Assembly (NCBI GenBank): GCA_002450095.1
Contig: DJYK01000026.1
Coordinates: forward strand, 17,781-81,780
Length of the DNA stretch: 64,000 bases
Direction of reading: 5' to 3'
From: Mageeibacillus sp. UBA6980
GTDB lineage: Bacteria > Bacillota > Clostridia > Saccharofermentanales > Saccharofermentanaceae
The notes under the pieces are model-generated. The model saw only the letters and a list, made by a program, of their open reading frames with translations. It was not told where the DNA came from and did no database searches. This document shows positions 1-64,000 of the stretch, piece by piece (within the stretch, counting starts at the first letter, position 1; each line of letters opens with the position of its first letter). The position numbers and the translations under genes are program-made.

Positions 1-430
1 TGATTTAGGCAAGTATCACACACACACAATTTATTCATTAATTCGGTTATTAGATTGTTATATAAAACTTAGTGAATATAAAGTCGTCATTAGTTTGTGT
101 GAATCGAATTATCGGAAAGTACAACGAACGTTAGGGGTTAACCATGAGTATACAGCTAGTATTCTAAATAAATGGGCATTATCTTGTGAGCGCAGTGCTA
201 ATTATGAATCAGCTTTAAAGAAGTATGAGCAATTAGTTGATTTACTCGAATCAAATGCTGATTACTTCCGAGCTATAAAGATGTTAATATTCTGCGGCAG
301 ACTGAGTAATACTTTATATGGAAAACGTAATACGCATAACAAAGTATTGATTAGTAAATGTATTTCGTTGAATAAAAAGTCGTTAATGAGTACAAAAGAC
401 ATACTTAAAGAGATTTTTAAATTTAGATGA
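1..430 (+). CDS. 3' part of a TPR-repeat protein gene (5' end lies upstream of the window)
   Basis: The frame containing the 95..430 ORF is open from base 2, so the gene starts before the window. The sequence (..YRKVQRTLGVNHEYTASILNKWALSCERSANYESALKKYEQL..) resembles TPR_12-type helical repeats like those in the 18674..21523 product. Confidence 0.5.
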   Translation, partial: DLGKYHTHTIYSLIRLLDCYIKLSEYKVVISLCESNYRKVQRTLGVNHEYTASILNKWALSCERSANYESALKKYEQLVDLLESNADYFRAIKMLIFCGRLSNTLYGKRNTHNKVLISKCISLNKKSLMSTKDILKEIFKFR

Positions 431-527
431 GTTTTAATGCTTATTATTATATCTGTTACCATTGATTCATATTTCCAAACAATATACAATTATAAAACTA
501 TCTTGATGATAAGGATGGATAACCTAC

Positions 528-3191
528 ATGTTAACTTGTCCGGCCTGTAATTCTGAGAATGTGTATTTCAGTAAAAAACGCTGTTGTAATATTTGTGAAG
601 ACTGCGGCAAGATATTTCGGGAAGACACAAGACTCAGGTTATTCTTCAGTTATGGTCACGACAAGCATAAAGATCTGGTTGATTTAATACGTAAGCGTCT
701 CGAAGAACGTGGTCACGTTGTATGGATAGATCACAACGATATCGTATTCAATGACGATTGGAGACAGGAAATAACAAGAGGAGTTATCGGTTCCGATGAA
801 ATAATCTCATTTATGTCAAAACATTCCCTACGCGATCCCGGAGTCTGTCTCGATGAAGTTCAAATAGCTATAAGTATAAAGAATGAGCGAGTCATACGAA
901 TCCATCTAGAGGAAACCAAAGAAATCAAACCTTCGACCGCTATATCTTCAAGGCAATACTTGGATATGAAAGATTGGGAAACGTACTATAAGCAGGGCGG
1001 GGAAGTATGGAACGAATGGTTCGATAAAAAGATGTCTGAACTTATTCGATGTATAGAAGATCCTGATAACGCACAATTCGATGGTGAGATAACAGAACTC
1101 TCCCGTAAGTTGCGCCCTATAGACTACTTAACGAGAGCAAGAATACTTTTGAAAGATGAATTCAGAGGCAGAACATGGTTGCTTGATAAGTATAAACAGT
1201 GGAAGAATAGTAGCGATTCCAATATATTCGTGTTATACGGTATACCCGGTGCAGGAAAGAGTGCATTTGCGTCTCGATTGTTTGATGAGGATTATGATGT
1301 TATTGCCTGTGTATTTTTCGAGTTCAGTAGAAAGGATATGTCGGATCTCGATAAAATTACTAATGTTCTAGCCTTTCAGATTGCCTGCAAACTTCCTGAT
1401 TACAGAGAATATCTGCTGTATTGCCTTAATAATGACAGTACTTTTCTTGAACTAGAAGGAATTACACGATTTGATTCTTATATAATAACGCCCCTACGTA
1501 ACTGTATAGTCGGCAGCCGCGACAACCAAATTATCGTTATCGATTCACTTGATGAGGCTTATGACCTTAATAATGAACTTGTAGTTTCGTTGCTCTCAAG
1601 GATAAGACTCTTACCTCGTTGGATAAAGGTCTTGGTTACCAGCAGATACAACAGTGCCATTGACGTATTATTGGACAACGCCGTTAAGACACATATCGAA
1701 AAAGAAACCAAAGATAACGATTCCGACTTAAAGGCTTATCTTTCTGATCACTTTGAAAACTTTCCGAGAATCAATGAACTTGTTTATAAATGTGAAGGCA
1801 GTTTTCTATATGCCTCAATGCTATGTCAGAAGGCAAACCAATCAAATGAATATGCCGAAGAACTACTTGAAACAAACGGAGGTCTTGACTCGTTCTATTA
1901 TCTGGATATTCGGCGGAAGTTTAATTCAGATAGCGGTTTAGATTTTAACAAATATAGACCAATACTCGAATTATTATGCGCCTCTAACGAAATTCCTGAA
2001 TCACTATTATTTCGCATTTTAAGCCTTGATAAGTATGATTATAATTCATTTAAAAACATATTTGCGGATTATATAATCAAAAAAGAATCTTTAGAATATG
2101 ATTTAGATAGGAATAATCAGATAATCAGTTTCTTTCATATGTCGTTCAACGACTGGCTAACTAACCCAGACAGCGCGAACGAGTTCTATATTAACGAACA
2201 AAATGGGGCTACTGTATTAGCCAATTATTTACTCGATAATACCAAGATTAATAACGAGCAAATAAAAGATTATATCGGGGGAAGATATTGGCATGACGGA
2301 GAGCTAATTTCAGTATTGATAAAAGCGGAATTATACAAAGACTGCATAGATATTCTTATTGACAACCCCAATAACAACAGAATGTGGCGTTATGTTAAAC
2401 AATTTCCATCATACATTGATATATCATCTTTAGAAGATACATTTGTTAACAATTGTCGTCACGAACAAATTTATCTAAACAAGATATCAACTGAAGATTT
2501 CATTTATAATTGGTTTCATTTTAGACGTCTTTCTTCCCGATACGAGACTCTATCTCACTTGCTATCAGATGAAAGATTTCTAATAATCCTTATTCAATTA
2601 CTACGCAATGACGATATAGATCCTACAACTTTGGTAGTTATATCACATTTCAAAACGAGTGTACTTCGTGAGATTCTAGGGCTCTATAAAATAGGCCAAA
2701 CACTATCTGATTGTTTAGACCAGTGCGATATACAAGGATATAATATTCCAGATGATATTCGTAAAAAAATCAATCTATTTATTCTTTGTTCCTGCTTTAG
2801 TTATGGTCATCCATCAATAGATTGTATTGAAACTCTAAGGAATGATAAGTTGTATCACAATATTAATGAAATCTGTTCTCTGTCAATTGAAGAGCTGTCT
2901 GTCTATGATATTAGCCAAGATTTAATAATAGCAAGGAACAAATACAACACTTCATGTTTAATAGATTATCTACTAAAACATCTATTTGAATACACCCATA
3001 AAGAACTTAACAACGATAATAAAAACCACATACTCCGTCTTGTTAAATATGGTGCCGAGTTCAATACCGTTATAAACCTTTTTAGAGATTTTGACCGCAG
3101 TAAACTCAAAGACATCATTCTTAATGAAAAGCTGAATTCAATTATTAGTTTGCTTACTCAAATCCAAAATGAACTACCAAATATCAAATGA
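528..3191 (+). CDS. Zn-ribbon - TIR - NACHT/STAND P-loop NTPase (bacterial NLR-like)
   Basis: 887 aa. N-terminal CPAC..CEDC zinc ribbon. TIR-like block RLFFSYGHDKH..WIDHNDI..GVCLDEVQIAI. Walker A YGIPGAGKSAF and Walker B IIVIDSLDEA. Long helical C-terminal region. Confidence 0.8.
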   Translation: MLTCPACNSENVYFSKKRCCNICEDCGKIFREDTRLRLFFSYGHDKHKDLVDLIRKRLEERGHVVWIDHNDIVFNDDWRQEITRGVIGSDEIISFMSKHSLRDPGVCLDEVQIAISIKNERVIRIHLEETKEIKPSTAISSRQYLDMKDWETYYKQGGEVWNEWFDKKMSELIRCIEDPDNAQFDGEITELSRKLRPIDYLTRARILLKDEFRGRTWLLDKYKQWKNSSDSNIFVLYGIPGAGKSAFASRLFDEDYDVIACVFFEFSRKDMSDLDKITNVLAFQIACKLPDYREYLLYCLNNDSTFLELEGITRFDSYIITPLRNCIVGSRDNQIIVIDSLDEAYDLNNELVVSLLSRIRLLPRWIKVLVTSRYNSAIDVLLDNAVKTHIEKETKDNDSDLKAYLSDHFENFPRINELVYKCEGSFLYASMLCQKANQSNEYAEELLETNGGLDSFYYLDIRRKFNSDSGLDFNKYRPILELLCASNEIPESLLFRILSLDKYDYNSFKNIFADYIIKKESLEYDLDRNNQIISFFHMSFNDWLTNPDSANEFYINEQNGATVLANYLLDNTKINNEQIKDYIGGRYWHDGELISVLIKAELYKDCIDILIDNPNNNRMWRYVKQFPSYIDISSLEDTFVNNCRHEQIYLNKISTEDFIYNWFHFRRLSSRYETLSHLLSDERFLIILIQLLRNDDIDPTTLVVISHFKTSVLREILGLYKIGQTLSDCLDQCDIQGYNIPDDIRKKINLFILCSCFSYGHPSIDCIETLRNDKLYHNINEICSLSIEELSVYDISQDLIIARNKYNTSCLIDYLLKHLFEYTHKELNNDNKNHILRLVKYGAEFNTVINLFRDFDRSKLKDIILNEKLNSIISLLTQIQNELPNIK

Positions 3192-3211
3192 TTTATCTGC
3201 AAATCCCGCTA

Positions 3212-3261
3212 AAACAGCATGCCGTTTCCGATAGAACGGCATGCTGTTCCGCTTCAAGCGG
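3212..3261. terminator. Bidirectional intrinsic terminator between convergent genes
   Basis: Perfect 14-bp stem aacagcatgccgtt (3212-3225) / aacggcatgctgtt (3234-3247), followed by a second small hairpin ccgc-ttcaa-gcgg. Confidence 0.7.
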
Positions 3262-3286
3262 CACGGAGTGACGCTAATAATTAGAA

Positions 3287-3595
3287 TTAAACACAGTTGA
3301 AATAAGGTTTAAGGCTGTTCATGAGTTCCTTAATATCGCTGTAATCTACGAAGGCGAGCTCGCCATTTGCAAGGAGCGTTTTCAATGGATGGTCGGCGGC
3401 TAATGGTAAATTGCAGGTGATTCCTTTATCGATGAAGACCTTATACAGAGTATTACATTTCTCAAAGCCTAAACGGCAGCTGGATCTGCTGAAGGAAGAG
3501 GGGAGAGTGCATCGGTAGACTTCGCAGTTTCCTTCTTCAAGAAGATCTTTAAGCATATCGTATTGTTTCTGTGTTCCGTAAACGAATTCTCTCAT
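3287..3595 (-). CDS. Small protein (102 aa), paralog of the N-terminal domain of the adjacent AAA+ ATPase
   Basis: SD AAGGAGGA lies just upstream of the ATG, which is 3 nt after the stop of the JAB-E1 gene. It aligns by eye with residues 1-105 of the 5196..6488 product (RLGFEK/RLGIEK, YKVFID/YTVYIED, GELAFV/GELRFN, LKPYF/LEPLF). Confidence 0.7.
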   Translation of the reverse strand: MREFVYGTQKQYDMLKDLLEEGNCEVYRCTLPSSFSRSSCRLGFEKCNTLYKVFIDKGITCNLPLAADHPLKTLLANGELAFVDYSDIKELMNSLKPYFNCV

Positions 3596-3598
3596 GGG

Positions 3599-5194
3599 TT
3601 AATCCTCCTTAACGTCAATAATACGAGTGTCTTTCCATTTTCCTGCGAGTTTACTGAGATCGTGTATGCAACCGCAGAGCTTGCATTCTTTCTCCGGTGA
3701 CTGTTTGAACCAGATCGGTTCGTCTGTGAATGTATTATCGGATGCTTCCTTGTATATGTTATCGAAGCACTTTATTCCGAGTATACTGTTGATATCAGGG
3801 CTGGTTCTGATCATTACGAAGTTTCTGTCGGCAATCTGGTCAAGCAAATTGTTGTATGGACTGTCGGGAGCATCGTGATAACAAAGCATCATTAGTGCAA
3901 TCTGGCCCTTAAGTGAATTCATTCTTTCTGTAACAAATACAGAGCATTCGGCCGAACCGACATTGTTTTTATAGCCGTTCTCGTAGGCTACAAAACGGGG
4001 AAGGAGAATGCATCTCGGACAGGATTCGGTAACTCCGGGATAAACGAACATCAATTCGCATCCTGCTCCTCGCTCATAAACCATAGCAGCCAGATATGGT
4101 ATACCGAATTTCAAAGCTAAATAAGAACTCCTTTTCTGTGCTTCAAAATTATCAGTACAGCCAAGAATAAGGTAATCCTGAGGGCGCTTCCCCGGGAACA
4201 TATTAAGAAGTGAACCGAACTCTTCATCGCTCATACTGTTGTCCAGGAACCTGTTAACAGTAATTACATTTGCTTTGGGGTTAATGTCCAATATACGGCT
4301 CTTTATAACTTCAGTCTTCTGCTTGCCGATCTCACTTATGAATACTCCCTGAGTGGCAATGTTAGATGCACTGACTATGTCCTTATCCATAATAATATAG
4401 TTATTGAATCCGTGTCGGGCCATGTTCTCGAGGAATGATCTGGCTCCGCCTGCTCCGATGCAGACGATTACTTTGTTCCTGACATTGTCGGGAACCAAAG
4501 TATCAACTTTGCCAAACAGCTCAGTTGAGGTGGGAACTGTTGCCTCTACCGATTCCTTGGCAGGTTCCATCTTTTGCTTGGGCTGCGGATTAGTCTTTTC
4601 GATATACGAATCCACTTCTGAAATAGAATAAGAAGTGTGCCAGGATCTTCTGCCGGAGATAGCATAACCGTCCTTGGTTGCATCAATAATGTATTCCAGA
4701 CAGACGAGAATTCTATCATTAATAGTCCTTACTGTATAGAAGAACATTTTATAGAAACCGTTTTTGGTATTAGACATGAATATCGGCATATAGAAAACAG
4801 ATGAATGAAAGAAGTTCATCAGAATTCGTGCAGTCGAAATGTCGTGAAAAGAGGGTCTTATACATCCGTGAGGATGACTGTGGAAGAACCCCAGAGCTGA
4901 AATATAACCTCTGTCTTTCCAATCCCAATAGACATCGTTCATTGCCTTAGGATCATAATAGAATGTTCCTGCGGTGTTGCAGGAAGAAACATCAAACTCA
5001 GCAAGGTCAATCAGATTGGCGTCGTTGGTACAACCGAGCATACCTCCGGTTTCGGCAGGGTAACGACCTACGTTTGTTCTAAAATAGTCCAATACTTCTT
5101 TGGAAAACTTAACTACCGGGCTCTTGGGTAAATCAGCAGGCGTCTGCATCTTTGCATTTCTTCTATTATTTCTGCGAATTGTATATCTTCTCAT
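3599..5194 (-). CDS. JAB/JAMM (MPN+) metallopeptidase fused to a ThiF/MoeB/E1-like adenylyltransferase
   Basis: JAMM motif HSHPHGCIRPSFHD (HxHx7Sx2D) with an upstream AETGG Glu. C-terminal half has Rossmann VCIGAGGARS, DKDIVSASNIATQ, and the Cys pairs CPRC and CKLCGC as in ThiF/MoeB. ATG at 5194 is preferred over the ORF-track TTG at 5209 because SD GAGGAGG sits at 5201-5207 and the upstream gene stops at 5196-5198. Confidence 0.85.
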   Translation of the reverse strand: MRRYTIRRNNRRNAKMQTPADLPKSPVVKFSKEVLDYFRTNVGRYPAETGGMLGCTNDANLIDLAEFDVSSCNTAGTFYYDPKAMNDVYWDWKDRGYISALGFFHSHPHGCIRPSFHDISTARILMNFFHSSVFYMPIFMSNTKNGFYKMFFYTVRTINDRILVCLEYIIDATKDGYAISGRRSWHTSYSISEVDSYIEKTNPQPKQKMEPAKESVEATVPTSTELFGKVDTLVPDNVRNKVIVCIGAGGARSFLENMARHGFNNYIIMDKDIVSASNIATQGVFISEIGKQKTEVIKSRILDINPKANVITVNRFLDNSMSDEEFGSLLNMFPGKRPQDYLILGCTDNFEAQKRSSYLALKFGIPYLAAMVYERGAGCELMFVYPGVTESCPRCILLPRFVAYENGYKNNVGSAECSVFVTERMNSLKGQIALMMLCYHDAPDSPYNNLLDQIADRNFVMIRTSPDINSILGIKCFDNIYKEASDNTFTDEPIWFKQSPEKECKLCGCIHDLSKLAGKWKDTRIIDVKED

Positions 5195-5195
5195 T

Positions 5196-6488
5196 TTATG
5201 CCTCCTCAATAGTAATTCCGTCTTTGAGGTTTCCTTTTACTGCTACTCTTACGCTTTTTCTTTTGTTCTTCTTAATAACTTCGAAAAGCGATTTGCTCTC
5301 GCTTAAGCATTGCTCAACATTATTTCTTATAGTTCTGGCTCCATAAGCACTGTTGTTCAGATAAACAGTTGTCAGATCAAATATCAGGCGTTCGTCTATA
5401 CGAACCGGAGTAAGGTTATATTTGGTAAGACGATCGACTATGAATTTGTTTACTATGTTCATTATGGCTTCTTCATCAAGCTCATCGAAAATGATATAGT
5501 TGCTTATTCTGCTGCTTATTTCAGGACGGCCGCAGTAACGTGTGAAAGCATCTTTGCACAGTTCACATACTTCGTATCTGTTTCTGGCTGATGAAACACT
5601 TTTTACAGGGATATTCGAAGTGAATACCATTATGCAGCAACGGAGATCTATATCCGGTTTGTTGTTGTTTAAATGCAGGAAGCCCTTGTCAATTGCTTCC
5701 ATCAAAGCTGTTATAAGTGATGTGTGGGCTTTTTCAATTTCATCAAATATAAGCACATGAAAAGGATTGTTTCTTACAGGATCAAGAAGAGTCTTATCCT
5801 CGTAGCCTATATATGACGGCGGAGCGCCAAGAATTGACTGTACAGCATGTTCCTGGACAAATACATTGCAATTTATCCTTATTGTGTCGTAATTTGTACC
5901 GGATGCCTCTGACAGTACTTTTGATAATACTTCTGCACACTGTGTCTTACCGGTTCCGGTAGGTCCCATGAACATCATTGTTGTAGGGTGATCCTGTTCC
6001 AGCCATGTTGAAGAAGCAAGTATTCTTGAGACAGAATCAATCTGACGGTCCTGTCCGAATATCTCTTTCTTCAACGGTATTGCGATATCTTCTGATTCGA
6101 GGATCTTTCGATCCTCGTTAGTTCTGTTGTTAAGCATGTCCTTAACTTCGTTTTTGTTATAAAGCGTTTCTGTCTTCTGCTTGAAAAGAGGTTCAAGACC
6201 GATAAGAAAACTCATCATTTCATCAAATGAATTGAATCTTAATTCTCCGGTAGTGATAAGCTGCATGAACATTCTGTTATCACAGTTAAAGCGGATATTG
6301 TTATCTTCAATATAGACAGTATAGTTGCTGCCGGATTTCTCAATGCCTAATCTGGATGTAGGGGGAACACATCCTTCAGGCAGCTTGCAATTGCTGAACA
6401 GAGACATTCTGTTCATGGATTCAAGCTGAGTCAGTTCGTCTTTGAGCGACATTATATCTTCTATTGTTCCGGCAGCAAATCTATACAT
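5196..6488 (-). CDS. Single-module AAA+ ATPase of the ClpA/ClpB D2 (AAA_2) type with a novel N-terminal domain
   Basis: Walker A FMGPTGTGKTQ, GAPPSYIGYED, Walker B VLIFDEIEKAH, sensor-1 VFTSN, GRPEISSRI, sensor-2 GARTIRN. The N-terminal ~105 aa are paralogous to the 102-aa protein. SD AAAGGAG precedes the ATG. Confidence 0.85.
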   Translation of the reverse strand: MYRFAAGTIEDIMSLKDELTQLESMNRMSLFSNCKLPEGCVPPTSRLGIEKSGSNYTVYIEDNNIRFNCDNRMFMQLITTGELRFNSFDEMMSFLIGLEPLFKQKTETLYNKNEVKDMLNNRTNEDRKILESEDIAIPLKKEIFGQDRQIDSVSRILASSTWLEQDHPTTMMFMGPTGTGKTQCAEVLSKVLSEASGTNYDTIRINCNVFVQEHAVQSILGAPPSYIGYEDKTLLDPVRNNPFHVLIFDEIEKAHTSLITALMEAIDKGFLHLNNNKPDIDLRCCIMVFTSNIPVKSVSSARNRYEVCELCKDAFTRYCGRPEISSRISNYIIFDELDEEAIMNIVNKFIVDRLTKYNLTPVRIDERLIFDLTTVYLNNSAYGARTIRNNVEQCLSESKSLFEVIKKNKRKSVRVAVKGNLKDGITIEEA

Positions 6489-6533
6489 GTTTATTCTCCT
6501 TTACAAGTATTATTGAAGTTGGAATGATTCTGA

Positions 6534-6788
6534 TTACGGCATCGGTTTACGCTGCCCGTCTCCATGAAAGCCTCCGGAGGGCAGCGATTGGCGCTGCTCA
6601 CCTCCGTGGAAGCCTCCGGAGGGCAGCGATTCACGCTGCTCACCTCCGTGGAAGCCTCCGGAAGGCAGCGATTCGCGCTGCTCACCTCCGTGGAAGCCTC
6701 CGGAAGGCAGCGATTCACGCTGCTCACCTCCGTGGAATCCGAGAGAGGGAAGGTGTGTTCTTGTTGTAGTGTTCTGAATGTTTGTCAT
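6534..6788 (-). CDS. 84-aa tandem-repeat peptide (five 14-aa units LPSGGFHGGEQRES), first gene of the operon
   Basis: AAGGAG lies 9 nt upstream of the ATG at 6788, and the stop is 45 nt before the AAA+ gene. The repeat is open in all six frames, so coding status rests on the SD/ATG context and operon position. Confidence 0.55.
   Translation of the reverse strand: MTNIQNTTTRTHLPSLGFHGGEQRESLPSGGFHGGEQRESLPSGGFHGGEQRESLPSGGFHGGEQRQSLPSGGFHGDGQRKPMP
6538..6750. repeat. Head-to-tail 42-bp tandem repeat array (four near-perfect copies at 6567-6734 plus degenerate flanking copies)
   Basis: Copies at 6567-6608, 6609-6650, 6651-6692 and 6693-6734 differ by only a few bases each (unit gaagcctccggagggcagcgattcacgctgctcacctccgtg). 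Diverged partial copies lie on both sides. Confidence 0.95.
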
Positions 6789-6842
6789 AGTTGTTTTCTC
6801 CTTTATATAAGTTTTTTGTTGTGTGGCGAACCACGTTTATAC

Positions 6843-6998
6843 TCCTATGATATGTTGCTTTTTACTAAGCCCGGGGAGGGGGGTGATAATTTGAAGATCA
6901 ATCCTCTCCCTTGTTGTTATGCTCCTATGATATGATGCTTTTTCTATCATTCCCGTAGGGGGGTAATAAACTGAAAGTGGTAATTGATCCCCCCTCGC
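6843..6998. promoter_or_regulatory. Duplicated ~80-bp module in the divergent intergenic region (conserved 22-mer plus G-tract/C-tract hairpin)
   Basis: ctcctatgatatgTtgcttttt (6843-6864) and ctcctatgatatgAtgcttttt (6922-6943). Each is followed by a G-run (ggggagggggg / gtagggggg) and a complementary C-run (cctctccc / cccccctc). Confidence 0.5.
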
Positions 6999-7019
6999 AA
7001 TGCAATCTATATGAGCTCC

Positions 7020-7046
7020 TATAATTAACTAAAACCAATAAGGAGG
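7020..7046 (+). promoter_or_regulatory. Candidate -10 box and SD for the plus-strand operon
   Basis: TATAAT at 7020-7025 and AAGGAGG at 7040-7046, 6 nt before the ATG at 7053. No convincing -35 was seen. Confidence 0.35.
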
Positions 7047-7052
7047 TTCCAT

Positions 7053-7649
7053 ATGAGACTTGCAGATAACGGTTCATTAACTCTTGATAATAACTTACAG
7101 GAAGCCTTTATTGAGGACATAGACAGCTTTACATATATATGTCACGGACGTGTTCTTGAGGTTGATCATCATGAGTTGTTTTATTCAAAAAATCACAAGA
7201 TTGCGAACTCCATTTTCAGGGGGGAGCCCTATCAGTATGCTCATCAATCGATAGAATACAGAGTCAGACTCGGTAACCTCTCATATGGACGTTCGACAGA
7301 TTATAGAGATTACAATCTTTTTGGAAACTATCTTGGCATGATTAAGCCCGGAGATGAAGTAAAATTCAGAGTTCGTAAGGGACCTCGAGAGAAGGTTGTT
7401 GCAATTTATAACTGTACGACGGGAAGACAATTAAGACCGTCAATTCAGTTGTCTGCCGGTGTGGTCAGACTGTTTGCGGTTTTGGCCACGGCCTTGTTGG
7501 CCGGAGGCGTGTATGGTGTTTACTACCTGATAACGTCAGGCGTTCTTTGGCATATTTTTATGAAGATCCTTTATGGTCTTATCGGACTGGGCTTAGTCCT
7601 GTGGATCTATGATCTTTTGTTTTTCAGGTTCTTCAGAAAGAGAAAGTGA
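7053..7649 (+). CDS. Membrane protein (soluble N-domain plus C-terminal TM helices), function unknown
   Basis: 198 aa with a strong SD. Hydrophobic stretches VVRLFAVLATALLAGGVYGVYYLI and ILYGLIGLGLVLWIYDLLFF. Confidence 0.6.
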   Translation: MRLADNGSLTLDNNLQEAFIEDIDSFTYICHGRVLEVDHHELFYSKNHKIANSIFRGEPYQYAHQSIEYRVRLGNLSYGRSTDYRDYNLFGNYLGMIKPGDEVKFRVRKGPREKVVAIYNCTTGRQLRPSIQLSAGVVRLFAVLATALLAGGVYGVYYLITSGVLWHIFMKILYGLIGLGLVLWIYDLLFFRFFRKRK

Positions 7650-7652
7650 TCT

Positions 7653-10157
7653 GTGAGGTGGAATATGGACAAGAATACTACTGATTATTTATCTGCAAAG
7701 AGAATTGCTTCCGGGATAGTAAATGTGTCTCAAGGATATGGTCTTGAGACTGTTGCTCCCGGTGATGTTCTTGCTGACAGAATACTTATGCCTGATGTAA
7801 ACAGATGGTACAGGCTCAATCAGATACGAGCCTGTTCTAATAATGAGAATACTCATAATACTTATAAGAATGCAATCAAAAGCACTATGGCATCGGTGTT
7901 AAGACAAAATGAAGATATCGTTTGTTCATATGTGTTTGATGGTGGCGAAGTGTCAGTAATGTATGGAGCAAGAAATGCCGATGTTGGCATGATGCTTGAA
8001 AGTTCTTTGCCTGAATGCAGAATGGAGATGGCAAGTCTTGATATTAATGACAGAACATACAGCTATAACGGAATAATTACCGGTCGTATCAGAGGAGAAG
8101 AGCTGTCGGATAAATTGGTTGCAGCAGGCGTTAACGGCGGATCAGGCTTTGTTGCACTTGTAGCCCAGAGTGTCCCTTTACAACACTTGAATGAAAGAAT
8201 TGAAAATAATAACCGTTTGATTGGTTTCCTTAACCGTTACTCTGTGTCACGTAATACTTATGGTGAGATGAGTAGGTACGAGGAAGAATATGTTGAACAG
8301 GATATTGTTAATGCCGTTGAAATACTGAAGGAAGAGAACGATGTATTGCTTCGTAACAGAGAAGAAGGATTTACATACTCTATAATAAGATTTGGTGCAA
8401 ATGGCATTGATTTATTCAACAGGCTCAAAACAATGCTTTGTTCAGTTAATTCTGCCTCTGTGGACAGAAATACCGGTGTAAGCCATGAACCTGTCAGATG
8501 TATTGAGATCCCCCCGTTTATGCGAATCAGACCGCTGGCTGTACCATACATTAAGTCAGGCGATAATGTTTATATCCCTGATACTATGGTTGCAATTGAT
8601 GAATTGTCAGAAGCATTTATTCCTGCGAGACGGTCTGTATTCGGATATAACTACATTAACTATCATATAGATGAAAACTCTTATGAAGCTTTTCCTACAA
8701 TGCCGTTGTTTGCCGGTAAATCGTTTGAAGTCGGAAAGATAAGCGATTCAAACGGAAAGGCTTTAATTCCTGTAAGTATGATAAATCAGCATGTCTTTGT
8801 TACCGGAAGTACAGGTCAGGGTAAAACGACTACGGTAAAGAAGCTTTTAGCAGAGGCGTGGAAAGAACAGATTCCTTTTATTGTCTTTGAGAGTGCAAAG
8901 AAGGAGTACTTCTCCCTTATTAAAGCAATACCGTCTCTTCGTGTGCTGACATCAGGCCTTGACGGTAACGCTTTGGCAACGGATCCTTTCTGCCCGGAAA
9001 GGGGCATTACTATAGGTGAACATGCTGATGCTTTGGAAAGGGCGATAATGGCAGCTTGTGAAGGCGAACATCCTATCCCCGAAGCTTTGGCGGGTTTGCT
9101 TGAGTATTCATATCGTAAATCCGGATGGGAGTATGATGAGCCGGCTTATGAAGATTTACGAAGACCTTTTCCTACAGCCCGGGAAGTATATGAGAATATC
9201 GACGATTATATACGAGAGAATGCCGGGTATGGTCAGGAAGTGACGGCAAATATCAAAGGAGCTCTCGAGATGAGGATCAGGGTTCTGACCAGCGGATTGG
9301 CAACTCATGTGTTTACCTATAATAATGCAATGACTGCCAGGGAACTGCTATCTGTTCCGACCGTGATTGAGATGGAAGATTACCCCGAGAAACTAAGAGT
9401 GTTCTTGACCAATATCCTTTTGTTTAAGATCAAGTCTTATCTCAAAAAGGTTGCTGAGAGTGATTCATTGAAAAGAATCATAGTAATAGAAGAAGCGCAT
9501 AATATCTTCCGAAAGACAATACATGAAGAATCAACTCAGGCTGCAAATAACAGATATATAGAGAATATGCTCGCAACCGTACGTGCATCCGGTACAGGGA
9601 TAATTATAAGTGATCAGCGTCCGTCATTAATGTCTGACGCAGTTATAGCAAATACTTCCGTGAAAATACTGCATGCTCAAACATCGTCTGAAGATATCAA
9701 TATTGTTGGTCAGAGTATGGGGCTTACAGAGTTTCAGATAAGAAAAGTGAGAGAGCTTCGTAAAGGCGAATGTCTTATTGCATTGACCGGTGTCCACGGA
9801 GTTCAGAGAGCGAAGATTAATATGTTGGAAACAACAGCTGCAATCAATGCTGCGTGCCATATTTGTCATCATCGTTATGACTGTAAACAATCTATGGCTG
9901 CCAGAACAGTCGCATCTATGAATCGGGATTTGTTGAAATACCATGTATCCGGAATCCTCGGTGTGATATATGAACCTGATAGGCTTAAGTCCGGCCTCGA
10001 CAGATTATTCCATGATGTCGGATTATATTGCGGATTGACAGCCTCGTGTTGTGTTTTGGCAGAGATACTGAATGAGTATGCACCTGATCTTTCTTTCGAA
10101 GAGAAGAGGATAATCGTAACTTCATATTACAGGTTTTTATCCCCCCTCAAGAGATGA
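7653..10157 (+). CDS. HerA/FtsK-superfamily (DUF87-like) P-loop ATPase with a large N-terminal extension
   Basis: Walker A VTGSTGQGKTTT, Walker B RIIVIEEAHNIF, then IIISDQRPS. No TM segment. The start is ambiguous (GTG 7653 or ATG 7665). Confidence 0.7.
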   Translation: MRWNMDKNTTDYLSAKRIASGIVNVSQGYGLETVAPGDVLADRILMPDVNRWYRLNQIRACSNNENTHNTYKNAIKSTMASVLRQNEDIVCSYVFDGGEVSVMYGARNADVGMMLESSLPECRMEMASLDINDRTYSYNGIITGRIRGEELSDKLVAAGVNGGSGFVALVAQSVPLQHLNERIENNNRLIGFLNRYSVSRNTYGEMSRYEEEYVEQDIVNAVEILKEENDVLLRNREEGFTYSIIRFGANGIDLFNRLKTMLCSVNSASVDRNTGVSHEPVRCIEIPPFMRIRPLAVPYIKSGDNVYIPDTMVAIDELSEAFIPARRSVFGYNYINYHIDENSYEAFPTMPLFAGKSFEVGKISDSNGKALIPVSMINQHVFVTGSTGQGKTTTVKKLLAEAWKEQIPFIVFESAKKEYFSLIKAIPSLRVLTSGLDGNALATDPFCPERGITIGEHADALERAIMAACEGEHPIPEALAGLLEYSYRKSGWEYDEPAYEDLRRPFPTAREVYENIDDYIRENAGYGQEVTANIKGALEMRIRVLTSGLATHVFTYNNAMTARELLSVPTVIEMEDYPEKLRVFLTNILLFKIKSYLKKVAESDSLKRIIVIEEAHNIFRKTIHEESTQAANNRYIENMLATVRASGTGIIISDQRPSLMSDAVIANTSVKILHAQTSSEDINIVGQSMGLTEFQIRKVRELRKGECLIALTGVHGVQRAKINMLETTAAINAACHICHHRYDCKQSMAARTVASMNRDLLKYHVSGILGVIYEPDRLKSGLDRLFHDVGLYCGLTASCCVLAEILNEYAPDLSFEEKRIIVTSYYRFLSPLKR

Positions 10158-10197
10158 GTTTTATCTGATATATCATCAGAGTAAGGAGGAAGGATTT

Positions 10198-10422
10198 ATG
10201 GCAGAAGTATTAGGACCAATTGTTTGTGTTGTATATGCTTGTATAGCTGTTGGGTTGATAACCGGTACAGACGATTCGTTTAAGTGCAAAGTTATCGGAA
10301 TCTGTTTCGCTGTAGCTGCGATTCCTCTGGTGGTTTTTATGGACGTCGTGATTAAAGTTCTCGGCGTGTTAATTGTAATAGCAGCGATTTTAATATTTAT
10401 CTACTGCCTGTTAGGAGTGTGA
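10198..10422 (+). CDS. Small two-TM membrane protein
   Basis: 74 aa, almost entirely hydrophobic. SD AAGGAGGAAGG upstream. Confidence 0.6.
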   Translation: MAEVLGPIVCVVYACIAVGLITGTDDSFKCKVIGICFAVAAIPLVVFMDVVIKVLGVLIVIAAILIFIYCLLGV

Positions 10423-10928
10423 CTGTTATGGATAAGACTATCTATTCTGTTTTTCTTGTAGTTGTAATAGTCGGAGCTTGTGTAATTAAGCTTGTGTATC
10501 TTAATTGTAAGGAACGCAAGGCTCAGCAACAGCGAAATAGGAACAATAACAATAGCAGCAATATTAACAGTAACAGGAATAGTGTAAGCCGCCCGATAAT
10601 ACAGGAAAGTACACCTGTTGCCCGTGCAAATATTAGTAATAATTATGTTTATTATTTTGCAAACGGCAGAGGCCCTCTTGAAGACAGGACGTTTTGTTTC
10701 AGTTACGAGAAAGTTGGTGAATCCTGGCGTGCTTATATAGTAAAAATGCCTTCCTTGAGATCTCGTGATGCGTCATTCGCGTTGACCCACAGATTGAGAG
10801 CGGATGACGGCAGGACGTATGTCTGCTGGGACAGTCCGATACATAATCTGAAGGATATGCAGAATGTATCTAAGATGTGGGCTGACTGTATTTGTGAGTA
10901 CATCAAGACAGGAAAGAGATTCGGATGA
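10419..10928 (+). CDS. Single-pass membrane protein with an Asn-rich linker, function unknown
   Basis: N-terminal TM YSVFLVVVIVGACVIKLVYL, then QQQRNRNNNNSSNINSNRN, then a globular C-domain. Overlaps the upstream stop. The start could be ATG 10428. Confidence 0.5.
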   Translation: MTVMDKTIYSVFLVVVIVGACVIKLVYLNCKERKAQQQRNRNNNNSSNINSNRNSVSRPIIQESTPVARANISNNYVYYFANGRGPLEDRTFCFSYEKVGESWRAYIVKMPSLRSRDASFALTHRLRADDGRTYVCWDSPIHNLKDMQNVSKMWADCICEYIKTGKRFG

Positions 10929-10938
10929 GGGAAAAGAT

Positions 10939-11718
10939 ATGAAACTAATGAAAAACAAGTTAACGAATATGGGTGAAGCACAGGCGCACGCTGAAAGCTG
11001 CCATTGGAATTCACTTGGAAGAATTGCTGAGACTGAAGGCAGATTCATCTCTGATGCTGACAAGGAGCGGATAGCCGGCGGTGTAGATACACTTAAGGTT
11101 GTTGAGTACGATCCTTTCGGTGAACGAAGCGGTGGGTACAGATGCCTAGAGGGTAAAAGCGAGATGGAGATATCTGTTCTTAATAAAGAACAGGTTGAAC
11201 GCACTACAATGCATGAGACAAACCATTTCGTAAGTCATCACAGCGAGACTTCCGTCCCATCCGTGGAACGTAACGGTGTATATGAGTACCAGACGGTAGG
11301 ATTGCGCCACTCTTCTTGGTTCAGGTCTAATGAGACGGGCAAAGTTCAAGAGGTGAAGATAACGGGCCGTGGACTTAACGAAGGTGTTACTACGATGTAC
11401 ACGAACAGACAGTTGATGGAATTAGACCGTGCCAAAGGTTTGGAGGCTGCAAGAACCGGAATATATCAGCATGCTACTGAGTTGTCATCCCAGCTTGAGA
11501 TAATTGTCGGCAGCGATGTTCTTAAGGAGGCATATTACGGAGGCAAGGAAAACGAGTTGAAAGAGCGGGTTGATAGACTTGGAGGAGCTGGTACTTACGA
11601 GAGATTGCGGGAATGCATGGATGGAACCGTATCATCTAACTATTATGAGCGAATCAATTCGACTGCACGGGCTCAGAAGATAATGGAAGAACTGTATGAA
11701 GGAGCGAAGAGAAAATGA
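10939..11718 (+). CDS. Putative HExxH zinc metallopeptidase
   Basis: MHETNHF motif plus a downstream GLNEGVT (possible third ligand). ATG 10939 chosen from the longer 10864 ORF because the preceding gene ends at 10928. Confidence 0.45.
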   Translation: MKLMKNKLTNMGEAQAHAESCHWNSLGRIAETEGRFISDADKERIAGGVDTLKVVEYDPFGERSGGYRCLEGKSEMEISVLNKEQVERTTMHETNHFVSHHSETSVPSVERNGVYEYQTVGLRHSSWFRSNETGKVQEVKITGRGLNEGVTTMYTNRQLMELDRAKGLEAARTGIYQHATELSSQLEIIVGSDVLKEAYYGGKENELKERVDRLGGAGTYERLRECMDGTVSSNYYERINSTARAQKIMEELYEGAKRK

Positions 11719-12056
11719 AAGATTATGTTATGAACTATTTGTTCTCAAACGGCGTAAGTATTAACTCGGTTAAGGAAGAGCAGGAGATCGAAGAAGGTAT
11801 ATCGCTCTTTCTTACAGAGTGCGGCTTGGCTCGAAGTAAGGATTCAGAGTATGCCAGAGGATATGTAAGACAGATCTTGTCGATAATAGACCCCCGTGAT
11901 ATAAAACAAATATTTTTGAAGTATAATGTAATAAGTAGAACGAGACAGCTCGCAGCCGAAGGCCGTACCTATGCGGATCCTGAGATGATGAAGTGTCTTA
12001 CTGAACTGAATGAGTGCGGGTTATACGGAAAGTATGTGCCCAATGTAGAAGAGTAA
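11715..12056 (+). CDS. Small hypothetical protein, translationally coupled to the peptidase gene
   Basis: ATGA start/stop overlap at 11715-11718. 113 aa with no recognisable motif. Confidence 0.5.
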   Translation: MKDYVMNYLFSNGVSINSVKEEQEIEEGISLFLTECGLARSKDSEYARGYVRQILSIIDPRDIKQIFLKYNVISRTRQLAAEGRTYADPEMMKCLTELNECGLYGKYVPNVEE

Positions 12057-12073
12057 TATCAGGAGGAATGATT

Positions 12074-13774
12074 ATGGCAGTTAGAACTATTACAAGAAGA
12101 ATGAATGCAGCTGAAGAAGCATTTGTTTCCGAACTTACAAAGATACATTCGAGACATAACTTTGAGAATCTTCTCACAAAAATACTGGTTGAATCCAGAG
12201 AATCAAATACTGAAGTATGGAATGAGTTGGTTGGTAAACTTTTTGATATGTTAAGAGATTGTGATATCGAGTTTAGTGAGGATGTTTTTTCAGACCCTGC
12301 GAATTACGATGCTGACAAAGAATATATAGAATCTTTGCTTGATAATGTCGAACTTGAAAATAGTGATGATGTTTTAAGATGTCTTATGGGAAAGGTACAG
12401 AATGTAATTGAAGCTGCGCCTTTACCTGAAGCATATTTGGAAAGGATTGTTGACCATGCATTAAATGGTGAATTGAATGGTGATTCCTTACGCCTCAAGA
12501 TCCTCAAGAGATTTATTAAGTATGGACGAGATGCTTTGTTTGATTCTGATAGTATTTCTGCAGAAAAACCGGGAGCCGGTTACGGCGGTAAAGGGTATAT
12601 ATATAAATGCGCACAAAAAAATGCTGGGGCAGATATTAGTATAGAGAAAGAAGACTACGATAGAATTGCTGATTATATCGATGAAAGTGTATTCAATGTT
12701 TTAAATGATGACGAGATAAATCGTGATAATTTCAGACCTGGCCGAACGTATGGAATTATTAAGGTGGTTAACGATCTTGCAAATGGACTTTTCAGGTCTA
12801 ATGAATCAACAAAGAAAGACTTATATATATTTGCCATAATTTTTGATATGTCATTCTATTATGAGGATCCTTTGCGTGCTCAGATACGTGATGAGTATTT
12901 AGATGTCGAGACGGGTTTGTTTGATAACTATTATCAGAATAATATTAAACGATTCATTAATGAAAAATATTATGATAAAGATAATGATTGTCTTGGTTCT
13001 GCATACGAGATAATACCTTCCGGAAGTGGAATTAACTATAATAACTTTGTTGAGTTGACGTACATATACTATTTATCTAATACTTTGGCGGAGGAAATGA
13101 CTCCGGAGGAAAAGATCAGAAGATCAGCGGCAATGATTCAAAGAATCAGAAATGCAGATAGAAATACTCATGAAGTATTAAATACGGCTCAGAGTAAGAG
13201 TTTTTTTGTTGATGATATTTTGAAAAAAAGTATAACTGAAGATAGTTATTTTGATTTTGTTGTAAAGAATATTGATATTGGTGAAAAAGACGATAACTGT
13301 GGACCGATGCAATATGGAGTTGGATCAGATACAGCATTTAGAGAATATAAATCCATAATCAATCAATATGATCAGCTTAAGGCTGAAGTGAAAGATCAGC
13401 TTAATCAGATGAAAATTGATGATAAGTATTGTGAAATAATTGATCATCAGGGTCATTATCTTGACTATTTCCCGGAAGATAGAACTCCTGCGTTTGATTG
13501 TGTTATTAAGATTTTGGATCGTATGTTGAAGGAAGATTATGTGCAATCAAAAGAGAAACTAACCAGAACACATATGATAGCTGCTTATTATGAGTACTTT
13601 ATATTGAAGTATTCTGACGATAAGTCTACGTTGTATGATTTCAAAGATGTGTATGATTGGTTTAAGAACGGGATTAATTATCACTTGAGAATTTCAGGAT
13701 ATACGGAGATAAACGCCAAGAGTTTGTTGGATATTCTCATTATAGCTTCTGCATATTCGTATTTGGCATTGTGA
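12074..13774 (+). CDS. Hypothetical protein (566 aa)
   Basis: AGGAGG at 12061-12066, 7 nt before ATG 12074. No motif recognised. Confidence 0.55.
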   Translation: MAVRTITRRMNAAEEAFVSELTKIHSRHNFENLLTKILVESRESNTEVWNELVGKLFDMLRDCDIEFSEDVFSDPANYDADKEYIESLLDNVELENSDDVLRCLMGKVQNVIEAAPLPEAYLERIVDHALNGELNGDSLRLKILKRFIKYGRDALFDSDSISAEKPGAGYGGKGYIYKCAQKNAGADISIEKEDYDRIADYIDESVFNVLNDDEINRDNFRPGRTYGIIKVVNDLANGLFRSNESTKKDLYIFAIIFDMSFYYEDPLRAQIRDEYLDVETGLFDNYYQNNIKRFINEKYYDKDNDCLGSAYEIIPSGSGINYNNFVELTYIYYLSNTLAEEMTPEEKIRRSAAMIQRIRNADRNTHEVLNTAQSKSFFVDDILKKSITEDSYFDFVVKNIDIGEKDDNCGPMQYGVGSDTAFREYKSIINQYDQLKAEVKDQLNQMKIDDKYCEIIDHQGHYLDYFPEDRTPAFDCVIKILDRMLKEDYVQSKEKLTRTHMIAAYYEYFILKYSDDKSTLYDFKDVYDWFKNGINYHLRISGYTEINAKSLLDILIIASAYSYLAL

Positions 13775-13792
13775 TAATAGGAGATTTGATTA

Positions 13793-14470
13793 ATGGGATT
13801 AAGTGAACCCGGTTTTTACCATGTACAAGAGTGTGTACCTAATCAGGATTGTATTCTTGCTGGTACCGTGAATAATTATCGAGTAGCAGTATTGGCTGAT
13901 GGAGTTTCTACTTGTCGTTGTTCAGGACAAGGTGCTTTTTTAGCCTGTTCTAAAACAAGAAGTTTTTTACTGAATAATGCAGAAGATGTTTTCGAATATG
14001 ATAAAGAATCAATTGCTGAATACATAGTTGATTCTGTTTATCGCTCTTTGTGTGAAGTATCAAATGTAAATGGCGATGCTCCCGCTGACTATTCCAGTAC
14101 ACTATCTGCAGTCTTATATGATCGCAGATCTCACCGATTAGTATGCTTTCATTTGGGAGATGGGTTGATTCTTTTGGCAAATAGGAAAGGATGCAGAGCT
14201 TTATGCATCCCGGGCAGCCGCATTAACGGAACAGCAGTTACAACAACAATTGGTGCTCATAAGGTATCAGTTGTTGTTAAAGAAGATATCTCATTTGATA
14301 AACACGTGTTATTGTGTTCAGATGGGGCATGGGAGAATATGTATAGAAAGGGATTCTTAAAGAATGAACCATTAAAATACATAACTAAAGGCAGGTTTAA
14401 TGCTTTGGATAATTATATTAGAAATACACATCCTAATGACGACTACAGTTATATTGCGATGAAACTATAG
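13793..14470 (+). CDS. PP2C-family Ser/Thr protein phosphatase
   Basis: VLADGVS, HLGDGLILL and LLCSDGAWE blocks, matching the metal-binding Asp motifs of bacterial PP2C/SpoIIE-like phosphatases. Confidence 0.7.
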   Translation: MGLSEPGFYHVQECVPNQDCILAGTVNNYRVAVLADGVSTCRCSGQGAFLACSKTRSFLLNNAEDVFEYDKESIAEYIVDSVYRSLCEVSNVNGDAPADYSSTLSAVLYDRRSHRLVCFHLGDGLILLANRKGCRALCIPGSRINGTAVTTTIGAHKVSVVVKEDISFDKHVLLCSDGAWENMYRKGFLKNEPLKYITKGRFNALDNYIRNTHPNDDYSYIAMKL

Positions 14471-14485
14471 AATAGGAGACTTTTT

Positions 14486-17400
14486 ATGGAACGGAATCAT
14501 AGATTGGTAAATGATGATGAGATTGAATTGTCGGAAGTAAGTACAGGTGCAACTGTTACCTTTAAGATAAATGATGTGCTTTCGGGTTCAGACGGATCAT
14601 CTGTAATATGTTATAGTGCCAGACGTCTTGATACCGGAAGGTCCATTATTCTTAAGGAGTTCTATCCCTTAGTTTATTCGTTTAATGATGACGGAAAGAG
14701 TTTTTCTCTTGTTAGAAATGATAATAACCAATTAATACCGTCATCAAATATCACAGAAGCCAAAGAAAAGTTCTTAGATCTTAGAAATACTAAATTCAAT
14801 ACTTCTAAAAAGATAATTGAAACAATAAACTCGAGTCAAGGTGAGAATATTCTAAAGACGTTTATTCCAAGTATTTCATTGTATCGAGGAACTGTTGATA
14901 ATGATGGTAATTGGAATAGCACTTTTTATTATGTTGTTGATCAGCCTCAATTGATTACTTTCGAAAGTGTTTGTGAAGATATCAAAAAGAATCCGCAGAA
15001 GGATTCAGAGTATAAATTGTTGGTTATATTAAAGTCGATTCAACAGTTAACTATCTGTATAAAGACTCTTCATGAAGAAGGTTTTTGTCATAGAGATATT
15101 TGTCCAAGCAATTTTGGATTTGCAAAGCGCAGTGAAGACTATCTTACTGAAACAATATCATTGTTTGATATTGATTGTTTTATGTATTTTAAAGATAAGA
15201 AAACGAATGAATTTGTGGGAACCCCAGGCTTTATGGCACCGGAGGTTGAGTCAAAAACTGTTCAGAGGTCTGTATCTGCAGATTTGTATTCGATAGGAGC
15301 AACTCTTTACTATGCTCTTACAGGAGAACACGCACAAGCAATAGAAGATCATAATAATAATCAGATAAGAGAAGAAATAGAACAATCGAAACTTGTAAAA
15401 GCTTCTACGGTTAATAATAATCCATATTTACTGGGGAAAATATGCGAGTTGCTTTATAAGTCATTGAATAGGGATGTAGATAATCGATATAAGAATTCGG
15501 ATGAGCTACTTAAAGACATTAGAATGGCTTTATTCTTTATGTTGCCTCCTGATAGAAGAGATATTGATGTTGACGGACTGGTATGGGAACTTACCAGAAC
15601 TGATTATACAACTGAACAGAAACAATACTATAAATTTTTGATGCTGTATCAGTTGTTTAAAGTACCTTTATACAATCCTGATCGCAGTGACGATAACAAT
15701 ACTATCGATGTTACACTTGTTGGATTTGACAGATATGGTTATGATTTCCTTGATGCTGTGCTTCAATTCAGTCAATGTATTAAGGAGACTGTCAATACAA
15801 GAGTTTATGTAAACGTCGATAGGTTTGAATCAGTTGATTTATATTTGGGTAATCGACCGGCTTTGAAGGACTTCTTTAGAATAAATAAGTTCGGAACACC
15901 ATTGAACCCTGTAAAAGAGTTTAATGACACGGATACATATTCATACGGTACAGTTGAGTTCATTAATTTTACAGGAAATGTAGATCCAAATCATATTGTT
16001 CGAAATGAGGATAATCGTAATTATATATTTGTTACTTTGGGAAATGACAAGAAGAATTACGAATATGCAACCCAATTAAGTGATGTAGTTTTGAATGTAG
16101 ATAAATGTATAACCTATATTGCAACGATGAACGAAGCAGTGGAAGATTATGCAGATTGTGTTGTGCCGATATTTGTTAATAAATTCGATATGAATGACGA
16201 AAAATCGGAGTTCTATCTGATTGAGGAGCGTTCAAAGATTCGTAACTTCCTGCATGACAGAGGAATATATGTAGATATTGAAAAAAAGATGAAGGATTAT
16301 CATAAAGATAACGAATATAAGCATAATGCATGTGTATCTGGAGTGTTATCACTGAAATATATGTTGCATCGTATAGGTGTTTCTCGTGATATGATTCATG
16401 ATCCAGAAGGGACTTCGGTAGAATTTGAGCGCGTTCACGATAATAACAGAAATGAACTCATATATATTGAACATAAACGCTGGGTAGTTGATAAATTATG
16501 TGATGGTTGGAGTCCTCTTCCTATAGATGAATTTGATGTGTATACATCTAGCGGTGAGAATAAAGATACAACTAACAAGCGACATTCTTGTATCGTCAGA
16601 AGCAGCATAAATAACAACGTCAATATACTGAAGGATCAGTATGGAGACGGCATTAATGTCAATGTGGATAAATGGGACGGAACAGAAGTAATACCTGAAA
16701 TGGATGAGCTTGACAGAGTATCTTTAACTTTGCATAGGTCATTTAAAAGGGCTGCCAATAATCCCAATAGAATAAATGATATCAAAAGAAATCTCTCTTT
16801 TATTGGTCAGGAAGTTTCCTGCGATCCTGAAAAATACAAACCATTTTCTGATTGGCAGCATTATATACTGAATCTTTTGGAAGGGAAAAACCCGGTTGAT
16901 AGATATGGTTCATTAAGGGACGCTTTCTTCTCGGCTATTGAGAAAGATGACGATGAGGTAAAGAAAAAGGCTAAAACAGTTGATGATGACGTTAAATGTA
17001 TAGTTCAATATAACAAGTTCCTTAACTATAAATATGAAGATGAGAAGATCTTTGATAATCTTCCCTTTATATTGAATTATTCATTAGAAACAGTATTAGT
17101 TAGAGATTTATACTTTGGTCCCAATAAAGAGAAACTGTTAAATAATTATGCATCAATTATGATCGCTAATCCTGCTGCTGTCGTTTATTGTGTTAATCTA
17201 ACCGCTACTAATGCTAACGTTGATGCAATATGTAATGTTATAGACTCAATCAATAACACTTTCAAAAAGCACTTTATACGGACCCAAATGAAGTTTTTGT
17301 TGTTCTATAATAATAATGACATAATTAGACATAAAAAAGAGAACTTAATAACTGCGTTAAATTCAAATAATCGGCAGTTCACAGTTATAGGTTCGGTCTT

Positions 17401-18601
17401 GATTCATAATAGTTACAATGAATCTCGTGAAAGTGCATTAAAAGTTTTAAATGGGAATAATAATTATTTAGTTGAAGATGAAGACTATTCGTTTAATTAT
17501 AAAACTCGTCATTTTGACAAGTCACCCCGCCTTAAGTACATAACTAAGCATTTACCAAGTCTTGCAGTAGCAGATGTTTTGAATATTACAAATATTGAAT
17601 ATGCATATGATGTTCCGACGTATTATGAAAGCTTTAAAACTCTATGGTCATTCTATGCTGATAACAATCAAAGGTCTAACTGGAATGCATTTTGTTCTCC
17701 TTTTAATATAGATAGAGACTCTCATGTAAAACAGTTACTAAATATGAAAGTTAAGGAAAAACATAAGGATGAAGGGAATTATGATAGCTGTTCTTTTACC
17801 ATTCCATCAGTATGTCAGGAGGGCGTTTTCAAGATTATGGAGTTTCTCCATAATAATAGAATAATTAAGTGGTCTCATAATTTTACACATCAATCGATAA
17901 ATGATTTAAAGTTGGATTATAAAGTGTTAAGCACCTGCAATGAAAAATTGAAGAATCTCCTAAGTGAACCACAATTCTTAATTAATGATAAAGCTTTATA
18001 TACTCTTAAACAGAGTAGCCATTATTACGTAAAGTATAAGAATTTGCGCGTGAATCTAAACGAATATGAAGAAGTTGCTGATAAGAATTATCCTAGGGAG
18101 ATTATCGAAGAAATACTAAAAGAAGCTAAAATAATTGATTTTATTAATGATGAAGGTTTCACATGTACCAGTTTCGAGGCTTATGATCTTATTTCTGCAG
18201 AAGGTAGGTTGCTTGAAATTCTTGTTTACTATGCATTAAAGACTAGTGGTATGTTTGATGATGTCGCAACAAGTATTAGTGTTAATTGGGATGATTACAG
18301 TCGTAATGAGCTTGATTTAATCGTAACCAAAGGTTTTAGGTGTGCAGTTATAGAATGTAAGGCTAGGAGTATGATTGGTAATAGTGAGTATAGGCAATTA
18401 GTTGGTGAGAATATTGATCATCCGGGCCCTGGCTTTAGGTTATCTGTCCCAACTGAAAGAATTTTGGTCGCTATGTGCAATCCTGATAATGATACAGCCG
18501 ATTCAGAATTAAAGAATAAAGTAAAAACCATATATTGGTTAAGTGATAAACCAAAGGAATTTGCTCAAAGAATTATAGATGCATTAGGCTGGAATGATTG
18601 A
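14486..18601 (+). CDS. Giant Ser/Thr protein kinase fused to a C-terminal Card1/DUF1887-like PD-(D/E)xK nuclease domain
   Basis: Kinase motifs: IILKE (VAIK Lys), HRDICPSNFGF (HRD..N), LFDIDCF (DFG position), GTPGFMAPE (APE). C-terminus: NELDLIVTKGFRCAVIECKAR (D..ExK). The middle has a weak Rossmann-like VTLVGFDRYG and a RyR-like IEHKRWVVDKLCDGW segment. Confidence 0.75.
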   Translation: MERNHRLVNDDEIELSEVSTGATVTFKINDVLSGSDGSSVICYSARRLDTGRSIILKEFYPLVYSFNDDGKSFSLVRNDNNQLIPSSNITEAKEKFLDLRNTKFNTSKKIIETINSSQGENILKTFIPSISLYRGTVDNDGNWNSTFYYVVDQPQLITFESVCEDIKKNPQKDSEYKLLVILKSIQQLTICIKTLHEEGFCHRDICPSNFGFAKRSEDYLTETISLFDIDCFMYFKDKKTNEFVGTPGFMAPEVESKTVQRSVSADLYSIGATLYYALTGEHAQAIEDHNNNQIREEIEQSKLVKASTVNNNPYLLGKICELLYKSLNRDVDNRYKNSDELLKDIRMALFFMLPPDRRDIDVDGLVWELTRTDYTTEQKQYYKFLMLYQLFKVPLYNPDRSDDNNTIDVTLVGFDRYGYDFLDAVLQFSQCIKETVNTRVYVNVDRFESVDLYLGNRPALKDFFRINKFGTPLNPVKEFNDTDTYSYGTVEFINFTGNVDPNHIVRNEDNRNYIFVTLGNDKKNYEYATQLSDVVLNVDKCITYIATMNEAVEDYADCVVPIFVNKFDMNDEKSEFYLIEERSKIRNFLHDRGIYVDIEKKMKDYHKDNEYKHNACVSGVLSLKYMLHRIGVSRDMIHDPEGTSVEFERVHDNNRNELIYIEHKRWVVDKLCDGWSPLPIDEFDVYTSSGENKDTTNKRHSCIVRSSINNNVNILKDQYGDGINVNVDKWDGTEVIPEMDELDRVSLTLHRSFKRAANNPNRINDIKRNLSFIGQEVSCDPEKYKPFSDWQHYILNLLEGKNPVDRYGSLRDAFFSAIEKDDDEVKKKAKTVDDDVKCIVQYNKFLNYKYEDEKIFDNLPFILNYSLETVLVRDLYFGPNKEKLLNNYASIMIANPAAVVYCVNLTATNANVDAICNVIDSINNTFKKHFIRTQMKFLLFYNNNDIIRHKKENLITALNSNNRQFTVIGSVLIHNSYNESRESALKVLNGNNNYLVEDEDYSFNYKTRHFDKSPRLKYITKHLPSLAVADVLNITNIEYAYDVPTYYESFKTLWSFYADNNQRSNWNAFCSPFNIDRDSHVKQLLNMKVKEKHKDEGNYDSCSFTIPSVCQEGVFKIMEFLHNNRIIKWSHNFTHQSINDLKLDYKVLSTCNEKLKNLLSEPQFLINDKALYTLKQSSHYYVKYKNLRVNLNEYEEVADKNYPREIIEEILKEAKIIDFINDEGFTCTSFEAYDLISAEGRLLEILVYYALKTSGMFDDVATSISVNWDDYSRNELDLIVTKGFRCAVIECKARSMIGNSEYRQLVGENIDHPGPGFRLSVPTERILVAMCNPDNDTADSELKNKVKTIYWLSDKPKEFAQRIIDALGWND

Positions 18602-18673
18602 TCATTAGAGTTATAGTACTTCAGATAAGTATTAAATACCGCTGATCTGAACGAACCTGAATAGCTTTCTTGG

Positions 18674-21523
18674 ATGAGAGATAATAACATGACTGAACCG
18701 ACATTCTTACATAAAACTAAAGATGGATCTTCCCTTCAGAATAAGCCTAAGGTCTTCTTTACATGCCATCCTGATGATTTTGAGAAGTGTTTTAAGCAGA
18801 TATGCCAAGATATATTTGAGTTTCAAGATTGTGTTGTTTTCTATACTGAGGATATGACTCAAGATCTTAGTGATAAGAATACTTGTGTTGACTTGGAAAG
18901 AATGAATCTGTTTGTTATACCGGTCACAATAAAAACTTTGATAACACCTAACAGAGCTATGGATTCGGATTTCCATTTTGCGTTGGAAAGACATATCCCT
19001 GTTCTACCTATTATGATTGAACCTGGTATTTATGATGTTTATTCAAGACCGGATAAATTTGGAGACCTACAATATCTAAAGACTTATAGTAAATCAGATA
19101 CGGAAGTGGATTATAAAAACAAACTTAAGAATTATCTTGAATCTGTGTTAATAAGTGATGAATTAGCGAATCGTGTGCGTCAAGCTTTTGACGCGTATAT
19201 ATTTCTGAGCTACAGAAAGAAGGATAGACAGTATGCTAACAGTCTAATTAAGATGATTCATAATAATCCCCAATGTGAGAATATTGCGATATGGTTTGAT
19301 GAGTTCCTAATTCCCGGAGAGAGCTTTAGGGAGGGTATAGATCGAATATTAAATGACAGTAAACTCTTTACTTTGCTGGTAACACCGAATTTGCTTGAGC
19401 GAAATGGCGAAGAACCTAATTTTATAATGAGGGAGGAGTACCCTAAGGCTAAGGAAATGGGAAAACCTATTCTCCCAACTGAGATGCAAGCAACAGATCG
19501 AGATGCATTAGCAGCGGAGTTTCCAGGATTACCTGAATGTGTAGATTATGTAGATCAAGAATCTTTTAATAAGAGGTTGCTTGATGTGCTGACAAGAACG
19601 GCTATTGCAGAAAACCCTAATAACACTCCGGAACACGATTATCTCATTGGATTAGCGTATTTAGAGGGTATTGATATGGAAGTTGATGCTGATCGAGCTG
19701 TTAGACTAATTACAAAAGCTGCAGAAGCAGATTTGCCTGAAGCCATCGAAAAGCTGATTGATATGTATAGGAATGGTATAGGGGTACAAAGAAATTATAA
19801 AAAAGCACAGAAGTGGGTAAAAAGATGGTTATATCATTTGACAAGGTGGATTGAAGAGGCAGATGAGCCTTTGGATAACTGCATTAGACGTTTGCTTGAT
19901 GTTGCATATTTCTTTCTGGATATTGGTGATTATGATGATTATATAGATGGTATGTATGGTGCATATACTTTTGGTGTTAATCGCTTGGGACGCGATAATC
20001 AGTTTACACTTCGTGCAATGTCCGAACTGGCTTTAGGATATTTTTATACAGAAAAATATGAAAAAGCGCTTGAATTATCTATAAAGTGTTATGATGCGAG
20101 TTGCAGGCATCAGGGAAAAGAATCTCATGATAGTATTCGGTATCAAACGATTCTTGCTCGAGTATACCAATCTATGAATGATACTGATCGTAGCATTTCT
20201 TTGTACGAAGAGTGTTTTGAGCTTAGCAGTTCTGTATTAGGTGAGAATGATGAAGTTACTTTAACAATAATGGCGAGTCTAGCTATTGCATATTGTGATA
20301 AAAATGAGTTTGATAAGAGCATAGAATTGTTGAAGGATTGTTATCAGCGTTGTTGTAATACATTTGGAGAGACATCAGATAAGAGTATTGATGTGCTTGC
20401 AAAAATGGCTCGTTCATACTATAGATATGACTTTTATGATAAGGGGATAGGTTTATATCAAAAATGTTATGAATACTATTGTGACAAATATGGAAAGGAT
20501 CATCCTAAGTCAATAGGCACTCTTCAGTACATTGCAGATGGATATTTTGATAACGGTGGTTATCAAAATGCAATCAATTTGTATGATTCAGTTATTAGTT
20601 TTAATCGTGTATTATTTGGAGATGATAGTCCGTTTATCATTTCGCCGCTGCTTGGACTTGCTAAATCATATAAAGAGATTTTGGAATATGAAAAATCGAT
20701 GTCTATATATGAACAATTGTATGTAGTGTATTTTAATAACTCCAAGTATGATGAGTGCGTCAATATACTAATGAATGAATGTTATCCGCTTAGTTGTAAG
20801 GTTTATGGGGATAAGCATGAGAATAGTATTAGTTTATTAGATTGTGGAAGACTTGTTGCTTTGTATTGTGATGCGTGTAAAGAGGAGGACAAAGTTCGCG
20901 GTGAGTATAATAATTACGATTTAATGAAACAAGTGTATACTAATCAGTTCGATTATTATAAAAGGTGTTATCAACTAATAAAAAAGCATAAGAATTATAG
21001 GCCTGAGATTTATAACAAGATTCTCGATGCTATTTCTAGTTTCAATGTTCCAGGCTCATTACGACGAGATCCTTCTGCAATCTATTTATTAGAAGAATGC
21101 TATAAATATAAGTGTGAAGAGTTCGGAAGATTGAATCCCGGCAGTATTGGTTCTTTGGAGGCTCTTTCAAACTTTTATTACTTTAATCACGATTATGAGA
21201 AAGCGATTGAACTTAAATCCCAATGTTATGCTGATTATGTTAGCGTTTTTGGAAAAGCTGATTTTAATACTTTGGATTGTCTAGAGGCTCTTGCTGAAAT
21301 GTATTCTTCTATTGGTGAGAAACAGAAATTGATAGAGTGTTATAATGAATTGTTTTCGATCGTTGATGAATTAGATATAGATACTGATCTTTACAGGTGG
21401 ATAAAGGATCAACTAAAAGATTATCATTATCGTATGAGTTGTATGCGGTATGGTGAAAACCATCCAATTAGTGAAATGATTATGAATAAGATAACCGAAT
21501 TGAATCAGAAGGAAAGTGGTTAA
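18674..21523 (+). CDS. Tandem TIR-like domains fused to Sel1 and TPR repeats
   Basis: KVFFTCHPDD.. (TIR/flavodoxin-like) and YIFLSYRKKDRQYA..WFDEF..LVTPN (TIR). Sel1-like LAYLEGIDMEVDADRAVRLITKAAEADLPEA..YRNGIGVQRNYKKAQKW. Then many TPR_12-like repeats. The start is ambiguous (ATG 18674 or 18689). Confidence 0.75.
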   Translation: MRDNNMTEPTFLHKTKDGSSLQNKPKVFFTCHPDDFEKCFKQICQDIFEFQDCVVFYTEDMTQDLSDKNTCVDLERMNLFVIPVTIKTLITPNRAMDSDFHFALERHIPVLPIMIEPGIYDVYSRPDKFGDLQYLKTYSKSDTEVDYKNKLKNYLESVLISDELANRVRQAFDAYIFLSYRKKDRQYANSLIKMIHNNPQCENIAIWFDEFLIPGESFREGIDRILNDSKLFTLLVTPNLLERNGEEPNFIMREEYPKAKEMGKPILPTEMQATDRDALAAEFPGLPECVDYVDQESFNKRLLDVLTRTAIAENPNNTPEHDYLIGLAYLEGIDMEVDADRAVRLITKAAEADLPEAIEKLIDMYRNGIGVQRNYKKAQKWVKRWLYHLTRWIEEADEPLDNCIRRLLDVAYFFLDIGDYDDYIDGMYGAYTFGVNRLGRDNQFTLRAMSELALGYFYTEKYEKALELSIKCYDASCRHQGKESHDSIRYQTILARVYQSMNDTDRSISLYEECFELSSSVLGENDEVTLTIMASLAIAYCDKNEFDKSIELLKDCYQRCCNTFGETSDKSIDVLAKMARSYYRYDFYDKGIGLYQKCYEYYCDKYGKDHPKSIGTLQYIADGYFDNGGYQNAINLYDSVISFNRVLFGDDSPFIISPLLGLAKSYKEILEYEKSMSIYEQLYVVYFNNSKYDECVNILMNECYPLSCKVYGDKHENSISLLDCGRLVALYCDACKEEDKVRGEYNNYDLMKQVYTNQFDYYKRCYQLIKKHKNYRPEIYNKILDAISSFNVPGSLRRDPSAIYLLEECYKYKCEEFGRLNPGSIGSLEALSNFYYFNHDYEKAIELKSQCYADYVSVFGKADFNTLDCLEALAEMYSSIGEKQKLIECYNELFSIVDELDIDTDLYRWIKDQLKDYHYRMSCMRYGENHPISEMIMNKITELNQKESG

Positions 21524-21710
21524 TCAATACATTTACTTATAGAACTTATGATGACTATGTTGATATTGAAGAAGAATTGTTGGATATCAAAGTTATACAG
21601 TGGGACCATACAGATTATAGATATGAATATACTAGATGCTTATGAGGAGAAAGTAGACAATTATATTAAGGATAACCCTTAAACGATAATAAGTAGTAAG
21701 ATATAGCATT

Positions 21711-21739
21711 GGCGCTCCTCGAGGGCGCCTTTTTGTTTT
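21711..21739 (+). terminator. Intrinsic terminator after the 11-gene operon
   Basis: ggcgctcctcgagggcgcc hairpin followed by tttttgtttt. Confidence 0.7.
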
Positions 21740-21809
21740 ACCCCCCCTCAGGACCTCACTAATCTGGCAAATACAATGTAGATAAAGAAAACACAAACGG
21801 AGGTCCAAT

Positions 21810-21998
21810 ATGAATACAAAGAATATTATCACAGTAGTCATTATTACTCTCTGTGTAGCTGCACTTTTCTTCGCAGGATGCTTAGTTACCTCTCACGAAG
21901 ATAAGCAATATGTATCAGCGCCTAGAGCACAGGTAAGTGCGTATGAACTGCCTACACCGGTGCCCACACCAACTCCTGTTCCAGGATTCGGGGGGTAA
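21810..21998 (+). CDS. Small lipoprotein
   Basis: GGAGG SD. Signal peptide with lipobox LFFAGC. Pro/Thr-rich tail. Confidence 0.6.
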   Translation: MNTKNIITVVIITLCVAALFFAGCLVTSHEDKQYVSAPRAQVSAYELPTPVPTPTPVPGFGG

Positions 21999-22152
21999 TA
22001 TTTATCCCCCCCTCTCAAGCAATGAAAATGGGCGTATAGAATGAAGATAAATCAAATAAGAACAGTTCTTGGTGGTAAGGATATATCCCCCCTTCATGAT
22101 CAAAGAATAATACAAAGTACACTAAAGAAAAAGACTTACGGAGGTAACAATT

Positions 22153-22368
22153 ATGAGCAGAGGTTTCAGTCAGCGAGGCGCAGATGGTATCACACGTCAC
22201 TACAACAGCAATGGAGTAATGACAGGCTTCAGTCAGAAAGGAAGTGATGGATTTATTCGACACTACGATAACAACAGGAATGTAAGAGGATTCAGCCAGA
22301 GTAATGGCTATGGCGGGTACAACCACTACGATAACAAGGGACACAAAAAGAACAGCTCCTGGTGGTAA
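22153..22368 (+). CDS. 71-aa protein made of three ~21-aa YD-like repeats
   Basis: GFSQRGADGITRHYNSNGVMT / GFSQKGSDGFIRHYDNNRNVR / GFSQSNGYGGYNHYDNKGHKK. GGAGG SD. Confidence 0.55.
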   Translation: MSRGFSQRGADGITRHYNSNGVMTGFSQKGSDGFIRHYDNNRNVRGFSQSNGYGGYNHYDNKGHKKNSSWW

Positions 22369-22431
22369 GGAGCACTGACGGTAATAACCACAAAGCTGTT
22401 CTATCGGCTATACGGGAGAAAGGAGTTGTAA

Positions 22432-22818
22432 ATGTTTTTTACGAAGAGAAAAGCAAATACGGTTAAAGTCGGTAATAGTATCATCGAGTGGAATCCCTCC
22501 GGGAACTGTTGGGATGAAACCGTTAACATTAACGGTAAAGCTGTAAGAGTAAAATACATTGTATCTCCCGGTAATACTGATCCGAATTCTCTGGTAACCG
22601 GATTTAAGCGTCTTAATCTTTATAATGCCGCTTACGAGTATACGGTTAACAACTGTCAGCTTACTGAAGAATATGAGACTGAAGAATATGATCTGATGGC
22701 TGTAATAGTATCTTCTCTTTCAATTGAATTCCTGTATCGCAATCGCTTTTTGGGAGCAAGGCATTGTGTGTGTACAGAGTATGACTATAGAAAGTTCCAC
22801 GATTGTTACATCAGGTAA
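22432..22818 (+). CDS. Hypothetical protein (128 aa)
   Basis: AAAGGAG SD. A terminator follows. No motif recognised. Confidence 0.5.
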   Translation: MFFTKRKANTVKVGNSIIEWNPSGNCWDETVNINGKAVRVKYIVSPGNTDPNSLVTGFKRLNLYNAAYEYTVNNCQLTEEYETEEYDLMAVIVSSLSIEFLYRNRFLGARHCVCTEYDYRKFHDCYIR

Positions 22819-22848
22819 CAAATGACACACCCCTATTCTTCTTTGCAG

Positions 22849-22888
22849 AACTGCCCCGTTTTTTTCATTTTATCGGGGCAGTTTTGTT
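22849..22888 (+). terminator. Intrinsic terminator
   Basis: aactgccccg / cggggcagtt stem followed by ttgtt. Confidence 0.6.
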
Positions 22889-22996
22889 ATGGAGTTGATT
22901 AGTGATACAGGTGCTTCAAAGTCTGTAACCGTAAATTTTAGAAGGTAAGTATTAAAGTTGATCTTGAAGGAGATGCAGAATGAATATACATATTGA

Positions 22997-23756
22997 GTTA
23001 ATAATCTTTCTGCTTCGGATGATACGGAAGATGGAAGTGTCAGACCGACCGCTGCCGGACTTCTTATGTTTGGTGAAGAATACAGGATCACACGTGAGTT
23101 CCCGGAATTCTTTCTGGATTACAGGGAGAGGCTTGATCCCAATATACGGTGGACGGATAGGATACAGAGCCAATCCGGAGATTGGTCAGGTAATGTGTAC
23201 GATTTCTTCTCACGAGTATCGGCAAAACTCACATTGGATCTTAAAAGACCTTTTAAGACAGATGGTTTGTTCCGTATTGAAGAGACACCCGTACATGAAT
23301 CTGTCAGAGAAGCCCTAGTCAATTGCATTGTAAACACGGACTATTTTCAGTCTTGGAGCATCGTTATCGAAAAGTATATTGATAGGATAGTATTTGCTAA
23401 TCCCGGATCCATTCGTATTGGCAAATCGCAGATGCTCAAGGGAGGAATATCTCAGCCGCGTAATCGGTGTTGATCATGTCCTTTCTGTTGAAGGGCATGA
23501 AAAAGGGCATGAAAAAGGGCATGAAAATAATGTTGCCACTAAGACCGATGAACTCAATTTAAGGAGAATGGCAATATATAAGATGATTGTAGCAACAGCT
23601 GATATATCTATACCTCAGATAGCTCAACGATTAGAAATCACTGATAAGCAAGCTAGGAGTGATATAGATTATCTAAAGAAGAATGGTTATATAATTCACA
23701 AAGGTCCTGCGAAAGGTGGCAAATGGATTGACATTAAAGATAATAACTCTGATTGA
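22997..23756 (+). pseudogene. 5'-truncated, frameshifted AlbA_2/HATPase_c_4-type putative regulator
   Basis: ..RPTAAGLLMFGEEYRI.., ..PVHESVREALVNCIVNTDY.., ..FANPGSIRIG..GGISQPRN, then a frame change. The C-terminal wHTH-like IPQIAQRLEITDKQARSDIDYLKKNGYI is in another frame. The N-terminal domain is absent. Confidence 0.6.
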
Positions 23757-23899
23757 CGATATAGATTTGAGCAAATAATTGCAAAAGACACAGGATATTA
23801 GAACGCAAATGGAATCAATAGATATCAAGGCTCTTATACAAAACAAGTTAGGATTAGTTTTAACTTGGGGAACTCGAATAACGGACAAGAAATCTACAG

Positions 23900-23932
23900 T
23901 GCCCGAAAACATTGCGTTTCGGGCATTTTTAT
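23900..23932. terminator. Intrinsic terminator between convergent genes
   Basis: gcccgaaa / tttcgggc stem followed by attttt. Confidence 0.6.
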
Positions 23933-24014
23933 ATCTTGAATGAGTTCAAACCCAAAGAGATTTAGCAGTTGCCAGAAAGGTATATGATTCGGACGTCAGT
24001 GACAAGTATATAGA

Positions 24015-24545
24015 TCAGGAGGCGGAGGATTCTAATTCGCGGAACTCTTCGTAGTATCTGTCATTGGTCCCGAATCTTACTGCTTCGGCGTATCCTTCTT
24101 CGAGGAGGATACGCTCGAGCATTACGACTTCGCCGCCCTGATCGATGTAGACGTATGCGAGCGTTCTGTCGTACTGGTCGTAGATCTCGTTATCGTATTC
24201 GAGCCATACTTCGTAGTTTGCTTCATCCATGAGTTCCTTGACGAAGTCGGAGGCGATGACGCCTTCCTCGGTATTGCGTTCTTCTTCCTGTGCGACAGAT
24301 TCGGGAGTGTTTATTCCGATAAGCCTTACGCGCGTCCTGACGCCGTCGATATATACGATGAGCGTATCACCGTCGACGACCCTCTCGACCTCATACGGTC
24401 CGTTAAGCTCGATATCGGAAGGTGTCTCAATCTCGGTCTGCTCGGTCATCTCATATAAGAAGTCTTCACATCCGGTGAACAGAGAGCCTATTAAAACTGC
24501 ACTAATAATCACGATTCCGGTTTGTAAAATTCTGTGTTTACTCAT
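24015..24545 (-). CDS. Thermonuclease (SNase-like) lipoprotein
   Basis: DGDTLIVYIDGVRTRVRLIGINTPES motif. Signal peptide with LFTGC lipobox. Confidence 0.8.
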   Translation of the reverse strand: MSKHRILQTGIVIISAVLIGSLFTGCEDFLYEMTEQTEIETPSDIELNGPYEVERVVDGDTLIVYIDGVRTRVRLIGINTPESVAQEEERNTEEGVIASDFVKELMDEANYEVWLEYDNEIYDQYDRTLAYVYIDQGGEVVMLERILLEEGYAEAVRFGTNDRYYEEFRELESSAS

Positions 24546-24617
24546 GCGGATATTATATTATAATTTGTTCGTTGCGGTCATACCGCATTTACAATTTCAT
24601 ATTTGGAGGACTTTGTC

Positions 24618-25577
24618 ATGAAGAGAAAGTTAATGGCAGTCGCAATGAGCGTTGCAGTAGCAGCAACTCTTTTTGCAGGTTGCGCACAGTCGGATTTGAA
24701 TTCCGAAGAGTCCGGTGCATCTGAATCCCAGGGGGAGTCTGTTTACCCTCTCACACTTACTGATGCTTACGGAAATGTAGTTACGGTTGAGGAAGAACCC
24801 GAGACCATTGTCACCGTATCTCCCGCTTTGACTGAGATAGTATATGCTTTGGGCGGTGAGGATAAACTCATCGGAAGAAGCGAAGTCGATGATTATCCTG
24901 AAGCGGTTTTTGATGTTCAGAGCGTAGGCGATATCGCTATGCCCGATACCGAACTTATCGTATCTCTCGATCCCGATGTTGTTCTCGCGTCTTCTATCTT
25001 CAGCGAGGAAGCTTACAACGCACTGACTGATGCGGGTATCACTGTTGTCATCATAAAGGATGAGTCCGATCTTGACGGCATGTTCGAATATGTAACTACA
25101 ACGGCAGACGTCATCGGACTTCACGAAGAAGGATTGGCACTTGCAGATCAGATGGAAGCCGATCTTGCCGAGATCGAGGCCGAAGTTCAGGATACGATCG
25201 CAGGCGACGATATCACTGTTTATTACTGCATGACTTACGGCGAAATGGGCGATTTCACTGCTGGCGGCGATACATTTATCAATGACATTATCGAAGCGGC
25301 CGGATGCGTTAACGCTGCAGGCGATGTCGAAGGCTGGTCCTATTCAGCCGAACAGCTTCTCGAAGCAGATCCTGACATCATTCTTGTTCCTTCTTGGGGT
25401 TACGATGCTTTCCTCGAGACAGAGCCTTATACGGAGCTTACTGCCGTACAGCAGGGAAGGGTGTTGTCCGTTGACAATAATCTCTTCGAGAGGGTAGGAC
25501 CTCGTAATATTGATGCAGTAAGGACTGTTTACGAGTTCGCTGTTGACGCCAATGCCGTAGCTCATGCAGGGGCATAA
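24618..25577 (+). CDS. ABC importer substrate-binding lipoprotein (BtuF/FhuD-type, Peripla_BP_2)
   Basis: Lipobox LFAGC. IVTVSPALTEIVYALGGEDKLIG. ATG 24618 lies 7 nt after GGAGGA. Confidence 0.75.
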   Translation: MKRKLMAVAMSVAVAATLFAGCAQSDLNSEESGASESQGESVYPLTLTDAYGNVVTVEEEPETIVTVSPALTEIVYALGGEDKLIGRSEVDDYPEAVFDVQSVGDIAMPDTELIVSLDPDVVLASSIFSEEAYNALTDAGITVVIIKDESDLDGMFEYVTTTADVIGLHEEGLALADQMEADLAEIEAEVQDTIAGDDITVYYCMTYGEMGDFTAGGDTFINDIIEAAGCVNAAGDVEGWSYSAEQLLEADPDIILVPSWGYDAFLETEPYTELTAVQQGRVLSVDNNLFERVGPRNIDAVRTVYEFAVDANAVAHAGA

Positions 25578-26616
25578 TAAAGACCACGACAGATTACTTA
25601 TAAAGTTTATTATCGCCGCCATCATGCTATGCTGCGTGATGGCGGTGTCGTGCTGTCTCGGAAGTTCCGGGATAACGTTGAGCGATGTTATCAGATACTT
25701 TACCGGAAGATCTGAAGAATTATCCCGCACGACTGTGACGATACTCGGAAGGATAAGAGTTCCGCGTACCGTGACAGCCGCGCTCGTAGGGGGTGCTCTC
25801 GCGACGGTCGGATGCGTGATGCAGGGGCTCTTTCGCAATGCGATGGCGGATCCGTCTGTCTTAGGTATCAGCAGCGGAGCCGCATTGGGTGCCGCAGTTG
25901 CCATCGTTACCGGCCTTAACGGAGTGATAATCTGGGAGGCCTTCACCGGGGCTTACATAGGTGCCGTCATCGGGGCGGCGGTTACATGGCTCATGGTGTT
26001 CGTCATTGCATCTCATAACGGCAGATACGATACGTCATCCACACTTTTGGCGGGGATAGCGATATCGTCGCTGATGAGCGCACTAATAACCGTGCTCATG
26101 ACGCTTCACATGGAGCAGATGGAACGTGTCTATCTTTGGATGCTCGGGACTTTCTCGGCATCGACGACGGGCAAGACGCGTCTGCTTCTTATCGTGGTTG
26201 CAGCACTGATGCCGGTAGTGATATTTATCGCTCCGAGGATAGACGTTCTTAAACTCGGAAGGGAGGCTGCTCAGACGCTGGGTGTCAACTATAAGGGAAC
26301 TTTGCTCATCGCATTGGGAGCCTGCTCGTGCCTTCTGGCATTCTGTGTCGCGAACTCGGGGATCATCGGATTTGTAGGTCTCATCATCCCTCATATAGTC
26401 TCGTTCTTTAAGGTTACGCGCATGAGGGGAAGAGTGATCATGAGCTTCATGACGGGTGCCGTGTTTATGGTCCTCGCGGATACGATCTGTAAGACCATTG
26501 TCGCTCCGGGCGAACTCGCGATAGGAGCGGTCACGAGTCTTATAGGTGCGCCGTACTTCCTGTTCCTTCTTATCGGAAGCAGGATCAGGAGTAAGAAAGA
26601 GAAGGTGAGCCTGTGA
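25564..26616 (+). CDS. FecCD-family ABC importer permease
   Basis: GGALATVGCVMQGLFRNAMADPSVLGISSGAALG and multiple TM helices. Confidence 0.85.
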   Translation: MQGHNKDHDRLLIKFIIAAIMLCCVMAVSCCLGSSGITLSDVIRYFTGRSEELSRTTVTILGRIRVPRTVTAALVGGALATVGCVMQGLFRNAMADPSVLGISSGAALGAAVAIVTGLNGVIIWEAFTGAYIGAVIGAAVTWLMVFVIASHNGRYDTSSTLLAGIAISSLMSALITVLMTLHMEQMERVYLWMLGTFSASTTGKTRLLLIVVAALMPVVIFIAPRIDVLKLGREAAQTLGVNYKGTLLIALGACSCLLAFCVANSGIIGFVGLIIPHIVSFFKVTRMRGRVIMSFMTGAVFMVLADTICKTIVAPGELAIGAVTSLIGAPYFLFLLIGSRIRSKKEKVSL

Positions 26617-27311
26617 ACCTCGTGATGGAGAACGTAACCGTAAGCTACGGCGATATCAGAGTCCTCTCGGATGTCTCGCATACATTTAAAGAAGGCAAGA
26701 TAACCATCCTTCTGGGACCTAACGGCTGCGGCAAGAGTACTTTTATCAAGGCCATAGTAAGAAAGTACGCGAAGACGGGGGTGCTGTCTTATATCCCGCA
26801 GGAGATGTACGGGCAGATCGGACTTACGGTGGAAGATACCGTTGCTCTCGGAAGATATGATCCGAAGAAGTTTATATCCGGGGAGACAGAGGAAGACATA
26901 AAGTATATCGACGATGCTCTGTCTTCTATGGAGTTAGCCGACAAGAGATATCTTATTTACGATGATCTGTCAGGAGGAGAGAAGCAGCGCGCGATGGCCG
27001 CCCGTGCGATCTGTCAGGACGCGCCGTGGTTTATCATGGATGAGCCGTCCTCAAACCTCGATATAGTTCACAGCAAGCATATTATGGACACTGCCGTAAA
27101 CCTCGTATCACAGAAGGGCAAATCATTCATAATAGTGATGCATAACATCAACGATGCCGTGCGTTACGGCGACGAATTCGTTCTGATGAGAGACGGCAGG
27201 ATAATCAAGGTCTGCGATAAATTGGACAGCGATTCTCTGAAGGCGGTGTTCGGCACTGATTTTGAATCCGTCAGGACTTCTTCGGGGCGCGAATTATTCT
27301 TTGCCGGATGA
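26613..27311 (+). CDS. ABC importer ATP-binding protein
   Basis: Walker A GPNGCGKST, signature LSGGEKQR, Walker B FIMDEPSS. Confidence 0.85.
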   Translation: MNLVMENVTVSYGDIRVLSDVSHTFKEGKITILLGPNGCGKSTFIKAIVRKYAKTGVLSYIPQEMYGQIGLTVEDTVALGRYDPKKFISGETEEDIKYIDDALSSMELADKRYLIYDDLSGGEKQRAMAARAICQDAPWFIMDEPSSNLDIVHSKHIMDTAVNLVSQKGKSFIIVMHNINDAVRYGDEFVLMRDGRIIKVCDKLDSDSLKAVFGTDFESVRTSSGRELFFAG

Positions 27312-29412
27312 GAAGGTAGAAGATAAGACAGACCGCGATAATGACCGAGGCTTCCCATGTGCCCTCGGGACCGAATGCACTTCCGGTATATGTGGTGGAT
27401 ATTAAGGATGCCGTCTCGCTGTTGCCGCTTACGGACAGGCCGAAGATGCTCCCCTGGAACAGATTCCACATCGTGTGACAGGCGCAGGTTATGAGGATGT
27501 TTCCGGTATCGATATAGATGAGGGCGAACAGCACCGCGAGAAGGAATATGTTTATAAGTGCCGTCAGCGAGAATCCTCCGTTAAATCCGTGGAACAAAGA
27601 GAACAGGACAGAGGAGACGATTACCGCCGTCGCATTCTTATATGCGGGCATTATGGCAGTGATGCGGTCGATCATGAATCTTCTGAACAGAAATTCCTCG
27701 GCCGATCCCTGCGGTATCCACATAAGCACGGAAAAGGCGAAAATCATTATGTTCTCCTTATTAAGCCCGAACCCTCCGGGAACTGCCTTGTGAGTGATGA
27801 TGAGAAATATATATACGAATGTCATCATCAATGCCCCGGAAACGGCGCCCTTCAGATATGAAGGGAAGAGGTCTCCCGGAGTCGTTACGCTGACAGTGCC
27901 TCTCGTTCTTATTATGCATGCGATAATGATGAGGATATAACTTACCGACATAAGACCTAAGAACTTCGGATCGCTCATGAAGATGTTTATTATCTCCATT
28001 GTCTTGTTTATGATATCCGGTACGCTCGTTACCTCGGAAAGATCAGCAATGAATTCGGAATATGAAGGGTCTCTCATATAAGAGATGACTACGGGGATCA
28101 TCGCGATAAGCTGGAATATCGAGAGCGTGACCATTGGATATATGATGACGTCGATAAATCCCGTTATGATATCTCCTGCTTTGCTTAAAGGTCCCGGTGC
28201 CTTAACTTCGTTCTCGTCTTCGGAGCTTACGGTCCTTACAGTGAACTTCTCGTTTTTAAGAAGGACGGAACTTACGTAAACGACCGCTGCTCCCAGCATG
28301 ACGGTCAACACCGAACAGATCAGCGCCGGCAGGATATCGACCGTCCCGTTAAATGCATTTCCGAATCCGTAGAACTGCCCGTAAACGGGAAGCCAGGAGT
28401 ACACGTCCCTCGACGATTCCTCGCCGTTTATACATGTAACGAGTATCGTAAGGATAATAAAGAATATCGGGAGAAATGCGGTCTGGGCGGAAGTGACAGA
28501 GTCGTTCATAACCGATATGAGTACTGTTATCGCCGATATGAAGAACGCCAGGCTCACCGCCAGGATCAGGGCGGGGATGACGGATTCCGGGTGCCTGTAT
28601 GGCGGGATGAGAAAAGAGATGATAAGAACGATCAGTGCCGGGATCATCGAGCTTATGAATACGCCCTTTGTAAAGGATATAATGATGTTTTTTCGAGGGA
28701 CCGGGGTCAGAAGTATCCTCGAGAAAGTTCCTCTCTCTTTTTGTCCCGATATGGCTTCGGTGCCCGTTGACATGCCTGAATACATTAATGTGATAAAGAG
28801 GAGGATGGGGATGAAGTTGTTGCCCATCGACCTCGCGAAATGCGTCGCGAAAGTCTCGTTCTGCGCGGTCGGAATGTCTGCGCTTATGACTTCCCAGGTG
28901 TTGCTCGTATCGGGGATATCGAATCTGTCGATGAGAAATGTCCGGTAGTCTTCGAGGTATCCGTCACGCACAAGATCCCTTATGTATTTGTAGTCCGTAC
29001 TGTCCGTTCTGTAATAAGTAAGAATATCGGCATTGGCGCCGGAAATGATCTGTTCGTCAAAATCATCGGGGAAGAAGATGACAACGCCCGCGGCATTCTT
29101 GTGCATAAACTCGGACATGGCAAGAAAGTCAAACGGTGCATCGAACTGTTCGTAGTAGATCTTTGAATCCGAAGGCTCGCTTTCCGTGAACTTAATGAAT
29201 GAAGAAGGCGCATTAACGACAACGATGGAGCCCGAAGACTTCACGTAATCGTTGAATCCGAAGAACGACAGCAATGCCGAGAACATCGCGACTATACAGG
29301 TGAAGACGAAGCCTATGGCAAGAAACAGCGTAGTACCGCAGACTTCGGTGCTGCCGCGTCCGCTCCTGAAGATCATGTTCTTCGTTATAGCCTGTCCCTT
29401 ATTCTTCGACAT
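27271..29412 (-). CDS. ABC-2 type permease fused to a C-terminal CPBP (CAAX-like) intramembrane protease domain
   Basis: Polytopic N-half like NatB/ABC-2 permeases. C-half has the CPBP motifs EEFLFRRF, FSLFHG and HTMWN. Confidence 0.7.
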   Translation of the reverse strand: MSKNKGQAITKNMIFRSGRGSTEVCGTTLFLAIGFVFTCIVAMFSALLSFFGFNDYVKSSGSIVVVNAPSSFIKFTESEPSDSKIYYEQFDAPFDFLAMSEFMHKNAAGVVIFFPDDFDEQIISGANADILTYYRTDSTDYKYIRDLVRDGYLEDYRTFLIDRFDIPDTSNTWEVISADIPTAQNETFATHFARSMGNNFIPILLFITLMYSGMSTGTEAISGQKERGTFSRILLTPVPRKNIIISFTKGVFISSMIPALIVLIISFLIPPYRHPESVIPALILAVSLAFFISAITVLISVMNDSVTSAQTAFLPIFFIILTILVTCINGEESSRDVYSWLPVYGQFYGFGNAFNGTVDILPALICSVLTVMLGAAVVYVSSVLLKNEKFTVRTVSSEDENEVKAPGPLSKAGDIITGFIDVIIYPMVTLSIFQLIAMIPVVISYMRDPSYSEFIADLSEVTSVPDIINKTMEIINIFMSDPKFLGLMSVSYILIIIACIIRTRGTVSVTTPGDLFPSYLKGAVSGALMMTFVYIFLIITHKAVPGGFGLNKENIMIFAFSVLMWIPQGSAEEFLFRRFMIDRITAIMPAYKNATAVIVSSVLFSLFHGFNGGFSLTALINIFLLAVLFALIYIDTGNILITCACHTMWNLFQGSIFGLSVSGNSETASLISTTYTGSAFGPEGTWEASVIIAVCLIFYLLIRQRIIRAPKKS

Positions 29413-30133
29413 GTGCCTCCACGTATATCTTAAAGAATGCTTCTTCGAATGTCTCGGAGCCGCTTGCCGATGTCAGTTCGTCAACCGTTCCCTGTGCCGC
29501 GATCCTTCCGTCAACGAGTATCGCTATCTCGTCACACAGACTCTCGGCGACCGAGAAGATATGTGTCGAGAGGATGATCGCGTGCCCCTCGTTCTTAAGC
29601 TCGAGCAGATAGTCTGTGACCTGCTTGCTCGTTAATATATCGAGACCGTTGGTAGGCTCATCGAATATGATCACCGGGGGATTATGGATGAGGCTTATCG
29701 CGATGGACGCTTTCTGCTTCATACCCGTCGATAATTCGTTTATCCTCTTCTTTCTGAACGGCATTATCCCGAGTTTATTGAATATCTCTTCCTTGCGCTT
29801 TAATGACTTCTCCTTAGGGATGTCGTAAAGCTCGCCGAAGAAGTCCCAGAGTTTATCCGGGGTGGACATCGGATCGAGCCTGACTTCTGTCGTGAGATAA
29901 CCTATCCTTCGGTGTATCTCGAGAAGGTCCTTGTCCGCACTGAGTCCGTCGATCAGGATGGTGCCCGAGGTCGGCTTAAGAAGAGTTGAGATCATCTGCA
30001 TAAGCGTCGTCTTTCCGGCACCGTTAGGCCCCAGAAGACCGAAGATCATTCCGTCCTTTACTTCGAAGCTTACGCCCTTGATTATCTCCTTGTCTTTCGA
30101 GTAACTCTTGTGCACATCGGTTACGGTTATCAA
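29399..30133 (-). CDS. ABC-2 exporter ATP-binding protein
   Basis: GPNGAGKTT, LSTGMKQK, IIFDEPTNGLD. Confidence 0.85.
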   Translation of the reverse strand: MITVTDVHKSYSKDKEIIKGVSFEVKDGMIFGLLGPNGAGKTTLMQMISTLLKPTSGTILIDGLSADKDLLEIHRRIGYLTTEVRLDPMSTPDKLWDFFGELYDIPKEKSLKRKEEIFNKLGIMPFRKKRINELSTGMKQKASIAISLIHNPPVIIFDEPTNGLDILTSKQVTDYLLELKNEGHAIILSTHIFSVAESLCDEIAILVDGRIAAQGTVDELTSASGSETFEEAFFKIYVEAHVEE

Positions 30134-31284
30134 CTTGTGTACCCCTCTTTCTTAAATGTCCGCTTCAAAAGAATGAAAGCCGTTCCGAGACCGGTCAGAA
30201 GCATCCCGATAAGCTGCCACGGCCTGTATTCCGACAAGAATACGGTCTTGATCACCGCTATGCTCCCGTGTATCGGGATGAGAAACTCCAGGCGCCCCGG
30301 GGTGCCCGTGAATATCTGAAAGAACAGATCTGCCATAAGGTAGATAAGAGGCATCTGAAGGTTAAGGATAACGTCCTTCATCCTCTTTACGGAGAAGATT
30401 ATGTTCGTGCATATGACAGCGCAGAGAAAAGCCGTGACCGGGATCACCAGTGCGATCACCATAAGCTGATCGGGAAGGAGGAATACTCCGAAAGGGATGA
30501 GTGAGTTGGCGCTGTTGGACCGGTTCAGCCACGAGGAGAGAAACAGGAAAATGAAAGTTATGTAAGAGGCGCCCGTTACGAGTAAAGAGGAGGCCAGTAT
30601 CTTCCCGAGCATTATGCTCTTCGGTGAGACCGGTGACATGAGGAGTTTGTCGTAGAAGCCCCTGTCCCTCTCGGAGGCGAACATATCGCTCGTCAGCGAG
30701 TAAATGCAGTAGTAGATAAGAAGTACGAGGACCGGGGGAATCACCCGTCCCGCTCCCTCGTTGGCCGTGGTCCTGTAATCGAGAAGTTTGATCACGGGGT
30801 TGAACCTGTCGATCTCATATACCCGGTTGCCCTGCCGTGACAGCATGTCGTTATACTCATCCATAACGACTTCTATAAAACTGTCCCGTTTGTTGATCGC
30901 GATCGCGGAATTGCCGTCGCAGCCTACATAAGCCGCTCCGGCGTTCTCGTCCCACAGCACGTATATCGAGCCGTTTCGTAATTCTCTTATAAGTTCGCCC
31001 GATTCCTGCTTGTTGGAAAATTCCTCAGGGGACAATATCACATACTCGTAAACGGTAGTTCCGTCGGTGTCCTCTATGTACTGAAGGAATGAATCCGGAG
31101 CGTTAATGACGGAGACGGGCTTCTCCTTTACAGAACCCGTGCTCATGTAGTTTATGAGGTAAGGGAAGATCCCGAGTGCCGTCATCATTACGGCAGCAGG
31201 GATTATGAACACGGCAGCAGCCCTCTTCCAATTGGAATAGACTTTAAGAATCTCCCACTTAATTATTATAAATATACCGCGCAT
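30130..31284 (-). CDS. ABC-2 type permease
   Basis: Polytopic protein. The ORF-track start at 31371 would overlap tRNA-Cys, so the internal ATG at 31284 (MRGIFIIIKWE..) is preferred. Confidence 0.65.
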   Translation of the reverse strand: MRGIFIIIKWEILKVYSNWKRAAAVFIIPAAVMMTALGIFPYLINYMSTGSVKEKPVSVINAPDSFLQYIEDTDGTTVYEYVILSPEEFSNKQESGELIRELRNGSIYVLWDENAGAAYVGCDGNSAIAINKRDSFIEVVMDEYNDMLSRQGNRVYEIDRFNPVIKLLDYRTTANEGAGRVIPPVLVLLIYYCIYSLTSDMFASERDRGFYDKLLMSPVSPKSIMLGKILASSLLVTGASYITFIFLFLSSWLNRSNSANSLIPFGVFLLPDQLMVIALVIPVTAFLCAVICTNIIFSVKRMKDVILNLQMPLIYLMADLFFQIFTGTPGRLEFLIPIHGSIAVIKTVFLSEYRPWQLIGMLLTGLGTAFILLKRTFKKEGYTS

Positions 31285-31357
31285 AAATATTATTATATAG
31301 GACAAATGGCACTTGACAAAAGCGGTCTGATTTTTGCATAATAGTCGGGCACGATTA

Positions 31358-31432
31358 GGTGCCATAGCCAAGCGGTAAGGCCAAGGTCTGCAAAACCTTT
31401 ATTCCCCGGTTCAAATCCGGGTGGCACCTCCA
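31358..31432 (+). tRNA. tRNA-Cys (anticodon GCA)
   Basis: Cloverleaf by eye: acceptor ggtgcca/tggcacc, anticodon arm aaggt-ctGCAaa-acctt, T arm cccgg-ttcaaat-ccggg, encoded CCA. Confidence 0.9.
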
Positions 31433-31442
31433 GTAAACGGCT

Positions 31443-31476
31443 CCGCAGGTATTTTCCCTGCGGGGCTTCTTTTTTA
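31443..31476 (+). terminator. Intrinsic terminator after tRNA-Cys
   Basis: ccgcagg / cctgcgg stem followed by a T-run. Confidence 0.65.
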
Positions 31477-31507
31477 CAAAGGCGAAGGAAATATTCGGGT
31501 GGATTAA

Positions 31508-32458
31508 ATGATCGAACAGAAAGTCAAAGATGTTCTTAAAAGGTACGATGAGATAGCAGGACTCATCCTTGATCAGAAGGTTGATGAGTTCGCGGATAAG
31601 ATGGATGAGAAGCCTCCCGAAGAGGATGACTTAACGTATGAACAGTACCTTCAGAGAGTCGCGATGCAGGAGACCGAGGAGCAGAGCCTTCTCATGGAGG
31701 CCGAGCCCCGTGAGGAATTGGGCGGGCTGTCGATGAACGATTATTTTGCTCAAAGATCATTTGACGAACTCGTTGAGATCCTTGAGTTCTGCGCGATGGA
31801 GCTTGACCGCGGTGTTCCGCAAAGTGTTGTAAACGCTCTTGTAAATATAGATGATTCATCGGCTGTCGAGGAATATGCCAGACATATGGTCAGGGATTCC
31901 GCTTGGCGTGATGAAGAGATGAAGGATGAAGACACGCTTTTCGAGATGGAGTTTCAGAAGGTCAAGGCAAGCCTCAAGATACTCTCGGGAAGGCATGATG
32001 CGAGTCTTATAGACGACGTCCTCGACAGGTTTATGAGTTACGAGAGCACGCACAGCTTTGTTGCCGATTCCATCGCGGAATACATAGAATCATTCCCCGA
32101 CGAATCTCCCCGGAAGATCATAGACAGGCTCGAAGAGCACAAGGACGACGGCATGGAAGGCCCCTGTGAGGACCTGATAGTTATGATCACGAATATCGGT
32201 AAAGAGAAAAAGTCCGATGAGATCTACAACGCCATAAGACTGGCTTTCAGATGTATGACCAATAAGATCTATGCGGTCATCTGTTTCGCGGATTACGGTG
32301 ACGACCGTGCAGTCCCGCTTCTTAAGAATTACATTAACCGCCATCAAAGTGACATAAGCCGCGAACTCTTCTACGAGATGATGAGCGCCATTCAGAACCT
32401 TGGAGGCAACATAGAAGACATCTCCGATCCATTCGGGGATTTTCAGAAGAAAGGCTGA
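31508..32458 (+). CDS. Acidic hypothetical protein with a possible HEAT-like C-terminal repeat
   Basis: 316 aa, Glu/Asp-rich. DYGDDRAVPLLKNY resembles PBS-lyase HEAT-like repeats (weak). Confidence 0.45.
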   Translation: MIEQKVKDVLKRYDEIAGLILDQKVDEFADKMDEKPPEEDDLTYEQYLQRVAMQETEEQSLLMEAEPREELGGLSMNDYFAQRSFDELVEILEFCAMELDRGVPQSVVNALVNIDDSSAVEEYARHMVRDSAWRDEEMKDEDTLFEMEFQKVKASLKILSGRHDASLIDDVLDRFMSYESTHSFVADSIAEYIESFPDESPRKIIDRLEEHKDDGMEGPCEDLIVMITNIGKEKKSDEIYNAIRLAFRCMTNKIYAVICFADYGDDRAVPLLKNYINRHQSDISRELFYEMMSAIQNLGGNIEDISDPFGDFQKKG

Positions 32459-32477
32459 TATATAAGGGTTTGTAACA

Positions 32478-33575
32478 GTGTTAAAGCAAAGAATCCCGGG
32501 TGTATATAAGCTTCTCGGCAGGTTAGAGGACGTAGCGTATTCGGATGATTTCATGTTCGGACATCAGAATGCGGGACACATCGGTGTGTCGATCACCAAT
32601 AAGGACGGTTCCGAGTCGGATATCAAGAATCTCGTCGGAAAGCACCCTGCCGTCGTAGGCATCGATACATTGGGATTCTATGGTTACGAAGGCAATATGG
32701 AACAGTTGGTCAGGGTTGTTAAGGAGCTTCACCGCGAAGGCTGCATAATCACCTTATCCTCGCATATGCCTAACTTCTCCCTGGGAGGAGATGATTTCTT
32801 CGATTATTCCCCGAACTTTACTGACGGCAATGTCGGATACCGTATCCTGCCGGGCGGAGATCTTAACGAGAAGTATCGAAGATTTCTCGATGCGATAGCA
32901 GAATTTGCTTCGCTTTGTGTCGATGTTGACGGCGAACCCATCCCGATGCTGTTCAGACCGTTCCATGAGGATAACGGAAACTGGTTTTGGTGGGGCAGAG
33001 AATATCTTCCGGACGACAAATATGTAACGTTATACAGATATACAGTCGATTATCTGCAGGATGAGAAGGGCGTAACGAGCTTTGCATACGCCTATTCCCC
33101 GAACGGTTTCTTCGATGATGACAAACACTATCTTCGAAGGTATCCCGGAGACGATTACATAGATGTTCTGGGCATGGACATATACCGTGACAGACCTTCA
33201 CCGGATGACGGCTTCTACGACAAGCTCAAGTCCTCTCTTCAGATCCTCTGGCAGGTATCTTTGGAGCACGGTAAACCATATGCTCTGACAGAGCTCGGCA
33301 TCAGAGTTCTCGATTCGGTCGGAGGCTACTACGAAGGCCTTGCACCGTCGGGAAATATCGTAAAGAACTTCTTCACGGAGTTTCTGGAATTCATGTGTTC
33401 CTTCGAAGCGGGGGGCAGATGTTCGTATGTCCTCACCTGGGCGAACTTCTCAGATCAGCAGTTCTGGGTGCCCTATGAGCTTAAGGACAAAGACGGAAAC
33501 GTCACCTTCAGGCACGAGATGTGCGATGACTTTATTAAGTTCGTAAGTGATCCGCACGTTATTTTGGCGCCATAG
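32478..33575 (+). CDS. Glycoside hydrolase family 26 (mannanase-like)
   Basis: LFRPFHEDNGNWFWWG signature. GTG start. No signal peptide evident. Confidence 0.75.
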   Translation: MLKQRIPGVYKLLGRLEDVAYSDDFMFGHQNAGHIGVSITNKDGSESDIKNLVGKHPAVVGIDTLGFYGYEGNMEQLVRVVKELHREGCIITLSSHMPNFSLGGDDFFDYSPNFTDGNVGYRILPGGDLNEKYRRFLDAIAEFASLCVDVDGEPIPMLFRPFHEDNGNWFWWGREYLPDDKYVTLYRYTVDYLQDEKGVTSFAYAYSPNGFFDDDKHYLRRYPGDDYIDVLGMDIYRDRPSPDDGFYDKLKSSLQILWQVSLEHGKPYALTELGIRVLDSVGGYYEGLAPSGNIVKNFFTEFLEFMCSFEAGGRCSYVLTWANFSDQQFWVPYELKDKDGNVTFRHEMCDDFIKFVSDPHVILAP

Positions 33576-33623
33576 TTTTATTGACAAGTTTTTTGCCGTG
33601 AAATAAAATTATCAGGCGAATAT

Positions 33624-33699
<76 letters not shown>

Positions 33700-33703
33700 T
33701 TGA

Positions 33704-33745
33704 AACCCCCAAGATCATTAGGTCTCGGGGGTTATTTCTTTTCTT
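33704..33745 (+). terminator. Hairpin plus T-rich tract after tRNA-Gly
   Basis: aaccccc / gggggtt stem followed by atttcttttctt. Confidence 0.5.
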
Positions 33746-33766
33746 GGAAGTAAATTTGGAAGTAAA

Positions 33767-34103
33767 TCATACGGATTTTTTTGCTGCCTCGAACAATGGT
33801 GTTACCTGCAGACGTTCAGATGCTTCCTTTAGTTCGCCGTCGATGATGTGGTTACCATACAGTTCGTGACTGGGTGTAGTCTTCGATGAATCTTTGATAA
33901 GCGACCACGAACTTGAGCTTCTCCGACATCTGATGTCCGTTCTCTATCCATTCCTTTGCTCTGTCCCGACAATCTCTCTTACCAGGCATTCCAGGAGCTC
34001 TGGAGACGAATTGCTTACGCTTACCGTCGATCATGATGGACAGAGTCCACTTCTTGTTCTTCTTATCCCACTTAGGCTGCGGGATACGGTCGATCTGATA
34101 CAT
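33767..34103 (-). pseudogene. Internally deleted tyrosine integrase remnant
   Basis: N-terminal 83 aa (..KWTLSIMIDGKRKQFVSRAPGMPGKRDCRDRAKEWIE..) are joined out of frame to a C-terminal tail HELYGNHIIDGELKEASERLQVTPLFEAAKKSV* (33767-33868) that looks like the catalytic-Tyr end. The ~250-aa catalytic core is missing. Confidence 0.65.
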
Positions 34104-34347
34104 AACTGTATCTTCGGGGATCTTTTTGTTTGCTATAAGCGAATGTATGATGTTACTTCGACAATTGTACGAGTAAGTCTAAGTATTTATCAGTCATGCC
34201 GATCTGAGACAAATCTATATCGTAAGATTCTTCATTTATTAATCTGGTCATATCCGATAATAGATTTGTTTTACTCCTTTTGTCGGGTAAACGCATCATC
34301 AACATAATAATATATGCAGATAGATCCGTATTATTTATCTCGGGGTG

Positions 34348-35046
34348 TTATGTAAGAAAACTCTTCGACAAACGTACTGGTGGAGTCATCTTTGCATTAT
34401 ATAATCTAGAGCAATGAGCACATTTGTTTCTCAACACTGATAAGCAATGTAGATGCTTTTCGAGCGTTTTGCTCGTTGTTCCACAATTTTCTGCAATGCA
34501 CTCTTTGTCTGTATTATACATTGCGGAATATAACCTTGAGAGATTGGAAAACGAGAGTAATTCTGTCATCACCCATATAGGCATCTTTCCTTCATATTTG
34601 GCCATATGGTGCTTTACAATAGGACCATCTTTATAGTAGTCTCGTTCTTTATTGAAACTCTCCATCACGCTGTTGTATACATCTTTTTTATAGAAATTCT
34701 TCTCATCGTAATGTTGATTGTGAGGTGGTTGAATGCACTCTCTTAATGCGAACCCATCGGCTATTTGTGTGCGATAATAAATCTCGCATATTTCAAGATA
34801 TCTTCGTAAAAGACTTCTTAGTTTCTCGTCGAATTTGTAAATGTGGTATAGGTGTTCCAAACTAATAGGAGAAGATAGGTCGCTAGAGTTAGTATCTTTG
34901 CGATACTGGAGAGCATATCCCGTTAATCTGTAATATCCTACGTTGTTGAGAACTAAACGAGCAAAAGACTCATCGTTAATCACTATGCCGTGAGTCCTCA
35001 ACATCTGTATCTGTTCATCGCAATTAATCGGTCTCTTCAGTTCCAT
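34348..35046 (-). CDS. Abi_2 (AbiD/AbiF-like) abortive-infection family protein
   Basis: MELKRPINCDEQIQMLRTHGIVIND..NVGYYRLTGYALQYR.. is typical of Abi-like proteins. The start could instead be 35058 or 35130. Confidence 0.65.
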   Translation of the reverse strand: MELKRPINCDEQIQMLRTHGIVINDESFARLVLNNVGYYRLTGYALQYRKDTNSSDLSSPISLEHLYHIYKFDEKLRSLLRRYLEICEIYYRTQIADGFALRECIQPPHNQHYDEKNFYKKDVYNSVMESFNKERDYYKDGPIVKHHMAKYEGKMPIWVMTELLSFSNLSRLYSAMYNTDKECIAENCGTTSKTLEKHLHCLSVLRNKCAHCSRLYNAKMTPPVRLSKSFLT

Positions 35047-35282
35047 AATTTTCTCCATATAGCAAAAAAGCTGGGTATGCACCCAGCCGGTCCCCAAGAA
35101 ATCAATCTCAGGCAACACTGTTGCATACATGGTATCAAATAAATCGTTTATAGGAACGATGCAACGTTACAATTCTGTAAATTTTTGCGATTGTAATTGT
35201 CAAGATTCGTGTAAAGTATAGCTAAATGAAAATCGTTTTGCACGGTTTGCAAGGGCCACTCTAATGGAGGGGCTCTATTTTA

Positions 35283-35699
35283 TTAGCCCGCATTCAACTT
35301 TTCTTTTAATGCATCCTGAAGAACCTGCGAGAAGTTGATCCTTTCCTGCATTGCAGCTTCGTTAAGCCATTCCGGAATTGTAAGTGTCTTCTTAACGGCC
35401 TTTGTACCGAACTTCTTTCTGTATTCTGTTGTGTCGCATACGATATACGTAGCGAACTCGTCAGCTTCGAGCTTTAGATCCTTGATAGGTGAGCTTGCCG
35501 GCACTTCAACCCCGGGTTTCTCGTAGTTTGAGTAGATCATAAGCGCGAGCGCATCTTCCGCCATCTTCATTCCGTCCTCAATATCGTCGCCGCAGGTAAA
35601 GCAGTTTTCGATATCGGGGAATCTAATGGAATACGCACCATTTTCTTCGGGTGTGAAGATCGCAGGGTATACGTAGGTTGATGTTTTCTTTCCGCTCAT
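35283..35699 (-). CDS. hicB: HicB-family antitoxin with a C-terminal RHH-like DNA-binding tail
   Basis: YVYPAIFTPEENGAYSIRFPDIENCFTCGDDIEDGMKMAEDALALMI (UPF0150/HicB fold). C-terminal LTIPEWLNEAAMQERINFSQVLQDALKEKL. Confidence 0.75.
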   Translation of the reverse strand: MSGKKTSTYVYPAIFTPEENGAYSIRFPDIENCFTCGDDIEDGMKMAEDALALMIYSNYEKPGVEVPASSPIKDLKLEADEFATYIVCDTTEYRKKFGTKAVKKTLTIPEWLNEAAMQERINFSQVLQDALKEKLNAG

Positions 35700-35786
35700 T
35701 TTTGGCTTCCTTTCTTATCCTCTTGGATTATTGATGTGTATCTATGATGTATTGAGCTCATATGCGAAAAGTAAGTAGGTGGGGGC

Positions 35787-35972
35787 TTATTTAAGCCCCG
35801 CCTGCCTTCTGATGTTCTTCTCGGTCCCTGTTGGCAACTCTTTCGAACTGTGCCTCGGTAGAGGGAAGTGTTGCTTGGTAATCGGTGAGTACCATAACTC
35901 GTGGTTGGTGCCTTCCTTTTCCTTGTAACATCCACTTTACTCGAGGAGCTTCTTCATCTCTGATATCTTCAT
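35787..35972 (-). pseudogene. hicA: HicA toxin gene with an in-frame TAA at codon 12
   Basis: My translation: MKISEMKKLLE*SGCYKEKEGTNHELWYSPITKQHFPLPRHSSKELPTGTEKNIRRQAGLK*. SD GAGGAG lies 6 nt before the ATG at 35972. The premature stop is at 35937-35939. Not in the ORF track because both pieces are under 60 aa. Confidence 0.7.
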
Positions 35973-36001
35973 TGTAATCTCCTCTCTATGTTTTATCATA
36001 G

Positions 36002-36016
36002 CACGTATAATACGTG
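36002..36016. promoter_or_regulatory. Perfect 15-bp palindrome overlapping the likely hicAB -10 box (candidate operator)
   Basis: cacgtat-a-atacgtg. On the minus strand it contains TATTAT, with TTCAAA 18 nt upstream and about 35 nt to the hicA ATG. Confidence 0.5.
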
Positions 36017-36511
36017 TGCCAAGTGTTTTCTTTGAAAATCTCAACATTTTCAAGGGTTTCGCAGGCGATTACTAACTATCAGCATTTCACGATTGCGGAT
36101 GACGCCGGAAGATATCGGTGACATCTTCCAGGCGTTGGAGGATGCCTTATTCGTCATGGCCATTAGGACCATGAAGTACCATCATAACTGGGAAGAGGAA
36201 GAAGGCTTCAAGTGGACTCAATGGCAGGCGGAACAGATAACGGACTTCGTGCATACCATCAGAATGTATCCGCTCTTACCAATTACCACTTCAATCTTGC
36301 CAAGAAAGCTATCGAAGCTTTCTTAAGAGAAGCGTATGAAGGAAGTGTGAGTGATGCTGCAGGTTTGATAGCTCGTTAGTGTTACTGCTCAATTCTGGGT
36401 AGTCATAAGTAATACAGCTTAAAAGATTATATATCAGAAAAGAAAATGTGACCTTAAGGCAGAGAGTGCTACAATATGAGTTAGCAATAACTAACCTCAT
36501 GGGGTATAATG

Positions 36512-36800
36512 CTCGCGGCGGATAATGATCAGGCGGATATTATATGACCGCTTGGGTCTTACAGATGTCAGTAATGAAGGAGGCATGATAAAAAGTAAAA
36601 CAGGGGCGATGTGAAAGCTATCACGGTTGTATTATTCAAGTACAACAGTGAGACAGAGTAGATACTAACTCGACATATTTACTGATCCGTATGAGGTCGC
36701 GAAGGAGAATGGGAAGTTAGCAATCGAATCATGCAGAGGTCGAGAAGGCCGAATAGGAGATTGGAAGCATCACCCAACAGAAGTTGTCTTGCTGAAGGAA
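36512..36800 (+). ncRNA. Candidate IS110 bridge-RNA-type noncoding RNA in the left arm
   Basis: Long non-coding stretch between the -10-like box and the transposase SD, with local hairpins (e.g. ggttgta..tacaac). The assignment is by analogy only and the boundaries are not determined. Confidence 0.3.
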
Positions 36801-36817
36801 CTTACGGAGGTAAGAAA

Positions 36818-37906
36818 ATGAGTAAGACAGAGGAAACAAGAAGGTTGTGCGTAGGCGTAGATCTGCATAAGACACAGTTTACGGTAAGCGCATTAACCGA
36901 AGACGGAGAAGTAGTTCTCCAGGAAGAGTATCGAACAACTCCTGACGGGTATTCCGAGTTTATAGAGGAGATGCATCGATACGAGGAAGAAGACGGATGT
37001 TCCATAGAGTTGGCGGTAGAGACTACCGGTAACGCAAGGTTCTTCAAGAACCAAATGGAAAAGGAATTCTTTGATGTGACAGTGGTCAACACGAATAAGT
37101 TCAAAGTGATCACATACAGCACGAAGAAGACAGATGCAAACGATGCGTTGACGTTGGCAATGTACTTGCAAAAGGAAATGTTACCTGAAGCGCACCTATG
37201 CAGCCAGACCAGTGAAGAGATCCGCAGGATGCTTAAGACAAGAAGAATACTTGTTCAAAGCTCTGTAAAGATCAAGAATCAGATCCACGGAATGCTTCTG
37301 GGCTACGGAATTGAGACGAATGCAGCTCAGTTTCAGAGCAAAAGAAAGAGGCAGGATCTGATAAACGATCTCGCGGATCACGACTACTCAGAATTCACTG
37401 CCTCATCACTAGAAGTGATGCTTAATATCTTAGATGGTTTGGAAGGACAAATCAAGGATGTTGAGGCACAAATTGAGAAGATGGTCGAAGACAATGAAGA
37501 TGTTGAGTTGTTAAAGACGATACCGGGAGTGGGAAAGATCGGAGCGGCAACGATAGCATCTTACACAGAAGATCTTGAACGATTCGATGGAGACTTCAAG
37601 AGATTTGCAGCTTATATCGGGATAGTGCCAAGCGTGCACAACTCGAATGAGACTGTACATCTGGGACACATAACAAAGCATGGACCACAGGAGTTAAGGA
37701 CGGCATTTGTTCAAGTAGCGCTTGGAATGATTCGGGCATCGAAGCAGACAAGCGAATGGCGATTGATAGAAGACTATCGTCGCAAGAAAACAGAAAAAGG
37801 TTCCGGTAGAGCGATTATCGCTTTGACCAGAAAGATAGCAAGAATAGTATTTGTAATGCTTGAGAAAAGGGAAGAATTCAATCCTGAACTCATGCTGAGC
37901 AAATAA
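36818..37906 (+). CDS. IS110-family transposase/recombinase (DEDD plus Transposase_20 domains)
   Basis: LCVGVDLHKTQF.. N-terminal DEDD-type motif. LLKTIPGVGKIGAATIASYTEDLERF.. in the C-terminal domain. ATG 36818 lies 7 nt after GGAGG. Confidence 0.85.
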   Translation: MSKTEETRRLCVGVDLHKTQFTVSALTEDGEVVLQEEYRTTPDGYSEFIEEMHRYEEEDGCSIELAVETTGNARFFKNQMEKEFFDVTVVNTNKFKVITYSTKKTDANDALTLAMYLQKEMLPEAHLCSQTSEEIRRMLKTRRILVQSSVKIKNQIHGMLLGYGIETNAAQFQSKRKRQDLINDLADHDYSEFTASSLEVMLNILDGLEGQIKDVEAQIEKMVEDNEDVELLKTIPGVGKIGAATIASYTEDLERFDGDFKRFAAYIGIVPSVHNSNETVHLGHITKHGPQELRTAFVQVALGMIRASKQTSEWRLIEDYRRKKTEKGSGRAIIALTRKIARIVFVMLEKREEFNPELMLSK

Positions 37907-37959
37907 AGAAAAAATACAGCAAACGGCTTAAACTGTTTGACTTTTTATAGGAGTAGATT

Positions 37960-39054
37960 ATGAAGACATATAAGATAGCTGTAATCGCGGGTGACGGTAT
38001 AGGCCCCGAAGTAACCGGTTCCGCCGTCAGCGTACTTAAAAGAGCAGGTGAGGTGGAAGGCTTCGGACTCGAATTTACGGAATGTGATGCCGGAGGATGC
38101 GCGATAGACAAATACGGCATTCCTCTTCCCGAATCGACGCTTCTGACCTGTAAAGCGTCTGATGCTGTCCTGTTAGGCGCTGTAGGCGGCCCGAAATGGG
38201 ACAGCGTGGAACCTTCAAAGCGGCCTGAACGCGCATTGCTCGGTCTTCGTTCCGGGCTCGGTCTCTATTCCAATCTGAGACCTGCACTGATGTTTAAGGA
38301 ACTGTCTTCCGCATCTCCTCTTAAGAATGTTGATTCGATCGATCTTCTTATCGTCCGTGAGCTTACGGGAGGAATTTATTTTGGCAGACACGGAAGAAGT
38401 GATTCATCGGAATTGCTGTCTGACGGATCGGTTAAAGGACTGACGGCATTCGATACCGAAGAGTATTCCACGGCTGAGATAACAAGGATCCTTAAAGAAG
38501 GATTCCGATATGCCATGGGAAGAAATAAGAAGCTTACCGTAGTCGATAAGGCAAATGTTCTGGAGACCTCGAGACTGTGGCGTGAGATCGCAGAGTCCTT
38601 AAAGCCTTCATATCCTGAGGTTCAAGTGGATTATCTGTATGTCGATAACTGTTCCATGCAGCTTATAAACAGACCTTCAACATTCGATGTTATCGTAACT
38701 TCGAATATGTTCGGCGATATCTTATCCGATGAAGCGGGTATGATCACGGGCTCTATCGGTATGCTTCCATCCGCTTCGTTAGGCGCTCCCGGGACTCCCG
38801 GAATGTACGAGCCCGTACACGGTTCCGCGCCTGATATCGCAGGGACGGGCAAGGCCAACCCTCTGGCCGCCATACTGTCTGCCTCCATGCTCTTACGCTG
38901 GTCGTTGGGCGAGACAGAGGCGTCTGATCGTATAGAGAAAGCCGTCCGCGATACACTGGCAGACGGCTTCAGGACTTCTGATATCAAGTCTTCCGATGAA
39001 GATAAGATCGTCGATACCGACGGTATGACGCAAGAGGTAATAAGAAGACTTTAA
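37960..39054 (+). CDS. leuB: 3-isopropylmalate dehydrogenase
   Basis: MKTYKIAVIAGDGIGPEV.., ..LGAVGGPKWD.., ..NMFGDILSDEAGMITGSIGMLPSASLG.. hallmark blocks. Confidence 0.9.
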   Translation: MKTYKIAVIAGDGIGPEVTGSAVSVLKRAGEVEGFGLEFTECDAGGCAIDKYGIPLPESTLLTCKASDAVLLGAVGGPKWDSVEPSKRPERALLGLRSGLGLYSNLRPALMFKELSSASPLKNVDSIDLLIVRELTGGIYFGRHGRSDSSELLSDGSVKGLTAFDTEEYSTAEITRILKEGFRYAMGRNKKLTVVDKANVLETSRLWREIAESLKPSYPEVQVDYLYVDNCSMQLINRPSTFDVIVTSNMFGDILSDEAGMITGSIGMLPSASLGAPGTPGMYEPVHGSAPDIAGTGKANPLAAILSASMLLRWSLGETEASDRIEKAVRDTLADGFRTSDIKSSDEDKIVDTDGMTQEVIRRL

Positions 39055-41081
39055 TGTGCGATCACCCTTGTGGTGTCATAGATGTTCTCTTCCCAGTCCG
39101 GATCTCCCGCGGTGAAGATGCGTTCGAATGTCTGTGAGATGACTTCTTCGTTGACTTCGTATTCTTGACTGAATCTGGCGGCTCGGTCAACGATGATGTA
39201 TCTGATGTTGTTTTCACGGCAGAGCTCAATCAGCTCTTCGCTGCTTGTGGCTTCAAACATCGCATCTCTTTGTTCGTGCCTGTAATCGGTATCGTAACCT
39301 GCGCTCCAGGGAGAATAAGGCCAGCCGTAGTACAGCATTGCTCCTGCTACTGTCTCTTTGGTGCATGAATACTGATCTGTCAGGAAGATGTCTGACGCTT
39401 TCGCATTGTTTAATATCCACTGATACACGGGATCTGTCGTATCAAATACGGCGTAGAAGTCGTTCTCGGGCTTATTCTTGTTGTAGAAGATAAGAAGTTC
39501 GTAGACTCCGGTGATCGTCATCAAGACCGCCAGTGTCACCGCTGTGATCTTCACGATAATATCTTTGTTCTTCAACAGTCCGGCTACTGCAAATCCTGCG
39601 AATATATCGCATAACATGCATCCGATGATGATGTATTTATGGTTAACGGCCACATCTTTTGTGAGATTGATTATAAGTGCCATTACTATCGGTGATATGA
39701 AGGCGAGAAGCAGCCATCTGTACGGTCCTTTTGTCATTATGGCCGCGAGTATCATAGTGATCCAGAATGCACCGAGAAGGCTTGTTATGAACAGGAGGAC
39801 GCCGGGGAACGTCTTGACCTCGGCAAGGTATCCCGGTTCGAAACTCGAAGAGAATGTCGAGCCGTTGATAAAGAATTTGGTCTGTGCGGTAACAAGTATA
39901 AGCGAGATCAGCGCGGTAATGGCAAATTCGAGCTTTCGATCTGACATTATCGCGATAATGAATAATACGAGCAGACATGCGATGACACATGCCCCGTTAA
40001 AGAAACCGGTAAGTCCTATTATCAGACCGAGAGCTACCGGAGTGGCATACTCTTTGGGAAGCCATGCTTCCTTGCTTAAGAATATCCTCTTAAGTGAATC
40101 GACGAATTTCCTGTTCTGAATACTGTGGAACATTGAGAACAGATGAGGCGTAAAAAGCATGACGGCAATCAGGATCATGCAGATCCCCATCGCCAGATGT
40201 CTCTGGTTGGGATAGACATTGAGGTTGTAAAGTCCCCAGTTTTCTTTGGGAGTATATCCCAGGTAATCCGTGTTGTTGATAAAGGTGGTCCAGCGTTCGG
40301 AGACGGTTCCGGTAAGGCTTCCTATGTATTTGAAAAAAGATGTACTGCTCCTGAATAGGAAGAAGACTATGGTAAGAGCACCGACGATCCTTTTCCGGAA
40401 CAGCTTTAATGCAAACAGATAAAGGAGCATGCACACTGAAGTGAAGAAGAGCATGCCGGGAATCGTGAAAGCAAGATCGATTCTCAGACCGAGGTGTTCG
40501 AGGTTTCCGGTAAAGAACTGATACATAAAGTGATACTTGATGTCGAGCCCGGCAAAGTGCGAGTATGAAGTCGGGAAATTATTGCCGTGGGAGAACGATC
40601 TGATCATATCAAGATGCGTCGCGAAATCTCCGGTTACGATCCTGCTGATGTAGAGCGATCCGTCGCTGTAATAGAAGACTCGGAACATCATAAATCCCGA
40701 CAGTATCATAGCGAATACCATTATGACTATCTCGCACGGCTGTATGTTTACGATAAGCTGCTTAAGGTTTTTAACGGTATCCTTACGCTTAAGTCCTATG
40801 GCAGCCGCATTAATAAGAACAGCCAGTATTATTATGATGACATCGGCGGTGCTGAGAGGATTCTTTGTGTTTCTTAACCAGTAGGCAAGGATATAAGTAG
40901 GCCAGCTCAGGAATAACACACCGATAAGAAGTGAGGCAGGGAATATGAGAAGCAGCGAAGGTGCATCCAGAGTGTGCCTCGTATATGTCTTCTTGGTGAA
41001 GTCAAAAAGGTTTGGCAGAAAATACAGGATAAAGTTATATCCGGTACATATAGTCAGAAGTATATAGAGTATTCCCAGCAT
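39051..41081 (-). CDS. Large polytopic membrane protein (possibly glycosyltransferase-like), function unknown
   Basis: 676 aa with many TM helices and a soluble C-terminal domain. No catalytic motif confidently recognised. Confidence 0.5.
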   Translation of the reverse strand: MLGILYILLTICTGYNFILYFLPNLFDFTKKTYTRHTLDAPSLLLIFPASLLIGVLFLSWPTYILAYWLRNTKNPLSTADVIIIILAVLINAAAIGLKRKDTVKNLKQLIVNIQPCEIVIMVFAMILSGFMMFRVFYYSDGSLYISRIVTGDFATHLDMIRSFSHGNNFPTSYSHFAGLDIKYHFMYQFFTGNLEHLGLRIDLAFTIPGMLFFTSVCMLLYLFALKLFRKRIVGALTIVFFLFRSSTSFFKYIGSLTGTVSERWTTFINNTDYLGYTPKENWGLYNLNVYPNQRHLAMGICMILIAVMLFTPHLFSMFHSIQNRKFVDSLKRIFLSKEAWLPKEYATPVALGLIIGLTGFFNGACVIACLLVLFIIAIMSDRKLEFAITALISLILVTAQTKFFINGSTFSSSFEPGYLAEVKTFPGVLLFITSLLGAFWITMILAAIMTKGPYRWLLLAFISPIVMALIINLTKDVAVNHKYIIIGCMLCDIFAGFAVAGLLKNKDIIVKITAVTLAVLMTITGVYELLIFYNKNKPENDFYAVFDTTDPVYQWILNNAKASDIFLTDQYSCTKETVAGAMLYYGWPYSPWSAGYDTDYRHEQRDAMFEATSSEELIELCRENNIRYIIVDRAARFSQEYEVNEEVISQTFERIFTAGDPDWEENIYDTTRVIAH

Positions 41082-41082
41082 A

Positions 41083-42264
41083 TTATCTAATCTTTAATTC
41101 TTCGGCTATCTTGAAGAATGCCTCTCTTGAGTTTCTGATCGTTGACTCGGATACGCAGAACGCGAGCCTCATGTAGCCGGATCGTTTAAACGAAGCGCCC
41201 GGTACGAGAAGAAGATTATACTTAGCGCAAATATCCTGGAATTCGGTGTCGGTGAGACCTTCCGGTGTCTTCATGAAGATGTAGAGCGCACCGTTAGGCT
41301 TAACCGCCTCGAATCCTGCGTCAACTATGTTGCTGTAAAGAAGGTTTCTTCTGTGCTCATAGTTAGCGACATCGACCTTCGCATTAAGCGCCTTCTCGAC
41401 GACCCTTTGCCAGATGGCAGGAGCATTAACGCTTCCGAGTACTCTGTTCGAGAGGACGATGGCACCTGTAAGGTCTGCGTAGTCCTCGTTCTTGGGTGAT
41501 ACGAGTGTGTATCCGATTCTCTCGCCCGGAAGAGAGAGGGACTTACTCCAAGAGAAGCAGATAACGACATTATCGATGTACTTAAGAACTGAAGGAACAG
41601 TGAGTCCGTCGTAAACGAGGTCGATATAAGGCTCGTCGGAGATGACCTGAATGACATGATCCTGAGATTTAAGAAGAGCATTAAGTTTTGTAAGCTGGTC
41701 TTCGCCATAGACAACGCCTGAAGGATTGTTGGGGGAGTTGATGATGATAGCTTTCGTCTTAGGTGTGATGGCTTTCTCTATCGCATCGAAGTCGGGCATG
41801 AACTTATCGTCGGTCTGGACGATAACGACCTTGCCGTTATGATTCTCAATATAGTTTACATACTCCATGAAGAAGGGGGCGAGTACGATGACCTCATCGT
41901 CCGAATCAAGTATGGAGTGAAGCACGTCGTTCATCGCGGAAGCCGCGCCTACAGTCATGCAGACTGCGCCTGCGTCGATCGTAAGACCGGACTGCTCTGA
42001 TCTTTGCTTGGCGATCGCCGCTCGTGTAGATTCATAACCCGAATTACTCATATACCCGTGCATTCCGGGGGTGGGGTTATTGGCAAGATTCTTTAAAGCG
42101 TCCGAGACTTCCTTCGGAGGCTCCAGGTCCGGGTTACCGATAGAGAAGTCAAATACCTTGTCCTCTCCGTATATCTTCTTGAGTCTGTTTCCTTCCTCGA
42201 ACATCTTCCTGATGGCTGAGCCCGAAGCGAGTTTCTCTTTGATCTTTGCAGAAATCATAATCAT
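41083..42264 (-). CDS. Class I/II PLP-dependent aminotransferase (aspartate/alanine family)
   Basis: FSIGNPDLEPP, NSPNNPSG, and SWSKSLSLPGERIGY (PLP lysine motif). Confidence 0.85.
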   Translation of the reverse strand: MIMISAKIKEKLASGSAIRKMFEEGNRLKKIYGEDKVFDFSIGNPDLEPPKEVSDALKNLANNPTPGMHGYMSNSGYESTRAAIAKQRSEQSGLTIDAGAVCMTVGAASAMNDVLHSILDSDDEVIVLAPFFMEYVNYIENHNGKVVIVQTDDKFMPDFDAIEKAITPKTKAIIINSPNNPSGVVYGEDQLTKLNALLKSQDHVIQVISDEPYIDLVYDGLTVPSVLKYIDNVVICFSWSKSLSLPGERIGYTLVSPKNEDYADLTGAIVLSNRVLGSVNAPAIWQRVVEKALNAKVDVANYEHRRNLLYSNIVDAGFEAVKPNGALYIFMKTPEGLTDTEFQDICAKYNLLLVPGASFKRSGYMRLAFCVSESTIRNSREAFFKIAEELKIR

Positions 42265-42442
42265 ACCTTCTTATTAATTATTACTTACTGATTATATTTC
42301 AACTTTGGGTTTATGTGAACTGTGACCTGACCGGTTCCGAATTCGTATATATGGGTCGTGTGCTGGTATACTATTGATACACGGCCTAAGAAGGTCTGAG
42401 TCGAGAAAATAGACAGCATAATGTTCGATGGAGGGATAGAAA

Positions 42443-42988
42443 ATGAAGGCACTTATCATGAATTGCAGTCCTGTCAGGACAGGAGCAACAGCTGAGATAG
42501 TAAAGATAGTGGAAGGTGAGCTTAAGTCCCGCTATGATACCAGGTGCATTTGTATAGATGATTATTCCTATGCATTCTGCAGAGGCTGCCGTTCATGCCA
42601 TAATACTGCGAAGTGTGTTATGCGTGATGCTGCGGTCATTGAGAGTATAATGAGAGAATTCGACGAGGCGGATATTATTGTATCTGTTTCTCCCTCCTAC
42701 TGGGCTGATATCCCCGGACAATTTAAGGCATTTATTGACAGATGTACTCCATGGTGCAATACACATGAGCCACATGCATCAATTAAACCCGGAAAGAAAG
42801 GATATGCCATTGCTTTGAGAACCGGTCCTAATATGCCTGAATGTGAGAGACTAATCGGCAGCATAGAACATTTCTACGGACATCTCGAGATTCAGTGCGA
42901 AGGACATCTGGGTCTGACATCGCTCGAATACAGGGAACAAGTCGAATCCAGGAAACAGGAGATTCTGGACTTTTGTAAGAGCATTTGA
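42443..42988 (+). CDS. Flavodoxin-like / iron-sulfur flavoprotein family protein
   Basis: MKALIMNCSPVR.., Cys cluster CRGCRSCHNTAKC, SPSYWADIPGQFKAFIDR. Confidence 0.7.
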   Translation: MKALIMNCSPVRTGATAEIVKIVEGELKSRYDTRCICIDDYSYAFCRGCRSCHNTAKCVMRDAAVIESIMREFDEADIIVSVSPSYWADIPGQFKAFIDRCTPWCNTHEPHASIKPGKKGYAIALRTGPNMPECERLIGSIEHFYGHLEIQCEGHLGLTSLEYREQVESRKQEILDFCKSI

Positions 42989-43056
42989 CACTTAAGGTAT
43001 TAGTAAGAATAATCAACAGGATAATACACAGAATAAACGGCAAAGTAAGATTGAAT

Positions 43057-43365
43057 ATGAACAATACCAAATGGAATGAGATATTTCATGCTTTTTATGA
43101 TAACGAGTGCTCTCCTGAACACCAGATTATCAGTTGGAGAACAAAGGACATAGAAAACGGCTATTTAAGTAATTGGGACGGTACATGGACTCATTTCGGC
43201 TGCGAGCCCCGCGAATGGGACAAGATCGAATATCTGCAGATCAAGCTCACGGAAGAAAATTCCGATCTTGTACTTTCTGAACTGAGAAGGATCCATGTTC
43301 CCGGAGAAATTGAAGATGGTATCGTGACCGTCTACGGGTACAGAACAGATGTTGATTATCTGTGA
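43057..43365 (+). CDS. Hypothetical protein
   Basis: ORF only. ATG 43057 chosen from the longer 42985 ORF. Weak SD. Confidence 0.35.
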   Translation: MNNTKWNEIFHAFYDNECSPEHQIISWRTKDIENGYLSNWDGTWTHFGCEPREWDKIEYLQIKLTEENSDLVLSELRRIHVPGEIEDGIVTVYGYRTDVDYL

Positions 43366-43412
43366 TTTTGAATGGATAATCATCAGAAAAGCTGATCGTG
43401 AAGGAGCTACCT

Positions 43413-43709
43413 ATGCGGAAAAGAAACATAATCGGATTGTTAGCTTCTGTTGTTCTGGCAATCCTTTGCCTTATTCCGAGTCCGTTAAATGCTGCAAAAG
43501 CTGCTGATGGAGGAACAAGGATGTATTCTCCGATTCTTCCAGTATACAAGGTCATAGATTGGAACAAAATTGAGATTACTCCACATAATACAGACGTGCC
43601 TGAAGCTAATGTTTCCAATGGAATAACAACAAAGGGAATCCAGATATTTCTGTTCGGGATAAGCGTATACGATGGCCGCTATACCGTTGAAGGAATACAT
43701 ACCAGATGA
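43413..43709 (+). CDS. Small secreted protein
   Basis: AAGGAG lies 6 nt before ATG 43413. Signal peptide MRKRNIIGLLASVVLAILCLIPSPLNAAKA. Confidence 0.5.
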   Translation: MRKRNIIGLLASVVLAILCLIPSPLNAAKAADGGTRMYSPILPVYKVIDWNKIEITPHNTDVPEANVSNGITTKGIQIFLFGISVYDGRYTVEGIHTR

Positions 43710-43840
43710 TCATATTAGATCACTAAATCAGGAATATAGTCGACAAAGACCTCGGATCAATCTGAGGTCTTTTTATTAGGGTTATCTATGACTAACTGAT
43801 TGTGCTATACTTCACCTTGAACACAGATTAGATAATAGGA

Positions 43841-44254
43841 ATGCATATGGAACATAACTATATATTTTGGGGAGTAGTAGGAATAATCAGCGGTCTGGTA
43901 GCTGCCTTGGCTGATGTGCCTCTGGTGAAGCCCGGAAGACCGGATTCCGACACGGCTGTGCTTAAAGGTAAGATTCAAACTTGGTGGGCAGATGTGCCAT
44001 CAAAACGGTTTGTAATATCATTTTGGCTATCATTTTTAGGTCAGCCCGGAACATACATTGTAATGTGGCTTCTTGCCGGATTGATAAGCAATAATAATGA
44101 ACCCCTTGGAATAGCATTGAAGATAAACACATTCATAGGATGCTTTACAGGCCTGCTTTGTCATGTCGCATTTTGTATCAAGCCGCCCTCTTGGAGTGGG
44201 ATATATGCTTTTTGCAATACTACTCATCATTGCCGGAGCTGGTTAAACATATGA
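43841..44254 (+). CDS. Small membrane protein
   Basis: Several hydrophobic helices. Its stop overlaps the next ATG (ATGA at 44251-44254). Confidence 0.5.
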   Translation: MHMEHNYIFWGVVGIISGLVAALADVPLVKPGRPDSDTAVLKGKIQTWWADVPSKRFVISFWLSFLGQPGTYIVMWLLAGLISNNNEPLGIALKINTFIGCFTGLLCHVAFCIKPPSWSGIYAFCNTTHHCRSWLNI

Positions 44255-45165
44255 GACGCAAAGACTTTAACATGAAAGAACACGGCTTTGTCGGGCATTT
44301 GGCTGAACCTGATGTTGGTAGCGATAGAGCTGTTATTGTAATTATGGGAGGAGAACAGAGCCTTCTCCCGGGGATTAAATTCGCAGAGCGGTTTGCGGAT
44401 TATGGCATTACAGGGCTTTCTGTTTCACTATTCGGCGCAGAGGGGCTTCCGGATGCTCCGAATCAGGTTCCGCTTGATATGTTTATACCGGCAGTGGAAT
44501 ATCTGCGGGAGAAGAAAGGCATAGAGCATATTAGTGTATACGGACAGTCTATGGGTTCTATTTTTGCCGTACTTGTTGCGCAGTATATCGGAGGTATGGA
44601 AAACCTTATAATGGTCTCACCCACACATGTTCCGTTTGAAGGGACAGAGAAAGATAAAAAGACCATGACGGGGAGAAGTGTCGCCACCTATAAAGGTGAG
44701 GATATTCCTTTTATAAGTGCGGATTTCAGTAAAATCAAGGCAGCGAAGTATTATAAGCATCCGGATGCAGAATATAAGGTTACGGGAATGTGGATAGCCT
44801 ACCATGATGCATATGCGGATGTGGCGGGAACAGAAAAAGCGATGCTTCATGTTGAAAAAACAGGTTCAAGAGTTTTACTCATTGCAGGGCATGAAGATGA
44901 AGCGTGGCCTGCCGAATATTCTGTTCGTGAGATAGAAAAAAATCTTAAAGACGCCGGATACGATAAAGATGTTAAGGTTATAGTATATCCTCATGGAAGT
45001 CACCTGAATGGACTTATGCCAAACAAGAATCGAGAGAAAAGACTTTATCGGATGATTCCCCTTATAGGATTGATGTACAAGACTTTTGGGAAATATCGAA
45101 AGGAAAACCTAAGATATTTTGAAGAGTCGGAAAAAGAAATCTGTGCATGGCTCGTTAGTGAGTAA
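44251..45165 (+). CDS. Alpha/beta hydrolase (BAAT/acyl-CoA thioesterase C-terminal-like)
   Basis: Nucleophile elbow YGQSMGS. Overall dienelactone-hydrolase-like layout. The start could be 44272. Confidence 0.6.
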   Translation: MRRKDFNMKEHGFVGHLAEPDVGSDRAVIVIMGGEQSLLPGIKFAERFADYGITGLSVSLFGAEGLPDAPNQVPLDMFIPAVEYLREKKGIEHISVYGQSMGSIFAVLVAQYIGGMENLIMVSPTHVPFEGTEKDKKTMTGRSVATYKGEDIPFISADFSKIKAAKYYKHPDAEYKVTGMWIAYHDAYADVAGTEKAMLHVEKTGSRVLLIAGHEDEAWPAEYSVREIEKNLKDAGYDKDVKVIVYPHGSHLNGLMPNKNREKRLYRMIPLIGLMYKTFGKYRKENLRYFEESEKEICAWLVSE

Positions 45166-45193
45166 AATCATAGTATAAGCGGATGGAGCAATT

Positions 45194-45748
45194 ATGGAAT
45201 GGATGAACGGTGAAGATTTTTTGCTCGGTATGATGAATATTCATAAAAAGGCTGAGGATGCGCCGGGGGCGATAAAAGAACATGATCTTCCCAAAGGACA
45301 CTGGAGAAGAGTGATAGATCCTGACGGAGAGGCTTTCTGCGTAATAATCACAGAGAATTTTGTAATCGGAGTTAAGACCGGGCGAGTTATCTTCCTGGAT
45401 AAGAAAACTAAGAAGCGGCTTGATCCCATCATGGGTTTTCATCATCTGGTTACGGGAGATGTTAAACCTGATGAATCTGAACTGGCAGTTCTTGAGAACG
45501 GAAAATGTTTCCATGTAATATCTCTTAAAACATTTGAAGTGATCAAGAAAGTCAGTGTTCCGAGGTCTTTCTATTCAAGTGATTCGTATTGCACATATTC
45601 TGAGGATGGTAAAACGTTAACGGTTCCGGTTACCAGATATGATTATGATAAGCGCAATTATGTTTTTATGCATTGTGAATATGAGACAGAGAATTACACA
45701 CTGATCAGCAAGACAGAGGTTTCACTTAAGGAAATGGACCGGTGGTGA
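45194..45748 (+). CDS. Hypothetical protein (184 aa)
   Basis: ORF with an SD. No motif recognised. Confidence 0.45.
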   Translation: MEWMNGEDFLLGMMNIHKKAEDAPGAIKEHDLPKGHWRRVIDPDGEAFCVIITENFVIGVKTGRVIFLDKKTKKRLDPIMGFHHLVTGDVKPDESELAVLENGKCFHVISLKTFEVIKKVSVPRSFYSSDSYCTYSEDGKTLTVPVTRYDYDKRNYVFMHCEYETENYTLISKTEVSLKEMDRW

Positions 45749-45786
45749 AACATCACGTGTATAAAATCTGTAAAGAGGCACCTGCT

Positions 45787-45892
45787 AATCCCCACTTAGT
45801 GCCGATAAATCGGGGAAAACAGGGGACAATACAGGGGATATCGGCTGAAATCCCCACTTAGTGCCGATAAATCGGGGACAATACAGGGGATA
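45787..45892. repeat. Direct duplication of a ~30-bp hairpin-containing element plus flanking caatacaggggata
   Basis: aatccccacttagtgccgataaatcgggga at 45787-45816 and 45849-45878 (identical). Each has tcccc/gggga inverted ends. Confidence 0.85.
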
Positions 45893-45903
45893 GCAGATAT
45901 CGC

Positions 45904-45932
45904 TTGACATTACGGGAAAGAATCAGTATTAT
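45904..45932 (+). promoter_or_regulatory. Sigma-A-type promoter of the infC operon
   Basis: TTGACA (45904-45909), a 17-nt spacer, then TATTAT (45927-45932). Confidence 0.7.
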
Positions 45933-45939
45933 ACGTAAG

Positions 45940-46058
45940 TCAATTAGGAAGCAGAACTCATCGGTTCTCACCTCAAGCATATGCGAAGAGGTCCATATTA
46001 TTAGCTTTTTAGCGAATGTGTGGAACGGTGATTTTGCTTGACCGTTCTTTTTTTATGA
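45940..46058 (+). promoter_or_regulatory. L20-leader-like 5' leader ending in an intrinsic terminator (attenuator)
   Basis: Leader of roughly 120 nt between the promoter and the infC SD. Stem gaacggt (46023-46029) / accgttc (46041-46047) followed by ttttttt directly before GGAGG. Confidence 0.55.
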
Positions 46059-46073
46059 TTGGAGGTGTTACAC

Positions 46074-46598
46074 ATCGCTAAAGCAACCGGAAACCAGATG
46101 GTGAATGACAACATCAAGTTCAGCAAGGTAAGACTTATTGATGCTGAAGGAAATATGGTCGGTGTCGTTGATACGAACGAAGCCATGAAGAAGGCAGAAG
46201 AAGCCGGGCTGGATCTTGTATGTATCTCGGCAAATCCCGATAACCCCGTCTGCAGGATAATGGACTACGGTAAGTTCCTTTTCGAGCAGAGCAAGAGGGA
46301 GAAGGAAGCCAAGAAGAAGCAGAAGGAAACCGAGCTTAAGGAAGTCGGCATGAAGCTTACAACCGATTCGCACGATATCGAAGTAAAGCAGAAGATGGTC
46401 ATTAAGTTCCTTAATAACGGAGACAGAGTCAAGATCAACATCAGATTCCGCGGACGCGAGATGGCATACCAGCAGCAGGGATACGCGGTAATGGAGAAAT
46501 TTGCCGAAGGTATCTCAGAGTATGGTCAGATTGACAAACAGCCGAAGATCGAAGGTCGTAACATGGTTATGTACCTCGTTCCGAAGAAGAACAAGTAA
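46074..46598 (+). CDS. infC: Translation initiation factor IF-3
   Basis: ..VRLIDAEGNMVGV..PVCRIMDYGKFLFEQSKREKEAKKKQK..IRFRGREMAYQ... Likely non-AUG start ATC at 46074, 8 nt after GGAGG (46061-46065). The ORF-track TTG at 46059 overlaps the SD itself. Confidence 0.85.
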   Translation: MAKATGNQMVNDNIKFSKVRLIDAEGNMVGVVDTNEAMKKAEEAGLDLVCISANPDNPVCRIMDYGKFLFEQSKREKEAKKKQKETELKEVGMKLTTDSHDIEVKQKMVIKFLNNGDRVKINIRFRGREMAYQQQGYAVMEKFAEGISEYGQIDKQPKIEGRNMVMYLVPKKNK

Positions 46599-46620
46599 TA
46601 GTAAGGAGGACATATAAAAA

Positions 46621-46818
46621 ATGCCTAAGCAGAAGACACACAGTTCATCTAAGAAGAGATTCAAGGTAACGGGTACCGGTAAGGTATTAAGAGCACAGGC
46701 TTTCCGCCGTCATATCCTGAGTAAGAGACCCACTAAGAGGATGCGCCACCTGCGCCACAACATTCTTGCATCTGAACAGAACAGAAAAGTCATTCGCAAG
46801 ATGATCCCTTATATGTGA
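46621..46818 (+). CDS. rpmI: 50S ribosomal protein L35
   Basis: [22 protein letters not shown].. and its position between infC and rplT. Confidence 0.95.
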
Positions 46819-46843
46819 TAGGAAATGAATGGAGGATTAACAT

Positions 46844-47197
46844 ATGTCTAGAGTTAAAAGAGGAATTCGTACAAGAGCTCGTCATAAGAAGATTTTAAAG
46901 CAGGCTAAGGGTTACTTTGGTAAGAAGAGCAAGCTGTTCAAGGTTGCTAACCAGCAGGTTCTCAAGTCCGGTAACTACGCTTACAGAGACAGAAGAAATA
47001 AGAAGAGAGATTTCAGAAAGCTCTGGATCACAAGGATCAACGCTGCAGCACGTCTCAACGGTATGTCCTACTCAAGATTCATGGATGGTCTTAAGAAGGC
47101 CGGTGTTGAACTCGACAGAAAGGTTCTTTCCGATATCGCTATCACAGATCCTAAGGGCTTTACGGCTCTCGTTGAGAAGGCTAAGGCTGCTCTGTAA
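46844..47197 (+). CDS. rplT: 50S ribosomal protein L20
   Basis: [52 protein letters not shown].. Confidence 0.95.
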
Positions 47198-47233
47198 TCT
47201 GTAATATAAATCAGTTAAATAGATTTTGGCAGA

Positions 47234-47270
47234 TTCCCCAAGCATAATTGTTTGGGGATTTTATTTATTT
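47234..47270 (+). terminator. Intrinsic terminator of the infC-rpmI-rplT operon
   Basis: tcccca / tgggga stem followed by ttttatttatttt. Confidence 0.7.
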
Positions 47271-47282
47271 TATAATATTCAT

Positions 47283-48509
47283 ATGGGAAGCTTATTCACT
47301 AATTATGAACGCGACTATGTGGAATTCAAGAAGAACGGTTATCTCGATTCGTATTCAGGAGGGTTGATATCTCTTAGCGAGAAAGGGCGTTTCAGTGTAA
47401 AGAATAACCCGATCTCCTGTATCACATTCCCTTCGAGGATAGATGGGAAGCGTTTGCAGAAGGCGGTAGATAAGGCTTTGCTGTGTTGTCCTCATATGGC
47501 TTATCAGGTACACAGGATCGAGGGCAAGTGGCCGGTACGTTATACCATTAGCGACAGACCTTATACCGTGCTTGAGGGCGTAATTCCCGAATACTACGGT
47601 GATGATGAAACGAACAACCATTATTCTTTTGTCAGTTTCTCGGATGACAGATTAACCGTCGGGTTTTGTCATGCTATTACCGATCTTTATGGTTCGAGCA
47701 TGTTCTATAATTCCATCATCAGAAATTATTTTGATCTTCCGGGTTCGGATACGGACTATAAGGAATCTCCGATATATGCAGCAGATGTTTTGAAATATGA
47801 TCTGCTTGTAAGCGAAGGGTTCGTTCCGTTTAAAAGAGAAGAAGGAGAGGTTTTCTCGGTTTTTCCGAAGGACAATTCCTGTTTTGTCGGCAATATAAGT
47901 ATTGGCAAGGATGCTTTTGTATCTTATGTCAAAGGTCTTAATACGTCCAAACAGGTTGCTGTTTCCATGCTTCTTGCTATGGCGATCCGTGATGTTTATT
48001 CTGATTACAAAGGAAAGATATGTATCAGGGGGCCGGTCGATACGAGACGTTCCTTCGGCCTTGACTGTACCTTCCAGAATTGCAGTTACCCCCACACATT
48101 CTTAAATCTTTCTGTTGATGATATCAGTTCCGACAGGATCAAGGAGACTGCTGTGCGGCTTAAGAGTGACCTTAAGAAACAGCTCGATACGAATAATCTG
48201 GCGTGGATCACCAACCGATTGGCGCTTATCGTTAAAACCGATGATCCGGTTCTTTTCCGATCTTTAATCAGCGAATACGTATTTGCTACAGGTATACTTG
48301 TCAGTAATATCGGTGCGTTTGGAGCGAGCGATACGCAGGAATATATCAAAGATTATTCTTTACTTCATCGTGCTAATTTCCCGATATCAGTATATTTCGG
48401 TGAGACTAGTGATCGTGTAAAGTTCATATTTATGCAACAGTTCGGGTCTCAGGAGATCTTTGAGGCTTTTAAGAAAATAATAACCACAACGATAGGAGAG
48501 GATCAATGA
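47283..48509 (+). CDS. Stand-alone condensation-domain-like (HHxxxDG-superfamily) protein
   Basis: FCHAITDLYG at the position of the HHxxxDG motif (first His replaced by Cys). About 400 aa, the size of a C domain. ATG 47283 was chosen because the longer ORF runs through the rplT terminator. Confidence 0.55.
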   Translation: MGSLFTNYERDYVEFKKNGYLDSYSGGLISLSEKGRFSVKNNPISCITFPSRIDGKRLQKAVDKALLCCPHMAYQVHRIEGKWPVRYTISDRPYTVLEGVIPEYYGDDETNNHYSFVSFSDDRLTVGFCHAITDLYGSSMFYNSIIRNYFDLPGSDTDYKESPIYAADVLKYDLLVSEGFVPFKREEGEVFSVFPKDNSCFVGNISIGKDAFVSYVKGLNTSKQVAVSMLLAMAIRDVYSDYKGKICIRGPVDTRRSFGLDCTFQNCSYPHTFLNLSVDDISSDRIKETAVRLKSDLKKQLDTNNLAWITNRLALIVKTDDPVLFRSLISEYVFATGILVSNIGAFGASDTQEYIKDYSLLHRANFPISVYFGETSDRVKFIFMQQFGSQEIFEAFKKIITTTIGEDQ

Positions 48510-51397
48510 GAAGGTTTATTGAACGGGCAATCGATATCATACAGAGATATCCTGACAGGATCGCCGTAAAACAGGAAGACAATTATCTCACCTATAAAGA
48601 TTTGGACGAGAGGTCAGGTAAAGTTTACTCATGGTTGAAATCCAAGGGGATAGGGGCGGAGGACTTCGTTCTGATCCTGATGCCCAGAGATGTTGACGCT
48701 ATTGCAGCGGTCTTCGGAGTCATGCGAAGCGGTGCCGCTTTCGTTGTGATGGAAGATTTCTTTCCTTCTCAAAGAGTCGAATACATCCGTTCTGACGTTA
48801 ACGCGAAAGTGGTGATCGATGCGGATACTTTCTTATCGATAATGAAGACAAGTGATTATCTTGAAGGATACGAGGAAACTGATCCGCATCAGGCGGCTTT
48901 CGCGGTATATACTTCAGGTTCGACCGGCGTTCCCAAGGGCGTTCTTCACGAATACGGTAATATCGATATATTCTCGAGAATACTACCTGAGAAGGATGAA
49001 TATGAGATCACGACGGCAGCGATGGTGTCACCGTTCTATTTTGTCGTAACAATACTCATTATCGTCAACTGCCTGTCGACCTCGAGAACCATTTATATTG
49101 TTTCGATGTCAATGGTAAGAAACTTCAATAAATTCAGTGCTTTTCTTGTTGAGAATAAGATAAGCTCCGTCTATTTATCTCCTTCTTACATCCGCATGTA
49201 TAAAGAGCCGTCCAAGTATCTTACACAGGTAATTACCGGAAGCGAGCCTGCTAACGGTATCTATTATGAGGGCGGCAATCCTTCGATACAGAATATATAC
49301 ACGATGAGTGAGGCAGGTATCCCCGTATTGTCATGTATTCTGGACAGGTCATATGAAGAGGCTCCTGTCGGATATCCTGCTCCGGGGATCGATCTTCATA
49401 TAATCGATGAAGACGGGAATAGGATCGAAGGTGAAGGTAAGGGAGAGATAGTATTCATTAATCCTTATGTCAGGGGATACATCAATCTTCCCGAGAAGAC
49501 GAAGGAAGTGTTTGTTAACGGGTACTATCACACCGGTGATGTCGGCAGAAGAGATAAAGACGGTAAATACTATATTGTCGGCAGGATCGATGATATGTTC
49601 AAGATCAACGGTAATCGAGTAGAGCCGGGTGAGATCGAGGGCATAATGAAGCTTGTCACCGGCCTTACTAACGTTGTTGTAAAGGGATTTAATGAAGAGG
49701 GTCACTCATTCATTTGTATGTATTTCCTTAAGGCTGAAGCTCAGAGTCTCGGTATATATAACGACGGCAATCTGGTCTTTGACAGGAACAAGCTTGAGAA
49801 TAAACTCCCCCGTTATATGATCCCTACATATTATGTCGGACTTGATGAGTTCCCGATAAATATGAACGGTAAACTCGTAAGACGCGAGTTGAAGGCTCCC
49901 GTGCACACTTCTTTTGAAGAGAACTATGTTGCTCCGTCGAATGACCTTGAAAGACTTATCTGTGATGCCATGGCTAAGGTCCTTAATATAACCCGTGTCG
50001 GAGTTGAAGATGACTTCTACCAGATCGGCGGAGATTCGATGAGCAGCATTGAGCTGATAACTGTTCTCGGGGAGAAAGGTTATGATATAAACGATTCCGA
50101 TCTTTATAATCTGAGGACCCCCTCTGCTCTGGCAACTCTTTGTTCTAATAGGAATATCGAGGATCCCGAGACGCTTATGCGCGGGGAGAAAGAGAATGAG
50201 GACAAACCTCAGGATCTTTTGCCGATGCAGATGATGTGGACTCGTATCTGTGAGAAGCATCCCGAGGCAAAACTTCGTCACATGCCGATCCTTTACAGGA
50301 TGAAGGCGGATGTCGATGTCGACAGGCTTAAGGCGGCGGTTGATAAGGTATTTGACCATTATCCGATATTTAAGACGAGAATAGTTAAGGATAATAACGG
50401 TAAGTATGTTCAGGTATATGATCCCGGCATATTGGAACCGATCAGCGTCGAGACGGTAAGCGATGCTGAATTTGAGAAGATACAGGAGTCTTTGGTAGGA
50501 CATCTTGATATGTTCAGCGGAGTGTCCAACAGAAAGGTCATCTACAGAACCGAGACGCAAGTATACCTGTTTATGCATTTCCATCACGCTTTCTTTGACG
50601 GTTCGGGTCTTATGGTGATAAGAAATGCGATCTACAACTGCTATAAGGATCCGGATTATGTGATCCCTCCGGACTATTACTATTATATTCTGGACAGTAT
50701 CAGCAGGCAGAAAGGCGAAGATTCTTATAAAGAAGCAGCGGATCATTTTGAGAAGCTTAATAAGGAATTTGAGGGTGCAGGAGACAAACTCATTCCCGAT
50801 CTTGAAGGAGAATACAGATCAACAGGGTTGTTCTTTGATCCTACTGCATTTACCAAGGATAAAGACAGAACGAACTTATTCTATCTTGCATGTACGGCAA
50901 TTGCCACTGTCAGAACGAATAAGAGCGACAAAGCGGTCGTATATCTTGAGATAAACGGAAGAGACAGGTTTATCAAGAATATATCGGCGGGAGGATATGC
51001 AACCAGTATTCCGATATTTATCGATCTTAATGCCTTAAAGGAACCTCAGGAGATTATCGGTAACATTAAGGATCAGGTCGAGTATGCTTCGCTTCATTTA
51101 TCTTATACCTGCTCATATGATTCCATAGATAAGATAGATCAAACGGTAATGTATCTTTATCAGAAGGATATCTACAGCTTAGGTGCCATTGAGGAGCTTG
51201 TTGAAGATTCCGTACAGCTTTCTATGGATCCGGTTCAGCCCTGCCACTATTTTGGTGTAGCGGTTATTGATAATACAGGACTTCCGGTACTGCCTTTGTC
51301 CTTTATCTATTCCAAAGAGCATTATTCGCAGAATAAGGTTAATGAGTTTGCCTCCAACTTTAAGGAAGCGGCAGCATTTCTTGGAGGAGTAAGCTGA
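48506..51397 (+). CDS. NRPS module, domain order A-T-C
   Basis: A3 YTSGSTGVPKGV, A7-A8 YHTGDVGRRDKDGKYYIVGRIDDMFKINGNRVEPGEIE, A10 NGKLVRR, T FYQIGGDSMSSIEL, C MHFHHAFFDGSG. Confidence 0.85.
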   Translation: MRRFIERAIDIIQRYPDRIAVKQEDNYLTYKDLDERSGKVYSWLKSKGIGAEDFVLILMPRDVDAIAAVFGVMRSGAAFVVMEDFFPSQRVEYIRSDVNAKVVIDADTFLSIMKTSDYLEGYEETDPHQAAFAVYTSGSTGVPKGVLHEYGNIDIFSRILPEKDEYEITTAAMVSPFYFVVTILIIVNCLSTSRTIYIVSMSMVRNFNKFSAFLVENKISSVYLSPSYIRMYKEPSKYLTQVITGSEPANGIYYEGGNPSIQNIYTMSEAGIPVLSCILDRSYEEAPVGYPAPGIDLHIIDEDGNRIEGEGKGEIVFINPYVRGYINLPEKTKEVFVNGYYHTGDVGRRDKDGKYYIVGRIDDMFKINGNRVEPGEIEGIMKLVTGLTNVVVKGFNEEGHSFICMYFLKAEAQSLGIYNDGNLVFDRNKLENKLPRYMIPTYYVGLDEFPINMNGKLVRRELKAPVHTSFEENYVAPSNDLERLICDAMAKVLNITRVGVEDDFYQIGGDSMSSIELITVLGEKGYDINDSDLYNLRTPSALATLCSNRNIEDPETLMRGEKENEDKPQDLLPMQMMWTRICEKHPEAKLRHMPILYRMKADVDVDRLKAAVDKVFDHYPIFKTRIVKDNNGKYVQVYDPGILEPISVETVSDAEFEKIQESLVGHLDMFSGVSNRKVIYRTETQVYLFMHFHHAFFDGSGLMVIRNAIYNCYKDPDYVIPPDYYYYILDSISRQKGEDSYKEAADHFEKLNKEFEGAGDKLIPDLEGEYRSTGLFFDPTAFTKDKDRTNLFYLACTAIATVRTNKSDKAVVYLEINGRDRFIKNISAGGYATSIPIFIDLNALKEPQEIIGNIKDQVEYASLHLSYTCSYDSIDKIDQTVMYLYQKDIYSLGAIEELVEDSVQLSMDPVQPCHYFGVAVIDNTGLPVLPLSFIYSKEHYSQNKVNEFASNFKEAAAFLGGVS

Positions 51398-51398
51398 T

Positions 51399-54281
51399 AT
51401 GTATATAGAAGATGCAATCAGGTTTATGCATCTCCATAAGGAGAAGAAAGCGGTAGAGGATGACAACGGGTCAATGACTTACGGTCAGCTCGATCTGGAG
51501 TCTTCATGTGTTTATTCATATCTTAAGCACCAGGGAATCGGTAAAGAGAACTTTGTGCTTATCACACTCTCCCGCGGAATAAGGTGTGTAGCGGCTATCC
51601 TCGGCGTTATCAAGAGCGGTGCGGCATTCGTTATTCTTGACTCAAGTTATCCGGCGGATCGTGTGGATTACATAAGGCGGGATGTTAATGCCTTATGTGA
51701 GATCAACGATGACAACTATCCTTCTATAGTCAGTACTAATGCTCCTTTGGAAGGATACGAGAAGACGGATGTTCACGATGCGGCATTTGCCGTATATACA
51801 TCGGGGTCGACCGGTAATCCTAAAGGGGTGCTTCATGAATACGGCAATATAGATTTGATCGCGACGCTCAATTCCAGGTTTGACGAGATCGACGGAGATT
51901 ATAACGCCCTGGTTGCGCCGTTCTATTTTGTGGCGGGAATAATGGGCGTGATCAATCTCTTTACGTATGTAAGACCTATGTATATCATTTCTTCTTCTAT
52001 GTTAAGAGACCTGAACAAACTGAAGAAGTTCATTATTAAGAAGAAGATATCTTCAATCTATCTGTCTCCTTCGTATCTGAGGCTTTACAAGGAGCCTGCA
52101 CCGTGTTTAAGGAAGATAACGACGGGAAGTGAGCCTGCCAGCGGTATTTATTATGGCGATGACGGCCCCGTGATCACCAATTGTTACTCGATGAGTGAAG
52201 CAGGGTTCCCTATCCTTATGATGAGACTGGATCGTTCCTATGACATCGCTCCTGTAGGACGTCCCGTGCTGGATGTTGATGTGCATCTGGAGGACGAGAA
52301 CGGCAATCGGATCGAAGGTCCGGGCAAAGGCGAGATATGCTTTCGCAATGAGTACGTAAGAGGTTACATTAATCTTCCTGATGTTACCGCGAAGGCTTTT
52401 GTTGACAAGATCTTCCACACCGGCGATATAGGGCGAAGGGATGAGAACGGTCTTTATTACATAATCGGACGTAAGGACGATATGTTTAAGATAAACGGAA
52501 ACCGTGTAGAACCGTCTGAGATAGAAAGACATGTAGAAGCGGTGACCGGATTAAATAAGGTCGTTGCCATGGGCTTTTGTATCAACGGAAGGTCATTCAT
52601 ATGTCTTTACTTCATCAGAAGTGAAGCGGAAGGACTGGGGTTACTTACCGACGGCAAACTTGATATAGATGAGAACAGTCTTAAGAAACTTCTGCCTTCT
52701 TATATGATCCCGACATACTATATTCCGCTTGAGAGATTCCCTATAAATGCAAACGGAAAGATGGTAAGAAGACTTCTGGAACCGCCTGTAACGGGTGACG
52801 TGTCTGACGGATATGTCGAGCCTAAACCCGGTAACGAGAGTCTGATCGCCGATATCATGGCAAAGGTCCTTAATATCTCAAGGGTTGGTGCGGAAGACGA
52901 CTTCTATCAGATCGGCGGAGATTCCGTAAGATCCATCGCTTTCTGCGCTATGGCCTCGGACGAAGGGCTTCAGATCCCGTTAAGTGCTCTTCATAAGTTC
53001 AGAACGCCGAGATCTATCGCTAAGAATGTTGATCTGTTCTCCGATCTTACGGAAGAAGAATTGATCAAAGCGGATGAGGAGGCCAGAAAGAAAGCCATGC
53101 CGCTTCTTCAGATGCAGTATATAAATGCTTCTGCTTGTGAAAAGGATGCCAATGCGCCGATAGGCAAGATAAAGCTGATGTATAAGCTGAAAGATGATAT
53201 TAACCTCGACAGGTTGTCTTCGGCAATTGATAAAGTCTTCAGGCATCATCCTATACTCCTGACAGTATTCGAGAAAGACGGTAACGGCAGATTCGTTCAA
53301 AGATATGATCCGTCCGTGTTTGTCCCTACCGGTATCATCGATATGTCCGAAGAAGACTTCCGCGAGAATATGGGAAGCCTCGAAGGCAAGTTCGGTATAG
53401 AGGAGAGAAGACTCCATTACAGGGGAATAATAAGAACAGAAGAAGGAAATTATCTGCTTCTCGTATTCCATCATATTCTTATCGACGGTATGGGAATAAG
53501 GATAATATGCGACAACATCTTCAGAGCGTATGAGGATGAGGAGCTTAAGAGGGACTGTTACTATTACCTCCTTGAGAAGATGTCTGAAAGCGTTGAAGGA
53601 GATATTAAAGAAGAGGCCATAAGAGAACTTCGGGCCTCCGGAATCGATGATCTGTCGGGTATATTGCAGCCTGATCTTGAAGGCCCCGATACATGTCCGG
53701 GTATTAAGAAGGATCTGATCATAAGCAAAGAGAATGAAGGTAATGTATTCTACCTTGCATGTTGTCTTTTGGCTCTTATCAGATGCAATGGCACCGATAA
53801 AGGAGTTGTCTATTGGGGCTATAACGGAAGAGATGATGAATTAAAGCAGAATTCGGCCGGAGGGTTCGTCAGCTATCTTCCCGTATGTGTCGATGCAGGA
53901 AGTGCTCCTGATCCTGAATCGATAATAAGCGAAGTCAAAAGACAGGTTGATTACTATATGGTACATAATATCTTCATGGATGGAGGTTATGCCAAGGATA
54001 CAAAACCTGTAAACACTATGATGTTCCTGTATCAGAAAGATATCTACGACATAGGACTTATTGAGGGGTTGATCAGCGAGGTTGTTAAGATGCCCGTGGA
54101 TGTAACCTCCCCGATGGGAATATTGAGCGTGAGACTTACGAAGACTGAAGGATCCGATAAACTGCCGACTCTCTTTGTGTATTCGAAGGGGTACTACTCT
54201 GAGAAGTTAGCGGAAAAGTATTTTTCTGAATTCAAAAAGTCGATCCAATATCTTAGAGGTGAAATTAATGCTGTTGATTAA
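51399..54281 (+). CDS. NRPS module, domain order A-T-C
   Basis: YTSGSTGNPKGV, FHTGDIGRRDENGLYYIIGRKDDMFKINGNRVEPSEIE, NGKMVRR, FYQIGGDSVRSI, VFHHILIDGMG. Confidence 0.85.
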   Translation: MYIEDAIRFMHLHKEKKAVEDDNGSMTYGQLDLESSCVYSYLKHQGIGKENFVLITLSRGIRCVAAILGVIKSGAAFVILDSSYPADRVDYIRRDVNALCEINDDNYPSIVSTNAPLEGYEKTDVHDAAFAVYTSGSTGNPKGVLHEYGNIDLIATLNSRFDEIDGDYNALVAPFYFVAGIMGVINLFTYVRPMYIISSSMLRDLNKLKKFIIKKKISSIYLSPSYLRLYKEPAPCLRKITTGSEPASGIYYGDDGPVITNCYSMSEAGFPILMMRLDRSYDIAPVGRPVLDVDVHLEDENGNRIEGPGKGEICFRNEYVRGYINLPDVTAKAFVDKIFHTGDIGRRDENGLYYIIGRKDDMFKINGNRVEPSEIERHVEAVTGLNKVVAMGFCINGRSFICLYFIRSEAEGLGLLTDGKLDIDENSLKKLLPSYMIPTYYIPLERFPINANGKMVRRLLEPPVTGDVSDGYVEPKPGNESLIADIMAKVLNISRVGAEDDFYQIGGDSVRSIAFCAMASDEGLQIPLSALHKFRTPRSIAKNVDLFSDLTEEELIKADEEARKKAMPLLQMQYINASACEKDANAPIGKIKLMYKLKDDINLDRLSSAIDKVFRHHPILLTVFEKDGNGRFVQRYDPSVFVPTGIIDMSEEDFRENMGSLEGKFGIEERRLHYRGIIRTEEGNYLLLVFHHILIDGMGIRIICDNIFRAYEDEELKRDCYYYLLEKMSESVEGDIKEEAIRELRASGIDDLSGILQPDLEGPDTCPGIKKDLIISKENEGNVFYLACCLLALIRCNGTDKGVVYWGYNGRDDELKQNSAGGFVSYLPVCVDAGSAPDPESIISEVKRQVDYYMVHNIFMDGGYAKDTKPVNTMMFLYQKDIYDIGLIEGLISEVVKMPVDVTSPMGILSVRLTKTEGSDKLPTLFVYSKGYYSEKLAEKYFSEFKKSIQYLRGEINAVD

Positions 54282-55683
54282 TCCCGTAGACAATAAGAAG
54301 AATTATCGTATTCTTCGACATGGTGCCGGTGTTTTTAAGGAAGCCGTTAAGGGGGTTATGAAGGGAGAAGAGTTTTTCCATGTAGCCGATAACGGTTGCT
54401 TTATCTACGATCTTAAGTATGTTGATAACAATTCCCTGGCAAAGACAAGTAAAGAGTATCCGGGATCGAAGCTTTTTGACGGATATTGTCTTTGTCCGCC
54501 GCTCCTTACATATGATGAGACGAATACGGATCTTTTAAGTCTGTTTGTGTTCGAAGGGAAGAAAGCAGTCTTCTTTGAAGACGTTAATGAATATTCTGTT
54601 GTGATGACGGGCATTATCCTTCAGCATACCGATATGGATATTTACTTCACTGATGATATCGTAAGATTATTCTACCCTTCGGAAGAACGTATTCATGTGC
54701 AGGATCAAAAACCTGATATGCCCCCCGAAGATCTTCTGACGGTTCGTCAGGAGTATTATCCGTCAATATTGTACAATGACTACGATACGATGGATATAAT
54801 GTCTTGCTTCTTTAACGTAATGATATATCAGTGGATCATCGACAGGCCGTATCAGGATATTAAATACTTTGAACTGATAATATCTCAGGATGAGGGAATA
54901 GGTTCGATACTGAATCAGTATGCAGGTGTCAGACGCCTTTTGAGCAGATTCGGCAAAGAAGTTACTCTCGCTTGCGGCGGGACCAAATACAGCGATGACA
55001 TCCTTGAGGATTACTTTAATATCAAGATCACCCCGTCTGATTCGAATCCTGATAATACCGTTACCATTGCCAATATCTATGCGCTTATGTTCACTAAGGC
55101 AGTAGGCGGCGTCTCTTCAAGTCATTATAAGATCGATGATCTTAACCCTGCATTTATCGAAGACCTTAAGGAGTATGCCGAGGCGATCATAAGAGGCCGT
55201 AAGCTGATGGGGCTTTTTTTAAGGGGTACGGATTACTTTAAGGCTAATTTTCAGGGGGCCGCGGGAGCAGTTACGATGGATGTGGGAATCCCTCTTATCC
55301 GCAAGCACTTTGATGAAGATAAGTATGACGGAATTATGCTTGCGACGGAGGATAAGGATATTCTTAATGCCGTTCGTGCCGAATTCGGGGATAAGGTTAT
55401 AGCCGTATCTCAGGAGCGCTATTCTGTCAATGATTTCAAAGAAGTTAATACTATAAGCGAGCTTGAAAGGAAAAGGCGAAGCCCGGAGGAATACGATCTT
55501 TACGTTAATGATACGACGATCAATTACTTTTACGGGATCTATATGGTCTCAAGATGTGAGACGGTAGTCTATTCCAATCACTGTTTTGGCAGTAATATGT
55601 TAAAGTCATTTGGAGAAGGTTCGATCAGGAAGATGTATTGTCTTGCTGAAGAAATAAGTGAGAAACAGGAGCAGGACGGTTAA
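54268..55683 (+). CDS. Hypothetical protein embedded in the NRPS cluster
   Basis: GAGGTG lies 7 nt before ATG 54268, and the gene overlaps the upstream stop. No confident motif (GLFLRGTDYF weakly recalls fucosyltransferase-type RxxD motifs). Confidence 0.45.
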   Translation: MLLINPVDNKKNYRILRHGAGVFKEAVKGVMKGEEFFHVADNGCFIYDLKYVDNNSLAKTSKEYPGSKLFDGYCLCPPLLTYDETNTDLLSLFVFEGKKAVFFEDVNEYSVVMTGIILQHTDMDIYFTDDIVRLFYPSEERIHVQDQKPDMPPEDLLTVRQEYYPSILYNDYDTMDIMSCFFNVMIYQWIIDRPYQDIKYFELIISQDEGIGSILNQYAGVRRLLSRFGKEVTLACGGTKYSDDILEDYFNIKITPSDSNPDNTVTIANIYALMFTKAVGGVSSSHYKIDDLNPAFIEDLKEYAEAIIRGRKLMGLFLRGTDYFKANFQGAAGAVTMDVGIPLIRKHFDEDKYDGIMLATEDKDILNAVRAEFGDKVIAVSQERYSVNDFKEVNTISELERKRRSPEEYDLYVNDTTINYFYGIYMVSRCETVVYSNHCFGSNMLKSFGEGSIRKMYCLAEEISEKQEQDG

Positions 55684-55685
55684 GT

Positions 55686-58091
55686 ATGGTTTATATCGAT
55701 TGTTTTGACGAGTGTTCATCAAAGTTTTCCGATAGAGTCGCTGTTGTTGATCATAATGGACAAAGAAAGGTTACATATGGCGAACTGGCGGCTATGGCGA
55801 AGAAGGCAGCAAGGTTGATATCAGATATCAAGACCGAATCCGGAGAGCCTTTTATTATCAGGATGAGCAGGACTGCCGAATATATAGCGGTCTACTTAGG
55901 GATCCTGTATTCGGGATGCGTAGCGGTTCCGGTTACTACGGCATATCCCGAGGAGAGAATAAGTGCCATCAAGGCGGATTGCAAGGCTAAGCACGTTATA
56001 GATGACTCGTTCTTTGACAATGAACCTTCTTCGTCCGAACAGGTTCATGTAAGAAGAGAGGGGACCGATACGGCATTATTGCTCTATACTTCCGGTTCGA
56101 CGGGCAATCCTAAGGGTGTAGTACATGATCATAACAGCGTGGTCGCGTCGACCGAGAGAACATTCGAGCTCGCGGAAGGTATTGAAGTACTGAATTACGC
56201 CGCGTTCTCACCTTTCAATTTTGCACCTTCCACATCCGATATCTTCGGCATGTTCAGACTCGGGGGTACCGTATTTATCATTGAAGATGACGTAAGGAAG
56301 GATCCCACGAAGCTTATAGATTTCTATTGTGCCCACGACATTACTCTTACCTTTGTGCCTCCGTCACTTCTGAAGATCATGTTAAGGCTGATCGAGGATG
56401 AGGAGCTTCCTTTAAAGCGCGTGCTCTGCGGAGCCGAGAGAATGGTTAATATCTTTACGGATAAGTTTGAGATCTATAATGTTTACGGAATGAGCGAGAG
56501 CCTTGCCGGAATATCATACTTTAAGCTGGATCGCGCTTATGAGTTCACTCCGGTAGGCAAACCTTATAAAAACGTTAAGATCACGATAGAGGACGGCGAG
56601 ATATGCGCTAAGAGCTATTACGCCCGATCATATCTGAATCTTGAGGAACAGAGTGCCCGAAGATTTAAGGAATGTGATGACGGTGAAGTCGTGATACATA
56701 CCGGCGACAGCGGAAGACTCGATGAGGAAGGGAACCTGATCATTACCGGCCGAATGGATTTTATGTGCAAGATCAACGGTCAGCGCGTAGAGCCGGAGGA
56801 ACCGGAGAGCAGGCTGTTAAGTATCCCCGGAATCAAAGAGGCCTGTGTAATGGGTGTCAGAATAAGCGATAATATGACCGCTCTGGTTGCATTCTATACC
56901 TCTGATACGGTATTAGATATCGATTACATCAAGGGTGAACTTAAAAAGACGTTGCCTGACTATATGATCCCGTCGATCTACCGAAGATTAGTCAATATGC
57001 CCCGCAACCTTAACGGTAAAGTGGACAGAAGTCAGCTTACCGGTGCATGGGAGTTCCAGCGTCATGTCCCGGTAGATGTTATTCCGCCTGTAGAGGATGA
57101 CGAGAAGGAGCTCGCTTCCATATACGCCAACATCCTTAATCTTGACATTAAGGAAATAGGTCTCAGGAATAACTTCTTTACACTCGGAGGCGATTCATTA
57201 CGAGCGGTAATCCTGTCCATTGAGATCATGGAGAAAACGGGTGTCAGGTTAGCGCCCGCAGATATATTTAAGCATCCGACAATAGAAGAGCAGATCGAAC
57301 TTATTAGGGCTAACAAGAGTGTTAAAGATATCTATATATGCAATGATAATCCGGATCTTCCTGACATATTCTTTGTACATACCGGTCATGCGGGAGGTGA
57401 AGCATACTACAATCTGTCATTGCTTCTTAAGGATATCTGTAATGTAAAATGTCTGGAACCTCATAATGTATTCCATCCCGATGATATAATAACCGGAATA
57501 GAGAACCTTGCCGAGAAGTACATCAGCAATCTTAAGTCGGTTAAACCTGAAGGTCCTTATTTCTTAGGCGGATGGTCATATGGCGGATTGATCGCATATG
57601 AGATGGCAAGGCAACTGTCGTTATCGGGTGATGAGGTCAAGTATCTGTTCATTATGGATTCGAATTTCATGTCATCCGACAGGGAGAGAGAACTTTATAT
57701 CGACATGTTTAAGCGGGATTCATTTGATTCTTATCTCGAGAAGGATCCTTTGTTTGAAAGATTCCGTCAGATGGGCGTCATTGATTCTGTTGTATCTAAC
57801 AGTAAGAATGTAGTCTATGATATGACCAGTTATGTTCCGAAGCCGTATGACGGCAGAGCCACATTCTTTAAAGCATATGTGTTTGAGAATGAAGATATGT
57901 TAGGCGAAGAGCTTTCCGGCATTATTAAAGGTAAGAAAGCTAACGGATTTGATAAACTTATCAAAAAGCTTAAGATAATCAACATCGGGTCAGATCATGA
58001 CCGCATAATGACAGGATATGCTTTATACAAAATAGCACTTCATATAGAATATACACTTGATCATTTGGAAAAGGGTTATGAAGATGACTGA
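55686..58091 (+). CDS. NRPS termination module, domain order A-T-TE
   Basis: YTSGSTGNPKGV, HTGDSGRLDEEGNLIITGRMDFMCKINGQRVEPEE, NGKVDRS, FFTLGGDSLRAV, TE nucleophile GGWSYGG and downstream GSDHD. Confidence 0.85.
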   Translation: MVYIDCFDECSSKFSDRVAVVDHNGQRKVTYGELAAMAKKAARLISDIKTESGEPFIIRMSRTAEYIAVYLGILYSGCVAVPVTTAYPEERISAIKADCKAKHVIDDSFFDNEPSSSEQVHVRREGTDTALLLYTSGSTGNPKGVVHDHNSVVASTERTFELAEGIEVLNYAAFSPFNFAPSTSDIFGMFRLGGTVFIIEDDVRKDPTKLIDFYCAHDITLTFVPPSLLKIMLRLIEDEELPLKRVLCGAERMVNIFTDKFEIYNVYGMSESLAGISYFKLDRAYEFTPVGKPYKNVKITIEDGEICAKSYYARSYLNLEEQSARRFKECDDGEVVIHTGDSGRLDEEGNLIITGRMDFMCKINGQRVEPEEPESRLLSIPGIKEACVMGVRISDNMTALVAFYTSDTVLDIDYIKGELKKTLPDYMIPSIYRRLVNMPRNLNGKVDRSQLTGAWEFQRHVPVDVIPPVEDDEKELASIYANILNLDIKEIGLRNNFFTLGGDSLRAVILSIEIMEKTGVRLAPADIFKHPTIEEQIELIRANKSVKDIYICNDNPDLPDIFFVHTGHAGGEAYYNLSLLLKDICNVKCLEPHNVFHPDDIITGIENLAEKYISNLKSVKPEGPYFLGGWSYGGLIAYEMARQLSLSGDEVKYLFIMDSNFMSSDRERELYIDMFKRDSFDSYLEKDPLFERFRQMGVIDSVVSNSKNVVYDMTSYVPKPYDGRATFFKAYVFENEDMLGEELSGIIKGKKANGFDKLIKKLKIINIGSDHDRIMTGYALYKIALHIEYTLDHLEKGYEDD

Positions 58092-59304
58092 CAATTTGAA
58101 ATTATATGAAGCAACATGGAAGACTATGTCTCAGCTTCTTGAAGTTGAAGACCTCGATGAAGCGCTGGCGGGAAGTCTGGAGATAATCGTAAAGGAATTG
58201 AACTGTGAAGCCGGTGCCATTTGGCTTCTTGATAAAGATGCTTCGCATCTGTCTTCCATATATCAGATCGGTCCCGTTGATTTGTCTAATATCAGTATCG
58301 AGAACGGTATCGGCATTGAAGGTCAGGTAGCGAAGACGGGCAAATCCGTTATGATCGGGGATCTTTCTGCTGATAAGAGCTTTGACGGCACTGTTTTTGA
58401 CGATAACGGGCTTACTGCGAAGACCGTCATCTGCGTTCCTCTTCGTAATATAAGAGACGTTATCGGATGCTTTATAGTCGTTAATAAGAAAAATGGTGAG
58501 AACTTTGATAAAGATGAGCTCACTTTATGCGAGCATATTTCAAATCTCGCGGCCATGACGATAGCCGAGAAAGGACTTGATGTTCATCTTGATGAGGATA
58601 AAGAGGTTCTGGCATCACTTCGCAATGTTACGAAGGTCTATAAGATCGGCGATAATACTAACACCGTACTTAAGGGGATCAACCTCGATATCTACAGGAA
58701 TGAATTCGTCGTTATACTGGGTGAGTCCGGATGCGGTAAATCCACGATGATGAATATAATCGGAGGGATGGATCCTCTAACGAGCGGCTCTCTCACCGTA
58801 GAAGGAAAAGATTTCTCCAATCCTTCAGATGCGGAGCTTACGGATTACAGGCGTAAGTATATCGGATTTATCTTCCAGCAGTATAATCTCATGCCTAATC
58901 TTACGGCTTTGGAGAATGTTCGTTTCATTGCGGAACTGGTAGATGATCCTATGTCTCCGGAAGAGGCGATAGATAAGGTCCGCCTTACGGATCGTAAGGA
59001 TAATTATCCCGGACAGATGTCGGGAGGTCAGCAGCAGAGAGTCTCTATCGCCAGGGCTATAGTTAAGCGCCCGAGCCTTATTCTTGCCGATGAGCCGACT
59101 GCCGCTCTTGACTATGTGACCAGTATCGAAGTCCTCCAGGTTATTGAGGATATCATAAGAAACAAGGGAACAACGGTCATGATGGTAACTCATAATCCCG
59201 AGATCGCGAAGATGGCTGACAGAGTCATTAAACTTCGAAGCGGCAAGATAGCAAGTGTTAAGAGAAATCTTAAGCCTTTGCATGCTACGGAACTGGTCTG
59301 GTGA
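58084..59304 (+). CDS. GAF domain fused to a MacB/LolD-type ABC ATPase
   Basis: N-terminal ~170 aa are GAF-like (..AGAIWLLD..GIEGQVAKTGKSVMIGD..ICVPLRN..IGCFIVVNK..). Then GESGCGKST, MSGGQQQRVSIARA, ILADEPTAALD. The start is ambiguous (58078 or 58084). Confidence 0.75.
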   Translation: MTDNLKLYEATWKTMSQLLEVEDLDEALAGSLEIIVKELNCEAGAIWLLDKDASHLSSIYQIGPVDLSNISIENGIGIEGQVAKTGKSVMIGDLSADKSFDGTVFDDNGLTAKTVICVPLRNIRDVIGCFIVVNKKNGENFDKDELTLCEHISNLAAMTIAEKGLDVHLDEDKEVLASLRNVTKVYKIGDNTNTVLKGINLDIYRNEFVVILGESGCGKSTMMNIIGGMDPLTSGSLTVEGKDFSNPSDAELTDYRRKYIGFIFQQYNLMPNLTALENVRFIAELVDDPMSPEEAIDKVRLTDRKDNYPGQMSGGQQQRVSIARAIVKRPSLILADEPTAALDYVTSIEVLQVIEDIIRNKGTTVMMVTHNPEIAKMADRVIKLRSGKIASVKRNLKPLHATELVW

Positions 59305-59307
59305 TAA

Positions 59308-62300
59308 ATGAAGAAGACTCAGGTAAAAGACTCAATAAGGAATATCAGGAAGCAGATAGTATCCTATCTGTCTATTCTTGTTATATCAATGCTTGCCGTT
59401 CTGACATTCCTCGGAATCAACTATTCTGCAGAAGCAATAAGAGCTAACAGTTCAAAGTTCTATGCAGATACAAATTTCAGAGATGTAGAGATCGTATCTA
59501 CCTATCTGATCACGCCTGATGACCTGGAAGCCATTAGGGCTGATGAAGGGGTCGAAGACGTCGAGGGCGTATACAGGACCGGTTGCAGAGTCTATGGCGA
59601 TGACGGTATTACAGGTGTAATGGTCGTATCTCTTACAGAGAGGATCAATGTCCCGTTGGTTGTTGAGGGAAGGCTTCCTCAAAATGAGAATGAGTGTGTT
59701 ATAGAGCCTGAGATCAGTTCGAGTACCGGCCTTGATATCGGAGATACTATCTCGGTCCTTAACAGTCATCACGTTATGCCTGAGTATCTTAATCGGTGTG
59801 ATTATGTTATAACCGGTATAGTCCGTCACCCCGATCATTCGTGCGTCAGTAATATTTCGCCGGGAGCCCGATATGTTATGGTCCTTCCCGAGGCTTTCGA
59901 TTCTGAGGCCTTGGACGGCTGTTATATGGCCGCTGTTGCTTCGATAGCAGGCGCCGATCAATTCAGGATGATGGATGATGAATACCATAACTATATCTCG
60001 GATACGGTAAACAGACTTAACGGACTTGCCGATGAGAGAGCGATCATTCGTTATAACGAGGTCAGGGATGCTGCATCGAATCGAATTGATGAAGGTCAGG
60101 ATCAGATAGACGAGGCCGGCGAAGAACTTCAGGAATCCAGAGACGAGTTGGATCAGCGTTGGCAGGAGTACTACGACGGAGTGGCTCAGCTGAACGATGC
60201 CGAACAGGAATTGAGTGAAGCGGAAGCTCAGCTTGCTGACGCCAGAAACAGGTTAAGTGAGGGCGGACTTCAGCTTGAAGAAGGAAGGGCGCAGTTAGAA
60301 AGTGTAGAGGCTCAGCTTGCCGAGGCGAGAGCGAGACTTGACAGTACCAGAGCGCAGCTTGATTCAGGATGGGCGCAACTCGAGGAGGGCAGGCAGCAGC
60401 TTGATGCATATGCCGTTCAGATCGAACAAGGTCGTATACAGCTTAATGATGCTCAGCCTCAGTTAGAGGCGGCAAGATTAAGACTTCAGCAGGCGCAATC
60501 CGAGCTCGAACTCGGCAGACAGGGGCTGATAGCCGGATATGCCCAAATAGAGGATTCCAAGACCGTTATCAGAAACAGCTTGCGTCAGGCAATAGTCGAT
60601 GTCCTCGGTGAGGATATCGCCAACCGGATCGACTGGTCAGAAAGCTCGTATGTTATTGACACTGATGATCCTCAGGCTTCGGCGCAGCTTCTCCATATAA
60701 CGAACGGAATTACGATAGATCTCCAAAGATCTCTCGGTGATAATATCTTTGCCGTCATTTCCTCTCTCGGTATCCCCGAGGATGAGCTTCGCGCCGCATA
60801 TGAACGCACTACGGGCAGGATAATCGAGATCATTGACGGAAGACCTGTATTGCAGTTTATTGTCGACGTCATAGTAGAGTCTTACAATGTGATCGATAAC
60901 CGTTACAACGAATATGCGAGTTACGCGAGATTATGGGATGAGCAGCACGGTCAATATATCGCGGCTCTTAATCTTTATAATCAGGGAATGGCGGCCTATA
61001 ACACCGCTCTGGAACAGTATAATTCCGGTCAGAGCGCTTTCGACGTCGGACTTGCACAGTACAATGAGCGTATCGCTCAGTATAATGACGGATTGGCTCA
61101 GTATTATGCCGCACGGGATCAGTATCTTGCAGGTGAGGACGAGTATGCCGCAGGCCTTGCCGAATATAACGCTAGGCTCGCTGAATTAGCGCAGGCAGAG
61201 GCTCAATACGAGGAAGGACAGATCCAGTATCAGGAAGGTCTCGAACAGTATCAGGAGGGCCTCGAACAGTATCAGCAGGGGCAGGAGGATCTTGCCGAAG
61301 GACTGGATTTGCTTAATGAGGGAGAAGAAGCCTACGACGAAGGTCTTGCGCAATACGAAGAGGGGCAAGTCAGACTTCAGGAGGCGATGGATGACCTTGA
61401 GAAGTTGAATCAATGTCATTGGAACCTGTTGACGCCGGAAGGAAATGCCGGTTTCGTCCAGATAAGAACTGATGCGAGAAACGTATCCGATATGGGCGGC
61501 ACTTTCGCATTGGTGTTCATATTGGTCGGAGCGCTTGTAATCTACGCTACCGTCGGTCGTATAATCGATGAGCAACGTAACCTTGTCGGCGTCTCCAAAG
61601 CACTCGGAATGTATAACCGCGAGATCTTTATGAAGTATCTGTCTTTTGGTGTTACTGCTACTGTCATAGGTTCGATACTCGGCATTGTTCTGGGTTATTT
61701 CTTCATTCAGAGCATATATCTGACTCTTTACGGGGAGAATTACACCTTTAATATGGATCATCACTCGATCATTATTTGGTTAACCGCGGTGGTGTTTGTT
61801 GCGGGTCTTGCACTCTCTTCCGTAACGGTATGGTTCGCATGCTCGACTCTGATGCGGTCTTCTGCCATTACATTGATGCAGGACAGAGTTCCCGATATCA
61901 AACGCTCAAAGAAGAAGTCCGGACGTGGCAAGGGATCTTTGTATGGCAATATGATCCTTCTTAACATGCTGTCAGATAAGAAGAGGGTACTCGTAACCAT
62001 AGTAAGTATTGCCGGAAGCTGTACTTTGCTCGTTACGGGTATGGCCCTGAACTTCAGTATCAATAACTCGATAGATGCACAATTCAATGATGTCGAGGTC
62101 TATGATCTTAAGATCACTTACGATCTCAATATATCCGGCAGAGTTCAGGATCAGATCGAGCGTGTCCTTCAGGAGCAAGGTCTGTCTTATTTACCGGTAA
62201 GCAGTTCGTTCACTTCTTATGATTCGAACGGCAAACTCGGAGTCTTTGAACTTCTGACGACGGATTTCGGAAGTATCGATCAGTATATCGAGCGACATGA

Positions 62301-63054
62301 TATTAACACCAATGAGATATATACCGGCGCAGGAAGCGGTATATGGATATTCCAGCGATTGGCAGAGACTTTGGATATCGGAGCCGGAGATACATTGACC
62401 TTATACGATTCTTCGTTAAATCCTCATGAAGTCTCGATCGCCGGCGTCTTCACCGAATATGTCGGTCAGCAGGTGCTAATGTCAAACGAGCTTTATGAAG
62501 AAGTCTTCAATGAAACTCCGCAATACAATACCCTGCTGGTTAATCAGAACGGTTCGGATTGCACGGAGGCGGTAGAGAGGATATCGGGTATTAACGGCTT
62601 CATCAGTTCCCGTGATACGGTTGAACGCTACAACCATGCCAAGGCTCTGTCTTCCGTTCTGGATTATATATCGGCATTGTTTGTTGCAGCGGCAGGATTG
62701 ATGGCTTACTTCATACTTCTTAATCTGGTCAACATGTATGTGCATCAGAAGACTCACGAACTTACCATAATGAGGATCAACGGTTTTACGGTAGGCGAGA
62801 CTATCAAGTATGTGTCACTTGAGCTTATCGTAAGTACCGTTCTGGGTATTATCCTCGGACTCGGCCTCGGATCCTTATTATCATATCGGGTCGTATGCCT
62901 GCTTGAGTCCCTGTCGCTTCATATCATAAGAGACATACAGTTTAAGGCGTGGGGTTACGCTGCGTTTATAACCGTTATATTTGCAACGTTGGTAAGCGCA
63001 TGGGCATTGAGAAAAGTCAGAAGGCTTAAGCTTACCGATATCAATAACGAATAA
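59308..63054 (+). CDS. Double FtsX-domain ABC permease with a very large coiled-coil extracytoplasmic region
   Basis: Two FtsX-like 4-TM blocks (near residues 740-860 and 1120-1240). Between TM1 and the first block are hundreds of residues of Ala/Gln/Glu-rich repeats (AQLADARNRL.., LAQYNERIAQYNDGLAQYY.., YQEGLEQYQEGLEQYQQG). Confidence 0.75.
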   Translation: MKKTQVKDSIRNIRKQIVSYLSILVISMLAVLTFLGINYSAEAIRANSSKFYADTNFRDVEIVSTYLITPDDLEAIRADEGVEDVEGVYRTGCRVYGDDGITGVMVVSLTERINVPLVVEGRLPQNENECVIEPEISSSTGLDIGDTISVLNSHHVMPEYLNRCDYVITGIVRHPDHSCVSNISPGARYVMVLPEAFDSEALDGCYMAAVASIAGADQFRMMDDEYHNYISDTVNRLNGLADERAIIRYNEVRDAASNRIDEGQDQIDEAGEELQESRDELDQRWQEYYDGVAQLNDAEQELSEAEAQLADARNRLSEGGLQLEEGRAQLESVEAQLAEARARLDSTRAQLDSGWAQLEEGRQQLDAYAVQIEQGRIQLNDAQPQLEAARLRLQQAQSELELGRQGLIAGYAQIEDSKTVIRNSLRQAIVDVLGEDIANRIDWSESSYVIDTDDPQASAQLLHITNGITIDLQRSLGDNIFAVISSLGIPEDELRAAYERTTGRIIEIIDGRPVLQFIVDVIVESYNVIDNRYNEYASYARLWDEQHGQYIAALNLYNQGMAAYNTALEQYNSGQSAFDVGLAQYNERIAQYNDGLAQYYAARDQYLAGEDEYAAGLAEYNARLAELAQAEAQYEEGQIQYQEGLEQYQEGLEQYQQGQEDLAEGLDLLNEGEEAYDEGLAQYEEGQVRLQEAMDDLEKLNQCHWNLLTPEGNAGFVQIRTDARNVSDMGGTFALVFILVGALVIYATVGRIIDEQRNLVGVSKALGMYNREIFMKYLSFGVTATVIGSILGIVLGYFFIQSIYLTLYGENYTFNMDHHSIIIWLTAVVFVAGLALSSVTVWFACSTLMRSSAITLMQDRVPDIKRSKKKSGRGKGSLYGNMILLNMLSDKKRVLVTIVSIAGSCTLLVTGMALNFSINNSIDAQFNDVEVYDLKITYDLNISGRVQDQIERVLQEQGLSYLPVSSSFTSYDSNGKLGVFELLTTDFGSIDQYIERHDINTNEIYTGAGSGIWIFQRLAETLDIGAGDTLTLYDSSLNPHEVSIAGVFTEYVGQQVLMSNELYEEVFNETPQYNTLLVNQNGSDCTEAVERISGINGFISSRDTVERYNHAKALSSVLDYISALFVAAAGLMAYFILLNLVNMYVHQKTHELTIMRINGFTVGETIKYVSLELIVSTVLGIILGLGLGSLLSYRVVCLLESLSLHIIRDIQFKAWGYAAFITVIFATLVSAWALRKVRRLKLTDINNE

Positions 63055-63062
63055 TAACCGAT

Positions 63063-64000
63063 ATGAAGACAGAAAGACCATACATAAGGGCCAAGATCAC
63101 ATCAAAGGCCGAGAAAGCCGTTAAACGTGGCCATCCGTGGGTTTACGGAGAAGAGATAACGGATCTGTCGGGTACTCCTTCTGACGGTGATATCGTTGAT
63201 GTTTTCGCCGGAAATGCATGGATGGGATCGGGCTTTTATAACAGTAATTCCAAGATAACCGTGAGGATCTTTTCCACCAACAGCAATGACCGGTTTGATC
63301 TTGATTTCTGGAAAAGACGGGTCTTTTATGCGATCAGTTACAGAAAGACTGTTATGCCGGGAGATGACTTCAGATGCTGCAGGCTTATCCACGGAGAAGC
63401 CGATCAGATGCCGGGACTTACGGTTGACCGTTATGAGGGCATACTCTCAGTTGAGATCTCGTCACTCGGTATGGAGCGTATCAAGGATACCGTCTATAAA
63501 GCCCTTTACGAAGTGCTTAAAGAGCAGGGAATACAAATAGACGGAATATATGAGAAGAACGAGATCGCGCTTCGGACCAAAGAAGGTCTCGATCTGTACA
63601 AAGGCTGGTACGAGGGGATCCCTCATGTCGATTCTCCCGTTACGAAGATCACCGAGAACGGTATCTGTTATCTCGTGGATGTAATGAACGGGCAGAAGAC
63701 GGGATTCTTCCTTGACCAGAAGTATAATCGTGCGGCGGCCTCAAGGATCGCTTCAGGGAAGACGGTCCTTGACTGTTTTACTCATACGGGATCGTTCGGC
63801 CTCAATGCCGCAAGATGCGGAGCAAAGCATGTGACTTCCGTTGATATATCGGATTCCGCTATTGAGATGGCAAAGCAGAATGCCGTTCTTAACGGGCTTG
63901 CGGATAAAATCACTTACGAATGTGCTGATGTATTCGAGTATCTTACGGATCTGTCGAATAAGAAAGAACGCGTATTTGATTATATAATCCTCGATCCTCC
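63063..64000 (+). CDS. RlmI-like class I SAM-dependent rRNA methyltransferase (3' end beyond the window)
   Basis: My reading of the frame from ATG 63063: MKTERPYIRAKITSKAEKAVKRGHPWVYGEEI.. (PUA-like N-terminus). Later ..GFFLDQKYNR.. and VLDCFTHTGSFGLNAA (SAM motif I). There is no stop before base 64000, so it is absent from the ORF track. Confidence 0.7.
   Translation, partial: MKTERPYIRAKITSKAEKAVKRGHPWVYGEEITDLSGTPSDGDIVDVFAGNAWMGSGFYNSNSKITVRIFSTNSNDRFDLDFWKRRVFYAISYRKTVMPGDDFRCCRLIHGEADQMPGLTVDRYEGILSVEISSLGMERIKDTVYKALYEVLKEQGIQIDGIYEKNEIALRTKEGLDLYKGWYEGIPHVDSPVTKITENGICYLVDVMNGQKTGFFLDQKYNRAAASRIASGKTVLDCFTHTGSFGLNAARCGAKHVTSVDISDSAIEMAKQNAVLNGLADKITYECADVFEYLTDLSNKKERVFDYIILDP

What the first reader, a model, noticed from the sequence alone, without database searches (positions are those of the whole stretch)
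3287..6788. Four-gene operon of a Gly-Gly repeat peptide, a Clp-D2-type AAA+, a JAB-E1 fusion and a small adaptor-like protein: candidate undescribed ubiquitin-like or peptide-activation system
Seen in the sequence:
- Four minus-strand genes are packed as one translationally coupled unit (gaps of 45, 1 and 3 nt). Each has a strong SD, and the unit is closed by a strong terminator at 3212-3261.
- The enzymatic core is a single polypeptide joining a complete JAMM motif (HxHx7Sx2D plus the upstream Glu) to a ThiF/E1-type Rossmann domain with two Cys pairs.
- It is flanked by a single-ring ClpB-D2-like unfoldase and two small proteins.

Established knowledge: E1 plus JAB pairs define bacterial ubiquitin-like conjugation modules (CBASS Cap2/Cap3, Bil/ISG15-like, Bub), and E1-like MccB activates peptide C-termini.

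What differs here: I see no E2 domain, no CD-NTase and no recognisable beta-grasp protein ending in Gly. Instead there is an AAA+ unfoldase and a repeat peptide.

Inference: this may be a minimal tag-activation and unfolding machine, or a peptide-modification pathway. It sits in an island flanked by TIR/STAND genes, so an anti-phage role is plausible. I cannot place this combination in any named system.
Basis: partly seen in the sequence, partly recalled or inferred. Interest (0 to 1): 0.9.

Follow-up and report, generated by a model that had tools for sequence, protein, structure and literature searches.

The report
Peptide-activating enzyme module on conjugative elements
Gut bacteria carry, on mobile DNA, a conserved and apparently undescribed gene set that pairs a protease-plus-activating enzyme and a protein-unfolding motor with a gene encoding many tandem copies of a 14-residue glycine-rich peptide; it may be a new way of making and attaching (or cyclising) small peptides.

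Summary
Four coupled minus-strand genes encode an 84-aa repeat peptide, a single-ring ClpB-D2-like AAA+, a JAB-E1 fusion and a 102-aa protein, followed by a strong hairpin terminator.

New findings:
- The repeat is translated and conserved. The motif F-[H/R]-G-G-x-Q, in 13-14-aa units, occurs 2-19 times.
- Searching by the enzyme or by the repeat alone finds the same gene set.
- The 102-aa protein is a paralog of the AAA+ N-terminal domain. Its fold has no solved or viral match.
- The unit is larger than four genes. A membrane-anchored ~100-aa domain protein (p169) and a small membrane protein always accompany it. A HerA/VirB4-like ATPase block usually does.
- Outside this window the conserved context is conjugative or mobilizable elements (coupling protein, relaxase, ClpP-like), not TIR/STAND genes.
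- Distant high-GC variants keep the E1, JAB (fused or separate), AAA+, repeat peptide and p169.
- No E2, beta-grasp Ubl, CD-NTase or BubE was found. No named system or paper matched.

Most likely mechanism (inferred, not shown): JAB cuts a head-to-tail polyprotein at F[H/R]|GG, and E1 adenylates the new C-terminus for ligation. This is a new variant of E1/JAB pathways, and possibly more than that.

The parts
6534..6788 (-). Repeat-peptide gene (84 aa): a 12-aa leader, five 14-aa units (LPSGGFHGGEQRES) and a degenerate tail (GDGQRKPMP).
   Evidence: ORF and SD. Third-codon-position bias of differences. Homologous repeat proteins next to the enzymes in more than 80 loci.
6538..6737 (.). 42-bp tandem repeat, 4.8 copies, underlying the peptide units.
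   Evidence: TRF score 309, 91% matches, no indels.
5196..6488 (-). Single-ring AAA+ ATPase (430 aa), ClpB/ClpA/ClpC D2-like. Contains Walker A GPTGTGKT, Walker B FDEIEKA, pore loop GAPPSYIGY and sensor-2 GAR. No IGF/IGL ClpP-docking tripeptide.
   Evidence: Pfam AAA_2 5.7e-26. PDB ClpB/ClpC/ClpA D2 about 1e-31. NCBIfam ClpA/ClpB far below cut-off. PADLOC DolB 2e-21.
6180..6488 (-). N-terminal ~103-aa domain of the AAA+, paralogous to the 102-aa protein.
   Evidence: BLASTP 1e-7. Profile hit 1.4e-34; each locus has exactly two copies of the domain.
3599..5194 (-). JAB(JAMM)-E1(ThiF) fusion, 531 aa. JAB is at about 4790-5116 and E1 at about 3635-4531.
   Evidence: Pfam. Invariant catalytic and adenylation residues, two CxxC pairs, and invariant Y404 and C417 after the first CxxC. 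Only distant similarity to TcdA, MoeB, UBA5, MccB, ThiF and PaaA.
3287..3595 (-). p102: stand-alone copy of the AAA+ N-domain fold (alpha-beta3-alpha-beta-alpha).
   Evidence: AF2 pLDDT 84. No Foldseek match in PDB or BFVD. A small family: 146 representatives among 1.8e9 proteins.
3215..3262 (-). Intrinsic-terminator-like hairpin closing the operon.
   Evidence: RNA fold -34.1 kcal/mol, z -4.07; sequence.
6789..7052 (.). Divergent intergenic (promoter) region between the module and the plus-strand block. Contains an 80-bp-spaced direct duplication (6837-6895 and 6917-6975).
   Evidence: No experimentally meaningful promoter call.
7053..7649 (+). p198: soluble N-domain plus two C-terminal TM helices. 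Co-conserved neighbour.
   Evidence: Homologs next to the module in L001-3, L008, L009, L011, L014, L015 and in 12/15 well-flanked metagenome loci. TM prediction.
7653..10157 (+). p834: HerA/FtsK/VirB4-superfamily ATPase. Co-conserved neighbour.
   Evidence: Pfam DUF87/HerA_C. NCBIfam CedD 3.6e-23, VirB4 5e-8. PDB HerA 9e-9. Homologs adjacent in most loci.
10198..10422 (+). p74: small 2-TM protein. Probable counterpart of the 74-80-aa membrane protein found in 52 related loci.
   Evidence: TM prediction. Family in the loci. The window copy was NOT linked by jackhmmer, so the equivalence rests on size, position and hydrophobicity only.
10419..10928 (+). p169: N-terminal TM anchor, low-complexity linker and a conserved ~100-aa cytoplasmic domain with invariant R, Y, H, C, W, W. 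Ends ...GKRFG.
   Evidence: One to three paralogs next to the module in every lineage, including distant L019 and L119. No Pfam, PDB or E2 match.
10864..11718 (+). p284: HExxH-containing protein. Frequent neighbour.
   Evidence: homologs in 8 loci. Motif read from the sequence. No family hit.
11715..12056 (+). p113: small soluble protein. Frequent neighbour.

Best explanation
This is a mobile-element-borne system for processing and activating a peptide. It is made of at least six parts:
- the repeat protein
- a JAB-E1 enzyme
- a single-ring ClpB-D2-type AAA+ whose N-domain has a free paralog (p102)
- p102 itself
- a membrane-anchored p169 protein
- a small membrane protein

Shown:
- The parts are real, translated and under selection.
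- They co-occur across distant lineages.
- The catalytic motifs are intact.

Inferred:
1. The repeat protein is a cytoplasmic, disordered, head-to-tail polyprotein of a 13-14-residue unit (GG-[E/R/V]Q-xxx-[L/T]P-G-x-G-F-[H/R]), analogous to a polyubiquitin precursor.
2. The JAB domain cuts between the aromatic-basic dipeptide and the following Gly-Gly (F[H/R]|GG), or trims the C-terminal tail.
3. The fused E1 domain adenylates the newly exposed C-terminal carboxylate, possibly passing it to invariant C417 or Y404.
4. The activated peptide is ligated to an amine. I favour a protein target at the membrane, with p169 as target or platform.
5. The AAA+ engages the peptide or the peptide-marked proteins through its N-domain and threads them. 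Free p102 acts as a competitor or adaptor.

The biological role is tied to conjugative or mobilizable elements: transfer, establishment, or conflict with the host or with other elements.
For: Gene set and motifs.

The repeat is coding and conserved.

Forward co-occurrence. AAA+, JAB-E1 and p102 are present in every related genome locus with enough contig.

Reverse co-occurrence. Loci were found only by the DNA pattern HGGEQ-N27-HGGEQ:
- 30/30 with more than 1.5 kb of flank carry the AAA+ or the JAB-E1.
- 15/15 with more than 3 kb carry both; 14/15 carry p102 and 13/15 carry p169.

Deep conservation of peptide plus enzymes:
- L019, 37% identical E1, unit LDGGTWHGGRQGD.
- L117, GC 62%, unit TPGTFRGGVQSQRL, 42-bp period.
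- L121...RGTFHGGDQIP.
- JAB and E1 are separate genes in L119/L120.

Unit phase:
- 11 proteins are exactly a leader plus n x (GGEQxxxLPxGGFH) with the stop codon straight after ...GFH.
- A stop straight after ...GFH is the commonest C-terminus (9 classes), and no array ends ...HGG.
- L117 also leaves the repeat straight after ...TFR.

Copy number runs from 2 to 19, and differs between near-identical contigs L001-3. This fits independent units.

Precedent: the JAB domain of the JAB-E1 fusion BubCD cleaves a pre-protein to expose the C-terminus that its E1 domain adenylates (PMC11601596).

The AAA+ pore loop and sensor motifs are intact.

Mobile-element context: T4CP, ClpP-like, relaxase, integrase.
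Against: - No biochemical step is shown.
- JAMM peptidases canonically cut after Gly-Gly. That favours cleavage at HGG|EQ, and many leaders end in ...[hydrophobic]GG.
- Known protein-conjugating E1s act on C-terminal Gly of a folded beta-grasp. Here the C-terminus would be His or Arg on a disordered peptide.
- No E2-like carrier was detected, and no conserved Lys or other obvious acceptor is known.
- The array structure is equally compatible with an uncleaved multivalent motif scaffold.
- The p169 structure could not be predicted (pLDDT 53).
- The window itself lacks a T4CP or relaxase within 64 kb.
Confidence: 0.5

Rival explanations
1. RiPP-like pathway. The repeat protein is a multi-core precursor. 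JAB excises the cores. E1 activates each C-terminus for an intramolecular reaction: head-to-tail macrolactamisation onto the N-terminal Gly-Gly, or nucleotide capping as in microcin C. The product is a free small peptide, perhaps exported with the help of the membrane proteins and the HerA/VirB4-like ATPase.
For: - E1-like enzymes that act on short ribosomal peptides exist. MccB and PaaA appear among the PDB hits, at 7e-7 and 5e-3, and are reviewed in PMC12596934.
- The units have conserved termini and a variable centre, are rich in Gly and Pro, and start with an unhindered Gly-Gly under the favoured phase.
- Membrane proteins and a translocating-type ATPase are co-conserved.
Against: - There is no recognisable exporter (ABC/MFS), immunity gene or RRE domain.
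- The leaders have no secretion features.
- An AAA+ unfoldase and a free paralog of its N-domain have no role in known RiPP pathways.
- Similarity to MccB and PaaA is limited to the Rossmann core.
Confidence: 0.2
2. Scaffold or decoy model. The repeat protein is not cleaved. It is a multivalent array of a short linear motif ([L/T]PGxGF[H/R]) that binds the AAA+ N-domain, p102 or another partner. JAB-E1 acts on a different substrate, most plausibly the C-terminus of p169 (...GKRFG, sometimes ...GKRFGPE or ...GKRFGPQ), in the way Cap2 and Cap3 act on the CD-NTase C-terminus.
For: - Arrays begin and end with the LPGGGFH element: 57 of 78 start with it and all end just after it.
- Copy number is highly variable.
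- 14 of 17 p169 domains end in F-G or F-G-P-[E/Q].
- Six N-domains per AAA+ hexamer would suit a multivalent ligand (inference).
Against: - The linker motif GG[E/R/V]Q is as conserved as the 'motif' itself, even in distant lineages. This is unusual for a spacer.
- In L019 and L119 the p169 homologs do not end in Gly. The invariant Gly is internal.
- p169 is usually membrane-anchored and present in 1-3 divergent paralogs.
Confidence: 0.2
3. A stand-alone anti-phage defence system. Tagging and unfolding would be triggered by infection, and the mobile-element location would only reflect defence genes riding on ICEs.
For: - In this window the module sits in a low-GC island with TIR-STAND, TIR-TPR, PP2C and kinase-Card1-like nuclease genes.
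- The AAA+ resembles DolB of Dodola and PDC-M37B.
- Other E1/JAB operons are defensive (PMC10097602, PMC10557695).
- L004 has a DarT1-NADAR gene nearby.
Against: - The TIR/STAND neighbours are not conserved.
- What is conserved across three or four distant lineages is adjacency to T4CP, ClpP-like or relaxase genes.
- No PADLOC model matches the system as a whole, and DolA is absent.
- No recognisable effector lies in the core. A possible effector (the HExxH protein p284) is only a frequent neighbour.
Confidence: 0.2
4. A decayed or partial copy of a known E1/JAB system (CBASS type II, Bil, Bub) that has lost its E2, Ubl or CD-NTase.
For: - The JAB-E1 architecture equals BubCD of Type I Bub (PMC11601596).
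- PADLOC E1-E2 models hit the E1 core.
Against: - The same gene set, without E2, Ubl, CD-NTase or DUF6527, recurs in more than 100 loci from several lineages with intact catalytic motifs.
- The PADLOC hits cover only residues ~240-335, the Rossmann core, with no E2 part.
Confidence: 0.03

Closest known systems
Type I Bub (6E.1) operons: BubCD JAB-E1 fusion with BubAB (Ubl-E2) and BubE (PMC11601596; first noted as operon type 6e in PMC1779556)
   Same: - One polypeptide with an N-terminal JAB/JAMM peptidase and a C-terminal E1.
- In Bub the JAB domain cuts a pre-protein to expose the C-terminus that the E1 adenylates. This is the logic proposed here.
- Found on mobile elements.
- There is an invariant Tyr (Y404) after the first CxxC, where Bub uses a crossover-loop Tyr.
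   Different: - No beta-grasp Ubl, no E2 and no DUF6527/BubE.
- The candidate substrate is a tandem 14-residue peptide array.
- An AAA+ unfoldase, its N-domain paralog and p169 are obligatory partners.
- The E1 is only distantly related to solved E1s.
- The hosts are Clostridia and some high-GC lineages, not mainly Proteobacteria.
CBASS type II Cap2 (E1-E2) / Cap3 (JAB) and Bil (BilABCD) conjugation systems (PMC10097602, PMC10557695)
   Same: An E1 adenylation domain plus a JAMM peptidase that control a C-terminal conjugation cycle. Accessory to mobile or defence loci.
   Different: No CD-NTase, E2 or Ubl. JAB is fused to E1 rather than E2 to E1. An AAA+ and a repeat peptide are present.
MccB / PaaA: E1-like enzymes that activate short ribosomal peptides (microcin C, pantocin A; PMC12596934)
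   Same: An E1-like adenylating enzyme with an unstructured ribosomal peptide as the likely substrate.
   Different: - Those precursors are single-core, end in Asn (MccA) or react through Glu side chains, and come with exporters or immunity genes.
- Here the precursor is a multi-copy array ending in F-H/R.
- A JAB peptidase and an AAA+ are present, and there is no exporter.
Pup-proteasome system (own knowledge)
   Same: The same logic: a disordered peptide tag, a processing/deconjugating enzyme coupled to a ligating one, and an AAA+ unfoldase with a tag-binding N-domain. The motif GG[E/Q] recalls Pup's C-terminal GGQ/GGE.
   Different: Unrelated enzymes (PafA and Dop are glutamine-synthetase-like). 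Pup is a single-copy 60-70-aa protein. A 20S protease is the endpoint. None of these is present here.
Polyubiquitin genes (own knowledge)
   Same: Head-to-tail tandem units, variable copy number, and a last unit that is sometimes followed by a short extra tail that would need trimming. A JAMM-type enzyme could release the units.
   Different: The units are 13-14 disordered residues, not a 76-residue beta-grasp. The unit ends in F-H/R, not G-G, under the favoured phase.
Dodola DolB / PADLOC candidate PDC-M37B (ClpB-like AAA+ of defence systems)
   Same: A single Clp-type AAA+ ring in an accessory locus (PADLOC 2e-21).
   Different: DolA (DUF6414) is absent. The N-domain is different. The match is generic ClpB-D2 similarity.

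Membership tests
Type I Bub (6E.1) | JAB/JAMM peptidase fused N-terminally to an E1 (BubCD) | tested here: met
   Pfam Prok-JAB 49-131 and ThiF 241-406 in one 531-aa protein. Motifs invariant.
Type I Bub (6E.1) | Ubl-E2 fusion (BubAB) with beta-grasp and UBC-like domains in the operon | tested here: not met
   - No Ubl or E2 family on any neighbour in the window or in the loci.
- The p102 model is not a beta-grasp or UBC fold by Foldseek.
- p169 against UBC profiles gives hhalign probability 0.1%.
Type I Bub (6E.1) | BubE (DUF6527/PF20137) serine protease | tested here: not met
   No PF20137 hit among the window proteins scanned or in the precomputed Pfam of neighbouring genes.
CBASS type II (Cap2/Cap3) | CD-NTase plus an E1-E2 fusion plus a separate JAB | tested here: not met
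   PADLOC E1-E2 models match only residues ~240-335, the E1 core. No CD-NTase or E2 in any locus.
Bil (BilABCD) | Separate Ubl, E2, JAB and E1 genes | tested here: not met
   No Ubl or E2 detected.
MccB/PaaA-type peptide-activating E1-like enzymes | E1-like enzyme whose substrate is a short ribosomal peptide encoded alongside | tested here: inconclusive
   The peptide gene is strictly co-located. Substrate status is untested. Similarity to MccB (7e-7) and PaaA (5e-3) is confined to the Rossmann core.
MccB/PaaA-type peptide-activating E1-like enzymes | Precursor ends in Asn (MccA) or has a Glu-Glu-Asn core; N-terminal peptide-clamp/RRE domain; exporter or immunity genes | tested here: not met
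   The repeat proteins end in ...GFH or in varied tails. The N-terminal domain is JAB. No exporter or immunity families found.
ClpB/Hsp104 disaggregases | Two AAA+ rings (D1 + D2) with a coiled-coil M-domain | tested here: not met
   Only one AAA module, aligned to D2 (residues ~125-400). It scores far below the NCBIfam ClpA/ClpB cut-offs (137 against 993 bits).
ClpA/ClpC/ClpX-type ClpP partners | [I/L/V]-G-[F/L] ClpP-docking loop after the TSN sensor-1 motif | tested here: not met
   The window sequence reads FTSNIPVKSVSSARNRYEV, with no tripeptide. Only the distant L019 homolog has KKKLGF at that position.
Dodola | DolA (DUF6414) plus DolB (ClpB-like) | tested here: not met
   DolB model 2.2e-21 on the AAA+, but no DolA hit on any neighbour.
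Pup-proteasome | PafA/Dop ligase-deamidase, Mpa/ARC, 20S proteasome | tested here: not met
   None of these families appears in Pfam or NCBIfam scans of the block. The resemblance is one of logic only.
Conjugative T4SS (Gram-positive) | VirB4-like ATPase with a small membrane partner, a T4CP and a relaxase in one element | tested here: inconclusive
   - p834 belongs to the HerA/VirB4 superfamily: CedD 3.6e-23, VirB4 5e-8, HerA 9e-9.
- T4CP, relaxase or ClpP-like genes lie next to the module in L001, L004, L019, L119 and others.
- None of them is in this window.

The most novel reading that the evidence does not exclude
A ribosomally encoded 13-14-residue peptide without a beta-grasp fold serves as a ubiquitin-like covalent tag. 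It is made as a polyprotein, released by a JAB domain, activated by the fused E1 without any E2, and attached to proteins at the membrane. A dedicated single-ring AAA+ unfoldase reads the tag through a novel N-domain. Conjugative elements would use this to mark and unfold proteins, for example substrates of the coupling protein/T4SS, or host or rival factors. That would make it a third, independent bacterial tag-and-unfold system alongside Pup and the Ubl pathways.
Probability: 0.2. Interest if true: 0.92.

Novelty: new variant of a known kind. Interest (0 to 1): 0.78.

Why it matters
All known E1/JAB pathways activate a folded beta-grasp protein or, in CBASS, an enzyme's tail. All E1-like peptide enzymes work on single-core precursors. 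This module couples a JAB-E1 to a tandem array of a tiny conserved peptide and to an unfoldase. It includes two protein domains (p102 and p169) that have no relatives of known structure or function.

The module is abundant in common human gut Clostridia. The Fusicatenibacter saccharivorans variant was seen on more than 1000 contigs. It rides on conjugative or mobilizable elements in several lineages.

If the peptide is a tag, this is a new class of protein modifier. If it is cyclised or capped, it is a new RiPP chemistry. Either way the module could affect how mobile DNA spreads in the gut.

The hypothesis can be tested directly with four or five recombinant proteins and mass spectrometry.

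Tried and rejected
1. The tandem repeat as non-coding DNA with an accidental ORF. Rejected. There is third-position bias within and between loci, protein-level conservation across GC contents from 36% to 62%, and an SD plus ATG.
2. p102 as a beta-grasp Ubl or an E2. A confident model (pLDDT 84) has no Foldseek match in PDB (best E 0.085) or BFVD (best E 0.066), and the protein does not end in Gly.
3. p169 as a cryptic E2. Pfam at E<=10 and the PDB profile search gave only spurious hits (PRDM9 zinc-finger linkers). 
4. The C-terminal Gly of p169 or of the small membrane protein as a universal E1 substrate end. Not universal.
5. Plasmid and phage databases. The JAB-E1 has no tblastn match at 1e-10.
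6. Rfam on 1-24 kb. Nothing found.
7. Literature. Six full-text searches, including the peptide motif itself, found no description. One unrelated hit for GGGFHGG came from a condensate paper.
8. The simple promoter and terminator scan was uninformative.
9. The word-indexed homolog search was too insensitive for p102 (10 hits) and p169 (2 hits).

Full report
**1. Observation**

- repeat peptide, 6534-6788 (84 aa)
- AAA+, 5196-6488 (430 aa)
- JAB-E1, 3599-5194 (531 aa from the ATG)
- p102, 3287-3595 (102 aa)

The intergenic gaps are 45, 1 and 3 nt, and each gene has a good Shine-Dalgarno sequence. The hairpin after p102 folds at -34.1 kcal/mol (z = -4.07) and is followed by a U-run.

Pfam finds AAA_2 (5.7e-26), ThiF (3.1e-20) and Prok-JAB (5.3e-7). 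Nine homologs are 53-57% identical to the window protein. In these the JAMM residues are invariant (E48, H105xH107, S115, D118). So are the E1 glycine loop, D270, K291/293, TD348N, R355, two CxxC pairs, and Y404 and C417 in the stretch after the first CxxC.

The AAA+ aligns only to the D2 ring of ClpB, ClpA and ClpC (about 1e-31). It has intact Walker A and B motifs, the GAPPxYxGY pore loop and the sensor-2 GAR. It has no ClpP-docking tripeptide.

**2. The repeat peptide is real**

TRF finds a 42-bp unit repeated 4.8 times with no indels. Differences between units fall 4/3/11 on codon positions 1/2/3. Consensus units from different loci differ mainly at third positions, for example 0/1/6 for L004 against L016. 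The core LPxGGFHGGEQ is unchanged.

Homologous repeat proteins lie next to the enzymes in the related loci, either upstream of the AAA+ or downstream of the JAB-E1.

**3. Co-occurrence in both directions**

The JAB-E1 has 579 detectable homologs. The listed ones are all from gut Clostridia: Frisingicoccus, Fusicatenibacter saccharivorans on more than 1000 contigs, Faecalibacterium, Bariatricus, Blautia and Acutalibacteraceae. Every related locus with enough contig carries the AAA+, the JAB-E1 and a p102 homolog.

For the reverse test I scanned metagenomes with a DNA pattern that encodes only HGGEQ-(9 codons)-HGGEQ. This returned 92 stretches, of which 78 carry true repeat ORFs, mostly from human gut. 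Results:

| Flank on both sides | Loci | AAA+ or JAB-E1 | Both | p102 | p169 | p198 | p834 |
|---|---|---|---|---|---|---|---|
| more than 1.5 kb | 30 | 30 | – | 27 | 26 | 24 | 16 |
| more than 3 kb | 15 | 15 | 15 | 14 | 13 | 12 | 11 |

The repeat peptide is therefore a specific component of this module.

**4. The unit is larger than four genes**

The plus-strand genes next door in the window have homologs directly downstream of the p102 homolog in most loci, where they run in the same direction as the module. They are:
- p198 (7053-7649)
- p834 (7653-10157)
- p169 (10419-10928)
- p284 (10864-11718)
- p113 (11715-12056)

p169 has an N-terminal TM anchor, a linker and a ~100-aa domain with invariant R, Y, H, C, W, W. 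It is present in one to three paralogs in every lineage. A 74-80-aa polytopic membrane protein is found in 52 loci. The window's p74 is probably its counterpart, but I could not link it by sequence.

p834 is a HerA/FtsK/VirB4-superfamily ATPase: CedD 3.6e-23, VirB4 5e-8, HerA structures 9e-9.

**5. Context**

In this window the block lies in a low-GC island with TIR-STAND, PP2C, kinase-Card1-like nuclease and TIR-TPR genes. That neighbourhood is not conserved.

The recurring neighbours are genes of conjugative or mobilizable elements:
- TraG/VirD4-type coupling proteins and a ClpP-like protease in Lachnospiraceae and Acutalibacteraceae loci
- a TrwB-like coupling protein, a Replic_Relax relaxase and an integrase in a high-GC lineage

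The window itself has none of these within 64 kb. The JAB-E1 has no match in PLSDB plasmids or INPHARED phages.

**6. p102 and distant variants**

p102 is homologous to the first ~103 residues of the AAA+ (BLASTP 1e-7). A profile of the domain finds exactly two copies per locus. In 1.8 billion representative proteins it has only 146 relatives. These are stand-alone ~100-aa proteins or N-termini of ~420-520-aa AAA+ proteins, plus one TIR-TPR fusion.

Its AF2 model (pLDDT 84; alpha-beta3-alpha-beta-alpha) has no significant match in PDB or BFVD. By these tests it is neither a beta-grasp nor a UBC fold.

Following distant N-domain relatives to their contigs gave four kinds of variant:
- L117 (GC 62%) has a repeat peptide with a 42-bp unit (TPGTFRGGVQSQRL x3), a 680-aa JAB-E1 and an AAA+.
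- L119 and L120 have a TM-less p169 homolog (2e-18), separate JAB and E1 genes, an AAA+, a T4CP and a relaxase.
- L121 has an E1, an AAA+ and the start of a repeat peptide (...RGTFHGGDQIP) at the contig end.
- L113 and L114 have the C-terminus of a JAB-E1-like protein followed by an N-domain-AAA+.

The deeply conserved core is therefore E1 (with JAB fused or adjacent), the N-domain-AAA+, the F-[H/R]-G-G-x-Q repeat peptide and the p169 domain.

**7. How it most likely works (inference)**

A protease fused to a carboxylate-adenylating enzyme implies cutting followed by C-terminal activation. The JAB domain of BubCD does exactly this for its pre-protein (PMC11601596). The only conserved partner with reiterated, sharply conserved sites is the repeat protein.

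Its architecture points to the unit phase GG[E/R/V]Q-xxx-[L/T]P-G-x-G-F-[H/R]:
- Eleven proteins are exactly a leader plus n whole units, with the stop codon immediately after ...GFH.
- A stop immediately after ...GFH is the commonest C-terminus.
- No array ends in ...HGG.
- Other arrays end in ...GFH plus a short or long tail, as polyubiquitin genes do.
- The high-GC L117 array also leaves the repeat right after ...TFR.

Conservation is highest across the F[H/R]|GG[E]Q junction and lowest in the three residues at the centre of the unit. I therefore favour this sequence of events:
1. JAB cleaves at F[H/R]|GG.
2. E1 adenylates the new His or Arg carboxylate.
3. The activated peptide is transferred to an amine.
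4. The AAA+ engages the peptide or marked proteins through its N-domain, and p102 modulates this.

The main alternative cut site is HGG|EQ, the canonical JAMM position. Many leaders end in ...[hydrophobic]GG, which fits it.

I cannot distinguish a protein tag from a cyclised or capped free peptide. I also cannot exclude that the array is an uncleaved multivalent scaffold, with p169's ...RFG(PE) end as the true E1 substrate.

**8. Comparison with known systems**

JAB-E1 fusions are known from operon type 6e, now Type I Bub (PMC1779556, PMC11601596). Those operons are defined by a Ubl-E2 fusion and the DUF6527 protease. Neither is present here, and the same holds for the CD-NTase and E2 of CBASS and the Ubl and E2 of Bil.

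The E1 core is only remotely similar to TcdA, MoeB, UBA5, MccB, ThiF and PaaA.

PADLOC matches the AAA+ to DolB and PDC-M37B generically, without DolA.

Full-text searches, including the peptide motif itself, found no description.

I file it as a new variant of the E1/JAB pathway kind. The open possibility is that it is a new kind of peptide tag.

**9. Caveats**

- No step of the mechanism has been tested.
- The p169 fold is unresolved, because the tool accepted only a three-sequence alignment.
- Metagenome contigs are short, so absence calls are limited by the available flank.
- The link between this window's copy and a conjugative element is by homology of the block, not by T4CP or relaxase genes in the window.

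Noticed in passing
window 528-3191, 13793-14470, 14486-18601, 18674-21523: The low-GC (0.32-0.43) island at 1-24 kb carries several defence-type genes: a TIR-NPHP3_N STAND NTPase, a PP2C phosphatase, a 1371-aa protein kinase with a C-terminal Card1-like endonuclease domain, and a TIR-TPR/Sel1 protein. These are not conserved next to the module elsewhere.
   Followed up: partly
window 6837-6895 and 6917-6975: An 80-bp-spaced direct duplication (27-nt plus 19-nt blocks, 84-93% identical) lies in the divergent intergenic region between the repeat-peptide gene and p198. It could be paired operator or promoter elements.
   Followed up: no
L001/L002/L003 10035-11042: Near-identical Fusicatenibacter contigs differ only in repeat copy number: the repeat proteins are 146, 335 and 119 aa. 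Every second unit there has lost GGEQ (FHNECTEE), giving an 81-bp super-repeat.
   Followed up: partly
L011 7798-8592; L091, L037, L023 and others: Faecalibacterium-type repeat proteins carry a conserved ~63-aa C-terminal extension (…RDEQQSDPSEGWQKVTLLLENGER[A/V]DVLIEQDQ…SELAWSFV). Fusicatenibacter-type ones end in …FGVDWFFA. The function of these tails is unknown.
   Followed up: no
L019 7377-8900 and 3520-4107: The distant Acutalibacteraceae AAA+ has KKKLGF exactly where ClpA and ClpC carry their ClpP-docking loop. A ClpP-like gene lies three genes upstream. ClpP-like genes occur near the module in about 16 loci, but the other AAA+ homologs lack the tripeptide.
   Followed up: partly
L025 6802-7587: In one metagenome contig the repeat array switches reading frame midway. 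The same DNA then reads as RIPWRRAEGDTS or ADSMEESRRRHFQG units. This is either an assembly error in the repeat or a frameshifted allele.
   Followed up: no
window 6534-6788; L019 4296-4469: The unit composition (P, H, G-G-G, F/W, G, Q) recalls the Cu-binding PHGGGWGQ octarepeat of mammalian PrP and the oligopeptide repeats of Sup35, here paired with a ClpB/Hsp104-type ring. This resemblance is from memory only and was not tested.
   Followed up: no
L119 5885-6892: Where JAB is a separate gene (335 aa), it has a hydrophobic segment near its C-terminus. This is consistent with the module working at the membrane.
   Followed up: no
window 47226-63054: An unrelated NRPS cluster: three A-T-C or A-T-TE proteins at 48506-51397, 51399-54281 and 55686-58091, followed by a 1248-aa FtsX-type permease.
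   Followed up: no
window 36731-37906; 31358-31432; 33624-33699: An IS110-family transposase, plus tRNA-Cys and tRNA-Gly genes, in the higher-GC part of the window.
   Followed up: no
L004 1-446: A DarT1-NADAR gene lies about 6 kb upstream of the module in Frisingicoccus. A DUF6273 protein and a 1016-aa protein lie between the module and the coupling protein.
   Followed up: no

What the first reader, a model, noticed from the sequence alone, without database searches (positions are those of the whole stretch)
3287..6488. A ~100-aa domain shared between a stand-alone protein and the N-terminus of the AAA+ ATPase
Seen in the sequence: the 102-aa product (3287-3595) and residues 1-105 of the AAA+ (about 6174-6488) align over their full length. 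Shared blocks are M.(R)F..GT, LKD.L, RLG(F/I)EK, Y.V(F/Y)I(D/E)D, GEL.F and L.P(Y/L)F.

Established knowledge: in NTPase-centred conflict systems, small effector-associated or adaptor domains occur both fused to the NTPase and as separate proteins or effector fusions. They mediate homotypic recruitment in a Death-domain-like way.

Inference, one of three roles:
- a homotypic adaptor linking the E1/JAB enzyme or its product to the unfoldase;
- a decoy or regulator of the AAA+ N-domain;
- the actual E1 substrate (its C-terminus is ..YFNCV, not Gly).
Basis: partly seen in the sequence, partly recalled or inferred. Interest (0 to 1): 0.6.

Follow-up and report, generated by a model that had tools for sequence, protein, structure and literature searches.

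The report
Docking domain shared by unfoldase and E2
The small protein and the front end of the AAA+ unfoldase are two copies of one unannotated ~100-residue domain; in related gene clusters the second copy is fused to, or encoded beside, a minimal ubiquitin-E2-like enzyme, so it probably couples the tagging enzymes to the unfolding motor in an undescribed ubiquitin-style system.

Summary
The 102-aa protein (3287-3595, -) and residues 1-103 of the AAA+ (6180-6488, -) align end to end: BLASTP E 3e-7, Smith-Waterman z 12.4 against shuffles. A profile built only from foreign stand-alone homologues hits the AAA+ N-terminus at E 1.5e-15.

The domain ("N-dom") has no Pfam, NCBIfam or PADLOC entry. 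Its predicted compact alpha/beta fold (pLDDT 91) has no confident structural match. It is neither beta-grasp nor Death-like. It defines a family of about 213 cluster representatives and almost always starts at residue 1.

Every related locus has the same core:
- a tandem P-x-G-x-F-H-G peptide gene;
- a ~100-aa domain that I assign as a minimal E2-like enzyme (invariant His and Cys; best fold matches are the CBASS, Cap2 and Bub E2s);
- a JAB-E1 fusion;
- an N-dom-AAA+.

The second N-dom copy is either free and just upstream of membrane-anchored E2-like genes, fused in front of the E2-like domain, or absent. In this window the E2-like gene lies at 10419-10928 (+), behind the HerA-like gene. The two divergent operons therefore form one system.

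Best reading (about 0.4): N-dom is a non-catalytic docking module that ties the E2 arm to the unfoldase. The homotypic-adaptor, modifier and decoy readings are less supported. This scan had already found the system on other DNA, but not this shared domain.

The parts
3287..3595 (-). Free copy of the N-dom (102 aa, P0001). It is the last gene of the minus-strand operon, in the slot that an N-dom-E2-like fusion occupies in other lineages.
   Evidence: (AF2 pLDDT 91.4).
6180..6488 (-). N-dom copy forming residues 1-103 of the AAA+ ATPase.
   Evidence: HMM residues 5-107 of the frame, E 1.8e-29; independent profile E 1.5e-15.
5196..6179 (-). Linker plus a single ClpB/ClpA-D2-type AAA+ module. It has Walker A GPTGTGKT, Walker B DEIEKA and a pore-loop-like GAPPSYIGYE.
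   Evidence: AAA_2 5.7e-26; DolB / PDC-M37B-like; ClpA/ClpB D2 region.
3599..5209 (-). JAB (JAMM motif HSHPx6SxxD) fused to a ThiF-type E1.
   Evidence: (Prok-JAB 49-131, ThiF 241-406).
6534..6788 (-). Tandem-peptide precursor (LPSGGFHGGEQRES x5), first gene of the minus-strand operon. The core motif P-x-G-x-F-[HRN]-G is found in every related lineage.
10419..10928 (+). Membrane-anchored E2-like protein: N-terminal TM helix, low-complexity linker, then the E2-like domain at 10626-10925. Invariant His at 10788-10790 and Cys at 10824-10826. It ends ...YIKTGKRFG.
   Evidence: HMM E 1.4e-29; fold: CBASS E2 Z 6.8, Cap2 E2 domain 5.0, Bub complex chain 9eav_D 4.9.
7053..10157 (+). Membrane/OB-like protein (7053-7649) plus a HerA/FtsK-like ATPase (7653-10157). 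This module follows the E2-like genes co-directionally in L003, L005, L006 and L008, and is divergently placed here.
   Evidence: (37% identity over 840 aa).
10198..10422 (+). 74-aa polytopic membrane protein between the HerA-like and E2-like genes. Its membership of the system is uncertain.
   Evidence: translation only.

Best explanation
The 102-aa protein and the first ~103 residues of the AAA+ ATPase are paralogous copies of one unannotated alpha/beta domain (N-dom). N-dom is the signature N-terminal domain of the ClpB-D2-type unfoldase in a conserved, patchily distributed cassette. That cassette has a tandem P-x-G-x-F-H-G peptide gene, a minimal E2-like protein, a JAB-E1 fusion and an N-dom-AAA+.

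The second copy belongs to the E2 arm. In some lineages it is fused in front of the E2-like domain. In the Lachnospiraceae-type loci, and here, it is a free protein, because the E2-like protein has acquired an N-terminal membrane anchor. In minimal cassettes it is absent.

I read N-dom as a non-catalytic docking module. It binds the E2-like enzyme, or its peptide-charged form or the peptide itself. The unfoldase carries one copy as its partner-selecting N-domain. The free 102-aa protein is the E2-arm copy, a soluble adaptor for the membrane-anchored E2-like enzyme. Tagging chemistry and ATP-driven unfolding are thereby brought to the same place.

Shown:
- the homology of the two copies;
- the domain architectures and gene order;
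- the predicted folds;
- the differences in evolutionary rate;
- the co-variation of the free copy with the E2-like domain.

Inferred:
- that N-dom binds the E2-like protein or the peptide;
- that the E2-like protein is catalytically active;
- that the peptide is what is activated;
- that the system is anti-phage.
For: (1) Homology of the two copies.

(2) The family has 213 representatives at E<=1e-3, and the match starts at residue 1 in nearly all. Architectures: free, +AAA_2, +E2-like, +other AAA, TIR-TPR-N-dom.

(3) Every locus with enough contig carries E2-like + JAB-E1 + N-dom-AAA+. The second N-dom is fused N-terminally to the E2-like domain in L011-L015, and is the gene immediately upstream of TM-E2-like genes in L001-L008. 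This is a Rosetta-stone argument plus an adjacency argument.

(4) E2-like assignment:
- AF2 pLDDT 87.7.
- The top VIA matches are the E2 of the CdnG-E2 CBASS complex 8hsb_B (Z 6.8, rmsd 2.9, 94 of 104 residues), the Cap2 E2 domain 7to3_A (Z 5.0) and chain 9eav_D of the Bub BubCD-BubB-BubA complex (Z 4.9).
- Many UBC, UEV and RWD chains follow.
- His (T-H-R) and Cys (Y-V-C-W) are invariant.

(5) The free copy evolves at the pace of the E2-like protein and the enzymes: mean pairwise identity 56% against E2-like 56, JAB 52, E1 64. The AAA+ copy is much faster, at 35% against 55% for the AAA core.

(6) Partial Mantel test over 7 loci: free N-dom ~ E2-like given E1, r 0.72, permutation p 0.0085. 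Free N-dom ~ JAB given E1, r 0.09, p 0.34.

(7) Established knowledge: N-domains of Clp/Hsp100 unfoldases select substrates and adaptors.
Against: - No binding was measured or credibly predicted. N-dom has no confident structural relative, so its ligand cannot be read from its fold.
- The co-variation test rests on 7 related loci. A recombination block holding the two adjacent genes would also produce it.
- If both copies bound one conserved ligand, similar constraint would be expected; the AAA+ copy evolves far faster.
- The N-dom to E2-like linkers are long and low-complexity. This fits tethering but does not prove contact.
- The E2-like assignment is fold-level only (Z 6.8, below the tool's comfort line of 8), with no sequence-profile support.
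- An earlier check in this scan priced the 'peptide is conjugated through the small neighbouring protein' reading of this system at only 11/100.
Confidence: 0.4

Rival explanations
1. Homotypic adaptor. The free or E2-fused N-dom pairs with the N-dom of the unfoldase, Death-domain style, and so recruits the E2 arm or its product to the AAA+ ring.
For: The same domain sits on both arms of the system. It is also attached to a TIR-TPR protein and to other ATPases, the distribution seen for effector-associated adaptor domains (Kaur et al. 2020, PMC7159879).
Against: Cassettes L016, L018-L023 and L026 carry only the AAA+ copy, so the domain must work without a second copy. The free copy is no more similar to its own AAA+ N-dom than to those of other loci (37.1% against 36.1%). 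The two copies evolve at very different rates. The fold is not Death-like.
Confidence: 0.18
2. Shared target-recognition domain. With no E3 in the system, N-dom recognises the invader or cellular target, giving the E2-like enzyme and the unfoldase the same specificity.
For: No E3-like gene was seen. The AAA+ copy evolves fast, at 35% identity against 55% for its ATPase core. L012 has tandem, diverging N-dom-E2-like paralogues. In Bil systems the E2s are proposed to choose targets directly (bioRxiv 10.1101/2024.11.21.623953).
Against: The free copy is as conserved as the enzymes. The motifs F4, G7, LP, R-x-G-F-E, I-D-x-G and G-x-x-x-F are kept across very distant lineages, which suggests a conserved system-internal ligand.
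Confidence: 0.12
3. N-dom is the modifier itself, the counterpart of BubA. The JAB domain cuts it from the E2-like or AAA+ fusion, or trims the free form, and the E1 activates its new C-terminus.
For: The architecture parallels Type I Bub, where a Ubl-E2 fusion is cleaved by the JAB of a JAB-E1 fusion. About half of the free copies end exactly at the conserved aromatic (...L-x-x-L-Y) and the others carry 1-5 extra residues, as Ubl precursors do.
Against: The fold is not beta-grasp. No Gly lies at or near the C-terminus. The conserved C-terminal L-x-x-L-[YF] lies in a predicted helix (residues 96-99; pLDDT about 86 for residues 91-100), not a flexible tail. A universal tandem-peptide precursor, often ending exactly at ...G-x-F-H, is a more natural JAB/E1 substrate.
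Confidence: 0.08
4. Regulator. The free copy is a decoy or competitor for the unfoldase N-domain, or N-dom is the acceptor that the E2-like enzyme modifies to switch the unfoldase on or off.
For: Free paralogues of an enzyme's N-terminal module often act as competitive regulators (general knowledge). The strict N-terminal position and the conserved M-[RK]-x-F start would suit modification of the alpha-amino group.
Against: No lysine is invariant across both classes. A decoy should track the fast-evolving AAA+ copy but does not. The free copy's position and co-variation tie it to the E2-like protein. It is dispensable in minimal cassettes.
Confidence: 0.1

Closest known systems
Type I Bub (6E.1) operons: BubAB (Ubl-E2 fusion), BubCD (JAB-E1 fusion), BubE (Ye et al. 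2024, bioRxiv 10.1101/2024.11.21.623953)
   Same: Both have a JAB peptidase fused to a ThiF-type E1. Both have a small E2-fold protein that in some loci carries another ~100-aa domain fused to its N-terminus. A chain of the Bub BubCD-BubB-BubA complex (9eav_D) is among the best fold matches of the E2-like domain (Z 4.9). Both are likely to sit in defence contexts.
   Different: The domain fused to the E2 here is not beta-grasp and has no terminal Gly. No DUF6527/BubE was found among the window genes scanned. There is an obligatory ClpB-D2-type AAA+ carrying the same domain. There is a tandem short-peptide gene. The E2-like protein keeps an invariant Cys, whereas Bub works through oxyesters.
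Type II CBASS Cap2/Cap3 and the E2-only CBASS (CdnG-E2, PDB 8hsb/8yjy)
   Same: The best structural match of the E2-like domain is 8hsb_B (Z 6.8, rmsd 2.9, 94 residues). The E1 part hits the PADLOC CBASS E1-E2 models (1.5e-11). The E1/E2/JAB logic works without a beta-grasp modifier.
   Different: There is no CD-NTase and no cyclic-nucleotide effector. E2 and E1 are separate proteins, and JAB is fused to E1. The AAA+ unfoldase and the peptide gene have no CBASS counterpart.
Effector-associated domains (EADs) of NTPase-centred conflict systems (Kaur, Burroughs, Iyer, Aravind 2020, PMC7159879)
   Same: One small domain is present both on the NTPase and on another component of the same locus, and is also found on unrelated partners such as TIR.
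   Different: The predicted fold is alpha/beta rather than Death-like. Single-copy cassettes exist. Homotypic contact is unproven.
N-domains and adaptors of Clp/Hsp100 and related unfoldases (Clp_N with ClpS; Mpa coiled-coil with Pup; Cdc48 N-domain with cofactors)
   Same: An N-terminal, flexibly linked, non-ATPase domain sits on a ring unfoldase that has an intact pore loop. It plausibly selects partners or tagged substrates.
   Different: There is no Clp_N sequence or fold match. A paralogue is attached to a conjugating enzyme. No protease partner was seen.
Dodola DolB and PADLOC candidate PDC-M37B (ClpB-like ATPases of defence candidates)
   Same: The AAA+ module matches these models at E about 2e-21.
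   Different: The matches cover only the ATPase part (from about residue 103). Neither N-dom, the E2-like protein nor the JAB-E1 context belongs to those systems, and DolA was not seen.

Membership tests
Ubiquitin-like beta-grasp modifiers (BubA/BilA/ThiS/MoaD type) | beta-grasp fold (b-b-a-b-b) | tested here: not met
   The AF2 model of P0001 (pLDDT 91.4) has the order a(9-20) b b b a(70-77) b a. No Ubl appears among the fold matches listed.
Ubiquitin-like beta-grasp modifiers (BubA/BilA/ThiS/MoaD type) | Exposed C-terminal Gly / Gly-Gly tail | tested here: not met
   Free copies end ...L-x-x-L-Y, or ...YFNCV here. There is no Gly, and the last residues are predicted helical.
Ubiquitin-like beta-grasp modifiers (BubA/BilA/ThiS/MoaD type) | Cleaved by the operon's JAB and adenylated by its E1 | not testable with these tools
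   This needs a reconstituted reaction analysed by mass spectrometry.
Effector-associated domains (Death-like EADs) | All-alpha Death-like fold | tested here: not met
   The model is a mixed alpha/beta domain with a four-stranded sheet.
Effector-associated domains (Death-like EADs) | Same domain on the NTPase and on a second component or effector of the locus | tested here: met
   N-dom is on the AAA+ and also free or fused to the E2-like protein in 14 loci. It also occurs on a TIR-TPR protein, P0140.
Effector-associated domains (Death-like EADs) | Homotypic interaction between the copies | not testable with these tools
   No usable complex prediction was obtained. Indirect signs are negative: there are single-copy cassettes and no within-locus co-variation.
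Clp_N (PF02861) N-domain of ClpA/B/C | Sequence match to Clp_N / helical double-repeat fold | tested here: not met
   P0002 residues 1-105 give no Pfam hit, and the model is alpha/beta.
Clp_N (PF02861) N-domain of ClpA/B/C | N-terminal, linker-attached position on a Clp-type AAA+ module | tested here: met
E2 / UBC-fold conjugating enzymes (for the partner domain at 10626-10925) | UBC-like fold | tested here: met
   VIA: 8hsb_B Z 6.8 (rmsd 2.9, 94 of 104 residues), 8yjy_B 6.7, 7to3_A 5.0, 9eav_D 4.9, followed by UBE2S/T/L3, UEV and RWD chains. Z is below 8, so this is fold-level support only.
E2 / UBC-fold conjugating enzymes (for the partner domain at 10626-10925) | Active-site Cys preceded by an HPN-like motif | tested here: inconclusive
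   T-H-R and Y-[VI]-C-W are invariant in 20 sequences. I could not view a residue-level superposition on a known E2. Two extra paralogues have Asp in place of the Cys.
E2 / UBC-fold conjugating enzymes (for the partner domain at 10626-10925) | Sequence-profile match to a known E2 family | tested here: not met
   No Pfam, PADLOC or PDB-sequence match.
Type I Bub (6E.1) operon | JAB-E1 fusion protein | tested here: met
   Prok-JAB 49-131 and ThiF 241-406 lie in one 536-aa product. The same holds in the related loci.
Type I Bub (6E.1) operon | beta-grasp Ubl fused to the E2, ending in Gly at the junction | tested here: not met
   The domain fused to the E2-like protein is N-dom, which is not beta-grasp and has no junction Gly.
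Type I Bub (6E.1) operon | DUF6527 (BubE) serine protease gene | tested here: not met
   No such Pfam hit in the seven window genes scanned. Other loci were not scanned gene by gene.

The most novel reading that the evidence does not exclude
N-dom is the receptor for a ubiquitin-free tag. It reads the short P-x-G-x-F-H peptide that the JAB-E1 and the minimal E2 cut out and attach. One copy on the E2 would make tagging processive. Six copies on the ClpB-like ring would pull tagged proteins into the unfoldase. That would be a bacterial and archaeal counterpart of the Pup-Mpa or ubiquitin-Cdc48 logic, built from a new reader fold and a 12-14-residue tag.
Probability: 0.15. Interest if true: 0.85.

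Novelty: new variant of a known kind. Interest (0 to 1): 0.63.

Why it matters
Bacterial E1/E2/JAB systems (CBASS Cap2/Cap3, Bil, Bub) are an active field, but none of those described includes an unfoldase or a dedicated module that physically links conjugation to unfolding.

This report adds four things:
- It defines a new domain family, with about 213 cluster representatives across distant lineages.
- It shows that the domain's two homes are the ClpB-type ATPase and a previously unrecognised minimal E2-like enzyme.
- It joins what looked like two separate operons in this window into one system.
- It gives concrete binding experiments: free N-dom, AAA+ N-dom, E2-like domain and peptide.

If N-dom proves to be the coupling device, it offers a simple prokaryotic model for how tagging is handed over to an AAA+ motor.

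Tried and rejected
- **Contig look-up.** I could not inspect the genomic contexts of the non-AAA architectures: TIR-TPR-N-dom P0140, N-dom plus another AAA (P0117, P0127, P0141), and the DUF697-like and Zn-ribbon forms.
- **Annotation libraries for N-dom.** Pfam, PADLOC and NCBIfam gave nothing. The ESM Atlas gave no usable hit.
- **Fold searches with the N-dom model.**
  - Foldseek PDB: nothing at E<=1e-3.
  - VIA wide and pdb_via: the best match is YkuJ 2ffg_B (Z 5.2, rmsd 3.3, 70 residues). Csm1, PUR and Whirly chains score about Z 3.5.
  - BFVD viral library: nothing at E<=1e-3.
  - I assign no fold.
- **N-dom against the E2-like domain.** hhalign gives probability 0.8%, so I treat them as unrelated.
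- **E2-like domain by sequence.** Pfam on all 20 members, the PDB sequence profile and PADLOC gave no E2 hit.
- **Complex prediction.** Chains were the E2-like domain, the peptide, AAA+ residues 1-105 and the 102-aa protein as partner. The verdict was 'no answer': median score 0.49, while the control that replaced the AAA+ N-dom scored 0.59. I use it neither for nor against any binding claim.
- **Zn site.** A Cys/His cluster (C-H-x4-C-x5-C, plus I-T-C) is kept in many free copies. It is absent from the window's own two copies and from L007's AAA+ copy, so I rejected it as a general feature.
- **Gene conversion between the two copies.** Rejected.
- **Other copies in this genome.** None.

Full report
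**1. The observation**

The minus strand between 3287 and 6788 carries four co-directional genes:
- a tandem-peptide gene at 6534-6788 (LPSGGFHGGEQRES x5);
- a 430-aa AAA+ at 5196-6488;
- a 536-aa JAB-E1 fusion at 3599-5209;
- a 102-aa gene at 3287-3595.

The local alignment score lies 12.4 standard deviations above 2000 shuffles. A profile built only from 24 stand-alone homologues from other samples hits the AAA+ N-terminus at E 1.5e-15, with no other hit in the window except the small protein itself.

**2. The domain**

I call it N-dom. It has no Pfam, PADLOC or NCBIfam model. AlphaFold2, run on a 20-sequence alignment, gives a confident compact model (pLDDT 91.4, pTM 0.80). Its order of elements is helix 9-20, three strands, helix 70-77, a strand, then helices 85-94 and 96-99. 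This is neither a beta-grasp nor a Death-like helical bundle.

No fold search gave a convincing relative. The best match is YkuJ at Z 5.2, and the rest score about Z 3.5.

A profile search of 1.84 billion cluster representatives finds 213 proteins at E<=1e-3 and 72 at E<=1e-10. The match starts at residue 1 in almost all of them. The architectures are:
- free ~100-aa proteins;
- N-dom plus a ClpB-D2-type AAA+, by far the commonest long form (44 of the 149 hits listed; nearly all of the 117 longer relatives);
- N-dom plus a ~100-aa 'WRAYI' domain;
- N-dom plus a different AAA;
- N-dom plus DUF697-like or Zn-ribbon tails;
- one TIR-TPR-N-dom protein.

Conserved features across both classes are M1, F4, G7, an L-P turn, R-x-G-F-E, I-D-x-G, G78, F82 and a terminal L-x-x-L-[YF].

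**3. The surroundings, here and elsewhere**

Eight genome loci (L001-L008, Lachnospiraceae and relatives) repeat the window's gene order. It continues as 1-2 small membrane proteins, then a membrane/OB-like protein, then a HerA-like ATPase. The last two are homologous to window 7053-10157, at 37-40% identity.

A metagenome scan seeded with the N-dom-WRAYI fusions returned 17 loci from other lineages. These show that the WRAYI domain is a universal component. It is encoded as a free ~100-aa protein next to a JAB-E1 and an N-dom-AAA+ in L018-L026. In L011-L015 it is fused behind N-dom, with extra free copies.

A profile of the WRAYI domain then showed that the 'small membrane proteins' of L001-L008 are TM-anchored copies of it. 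The window has one too, at 10419-10928 (+), downstream of the HerA-like gene (E 1.4e-29). The two divergent operons of the window therefore belong to one system.

**4. The WRAYI domain is E2-like**

Its AF2 model has pLDDT 87.7. Its best structural matches are:
- the E2 of the CdnG-E2 CBASS complex (8hsb_B, Z 6.8, rmsd 2.9 over 94 of 104 residues; 8yjy_B, Z 6.7);
- the E2 domain of Cap2 (7to3_A, Z 5.0);
- chain 9eav_D of the Bub BubCD-BubB-BubA complex (Z 4.9).

A long series of eukaryotic E2, UEV and RWD chains follows.

Twenty sequences keep an invariant His (T-H-R) and, 12 residues later, an invariant Cys (Y-[VI]-C-W), which recalls the HPN...Cys arrangement of E2s. Some second paralogues have Asp instead of Cys, as UEV-type partners would.

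There is no sequence-level match to known E2 families, and Z stays below 8. The assignment is therefore probable, not proven.

**5. The peptide gene is universal too**

The units vary by lineage:
- IPAGTFHGEEDS in L027;
- IPPGTFHGEDE in L018;
- VPGTFHGGEQTT in L012;
- LLPVGIFNGGREGQELPSGVFC in L021-L026;
- LIPIGVFRGGDEVPPGTFR in L019;
- a YGNFRG variant in L016.

Many precursors end exactly at ...G-x-F-H.

The core cassette is therefore peptide + E2-like + JAB-E1 + N-dom-AAA+. Earlier follow-ups in this scan reached the same system-level picture on other genomes. None noted the shared N-dom. I found no paper describing such a system.

The nearest published relative is Type I Bub. There, a Ubl-E2 fusion is cleaved by the JAB of a JAB-E1 fusion.

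**6. Where the second N-dom sits**

Across 23 loci the AAA+ always carries N-dom wherever its N-terminus is on the contig. The second copy takes one of three forms:
- (a) free and directly upstream of TM-E2-like genes (L001-L008). It is also free in the window, where the E2-like gene has moved to the other operon;
- (b) fused in front of the E2-like domain through a 15-60-residue low-complexity linker (L011-L015);
- (c) absent (L016, L018-L023, L026).

The free 102-aa protein thus occupies the slot of the N-dom-E2-like fusion. It looks like the split form of that fusion, which is plausible because the E2-like protein has an N-terminal membrane anchor in these loci.

**7. Evolutionary behaviour**

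Among five complete loci the mean pairwise identities are:

| Component | Mean pairwise identity |
|---|---|
| AAA+ N-dom | 35% |
| AAA+ core | 55% |
| JAB | 52% |
| E1 | 64% |
| Free N-dom | 56% |
| E2-like | 56% |

- The free copy is no closer to its own AAA+ N-dom than to foreign ones (37.1% against 36.1%).
- Over seven loci, the pairwise identities of the free N-dom follow those of the E2-like protein (r 0.89).
- They still do so after removing what both share with E1: partial Mantel r 0.72, p 0.0085 on 5040 permutations.
- The free N-dom against JAB shows nothing (r 0.09, p 0.34).
- The sample is small, and a shared recombination block could mimic this result.

**8. Reading**

Three lines tie the free copy to the E2-like enzyme:
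- the fusion in five loci;
- strict adjacency in eight loci;
- the co-variation.

The single-copy cassettes show that N-dom works on the unfoldase without a second copy. From established knowledge, N-domains of Clp-type unfoldases select partners and substrates.

I therefore read N-dom as a non-catalytic docking module that binds the E2-like enzyme, its charged form or the peptide. This would couple the conjugation arm to the unfoldase. The 102-aa protein would be the E2-arm copy. I give this about 0.4.

The rivals are:
- a homotypic adaptor (0.18);
- a shared target-recognition domain (0.12), which the fast-evolving AAA+ copy favours;
- a regulator or acceptor (0.10);
- the modifier itself (0.08).

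What N-dom binds is inferred, not shown. So is the catalytic activity of the E2-like protein and the fate of the peptide.

**9. Distribution**

The domain occurs twice in this genome, both copies in this operon. It was found in:
- 2 of 301 genomes of the same order (counting this genome);
- 0 of 99 other species of the same genus;
- 0 of 400 sampled genomes of the phylum.

Neighbours include a TIR-NACHT protein and further candidate defence genes. This patchy distribution and the neighbourhood fit a mobile defence-type accessory system. No function has been tested.

**10. What did not work**

The single complex-prediction job returned 'no answer' and is not used as evidence either way.

Noticed in passing
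window 10419-10928 (+); L001-L008 just after the free N-dom gene: The 'small membrane proteins' of this system are an N-terminal TM helix, a low-complexity linker and a ~95-aa E2-like domain. They end in a nearly invariant ...EYIATGKRFG (...YIxxGxRF in other lineages). The strictly conserved free C-terminus is unexplained.
   Followed up: partly
window 6534-6788 (-); L012:373-753 and 8259-8945; L018:1801-2271; L027:3-197; L019:3550-3726; L021:7661-7870; L016:3602-3871: The tandem-peptide gene is present in every lineage, with a shared core P-x-G-x-F-[HRN]-G and 1.5 to 13 or more units. Many precursors stop exactly after ...G-x-F-H, so the mature C-terminus may be F-H rather than G-G. L016 has a divergent YGNFRG / YGNLKF version.
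   Followed up: partly
L012:1063-8091: This is an expanded locus. In order it holds JAB-E1, N-dom-AAA+, a second JAB protein without a recognisable E1 domain (4222-5571), two intact N-dom-E2-like fusions, a free E2-like gene, then a broken N-dom plus E2-like pair. It also has two peptide genes. This looks like paralogue diversification.
   Followed up: no
L018:2677-3000 versus L018:3367-3681; L012:7744-8091: Some second copies of the E2-like domain have Asp in place of the invariant Cys (Y-L-D-W, Y-V-D-W). This is reminiscent of inactive UEV-type partners of E2s.
   Followed up: no
P0140 (261 aa), P0142 (144 aa), P0117/P0127/P0141 (356-373 aa): N-dom also occurs at the C-terminus of a TIR-TPR protein that ends exactly at the conserved ...A-S-A-Y. 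It occurs in front of a fragment with a GGPPCQ cytosine-methylase-like motif (possibly a chimeric call). It also occurs in front of an AAA_16/NACHT-like P-loop with a ClpB-type lid. I could not fetch their genomic contexts.
   Followed up: no
window 6180-6488 (-) and its orthologues: The AAA+ copy of N-dom evolves much faster than the ATPase it is attached to (35% against 55% mean identity) and faster than the free copy (56%). L007's AAA+ copy has lost all the cysteines that the other copies keep.
   Followed up: partly
L018:1-1551: A HerA-like ATPase fragment also lies upstream of the cassette in a distant, high-GC-type locus. The HerA module may therefore be linked to this system beyond the Lachnospiraceae-type loci.
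   Followed up: no
window 528-3191 (+): A TIR-NACHT (NPHP3_N-type) protein is convergent with the operon, and its stop codon lies 96 bases from the end of the 102-aa gene. It is probably a separate defence gene in the same island.
   Followed up: no

What the first reader, a model, noticed from the sequence alone, without database searches (positions are those of the whole stretch)
6534..6788. Tandem 14-aa repeat peptide (LPSGGFHGGEQRES x5) encoded by near-perfect 42-bp repeats, read as a possible multi-copy precursor
Seen in the sequence: the first gene of the operon encodes MTNIQNTTTRTH followed by five head-to-tail copies of LPS(G/L)GFHGGEQRES. The DNA repeats differ by only a few bases, which suggests recent expansion or homogenisation. 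Every unit carries the Gly-Gly dipeptides GGF and HGGE.

Established knowledge:
- Ubiquitin-like tags are matured to a C-terminal Gly-Gly by JAB or DUB peptidases before E1 adenylation.
- Polyubiquitin is a head-to-tail precursor.
- Pup ends in GGE/GGQ.

Inference: the adjacent JAMM peptidase could cut this poly-peptide into about 14-aa units ending in GG, and the fused E1 could activate them. That would be a very small ubiquitin-like tag or a multi-core RiPP-like precursor. Copy number could vary between strains.
Basis: partly seen in the sequence, partly recalled or inferred. Interest (0 to 1): 0.75.

Follow-up and report, generated by a model that had tools for sequence, protein, structure and literature searches.

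The report
Tandem mini-peptide gene partnered with JAB–E1
A small gene made of head-to-tail copies of a 14-residue peptide is real, translated and always found next to a fused peptidase and ubiquitin-activating-type enzyme in gut bacteria, so it may feed a protein-tagging or peptide-maturation pathway that uses no ubiquitin-like fold.

Summary
On the minus strand, 6788-6534 encodes MTNIQNTTTRTH followed by five LPS(G/L)GFHGGEQRES units, from a 42-bp repeat.

It is a real gene, not a DNA repeat:
- Every related locus with enough flanking DNA carries the same kind of gene. That covers Lachnospiraceae, Faecalibacterium, Planctomycetes and an unassigned metagenome contig (L106), with JAB-E1 identity down to about 30%.
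- The shared core is P(x)G[G/T][F/W][H/R/Y]-G-G, in 1 to 19 copies.
- Copy number differs between near-identical strains.
- Differences between units within an array are mostly synonymous (409 versus 121).

The gene belongs to a conserved cluster I found no description of:
- a ClpB-like AAA+ ATPase
- the JAB-E1 fusion
- two small domains with no known fold
- a HerA/VirB4-like ATPase
- a protein with a zinc-peptidase motif
- membrane proteins

The cluster often sits beside defence genes. I detected no ubiquitin-like fold and no E2.

The most likely reading is that the peptide is the substrate of JAB-E1, cut at the GG junction and adenylated at its C-terminus. This is inferred, not shown. The cut site is unresolved: nine genes stop exactly after the core His/Arg and none stops after GG. 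I found no publication on it. Interest is high.

The parts
6534..6788 (-). Repeat-peptide gene (84 aa): a hydrophilic 12-aa leader, then 5 cores LPS(G/L)GFH joined by GGEQR(E/Q)S linkers, then a short tail
   Evidence: Searches give the ORF, translation and ribosome-binding site. Searches show the same kind of gene in related loci. Searches show purifying selection in this frame.
6538..6737 (-). 42-bp tandem repeat array inside the gene
   Evidence: period 42, 4.8 copies, 91% matches, score 309.
5196..6488 (-). AAA+ ATPase (430 aa). It has one ClpA/ClpB D2-like module with Walker A GPTGTGKT, Walker B LIFDEIEKA and pore-loop-like APPSYIGYE, preceded by a novel N-terminal domain of about 100 aa
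   Evidence: sequence. Pfam AAA_2 5.7e-26. ClpA 5.8e-40, ClpB 1.9e-38. PADLOC DolB 2.2e-21. Found in 21 of the first 21 loci.
3599..5209 (-). JAB-E1 fusion. The likely start is the ATG at 5194, giving 531 aa. The JAMM motif is intact (E, HxH, S, D). The ThiF-type adenylation domain has a CxxC...CxxC zinc site
   Evidence: ThiF 3.1e-20, Prok-JAB 5.3e-07. Searches give the invariant residues. One search gives the gene call of 531 aa.
3287..3595 (-). 102-aa protein, a free-standing paralogue of the N-terminal domain of the AAA+ ATPase
   Evidence: alignment. AF2 pLDDT 93.5; no PDB fold match; only 43 clusters among 1.84 billion representative proteins.
7053..7649 (+). 198-aa protein with two C-terminal membrane helices, conserved in the cluster and divergently transcribed
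   Evidence: homologues in 13 loci; sequence; no family match.
7653..10157 (+). HerA/FtsK/VirB4-like ATPase (834 aa)
   Evidence: DUF87, HerA_C. CedD 3.6e-23, HerA_antiphage 2.6e-11; conserved in 14 loci.
10198..10422 (+). 74-aa small membrane protein. Related loci carry a small membrane protein of the same type (77 aa) between the peptide gene and the AAA+ gene
   Evidence: The similarity is by type only; no significant BLAST match.
10419..10928 (+). 169-aa protein: an N-terminal membrane helix, a low-complexity linker and a conserved 93-aa domain of unknown fold. Invariant residues are W, Y, I, R, H-R, C, W, Y, and the tail reads YIxTGxxF
   Evidence: AF2 pLDDT 84; no fold match. It is also present, without the membrane helix, directly before JAB-E1 in Planctomycete loci.
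10864..11718 (+). Protein with a gluzincin-like metallopeptidase motif. The likely start is the ATG at 10939. Invariant motifs are HETxH and NEG.TT. It is a second candidate for processing the peptide
   Evidence: alignment of 9 homologues; conserved in 12 loci. No Pfam or NCBIfam match.
11715..12056 (+). 113-aa conserved protein of unknown function, the last gene shared with related clusters
   Evidence: homologues in 7 loci.

Best explanation
**What it is.** The gene encodes a translated, cytoplasmic, intrinsically repetitive polypeptide: leader, then core-linker repeats, then an optional tail. It is the dedicated peptide component of a conserved multi-gene system built around a JAB-E1 fusion and a ClpB-like AAA+ unfoldase. 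The system often lies in defence islands.

**Proposed mechanism (all steps inferred, none shown).**
1. The array is cut at the conserved aromatic-[H/R]-G-G-[E/D]-Q junction into units of 12 to 16 residues. The cutter would be the JAB peptidase, possibly helped by the gluzincin-like protein.
2. The AAA+ ATPase, whose N-terminal domain also exists as a free 102-aa paralogue, may feed the disordered chain to the peptidase.
3. The E1 domain adenylates the new C-terminus. That end is either ...F-H, as the natural stop codons suggest, or ...F-H-G-G, as E1/JAB precedent suggests.
4. The acyl-adenylate is resolved without an E2. Either it is transferred to a nucleophile on a target protein, or the peptide itself is chemically matured.

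**What is shown directly.** The gene is translated and under purifying selection. It is linked to JAB-E1 wherever the flanks could be read. Its copy number is polymorphic. The catalytic motifs of JAB, E1 and AAA+ are intact.
For: **Conservation and linkage**
- The gene was found in 83 of 104 sources by one motif search.
- Of the other 21, nineteen are contigs cut at the AAA+ gene or right after JAB-E1. The remaining two (L007, L072) carry variant or single-unit genes.
- Planctomycete and other distant loci, with JAB-E1 at 30-40% identity, have their own versions: LPAGTWH-GGDDD x2 and VPGTFH-GGGQSS x5.

**Selection on the peptide**
- Positions 1-11 of the unit (LPGGGFHGGEQ) are nearly invariant. 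Positions 12-14 vary.
- Synonymous versus non-synonymous differences: 409:121 pooled; 27:0, 24:0 and 26:2 in single arrays.

**Enzymes and operon**
- JAMM residues E, H, H, S, D and the E1 motifs and zinc cysteines are invariant across the deep family.
- The operon is tight, with gaps of 45, 1 and 3 nt.
- Leaders have no hydrophobic run longer than 5 residues, so there is no signal peptide.

**Precedent and context**
- A JAB peptidase pre-processes the E1 substrate in the Bil system (PMC10557695).
- JAB-E1 fusions occur with tandem Ubl domains in operon class 6e (PMC1779556).
- Defence genes flank the cluster in the window and in several related loci.
Against: - No experiment or structure links the peptide to either enzyme. 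Co-occurrence is the only tie.
- No E2-like or beta-grasp protein was detected. Neither small conserved domain matches any PDB fold, and the 93-aa domain also matches nothing in BFVD.
- No cysteine outside the zinc site is invariant in the E1, so a classical thioester relay is unlikely.
- The cut site is ambiguous. GG is universal, yet no gene ends in GG and nine end right after the core.
- Many genes of the Faecalibacterium and Fusicatenibacter types carry a C-terminal tail of 30-60 aa after the repeats, and one has a single core. That fits a non-cleaved protein as well as a precursor.
- The roles of the HerA/VirB4-like ATPase, the TraG-like ATPase present in 11 loci, and the membrane proteins are unexplained.
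Confidence: 0.4

Rival explanations
1. RiPP-like product. The gene is a multi-core precursor of a small modified peptide. The units would be excised, and the E1 would work like MccB or PaaA, as an adenylating or tailoring enzyme that makes a peptidyl-nucleotide, a macrolactam or a thiocarboxylate. The product would be exported or delivered by the HerA/VirB4-like and TraG-like ATPases and the membrane proteins. It would serve as a toxin, a signal or an immunity molecule rather than as a protein tag.
For: - The architecture of leader, repeated conserved core and variable spacer matches multi-core precursors.
- The E1 domain matches MccB about as well as it matches Ubl-activating E1s: 7.8e-07 versus 1.8e-07 to 6e-06.
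- No E2 was found, and the E1 has no invariant catalytic cysteine.
- Secretion-type ATPases and several membrane proteins are conserved in the cluster.
Against: - No transporter, immunity gene or tailoring enzyme typical of known RiPP classes is in the cluster.
- The core is conserved across phyla rather than diversified.
- The neighbourhood looks like a defence island rather than a biosynthetic one.
- An AAA+ unfoldase is not a usual RiPP component.
Confidence: 0.2
2. Uncleaved repeat protein. The polypeptide would act whole, as a disordered multivalent scaffold, adaptor, pseudosubstrate or decoy. Each core would be a docking site, for example for the N-domain of the AAA+ or for the 93-aa domain. 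If JAB-E1 acts on it at all, it would only trim and activate the C-terminus, as Cap2 and Cap3 do with the cGAS-like enzyme in type II CBASS.
For: - Genes with a single core plus a folded-looking C-terminal tail exist.
- Copy number is very tolerant, from 1 to 19.
- Arrays begin and end with a core, with linkers only in between.
- Nine genes end exactly at the core His/Arg, which could be the single activated end.
- The composition is 20% Gly, with regularly spaced Phe/His.
Against: - The invariant GG-E-Q after every core looks more like a processing or recognition site than a passive linker.
- The C-terminal ends are very heterogeneous, which is odd for a single activated terminus.
Confidence: 0.2
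3. Not a coding feature. The 42-bp repeat would be a DNA-level or RNA-level element, such as a regulatory repeat, a recombination hotspot or an assembly artefact, and the ORF would be incidental.
For: - Several other frames across the array are also free of stop codons.
- Assemblies often break in the repeat.
Against: - Units differ mostly at synonymous sites, 409:121.
- The peptide motif is kept while the DNA differs at up to 15 of 42 positions between loci.
- The peptide motif persists with different unit lengths (36, 39, 42, 45 and 48 nt) and in different phyla.
- A ribosome-binding site and ATG are present.
- No Rfam match.
Confidence: 0.01

Closest known systems
Bacterial ubiquitin-like conjugation systems with a JAB peptidase and an E1: BilABCD (class 6C), class 6e JAB-E1 operons, and CBASS Cap2/Cap3
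   Same: - An N-terminal JAB fused to a ThiF-type E1, as in class 6e (PMC1779556).
- An intact JAMM motif and adenylation motifs.
- Precedent for a JAB trimming the E1 substrate to expose its C-terminus (PMC10557695).
- Patchy, accessory distribution in defence islands.
   Different: - No beta-grasp Ubl and no E2-like protein were detected.
- The candidate substrate is a tandem array of peptides of 12 to 16 residues.
- The cluster adds a ClpB-like AAA+, a HerA/VirB4-like ATPase, a gluzincin-like protein and membrane proteins.
- The E1 lacks an invariant catalytic cysteine.
Polyubiquitin, and the two- to three-fold tandem Ubl proteins of bacterial class 6e operons
   Same: - Head-to-tail copies in one ORF, next to a peptidase and an E1.
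- A Gly-Gly in every unit.
- Variable copy number.
   Different: - Units are 12 to 16 residues, too short to form a ubiquitin-like (beta-grasp) domain.
- No gene ends in GG.
- Several genes end at Phe-His or Phe-Arg.
Multi-core RiPP precursors, and E1-like RiPP enzymes such as MccB (microcin C) and PaaA (pantocin A). This comparison rests on my own knowledge.
   Same: - A leader followed by repeated cores and spacers.
- An E1-like adenylating enzyme that could act on a peptide C-terminus; the match to MccB is 7.8e-07.
- No E2.
   Different: - No C-terminal Asn, and no export or immunity genes of the microcin C type.
- A JAB peptidase and an AAA+ unfoldase are not part of known RiPP pathways.
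Pup-proteasome system. This comparison rests on my own knowledge.
   Same: - A small disordered tag that contains GGE/GGQ.
- A partner AAA+ unfoldase (Mpa there, a ClpB-like ATPase here).
   Different: - Pup is ligated by glutamine-synthetase-like PafA/Dop, not by an E1. No profile of such an enzyme matched the cluster proteins scanned.
- Pup is a single-copy 64-aa protein, not a tandem array.
Dodola (DolA/DolB) and PADLOC candidate system PDC-M37
   Same: The AAA+ ATPase matches DolB and PDC-M37B at about 1e-21.
   Different: - No other cluster protein scanned (the peptide, JAB-E1, the 102-aa and 198-aa proteins, the HerA-like ATPase) matched DolA or any other Dodola model in PADLOC.
- The AAA+ match is to the generic ClpB-type module.

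Membership tests
Ubiquitin-like conjugation system (E1 + E2 + Ubl + DUB; Bil, Bub, CBASS type II) | ThiF/E1 adenylation domain with nucleotide-binding and Mg-binding motifs | tested here: met
   Pfam ThiF 3.1e-20. GxGGxR, D..D, NxATQ, D348 and CxxC...CxxC are invariant.
Ubiquitin-like conjugation system (E1 + E2 + Ubl + DUB; Bil, Bub, CBASS type II) | JAB/JAMM peptidase with an intact E...HxH...S..D motif | tested here: met
   Prok-JAB 5.3e-07. E48, H105, H107, S115 and D118 are invariant in the deep alignment.
Ubiquitin-like conjugation system (E1 + E2 + Ubl + DUB; Bil, Bub, CBASS type II) | Beta-grasp Ubl with a C-terminal Gly as the modifier | tested here: not met
   The peptide units are 12 to 16 aa. 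The two small conserved proteins fold as beta-beta-beta-beta-beta-alpha and alpha-beta3-alpha-beta-alpha, with no PDB match. No Ubl family match.
Ubiquitin-like conjugation system (E1 + E2 + Ubl + DUB; Bil, Bub, CBASS type II) | E2 (UBC-fold) protein with a catalytic Cys | tested here: inconclusive
   No Pfam, NCBIfam or PADLOC E2 match. No Foldseek match. However, the 93-aa domain has an invariant H-R...C, and diverged E2s such as CEHH/BilB were missed by sequence methods before.
Ubiquitin-like conjugation system (E1 + E2 + Ubl + DUB; Bil, Bub, CBASS type II) | Covalent conjugation of the modifier to target proteins | not testable with these tools
   Needs biochemistry or proteomics.
Polyubiquitin-type tandem precursor | Head-to-tail identical units in one ORF, each ending in the activated C-terminal GG | tested here: inconclusive
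   The tandem units are confirmed. Every unit contains GG. Yet 0 of 64 genes end in GG and 9 end right after the core His/Arg, so the phase of the unit is unresolved.
Microcin C-type RiPP (MccA/MccB) | Short precursor ending in Asn, an MccB with an N-terminal peptide clamp, and MccC/E/F export and immunity genes | tested here: not met
   No gene has a C-terminal Asn. The part N-terminal to the E1 is a JAB domain. No export or immunity genes are in the cluster. Only the generic E1 core matches MccB.
Pupylation (Pup/PafA/Dop/Mpa) | PafA/Dop glutamine-synthetase-like ligase and deamidase | tested here: not met
   No PafA/Dop profile matched any cluster protein scanned.
Sulfur-carrier systems with JAB (CysO/Mec+, QbsE/QbsD/QbsC) | Beta-grasp carrier ending in GG, plus a sulfur-transfer partner (rhodanese, cysteine synthase) | tested here: not met
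   No beta-grasp protein, no rhodanese domain on the E1 and no sulfur-metabolism genes in the cluster.
Dodola defence system | DolA together with DolB | tested here: not met
   Only the AAA+ matches DolB, at 2.2e-21. None of the other cluster proteins scanned matched DolA.

The most novel reading that the evidence does not exclude
An E2-less, ubiquitin-like tagging pathway whose tag is a peptide of 9 to 16 residues rather than a beta-grasp protein. The tag would be released in many copies from a tandem precursor by a JAB (or zinc) peptidase and activated by the fused E1. It would be attached to target proteins, for example proteins of an invading phage or plasmid. The tagged proteins would then be recognised and unfolded by the dedicated ClpB-like AAA+ through its novel N-domain. 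This would be a third, independent invention of degradation or inactivation tagging in bacteria, alongside Pup and the Ubl systems, and it would be present in abundant human gut commensals.
Probability: 0.15. Interest if true: 0.95.

Novelty: new variant of a known kind. Interest (0 to 1): 0.8.

Why it matters
- **New substrate class for E1/JAB enzymes.** These pairs are known to act on folded ubiquitin-like proteins, or on the tail of a cGAS-like enzyme. A genetically encoded tandem mini-peptide as their partner would be a new substrate class. It would be either a minimal protein tag or a new kind of ribosomal peptide product.
- **Directly testable.** The peptides are short and easy to synthesise, and the enzymes carry clear catalytic motifs.
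- **Present in common gut bacteria.** The system occurs in Fusicatenibacter saccharivorans, Faecalibacterium, Frisingicoccus, Bariatricus and Blautia. One Fusicatenibacter JAB-E1 protein was seen on at least 1000 contigs.
- **Strain marker.** Repeat number differs between strains, so it could mark strains and perhaps tune dosage.
- **Under-annotated.** Assemblers break contigs inside the array, so the gene is systematically missed in metagenomes.
- **New domains.** The cluster contains two confidently folded small domains with no structural relatives.

Tried and rejected
- **Rfam scan** of 6000-7600, both strands: no RNA family. The 80-nt intergenic direct repeats are not unusually stable as RNA (z = -0.73), and their motif is absent from the first 21 related loci.
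- **Plasmid megablast** of the operon: no match.
- **Viral contigs**: neither the back-translated repeat nor JAB-E1 relatives were found, so a phage origin is not supported.
- **E2 hypothesis for the 93-aa domain, and E2/RWD or Ubl hypothesis for the 102-aa domain.** The AF2 models are confident (pLDDT 84 and 93.5). Neither matches anything in the PDB, and the 93-aa model matches nothing in BFVD (best E about 0.2). Not supported, though a very diverged E2 cannot be excluded.
- **The 93-aa protein as the E1 substrate through a C-terminal Gly.** Its tails read YIxTGxxF followed by either G-stop or ExQxW-stop. There is no general C-terminal Gly, so I dropped this idea.
- **Catalytic cysteine in the E1 crossover loop.** Cys422 is invariant among the close homologues. 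It is shifted in Planctomycete proteins and absent in L106, so it is not a family feature.
- **Giant proteins that matched the 102-aa query** (P0225, P0229, P0242, P0251). They are Ig, ankyrin or SWM repeat proteins, so the matches are spurious.
- **P0208**, an apparent fusion of E1 and the 93-aa domain, looks like a deletion or assembly chimera.
- **First versus last core degeneracy as a way to phase the unit.** Both ends of arrays show degenerate cores, so this is not decisive.
- **Literature searches**: RiPP + ThiF + JAMM; JAB + ThiF + ClpB + HerA; 6A-MBL; JAB-E1 and E1-JAB; the string GGFHGG. None found a description of this peptide or cluster.
I rebuilt the alignments from database hits.
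Full report
**1. The observation**

Window 6788-6534 on the minus strand is an ATG-initiated ORF of 84 codons, with AAGGAGA 8 nt upstream. It reads MTNIQNTTTRTH, then LPSLGFHGGEQRES, LPSGGFHGGEQRES twice, LPSGGFHGGEQRQS, and finally a degenerate LPSGGFHGDGQRKPMP. Tandem Repeats Finder reports period 42, 4.8 copies, 91% matches and no indels at 6538-6737.

The operon runs as follows:
- peptide gene
- 45 nt gap
- AAA+ ATPase (6488-5196)
- 1 nt gap
- JAB-E1 (5194-3599)
- 3 nt gap
- a 102-aa gene (3595-3287)

So the gene adjacent to the peptide gene is the AAA+ ATPase, not the JAB enzyme.

**2. It is a gene under selection on the peptide**

The JAB-E1 protein has hundreds of relatives at 44-58% identity in Lachnospiraceae and Faecalibacterium, and at about 30-32% in Planctomycete-type loci. 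I collected 106 related loci.

One motif search found a repeat-peptide gene in 83 of 104 sources. The 21 misses break down as follows:
- Nineteen are contigs that end at the AAA+ gene or right after JAB-E1, which is where the array lies.
- Two carry variants: L007 with CPGGFH-GGEQQET-LPGGGFH, and L072 with a single core plus a tail.

Distant versions keep the motif with other unit lengths:
- MPKGTFRGGEQQDTET (16 aa)
- MPAGTFRGGEQxxSK (15 aa)
- LPAGTWH-GGDDD (12 aa, Planctomycete-type)
- VPGTFH-GGGQSS (12 aa)

Across 40 distinct 14-aa units, positions 1-11 (L-P-G-G-G-F-H-G-G-E-Q) are nearly invariant and positions 12-14 vary.

Differences between units of one array are overwhelmingly synonymous:
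- L006: 27 synonymous, 0 non-synonymous
- L016: 24 and 0
- L010: 26 and 2
- window: 7 and 4
- pooled: 409 and 121

The DNA consensus differs at up to 15 of 42 positions between loci while the peptide is kept. The result is the opposite.

Copy number ranges from 1 to 19. It differs between loci whose JAB-E1 proteins are identical: 3, 5 and 19 cores in L003, L001 and L002. Other loci with the same leader and tail carry 3, 5 and 7. Leaders are hydrophilic, with no hydrophobic run above 5 residues, so there is no signal peptide.

**3. The neighbourhood**

Nine genes recur together:
- **The peptide gene.**
- **A single-module ClpA/ClpB-D2-like AAA+**, with Walker A and B motifs and a ClpB-type pore-loop motif.
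- **The JAB-E1 fusion**, with all JAMM and adenylation residues and a CxxC...CxxC zinc site invariant.
- **A 102-aa protein** that is a free copy of the N-domain of the AAA+. In L106 the N-domain and the AAA+ are separate genes.
- **A membrane protein** with two C-terminal helices (198 aa in the window).
- **A HerA/FtsK/VirB4-like ATPase**.
- **A membrane-tethered 93-aa domain** with invariant W, Y, R, H-R, C, W, Y.
- **A protein with invariant HETxH...NEG.TT**, a gluzincin-like motif.
- **A 113-aa protein.**

The Planctomycete-type locus L105 keeps a DUF87/HerA-like ATPase, the peptide, the 93-aa domain, JAB-E1, the AAA+ and a further small gene. In Bythopirellula the gene after the AAA+ is a membrane protein.

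In 11 Lachnospiraceae-type loci a soluble TraG/VirD4-like ATPase lies directly upstream of the peptide gene. The window has none.

Flanking genes are often defence genes:
- In the window: a TIR-STAND NTPase, a PP2C phosphatase, a kinase fused to a Card1-like nuclease, and a TIR-Sel1-TPR protein.
- Elsewhere: type III restriction-modification, Cas1, a Card1-like nuclease, TIR, IetA and TRIP13.

No relative was found on viral contigs or plasmids.

**4. What the unknown parts are not**

AF2 models of the 93-aa and 102-aa domains are confident (pLDDT 84 and 93.5). Neither matches anything in the PDB. The 93-aa model also matches nothing in BFVD.

So I could find neither a ubiquitin-like fold nor an E2. 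The E1 has no invariant cysteine besides the zinc ligands. That points to ThiF/MoeB/MccB-type adenylate chemistry rather than a thioester relay. The E1 core is about equally distant from SAE2, UBA5, MoeB, ThiF and MccB.

**5. Mechanism**

The best reading (confidence 0.4) is that the repeat polypeptide is the dedicated substrate of JAB-E1. It would be cut at the conserved junction, and the new C-terminus would be adenylated. The AAA+ would act as feeder or as reader.

The phase of the cut is unresolved.
- **For a cut after GG:** the universal aromatic-[H/R/Y]-G-G motif, and the precedent that JAB peptidases expose the C-terminal Gly of an E1 substrate.
- **For a C-terminal His/Arg:** none of 64 distinct genes ends in GG, while nine end exactly after the core. 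Their stop codons are TAA or TGA, each followed by unique DNA, in at least four independent lineages. In addition, 13 leaders carry a GG-E-Q linker before the first core without a preceding core.
- **A third option:** the gluzincin-like protein cuts before Leu and JAB trims after GG, leaving LPGGGFHGG, which is most of the conserved stretch.

Rivals:
- a RiPP-like modified peptide that is exported or delivered by the secretion-type ATPases (0.2)
- an uncleaved multivalent repeat protein whose C-terminus alone is processed (0.2)
- a non-coding repeat (0.01, effectively refuted)

**6. Comparison and novelty**

The enzyme pair belongs to the known world of bacterial E1/JAB operons. These include class 6e of Iyer et al. 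2006 (PMC1779556), Bil (PMC10557695) and CBASS Cap2/Cap3. The system fails the membership tests for a Ubl (not met) and an E2 (inconclusive). It also fails the defining features of microcin C, pupylation, sulfur-carrier systems and Dodola.

Seven full-text literature searches, including one for the string GGFHGG, found no description. I file it as a new variant of a known kind. There is about a 15% chance that it is a categorically new short-peptide tagging system.

**7. Limits**

- All functional statements rest on gene linkage, conservation and motif integrity.
- The synonymous/non-synonymous count is slightly biased. Units were recognised by the core motif, so units with a broken core were excluded.

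Noticed in passing
window 6837-6996, with a partial third copy near 7007-7025: Two 80-nt direct repeats lie in the divergent intergenic region between the peptide operon and the 198-aa/HerA operon. Each has a G6...C6 hairpin and ends in CATATCATAGGAG. There is no Rfam match, the fold z-score is -0.73, and the motif is absent from the first 21 related loci. They may be operator or promoter repeats.
   Followed up: partly
window 528-3191, 13793-14470, 14486-18601, 18674-21523: The cluster is flanked by defence-type genes: a TIR-STAND NTPase, a PP2C phosphatase next to a 1371-aa protein kinase with a Card1-like nuclease domain, and a TIR-Sel1-TPR protein.
   Followed up: partly
L007 4517-5779, L032 2964-4232, L098 3145-4407, L025, L074, L016, L011, L026, L042, L013: A soluble TraG/VirD4-like coupling-protein ATPase of about 420 aa sits directly upstream of the peptide gene in 11 related loci. 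Together with the VirB4/HerA-like ATPase this hints at a translocation apparatus. It is absent from the window.
   Followed up: partly
L022, L023, L030, L082, L088, L103 (start in the array); L035, L038, L052, L057, L069, L073, L085 (end in it): Short-read assemblies break inside the repeat array. As a result the peptide gene is often truncated or missing from metagenome contigs and gene catalogues.
   Followed up: yes
window 12014-13774: This 586-aa ORF, just after the conserved cluster, has no Pfam, NCBIfam or PHROG match and no counterpart in the related loci.
   Followed up: no
L020 4316-5884 and L021 12768-14243 (Bythopirellula polymerisocia): The Planctomycete genome carries two paralogous copies of the minimal system. 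Next to each is a second, different JAB-E1 fusion protein.
   Followed up: no
window 10419-10928 and homologues P0121-P0207: The C-terminal tail of the 93-aa domain comes in two conserved forms: YIxTGK(R)FG-stop and YIxTGxxFExQxW-stop. The F-E-x-Q ending faintly echoes the F-H-G-G-E-Q of the peptide.
   Followed up: partly
L099 4196-4984: One array contains an internal stretch read in another frame (...GESRRRHFQG...) before returning to the LPGGGFH frame. This is either a sequencing error in a long assembly or a real frameshifted allele.
   Followed up: no
window 47226-58091 and 59308-63054; 36731-37906: A non-ribosomal peptide synthetase cluster (three proteins with adenylation, carrier and condensation or thioesterase domains) is followed by an FtsX-like permease. 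An IS110-family transposase lies upstream. These are unrelated to the finding.
   Followed up: no
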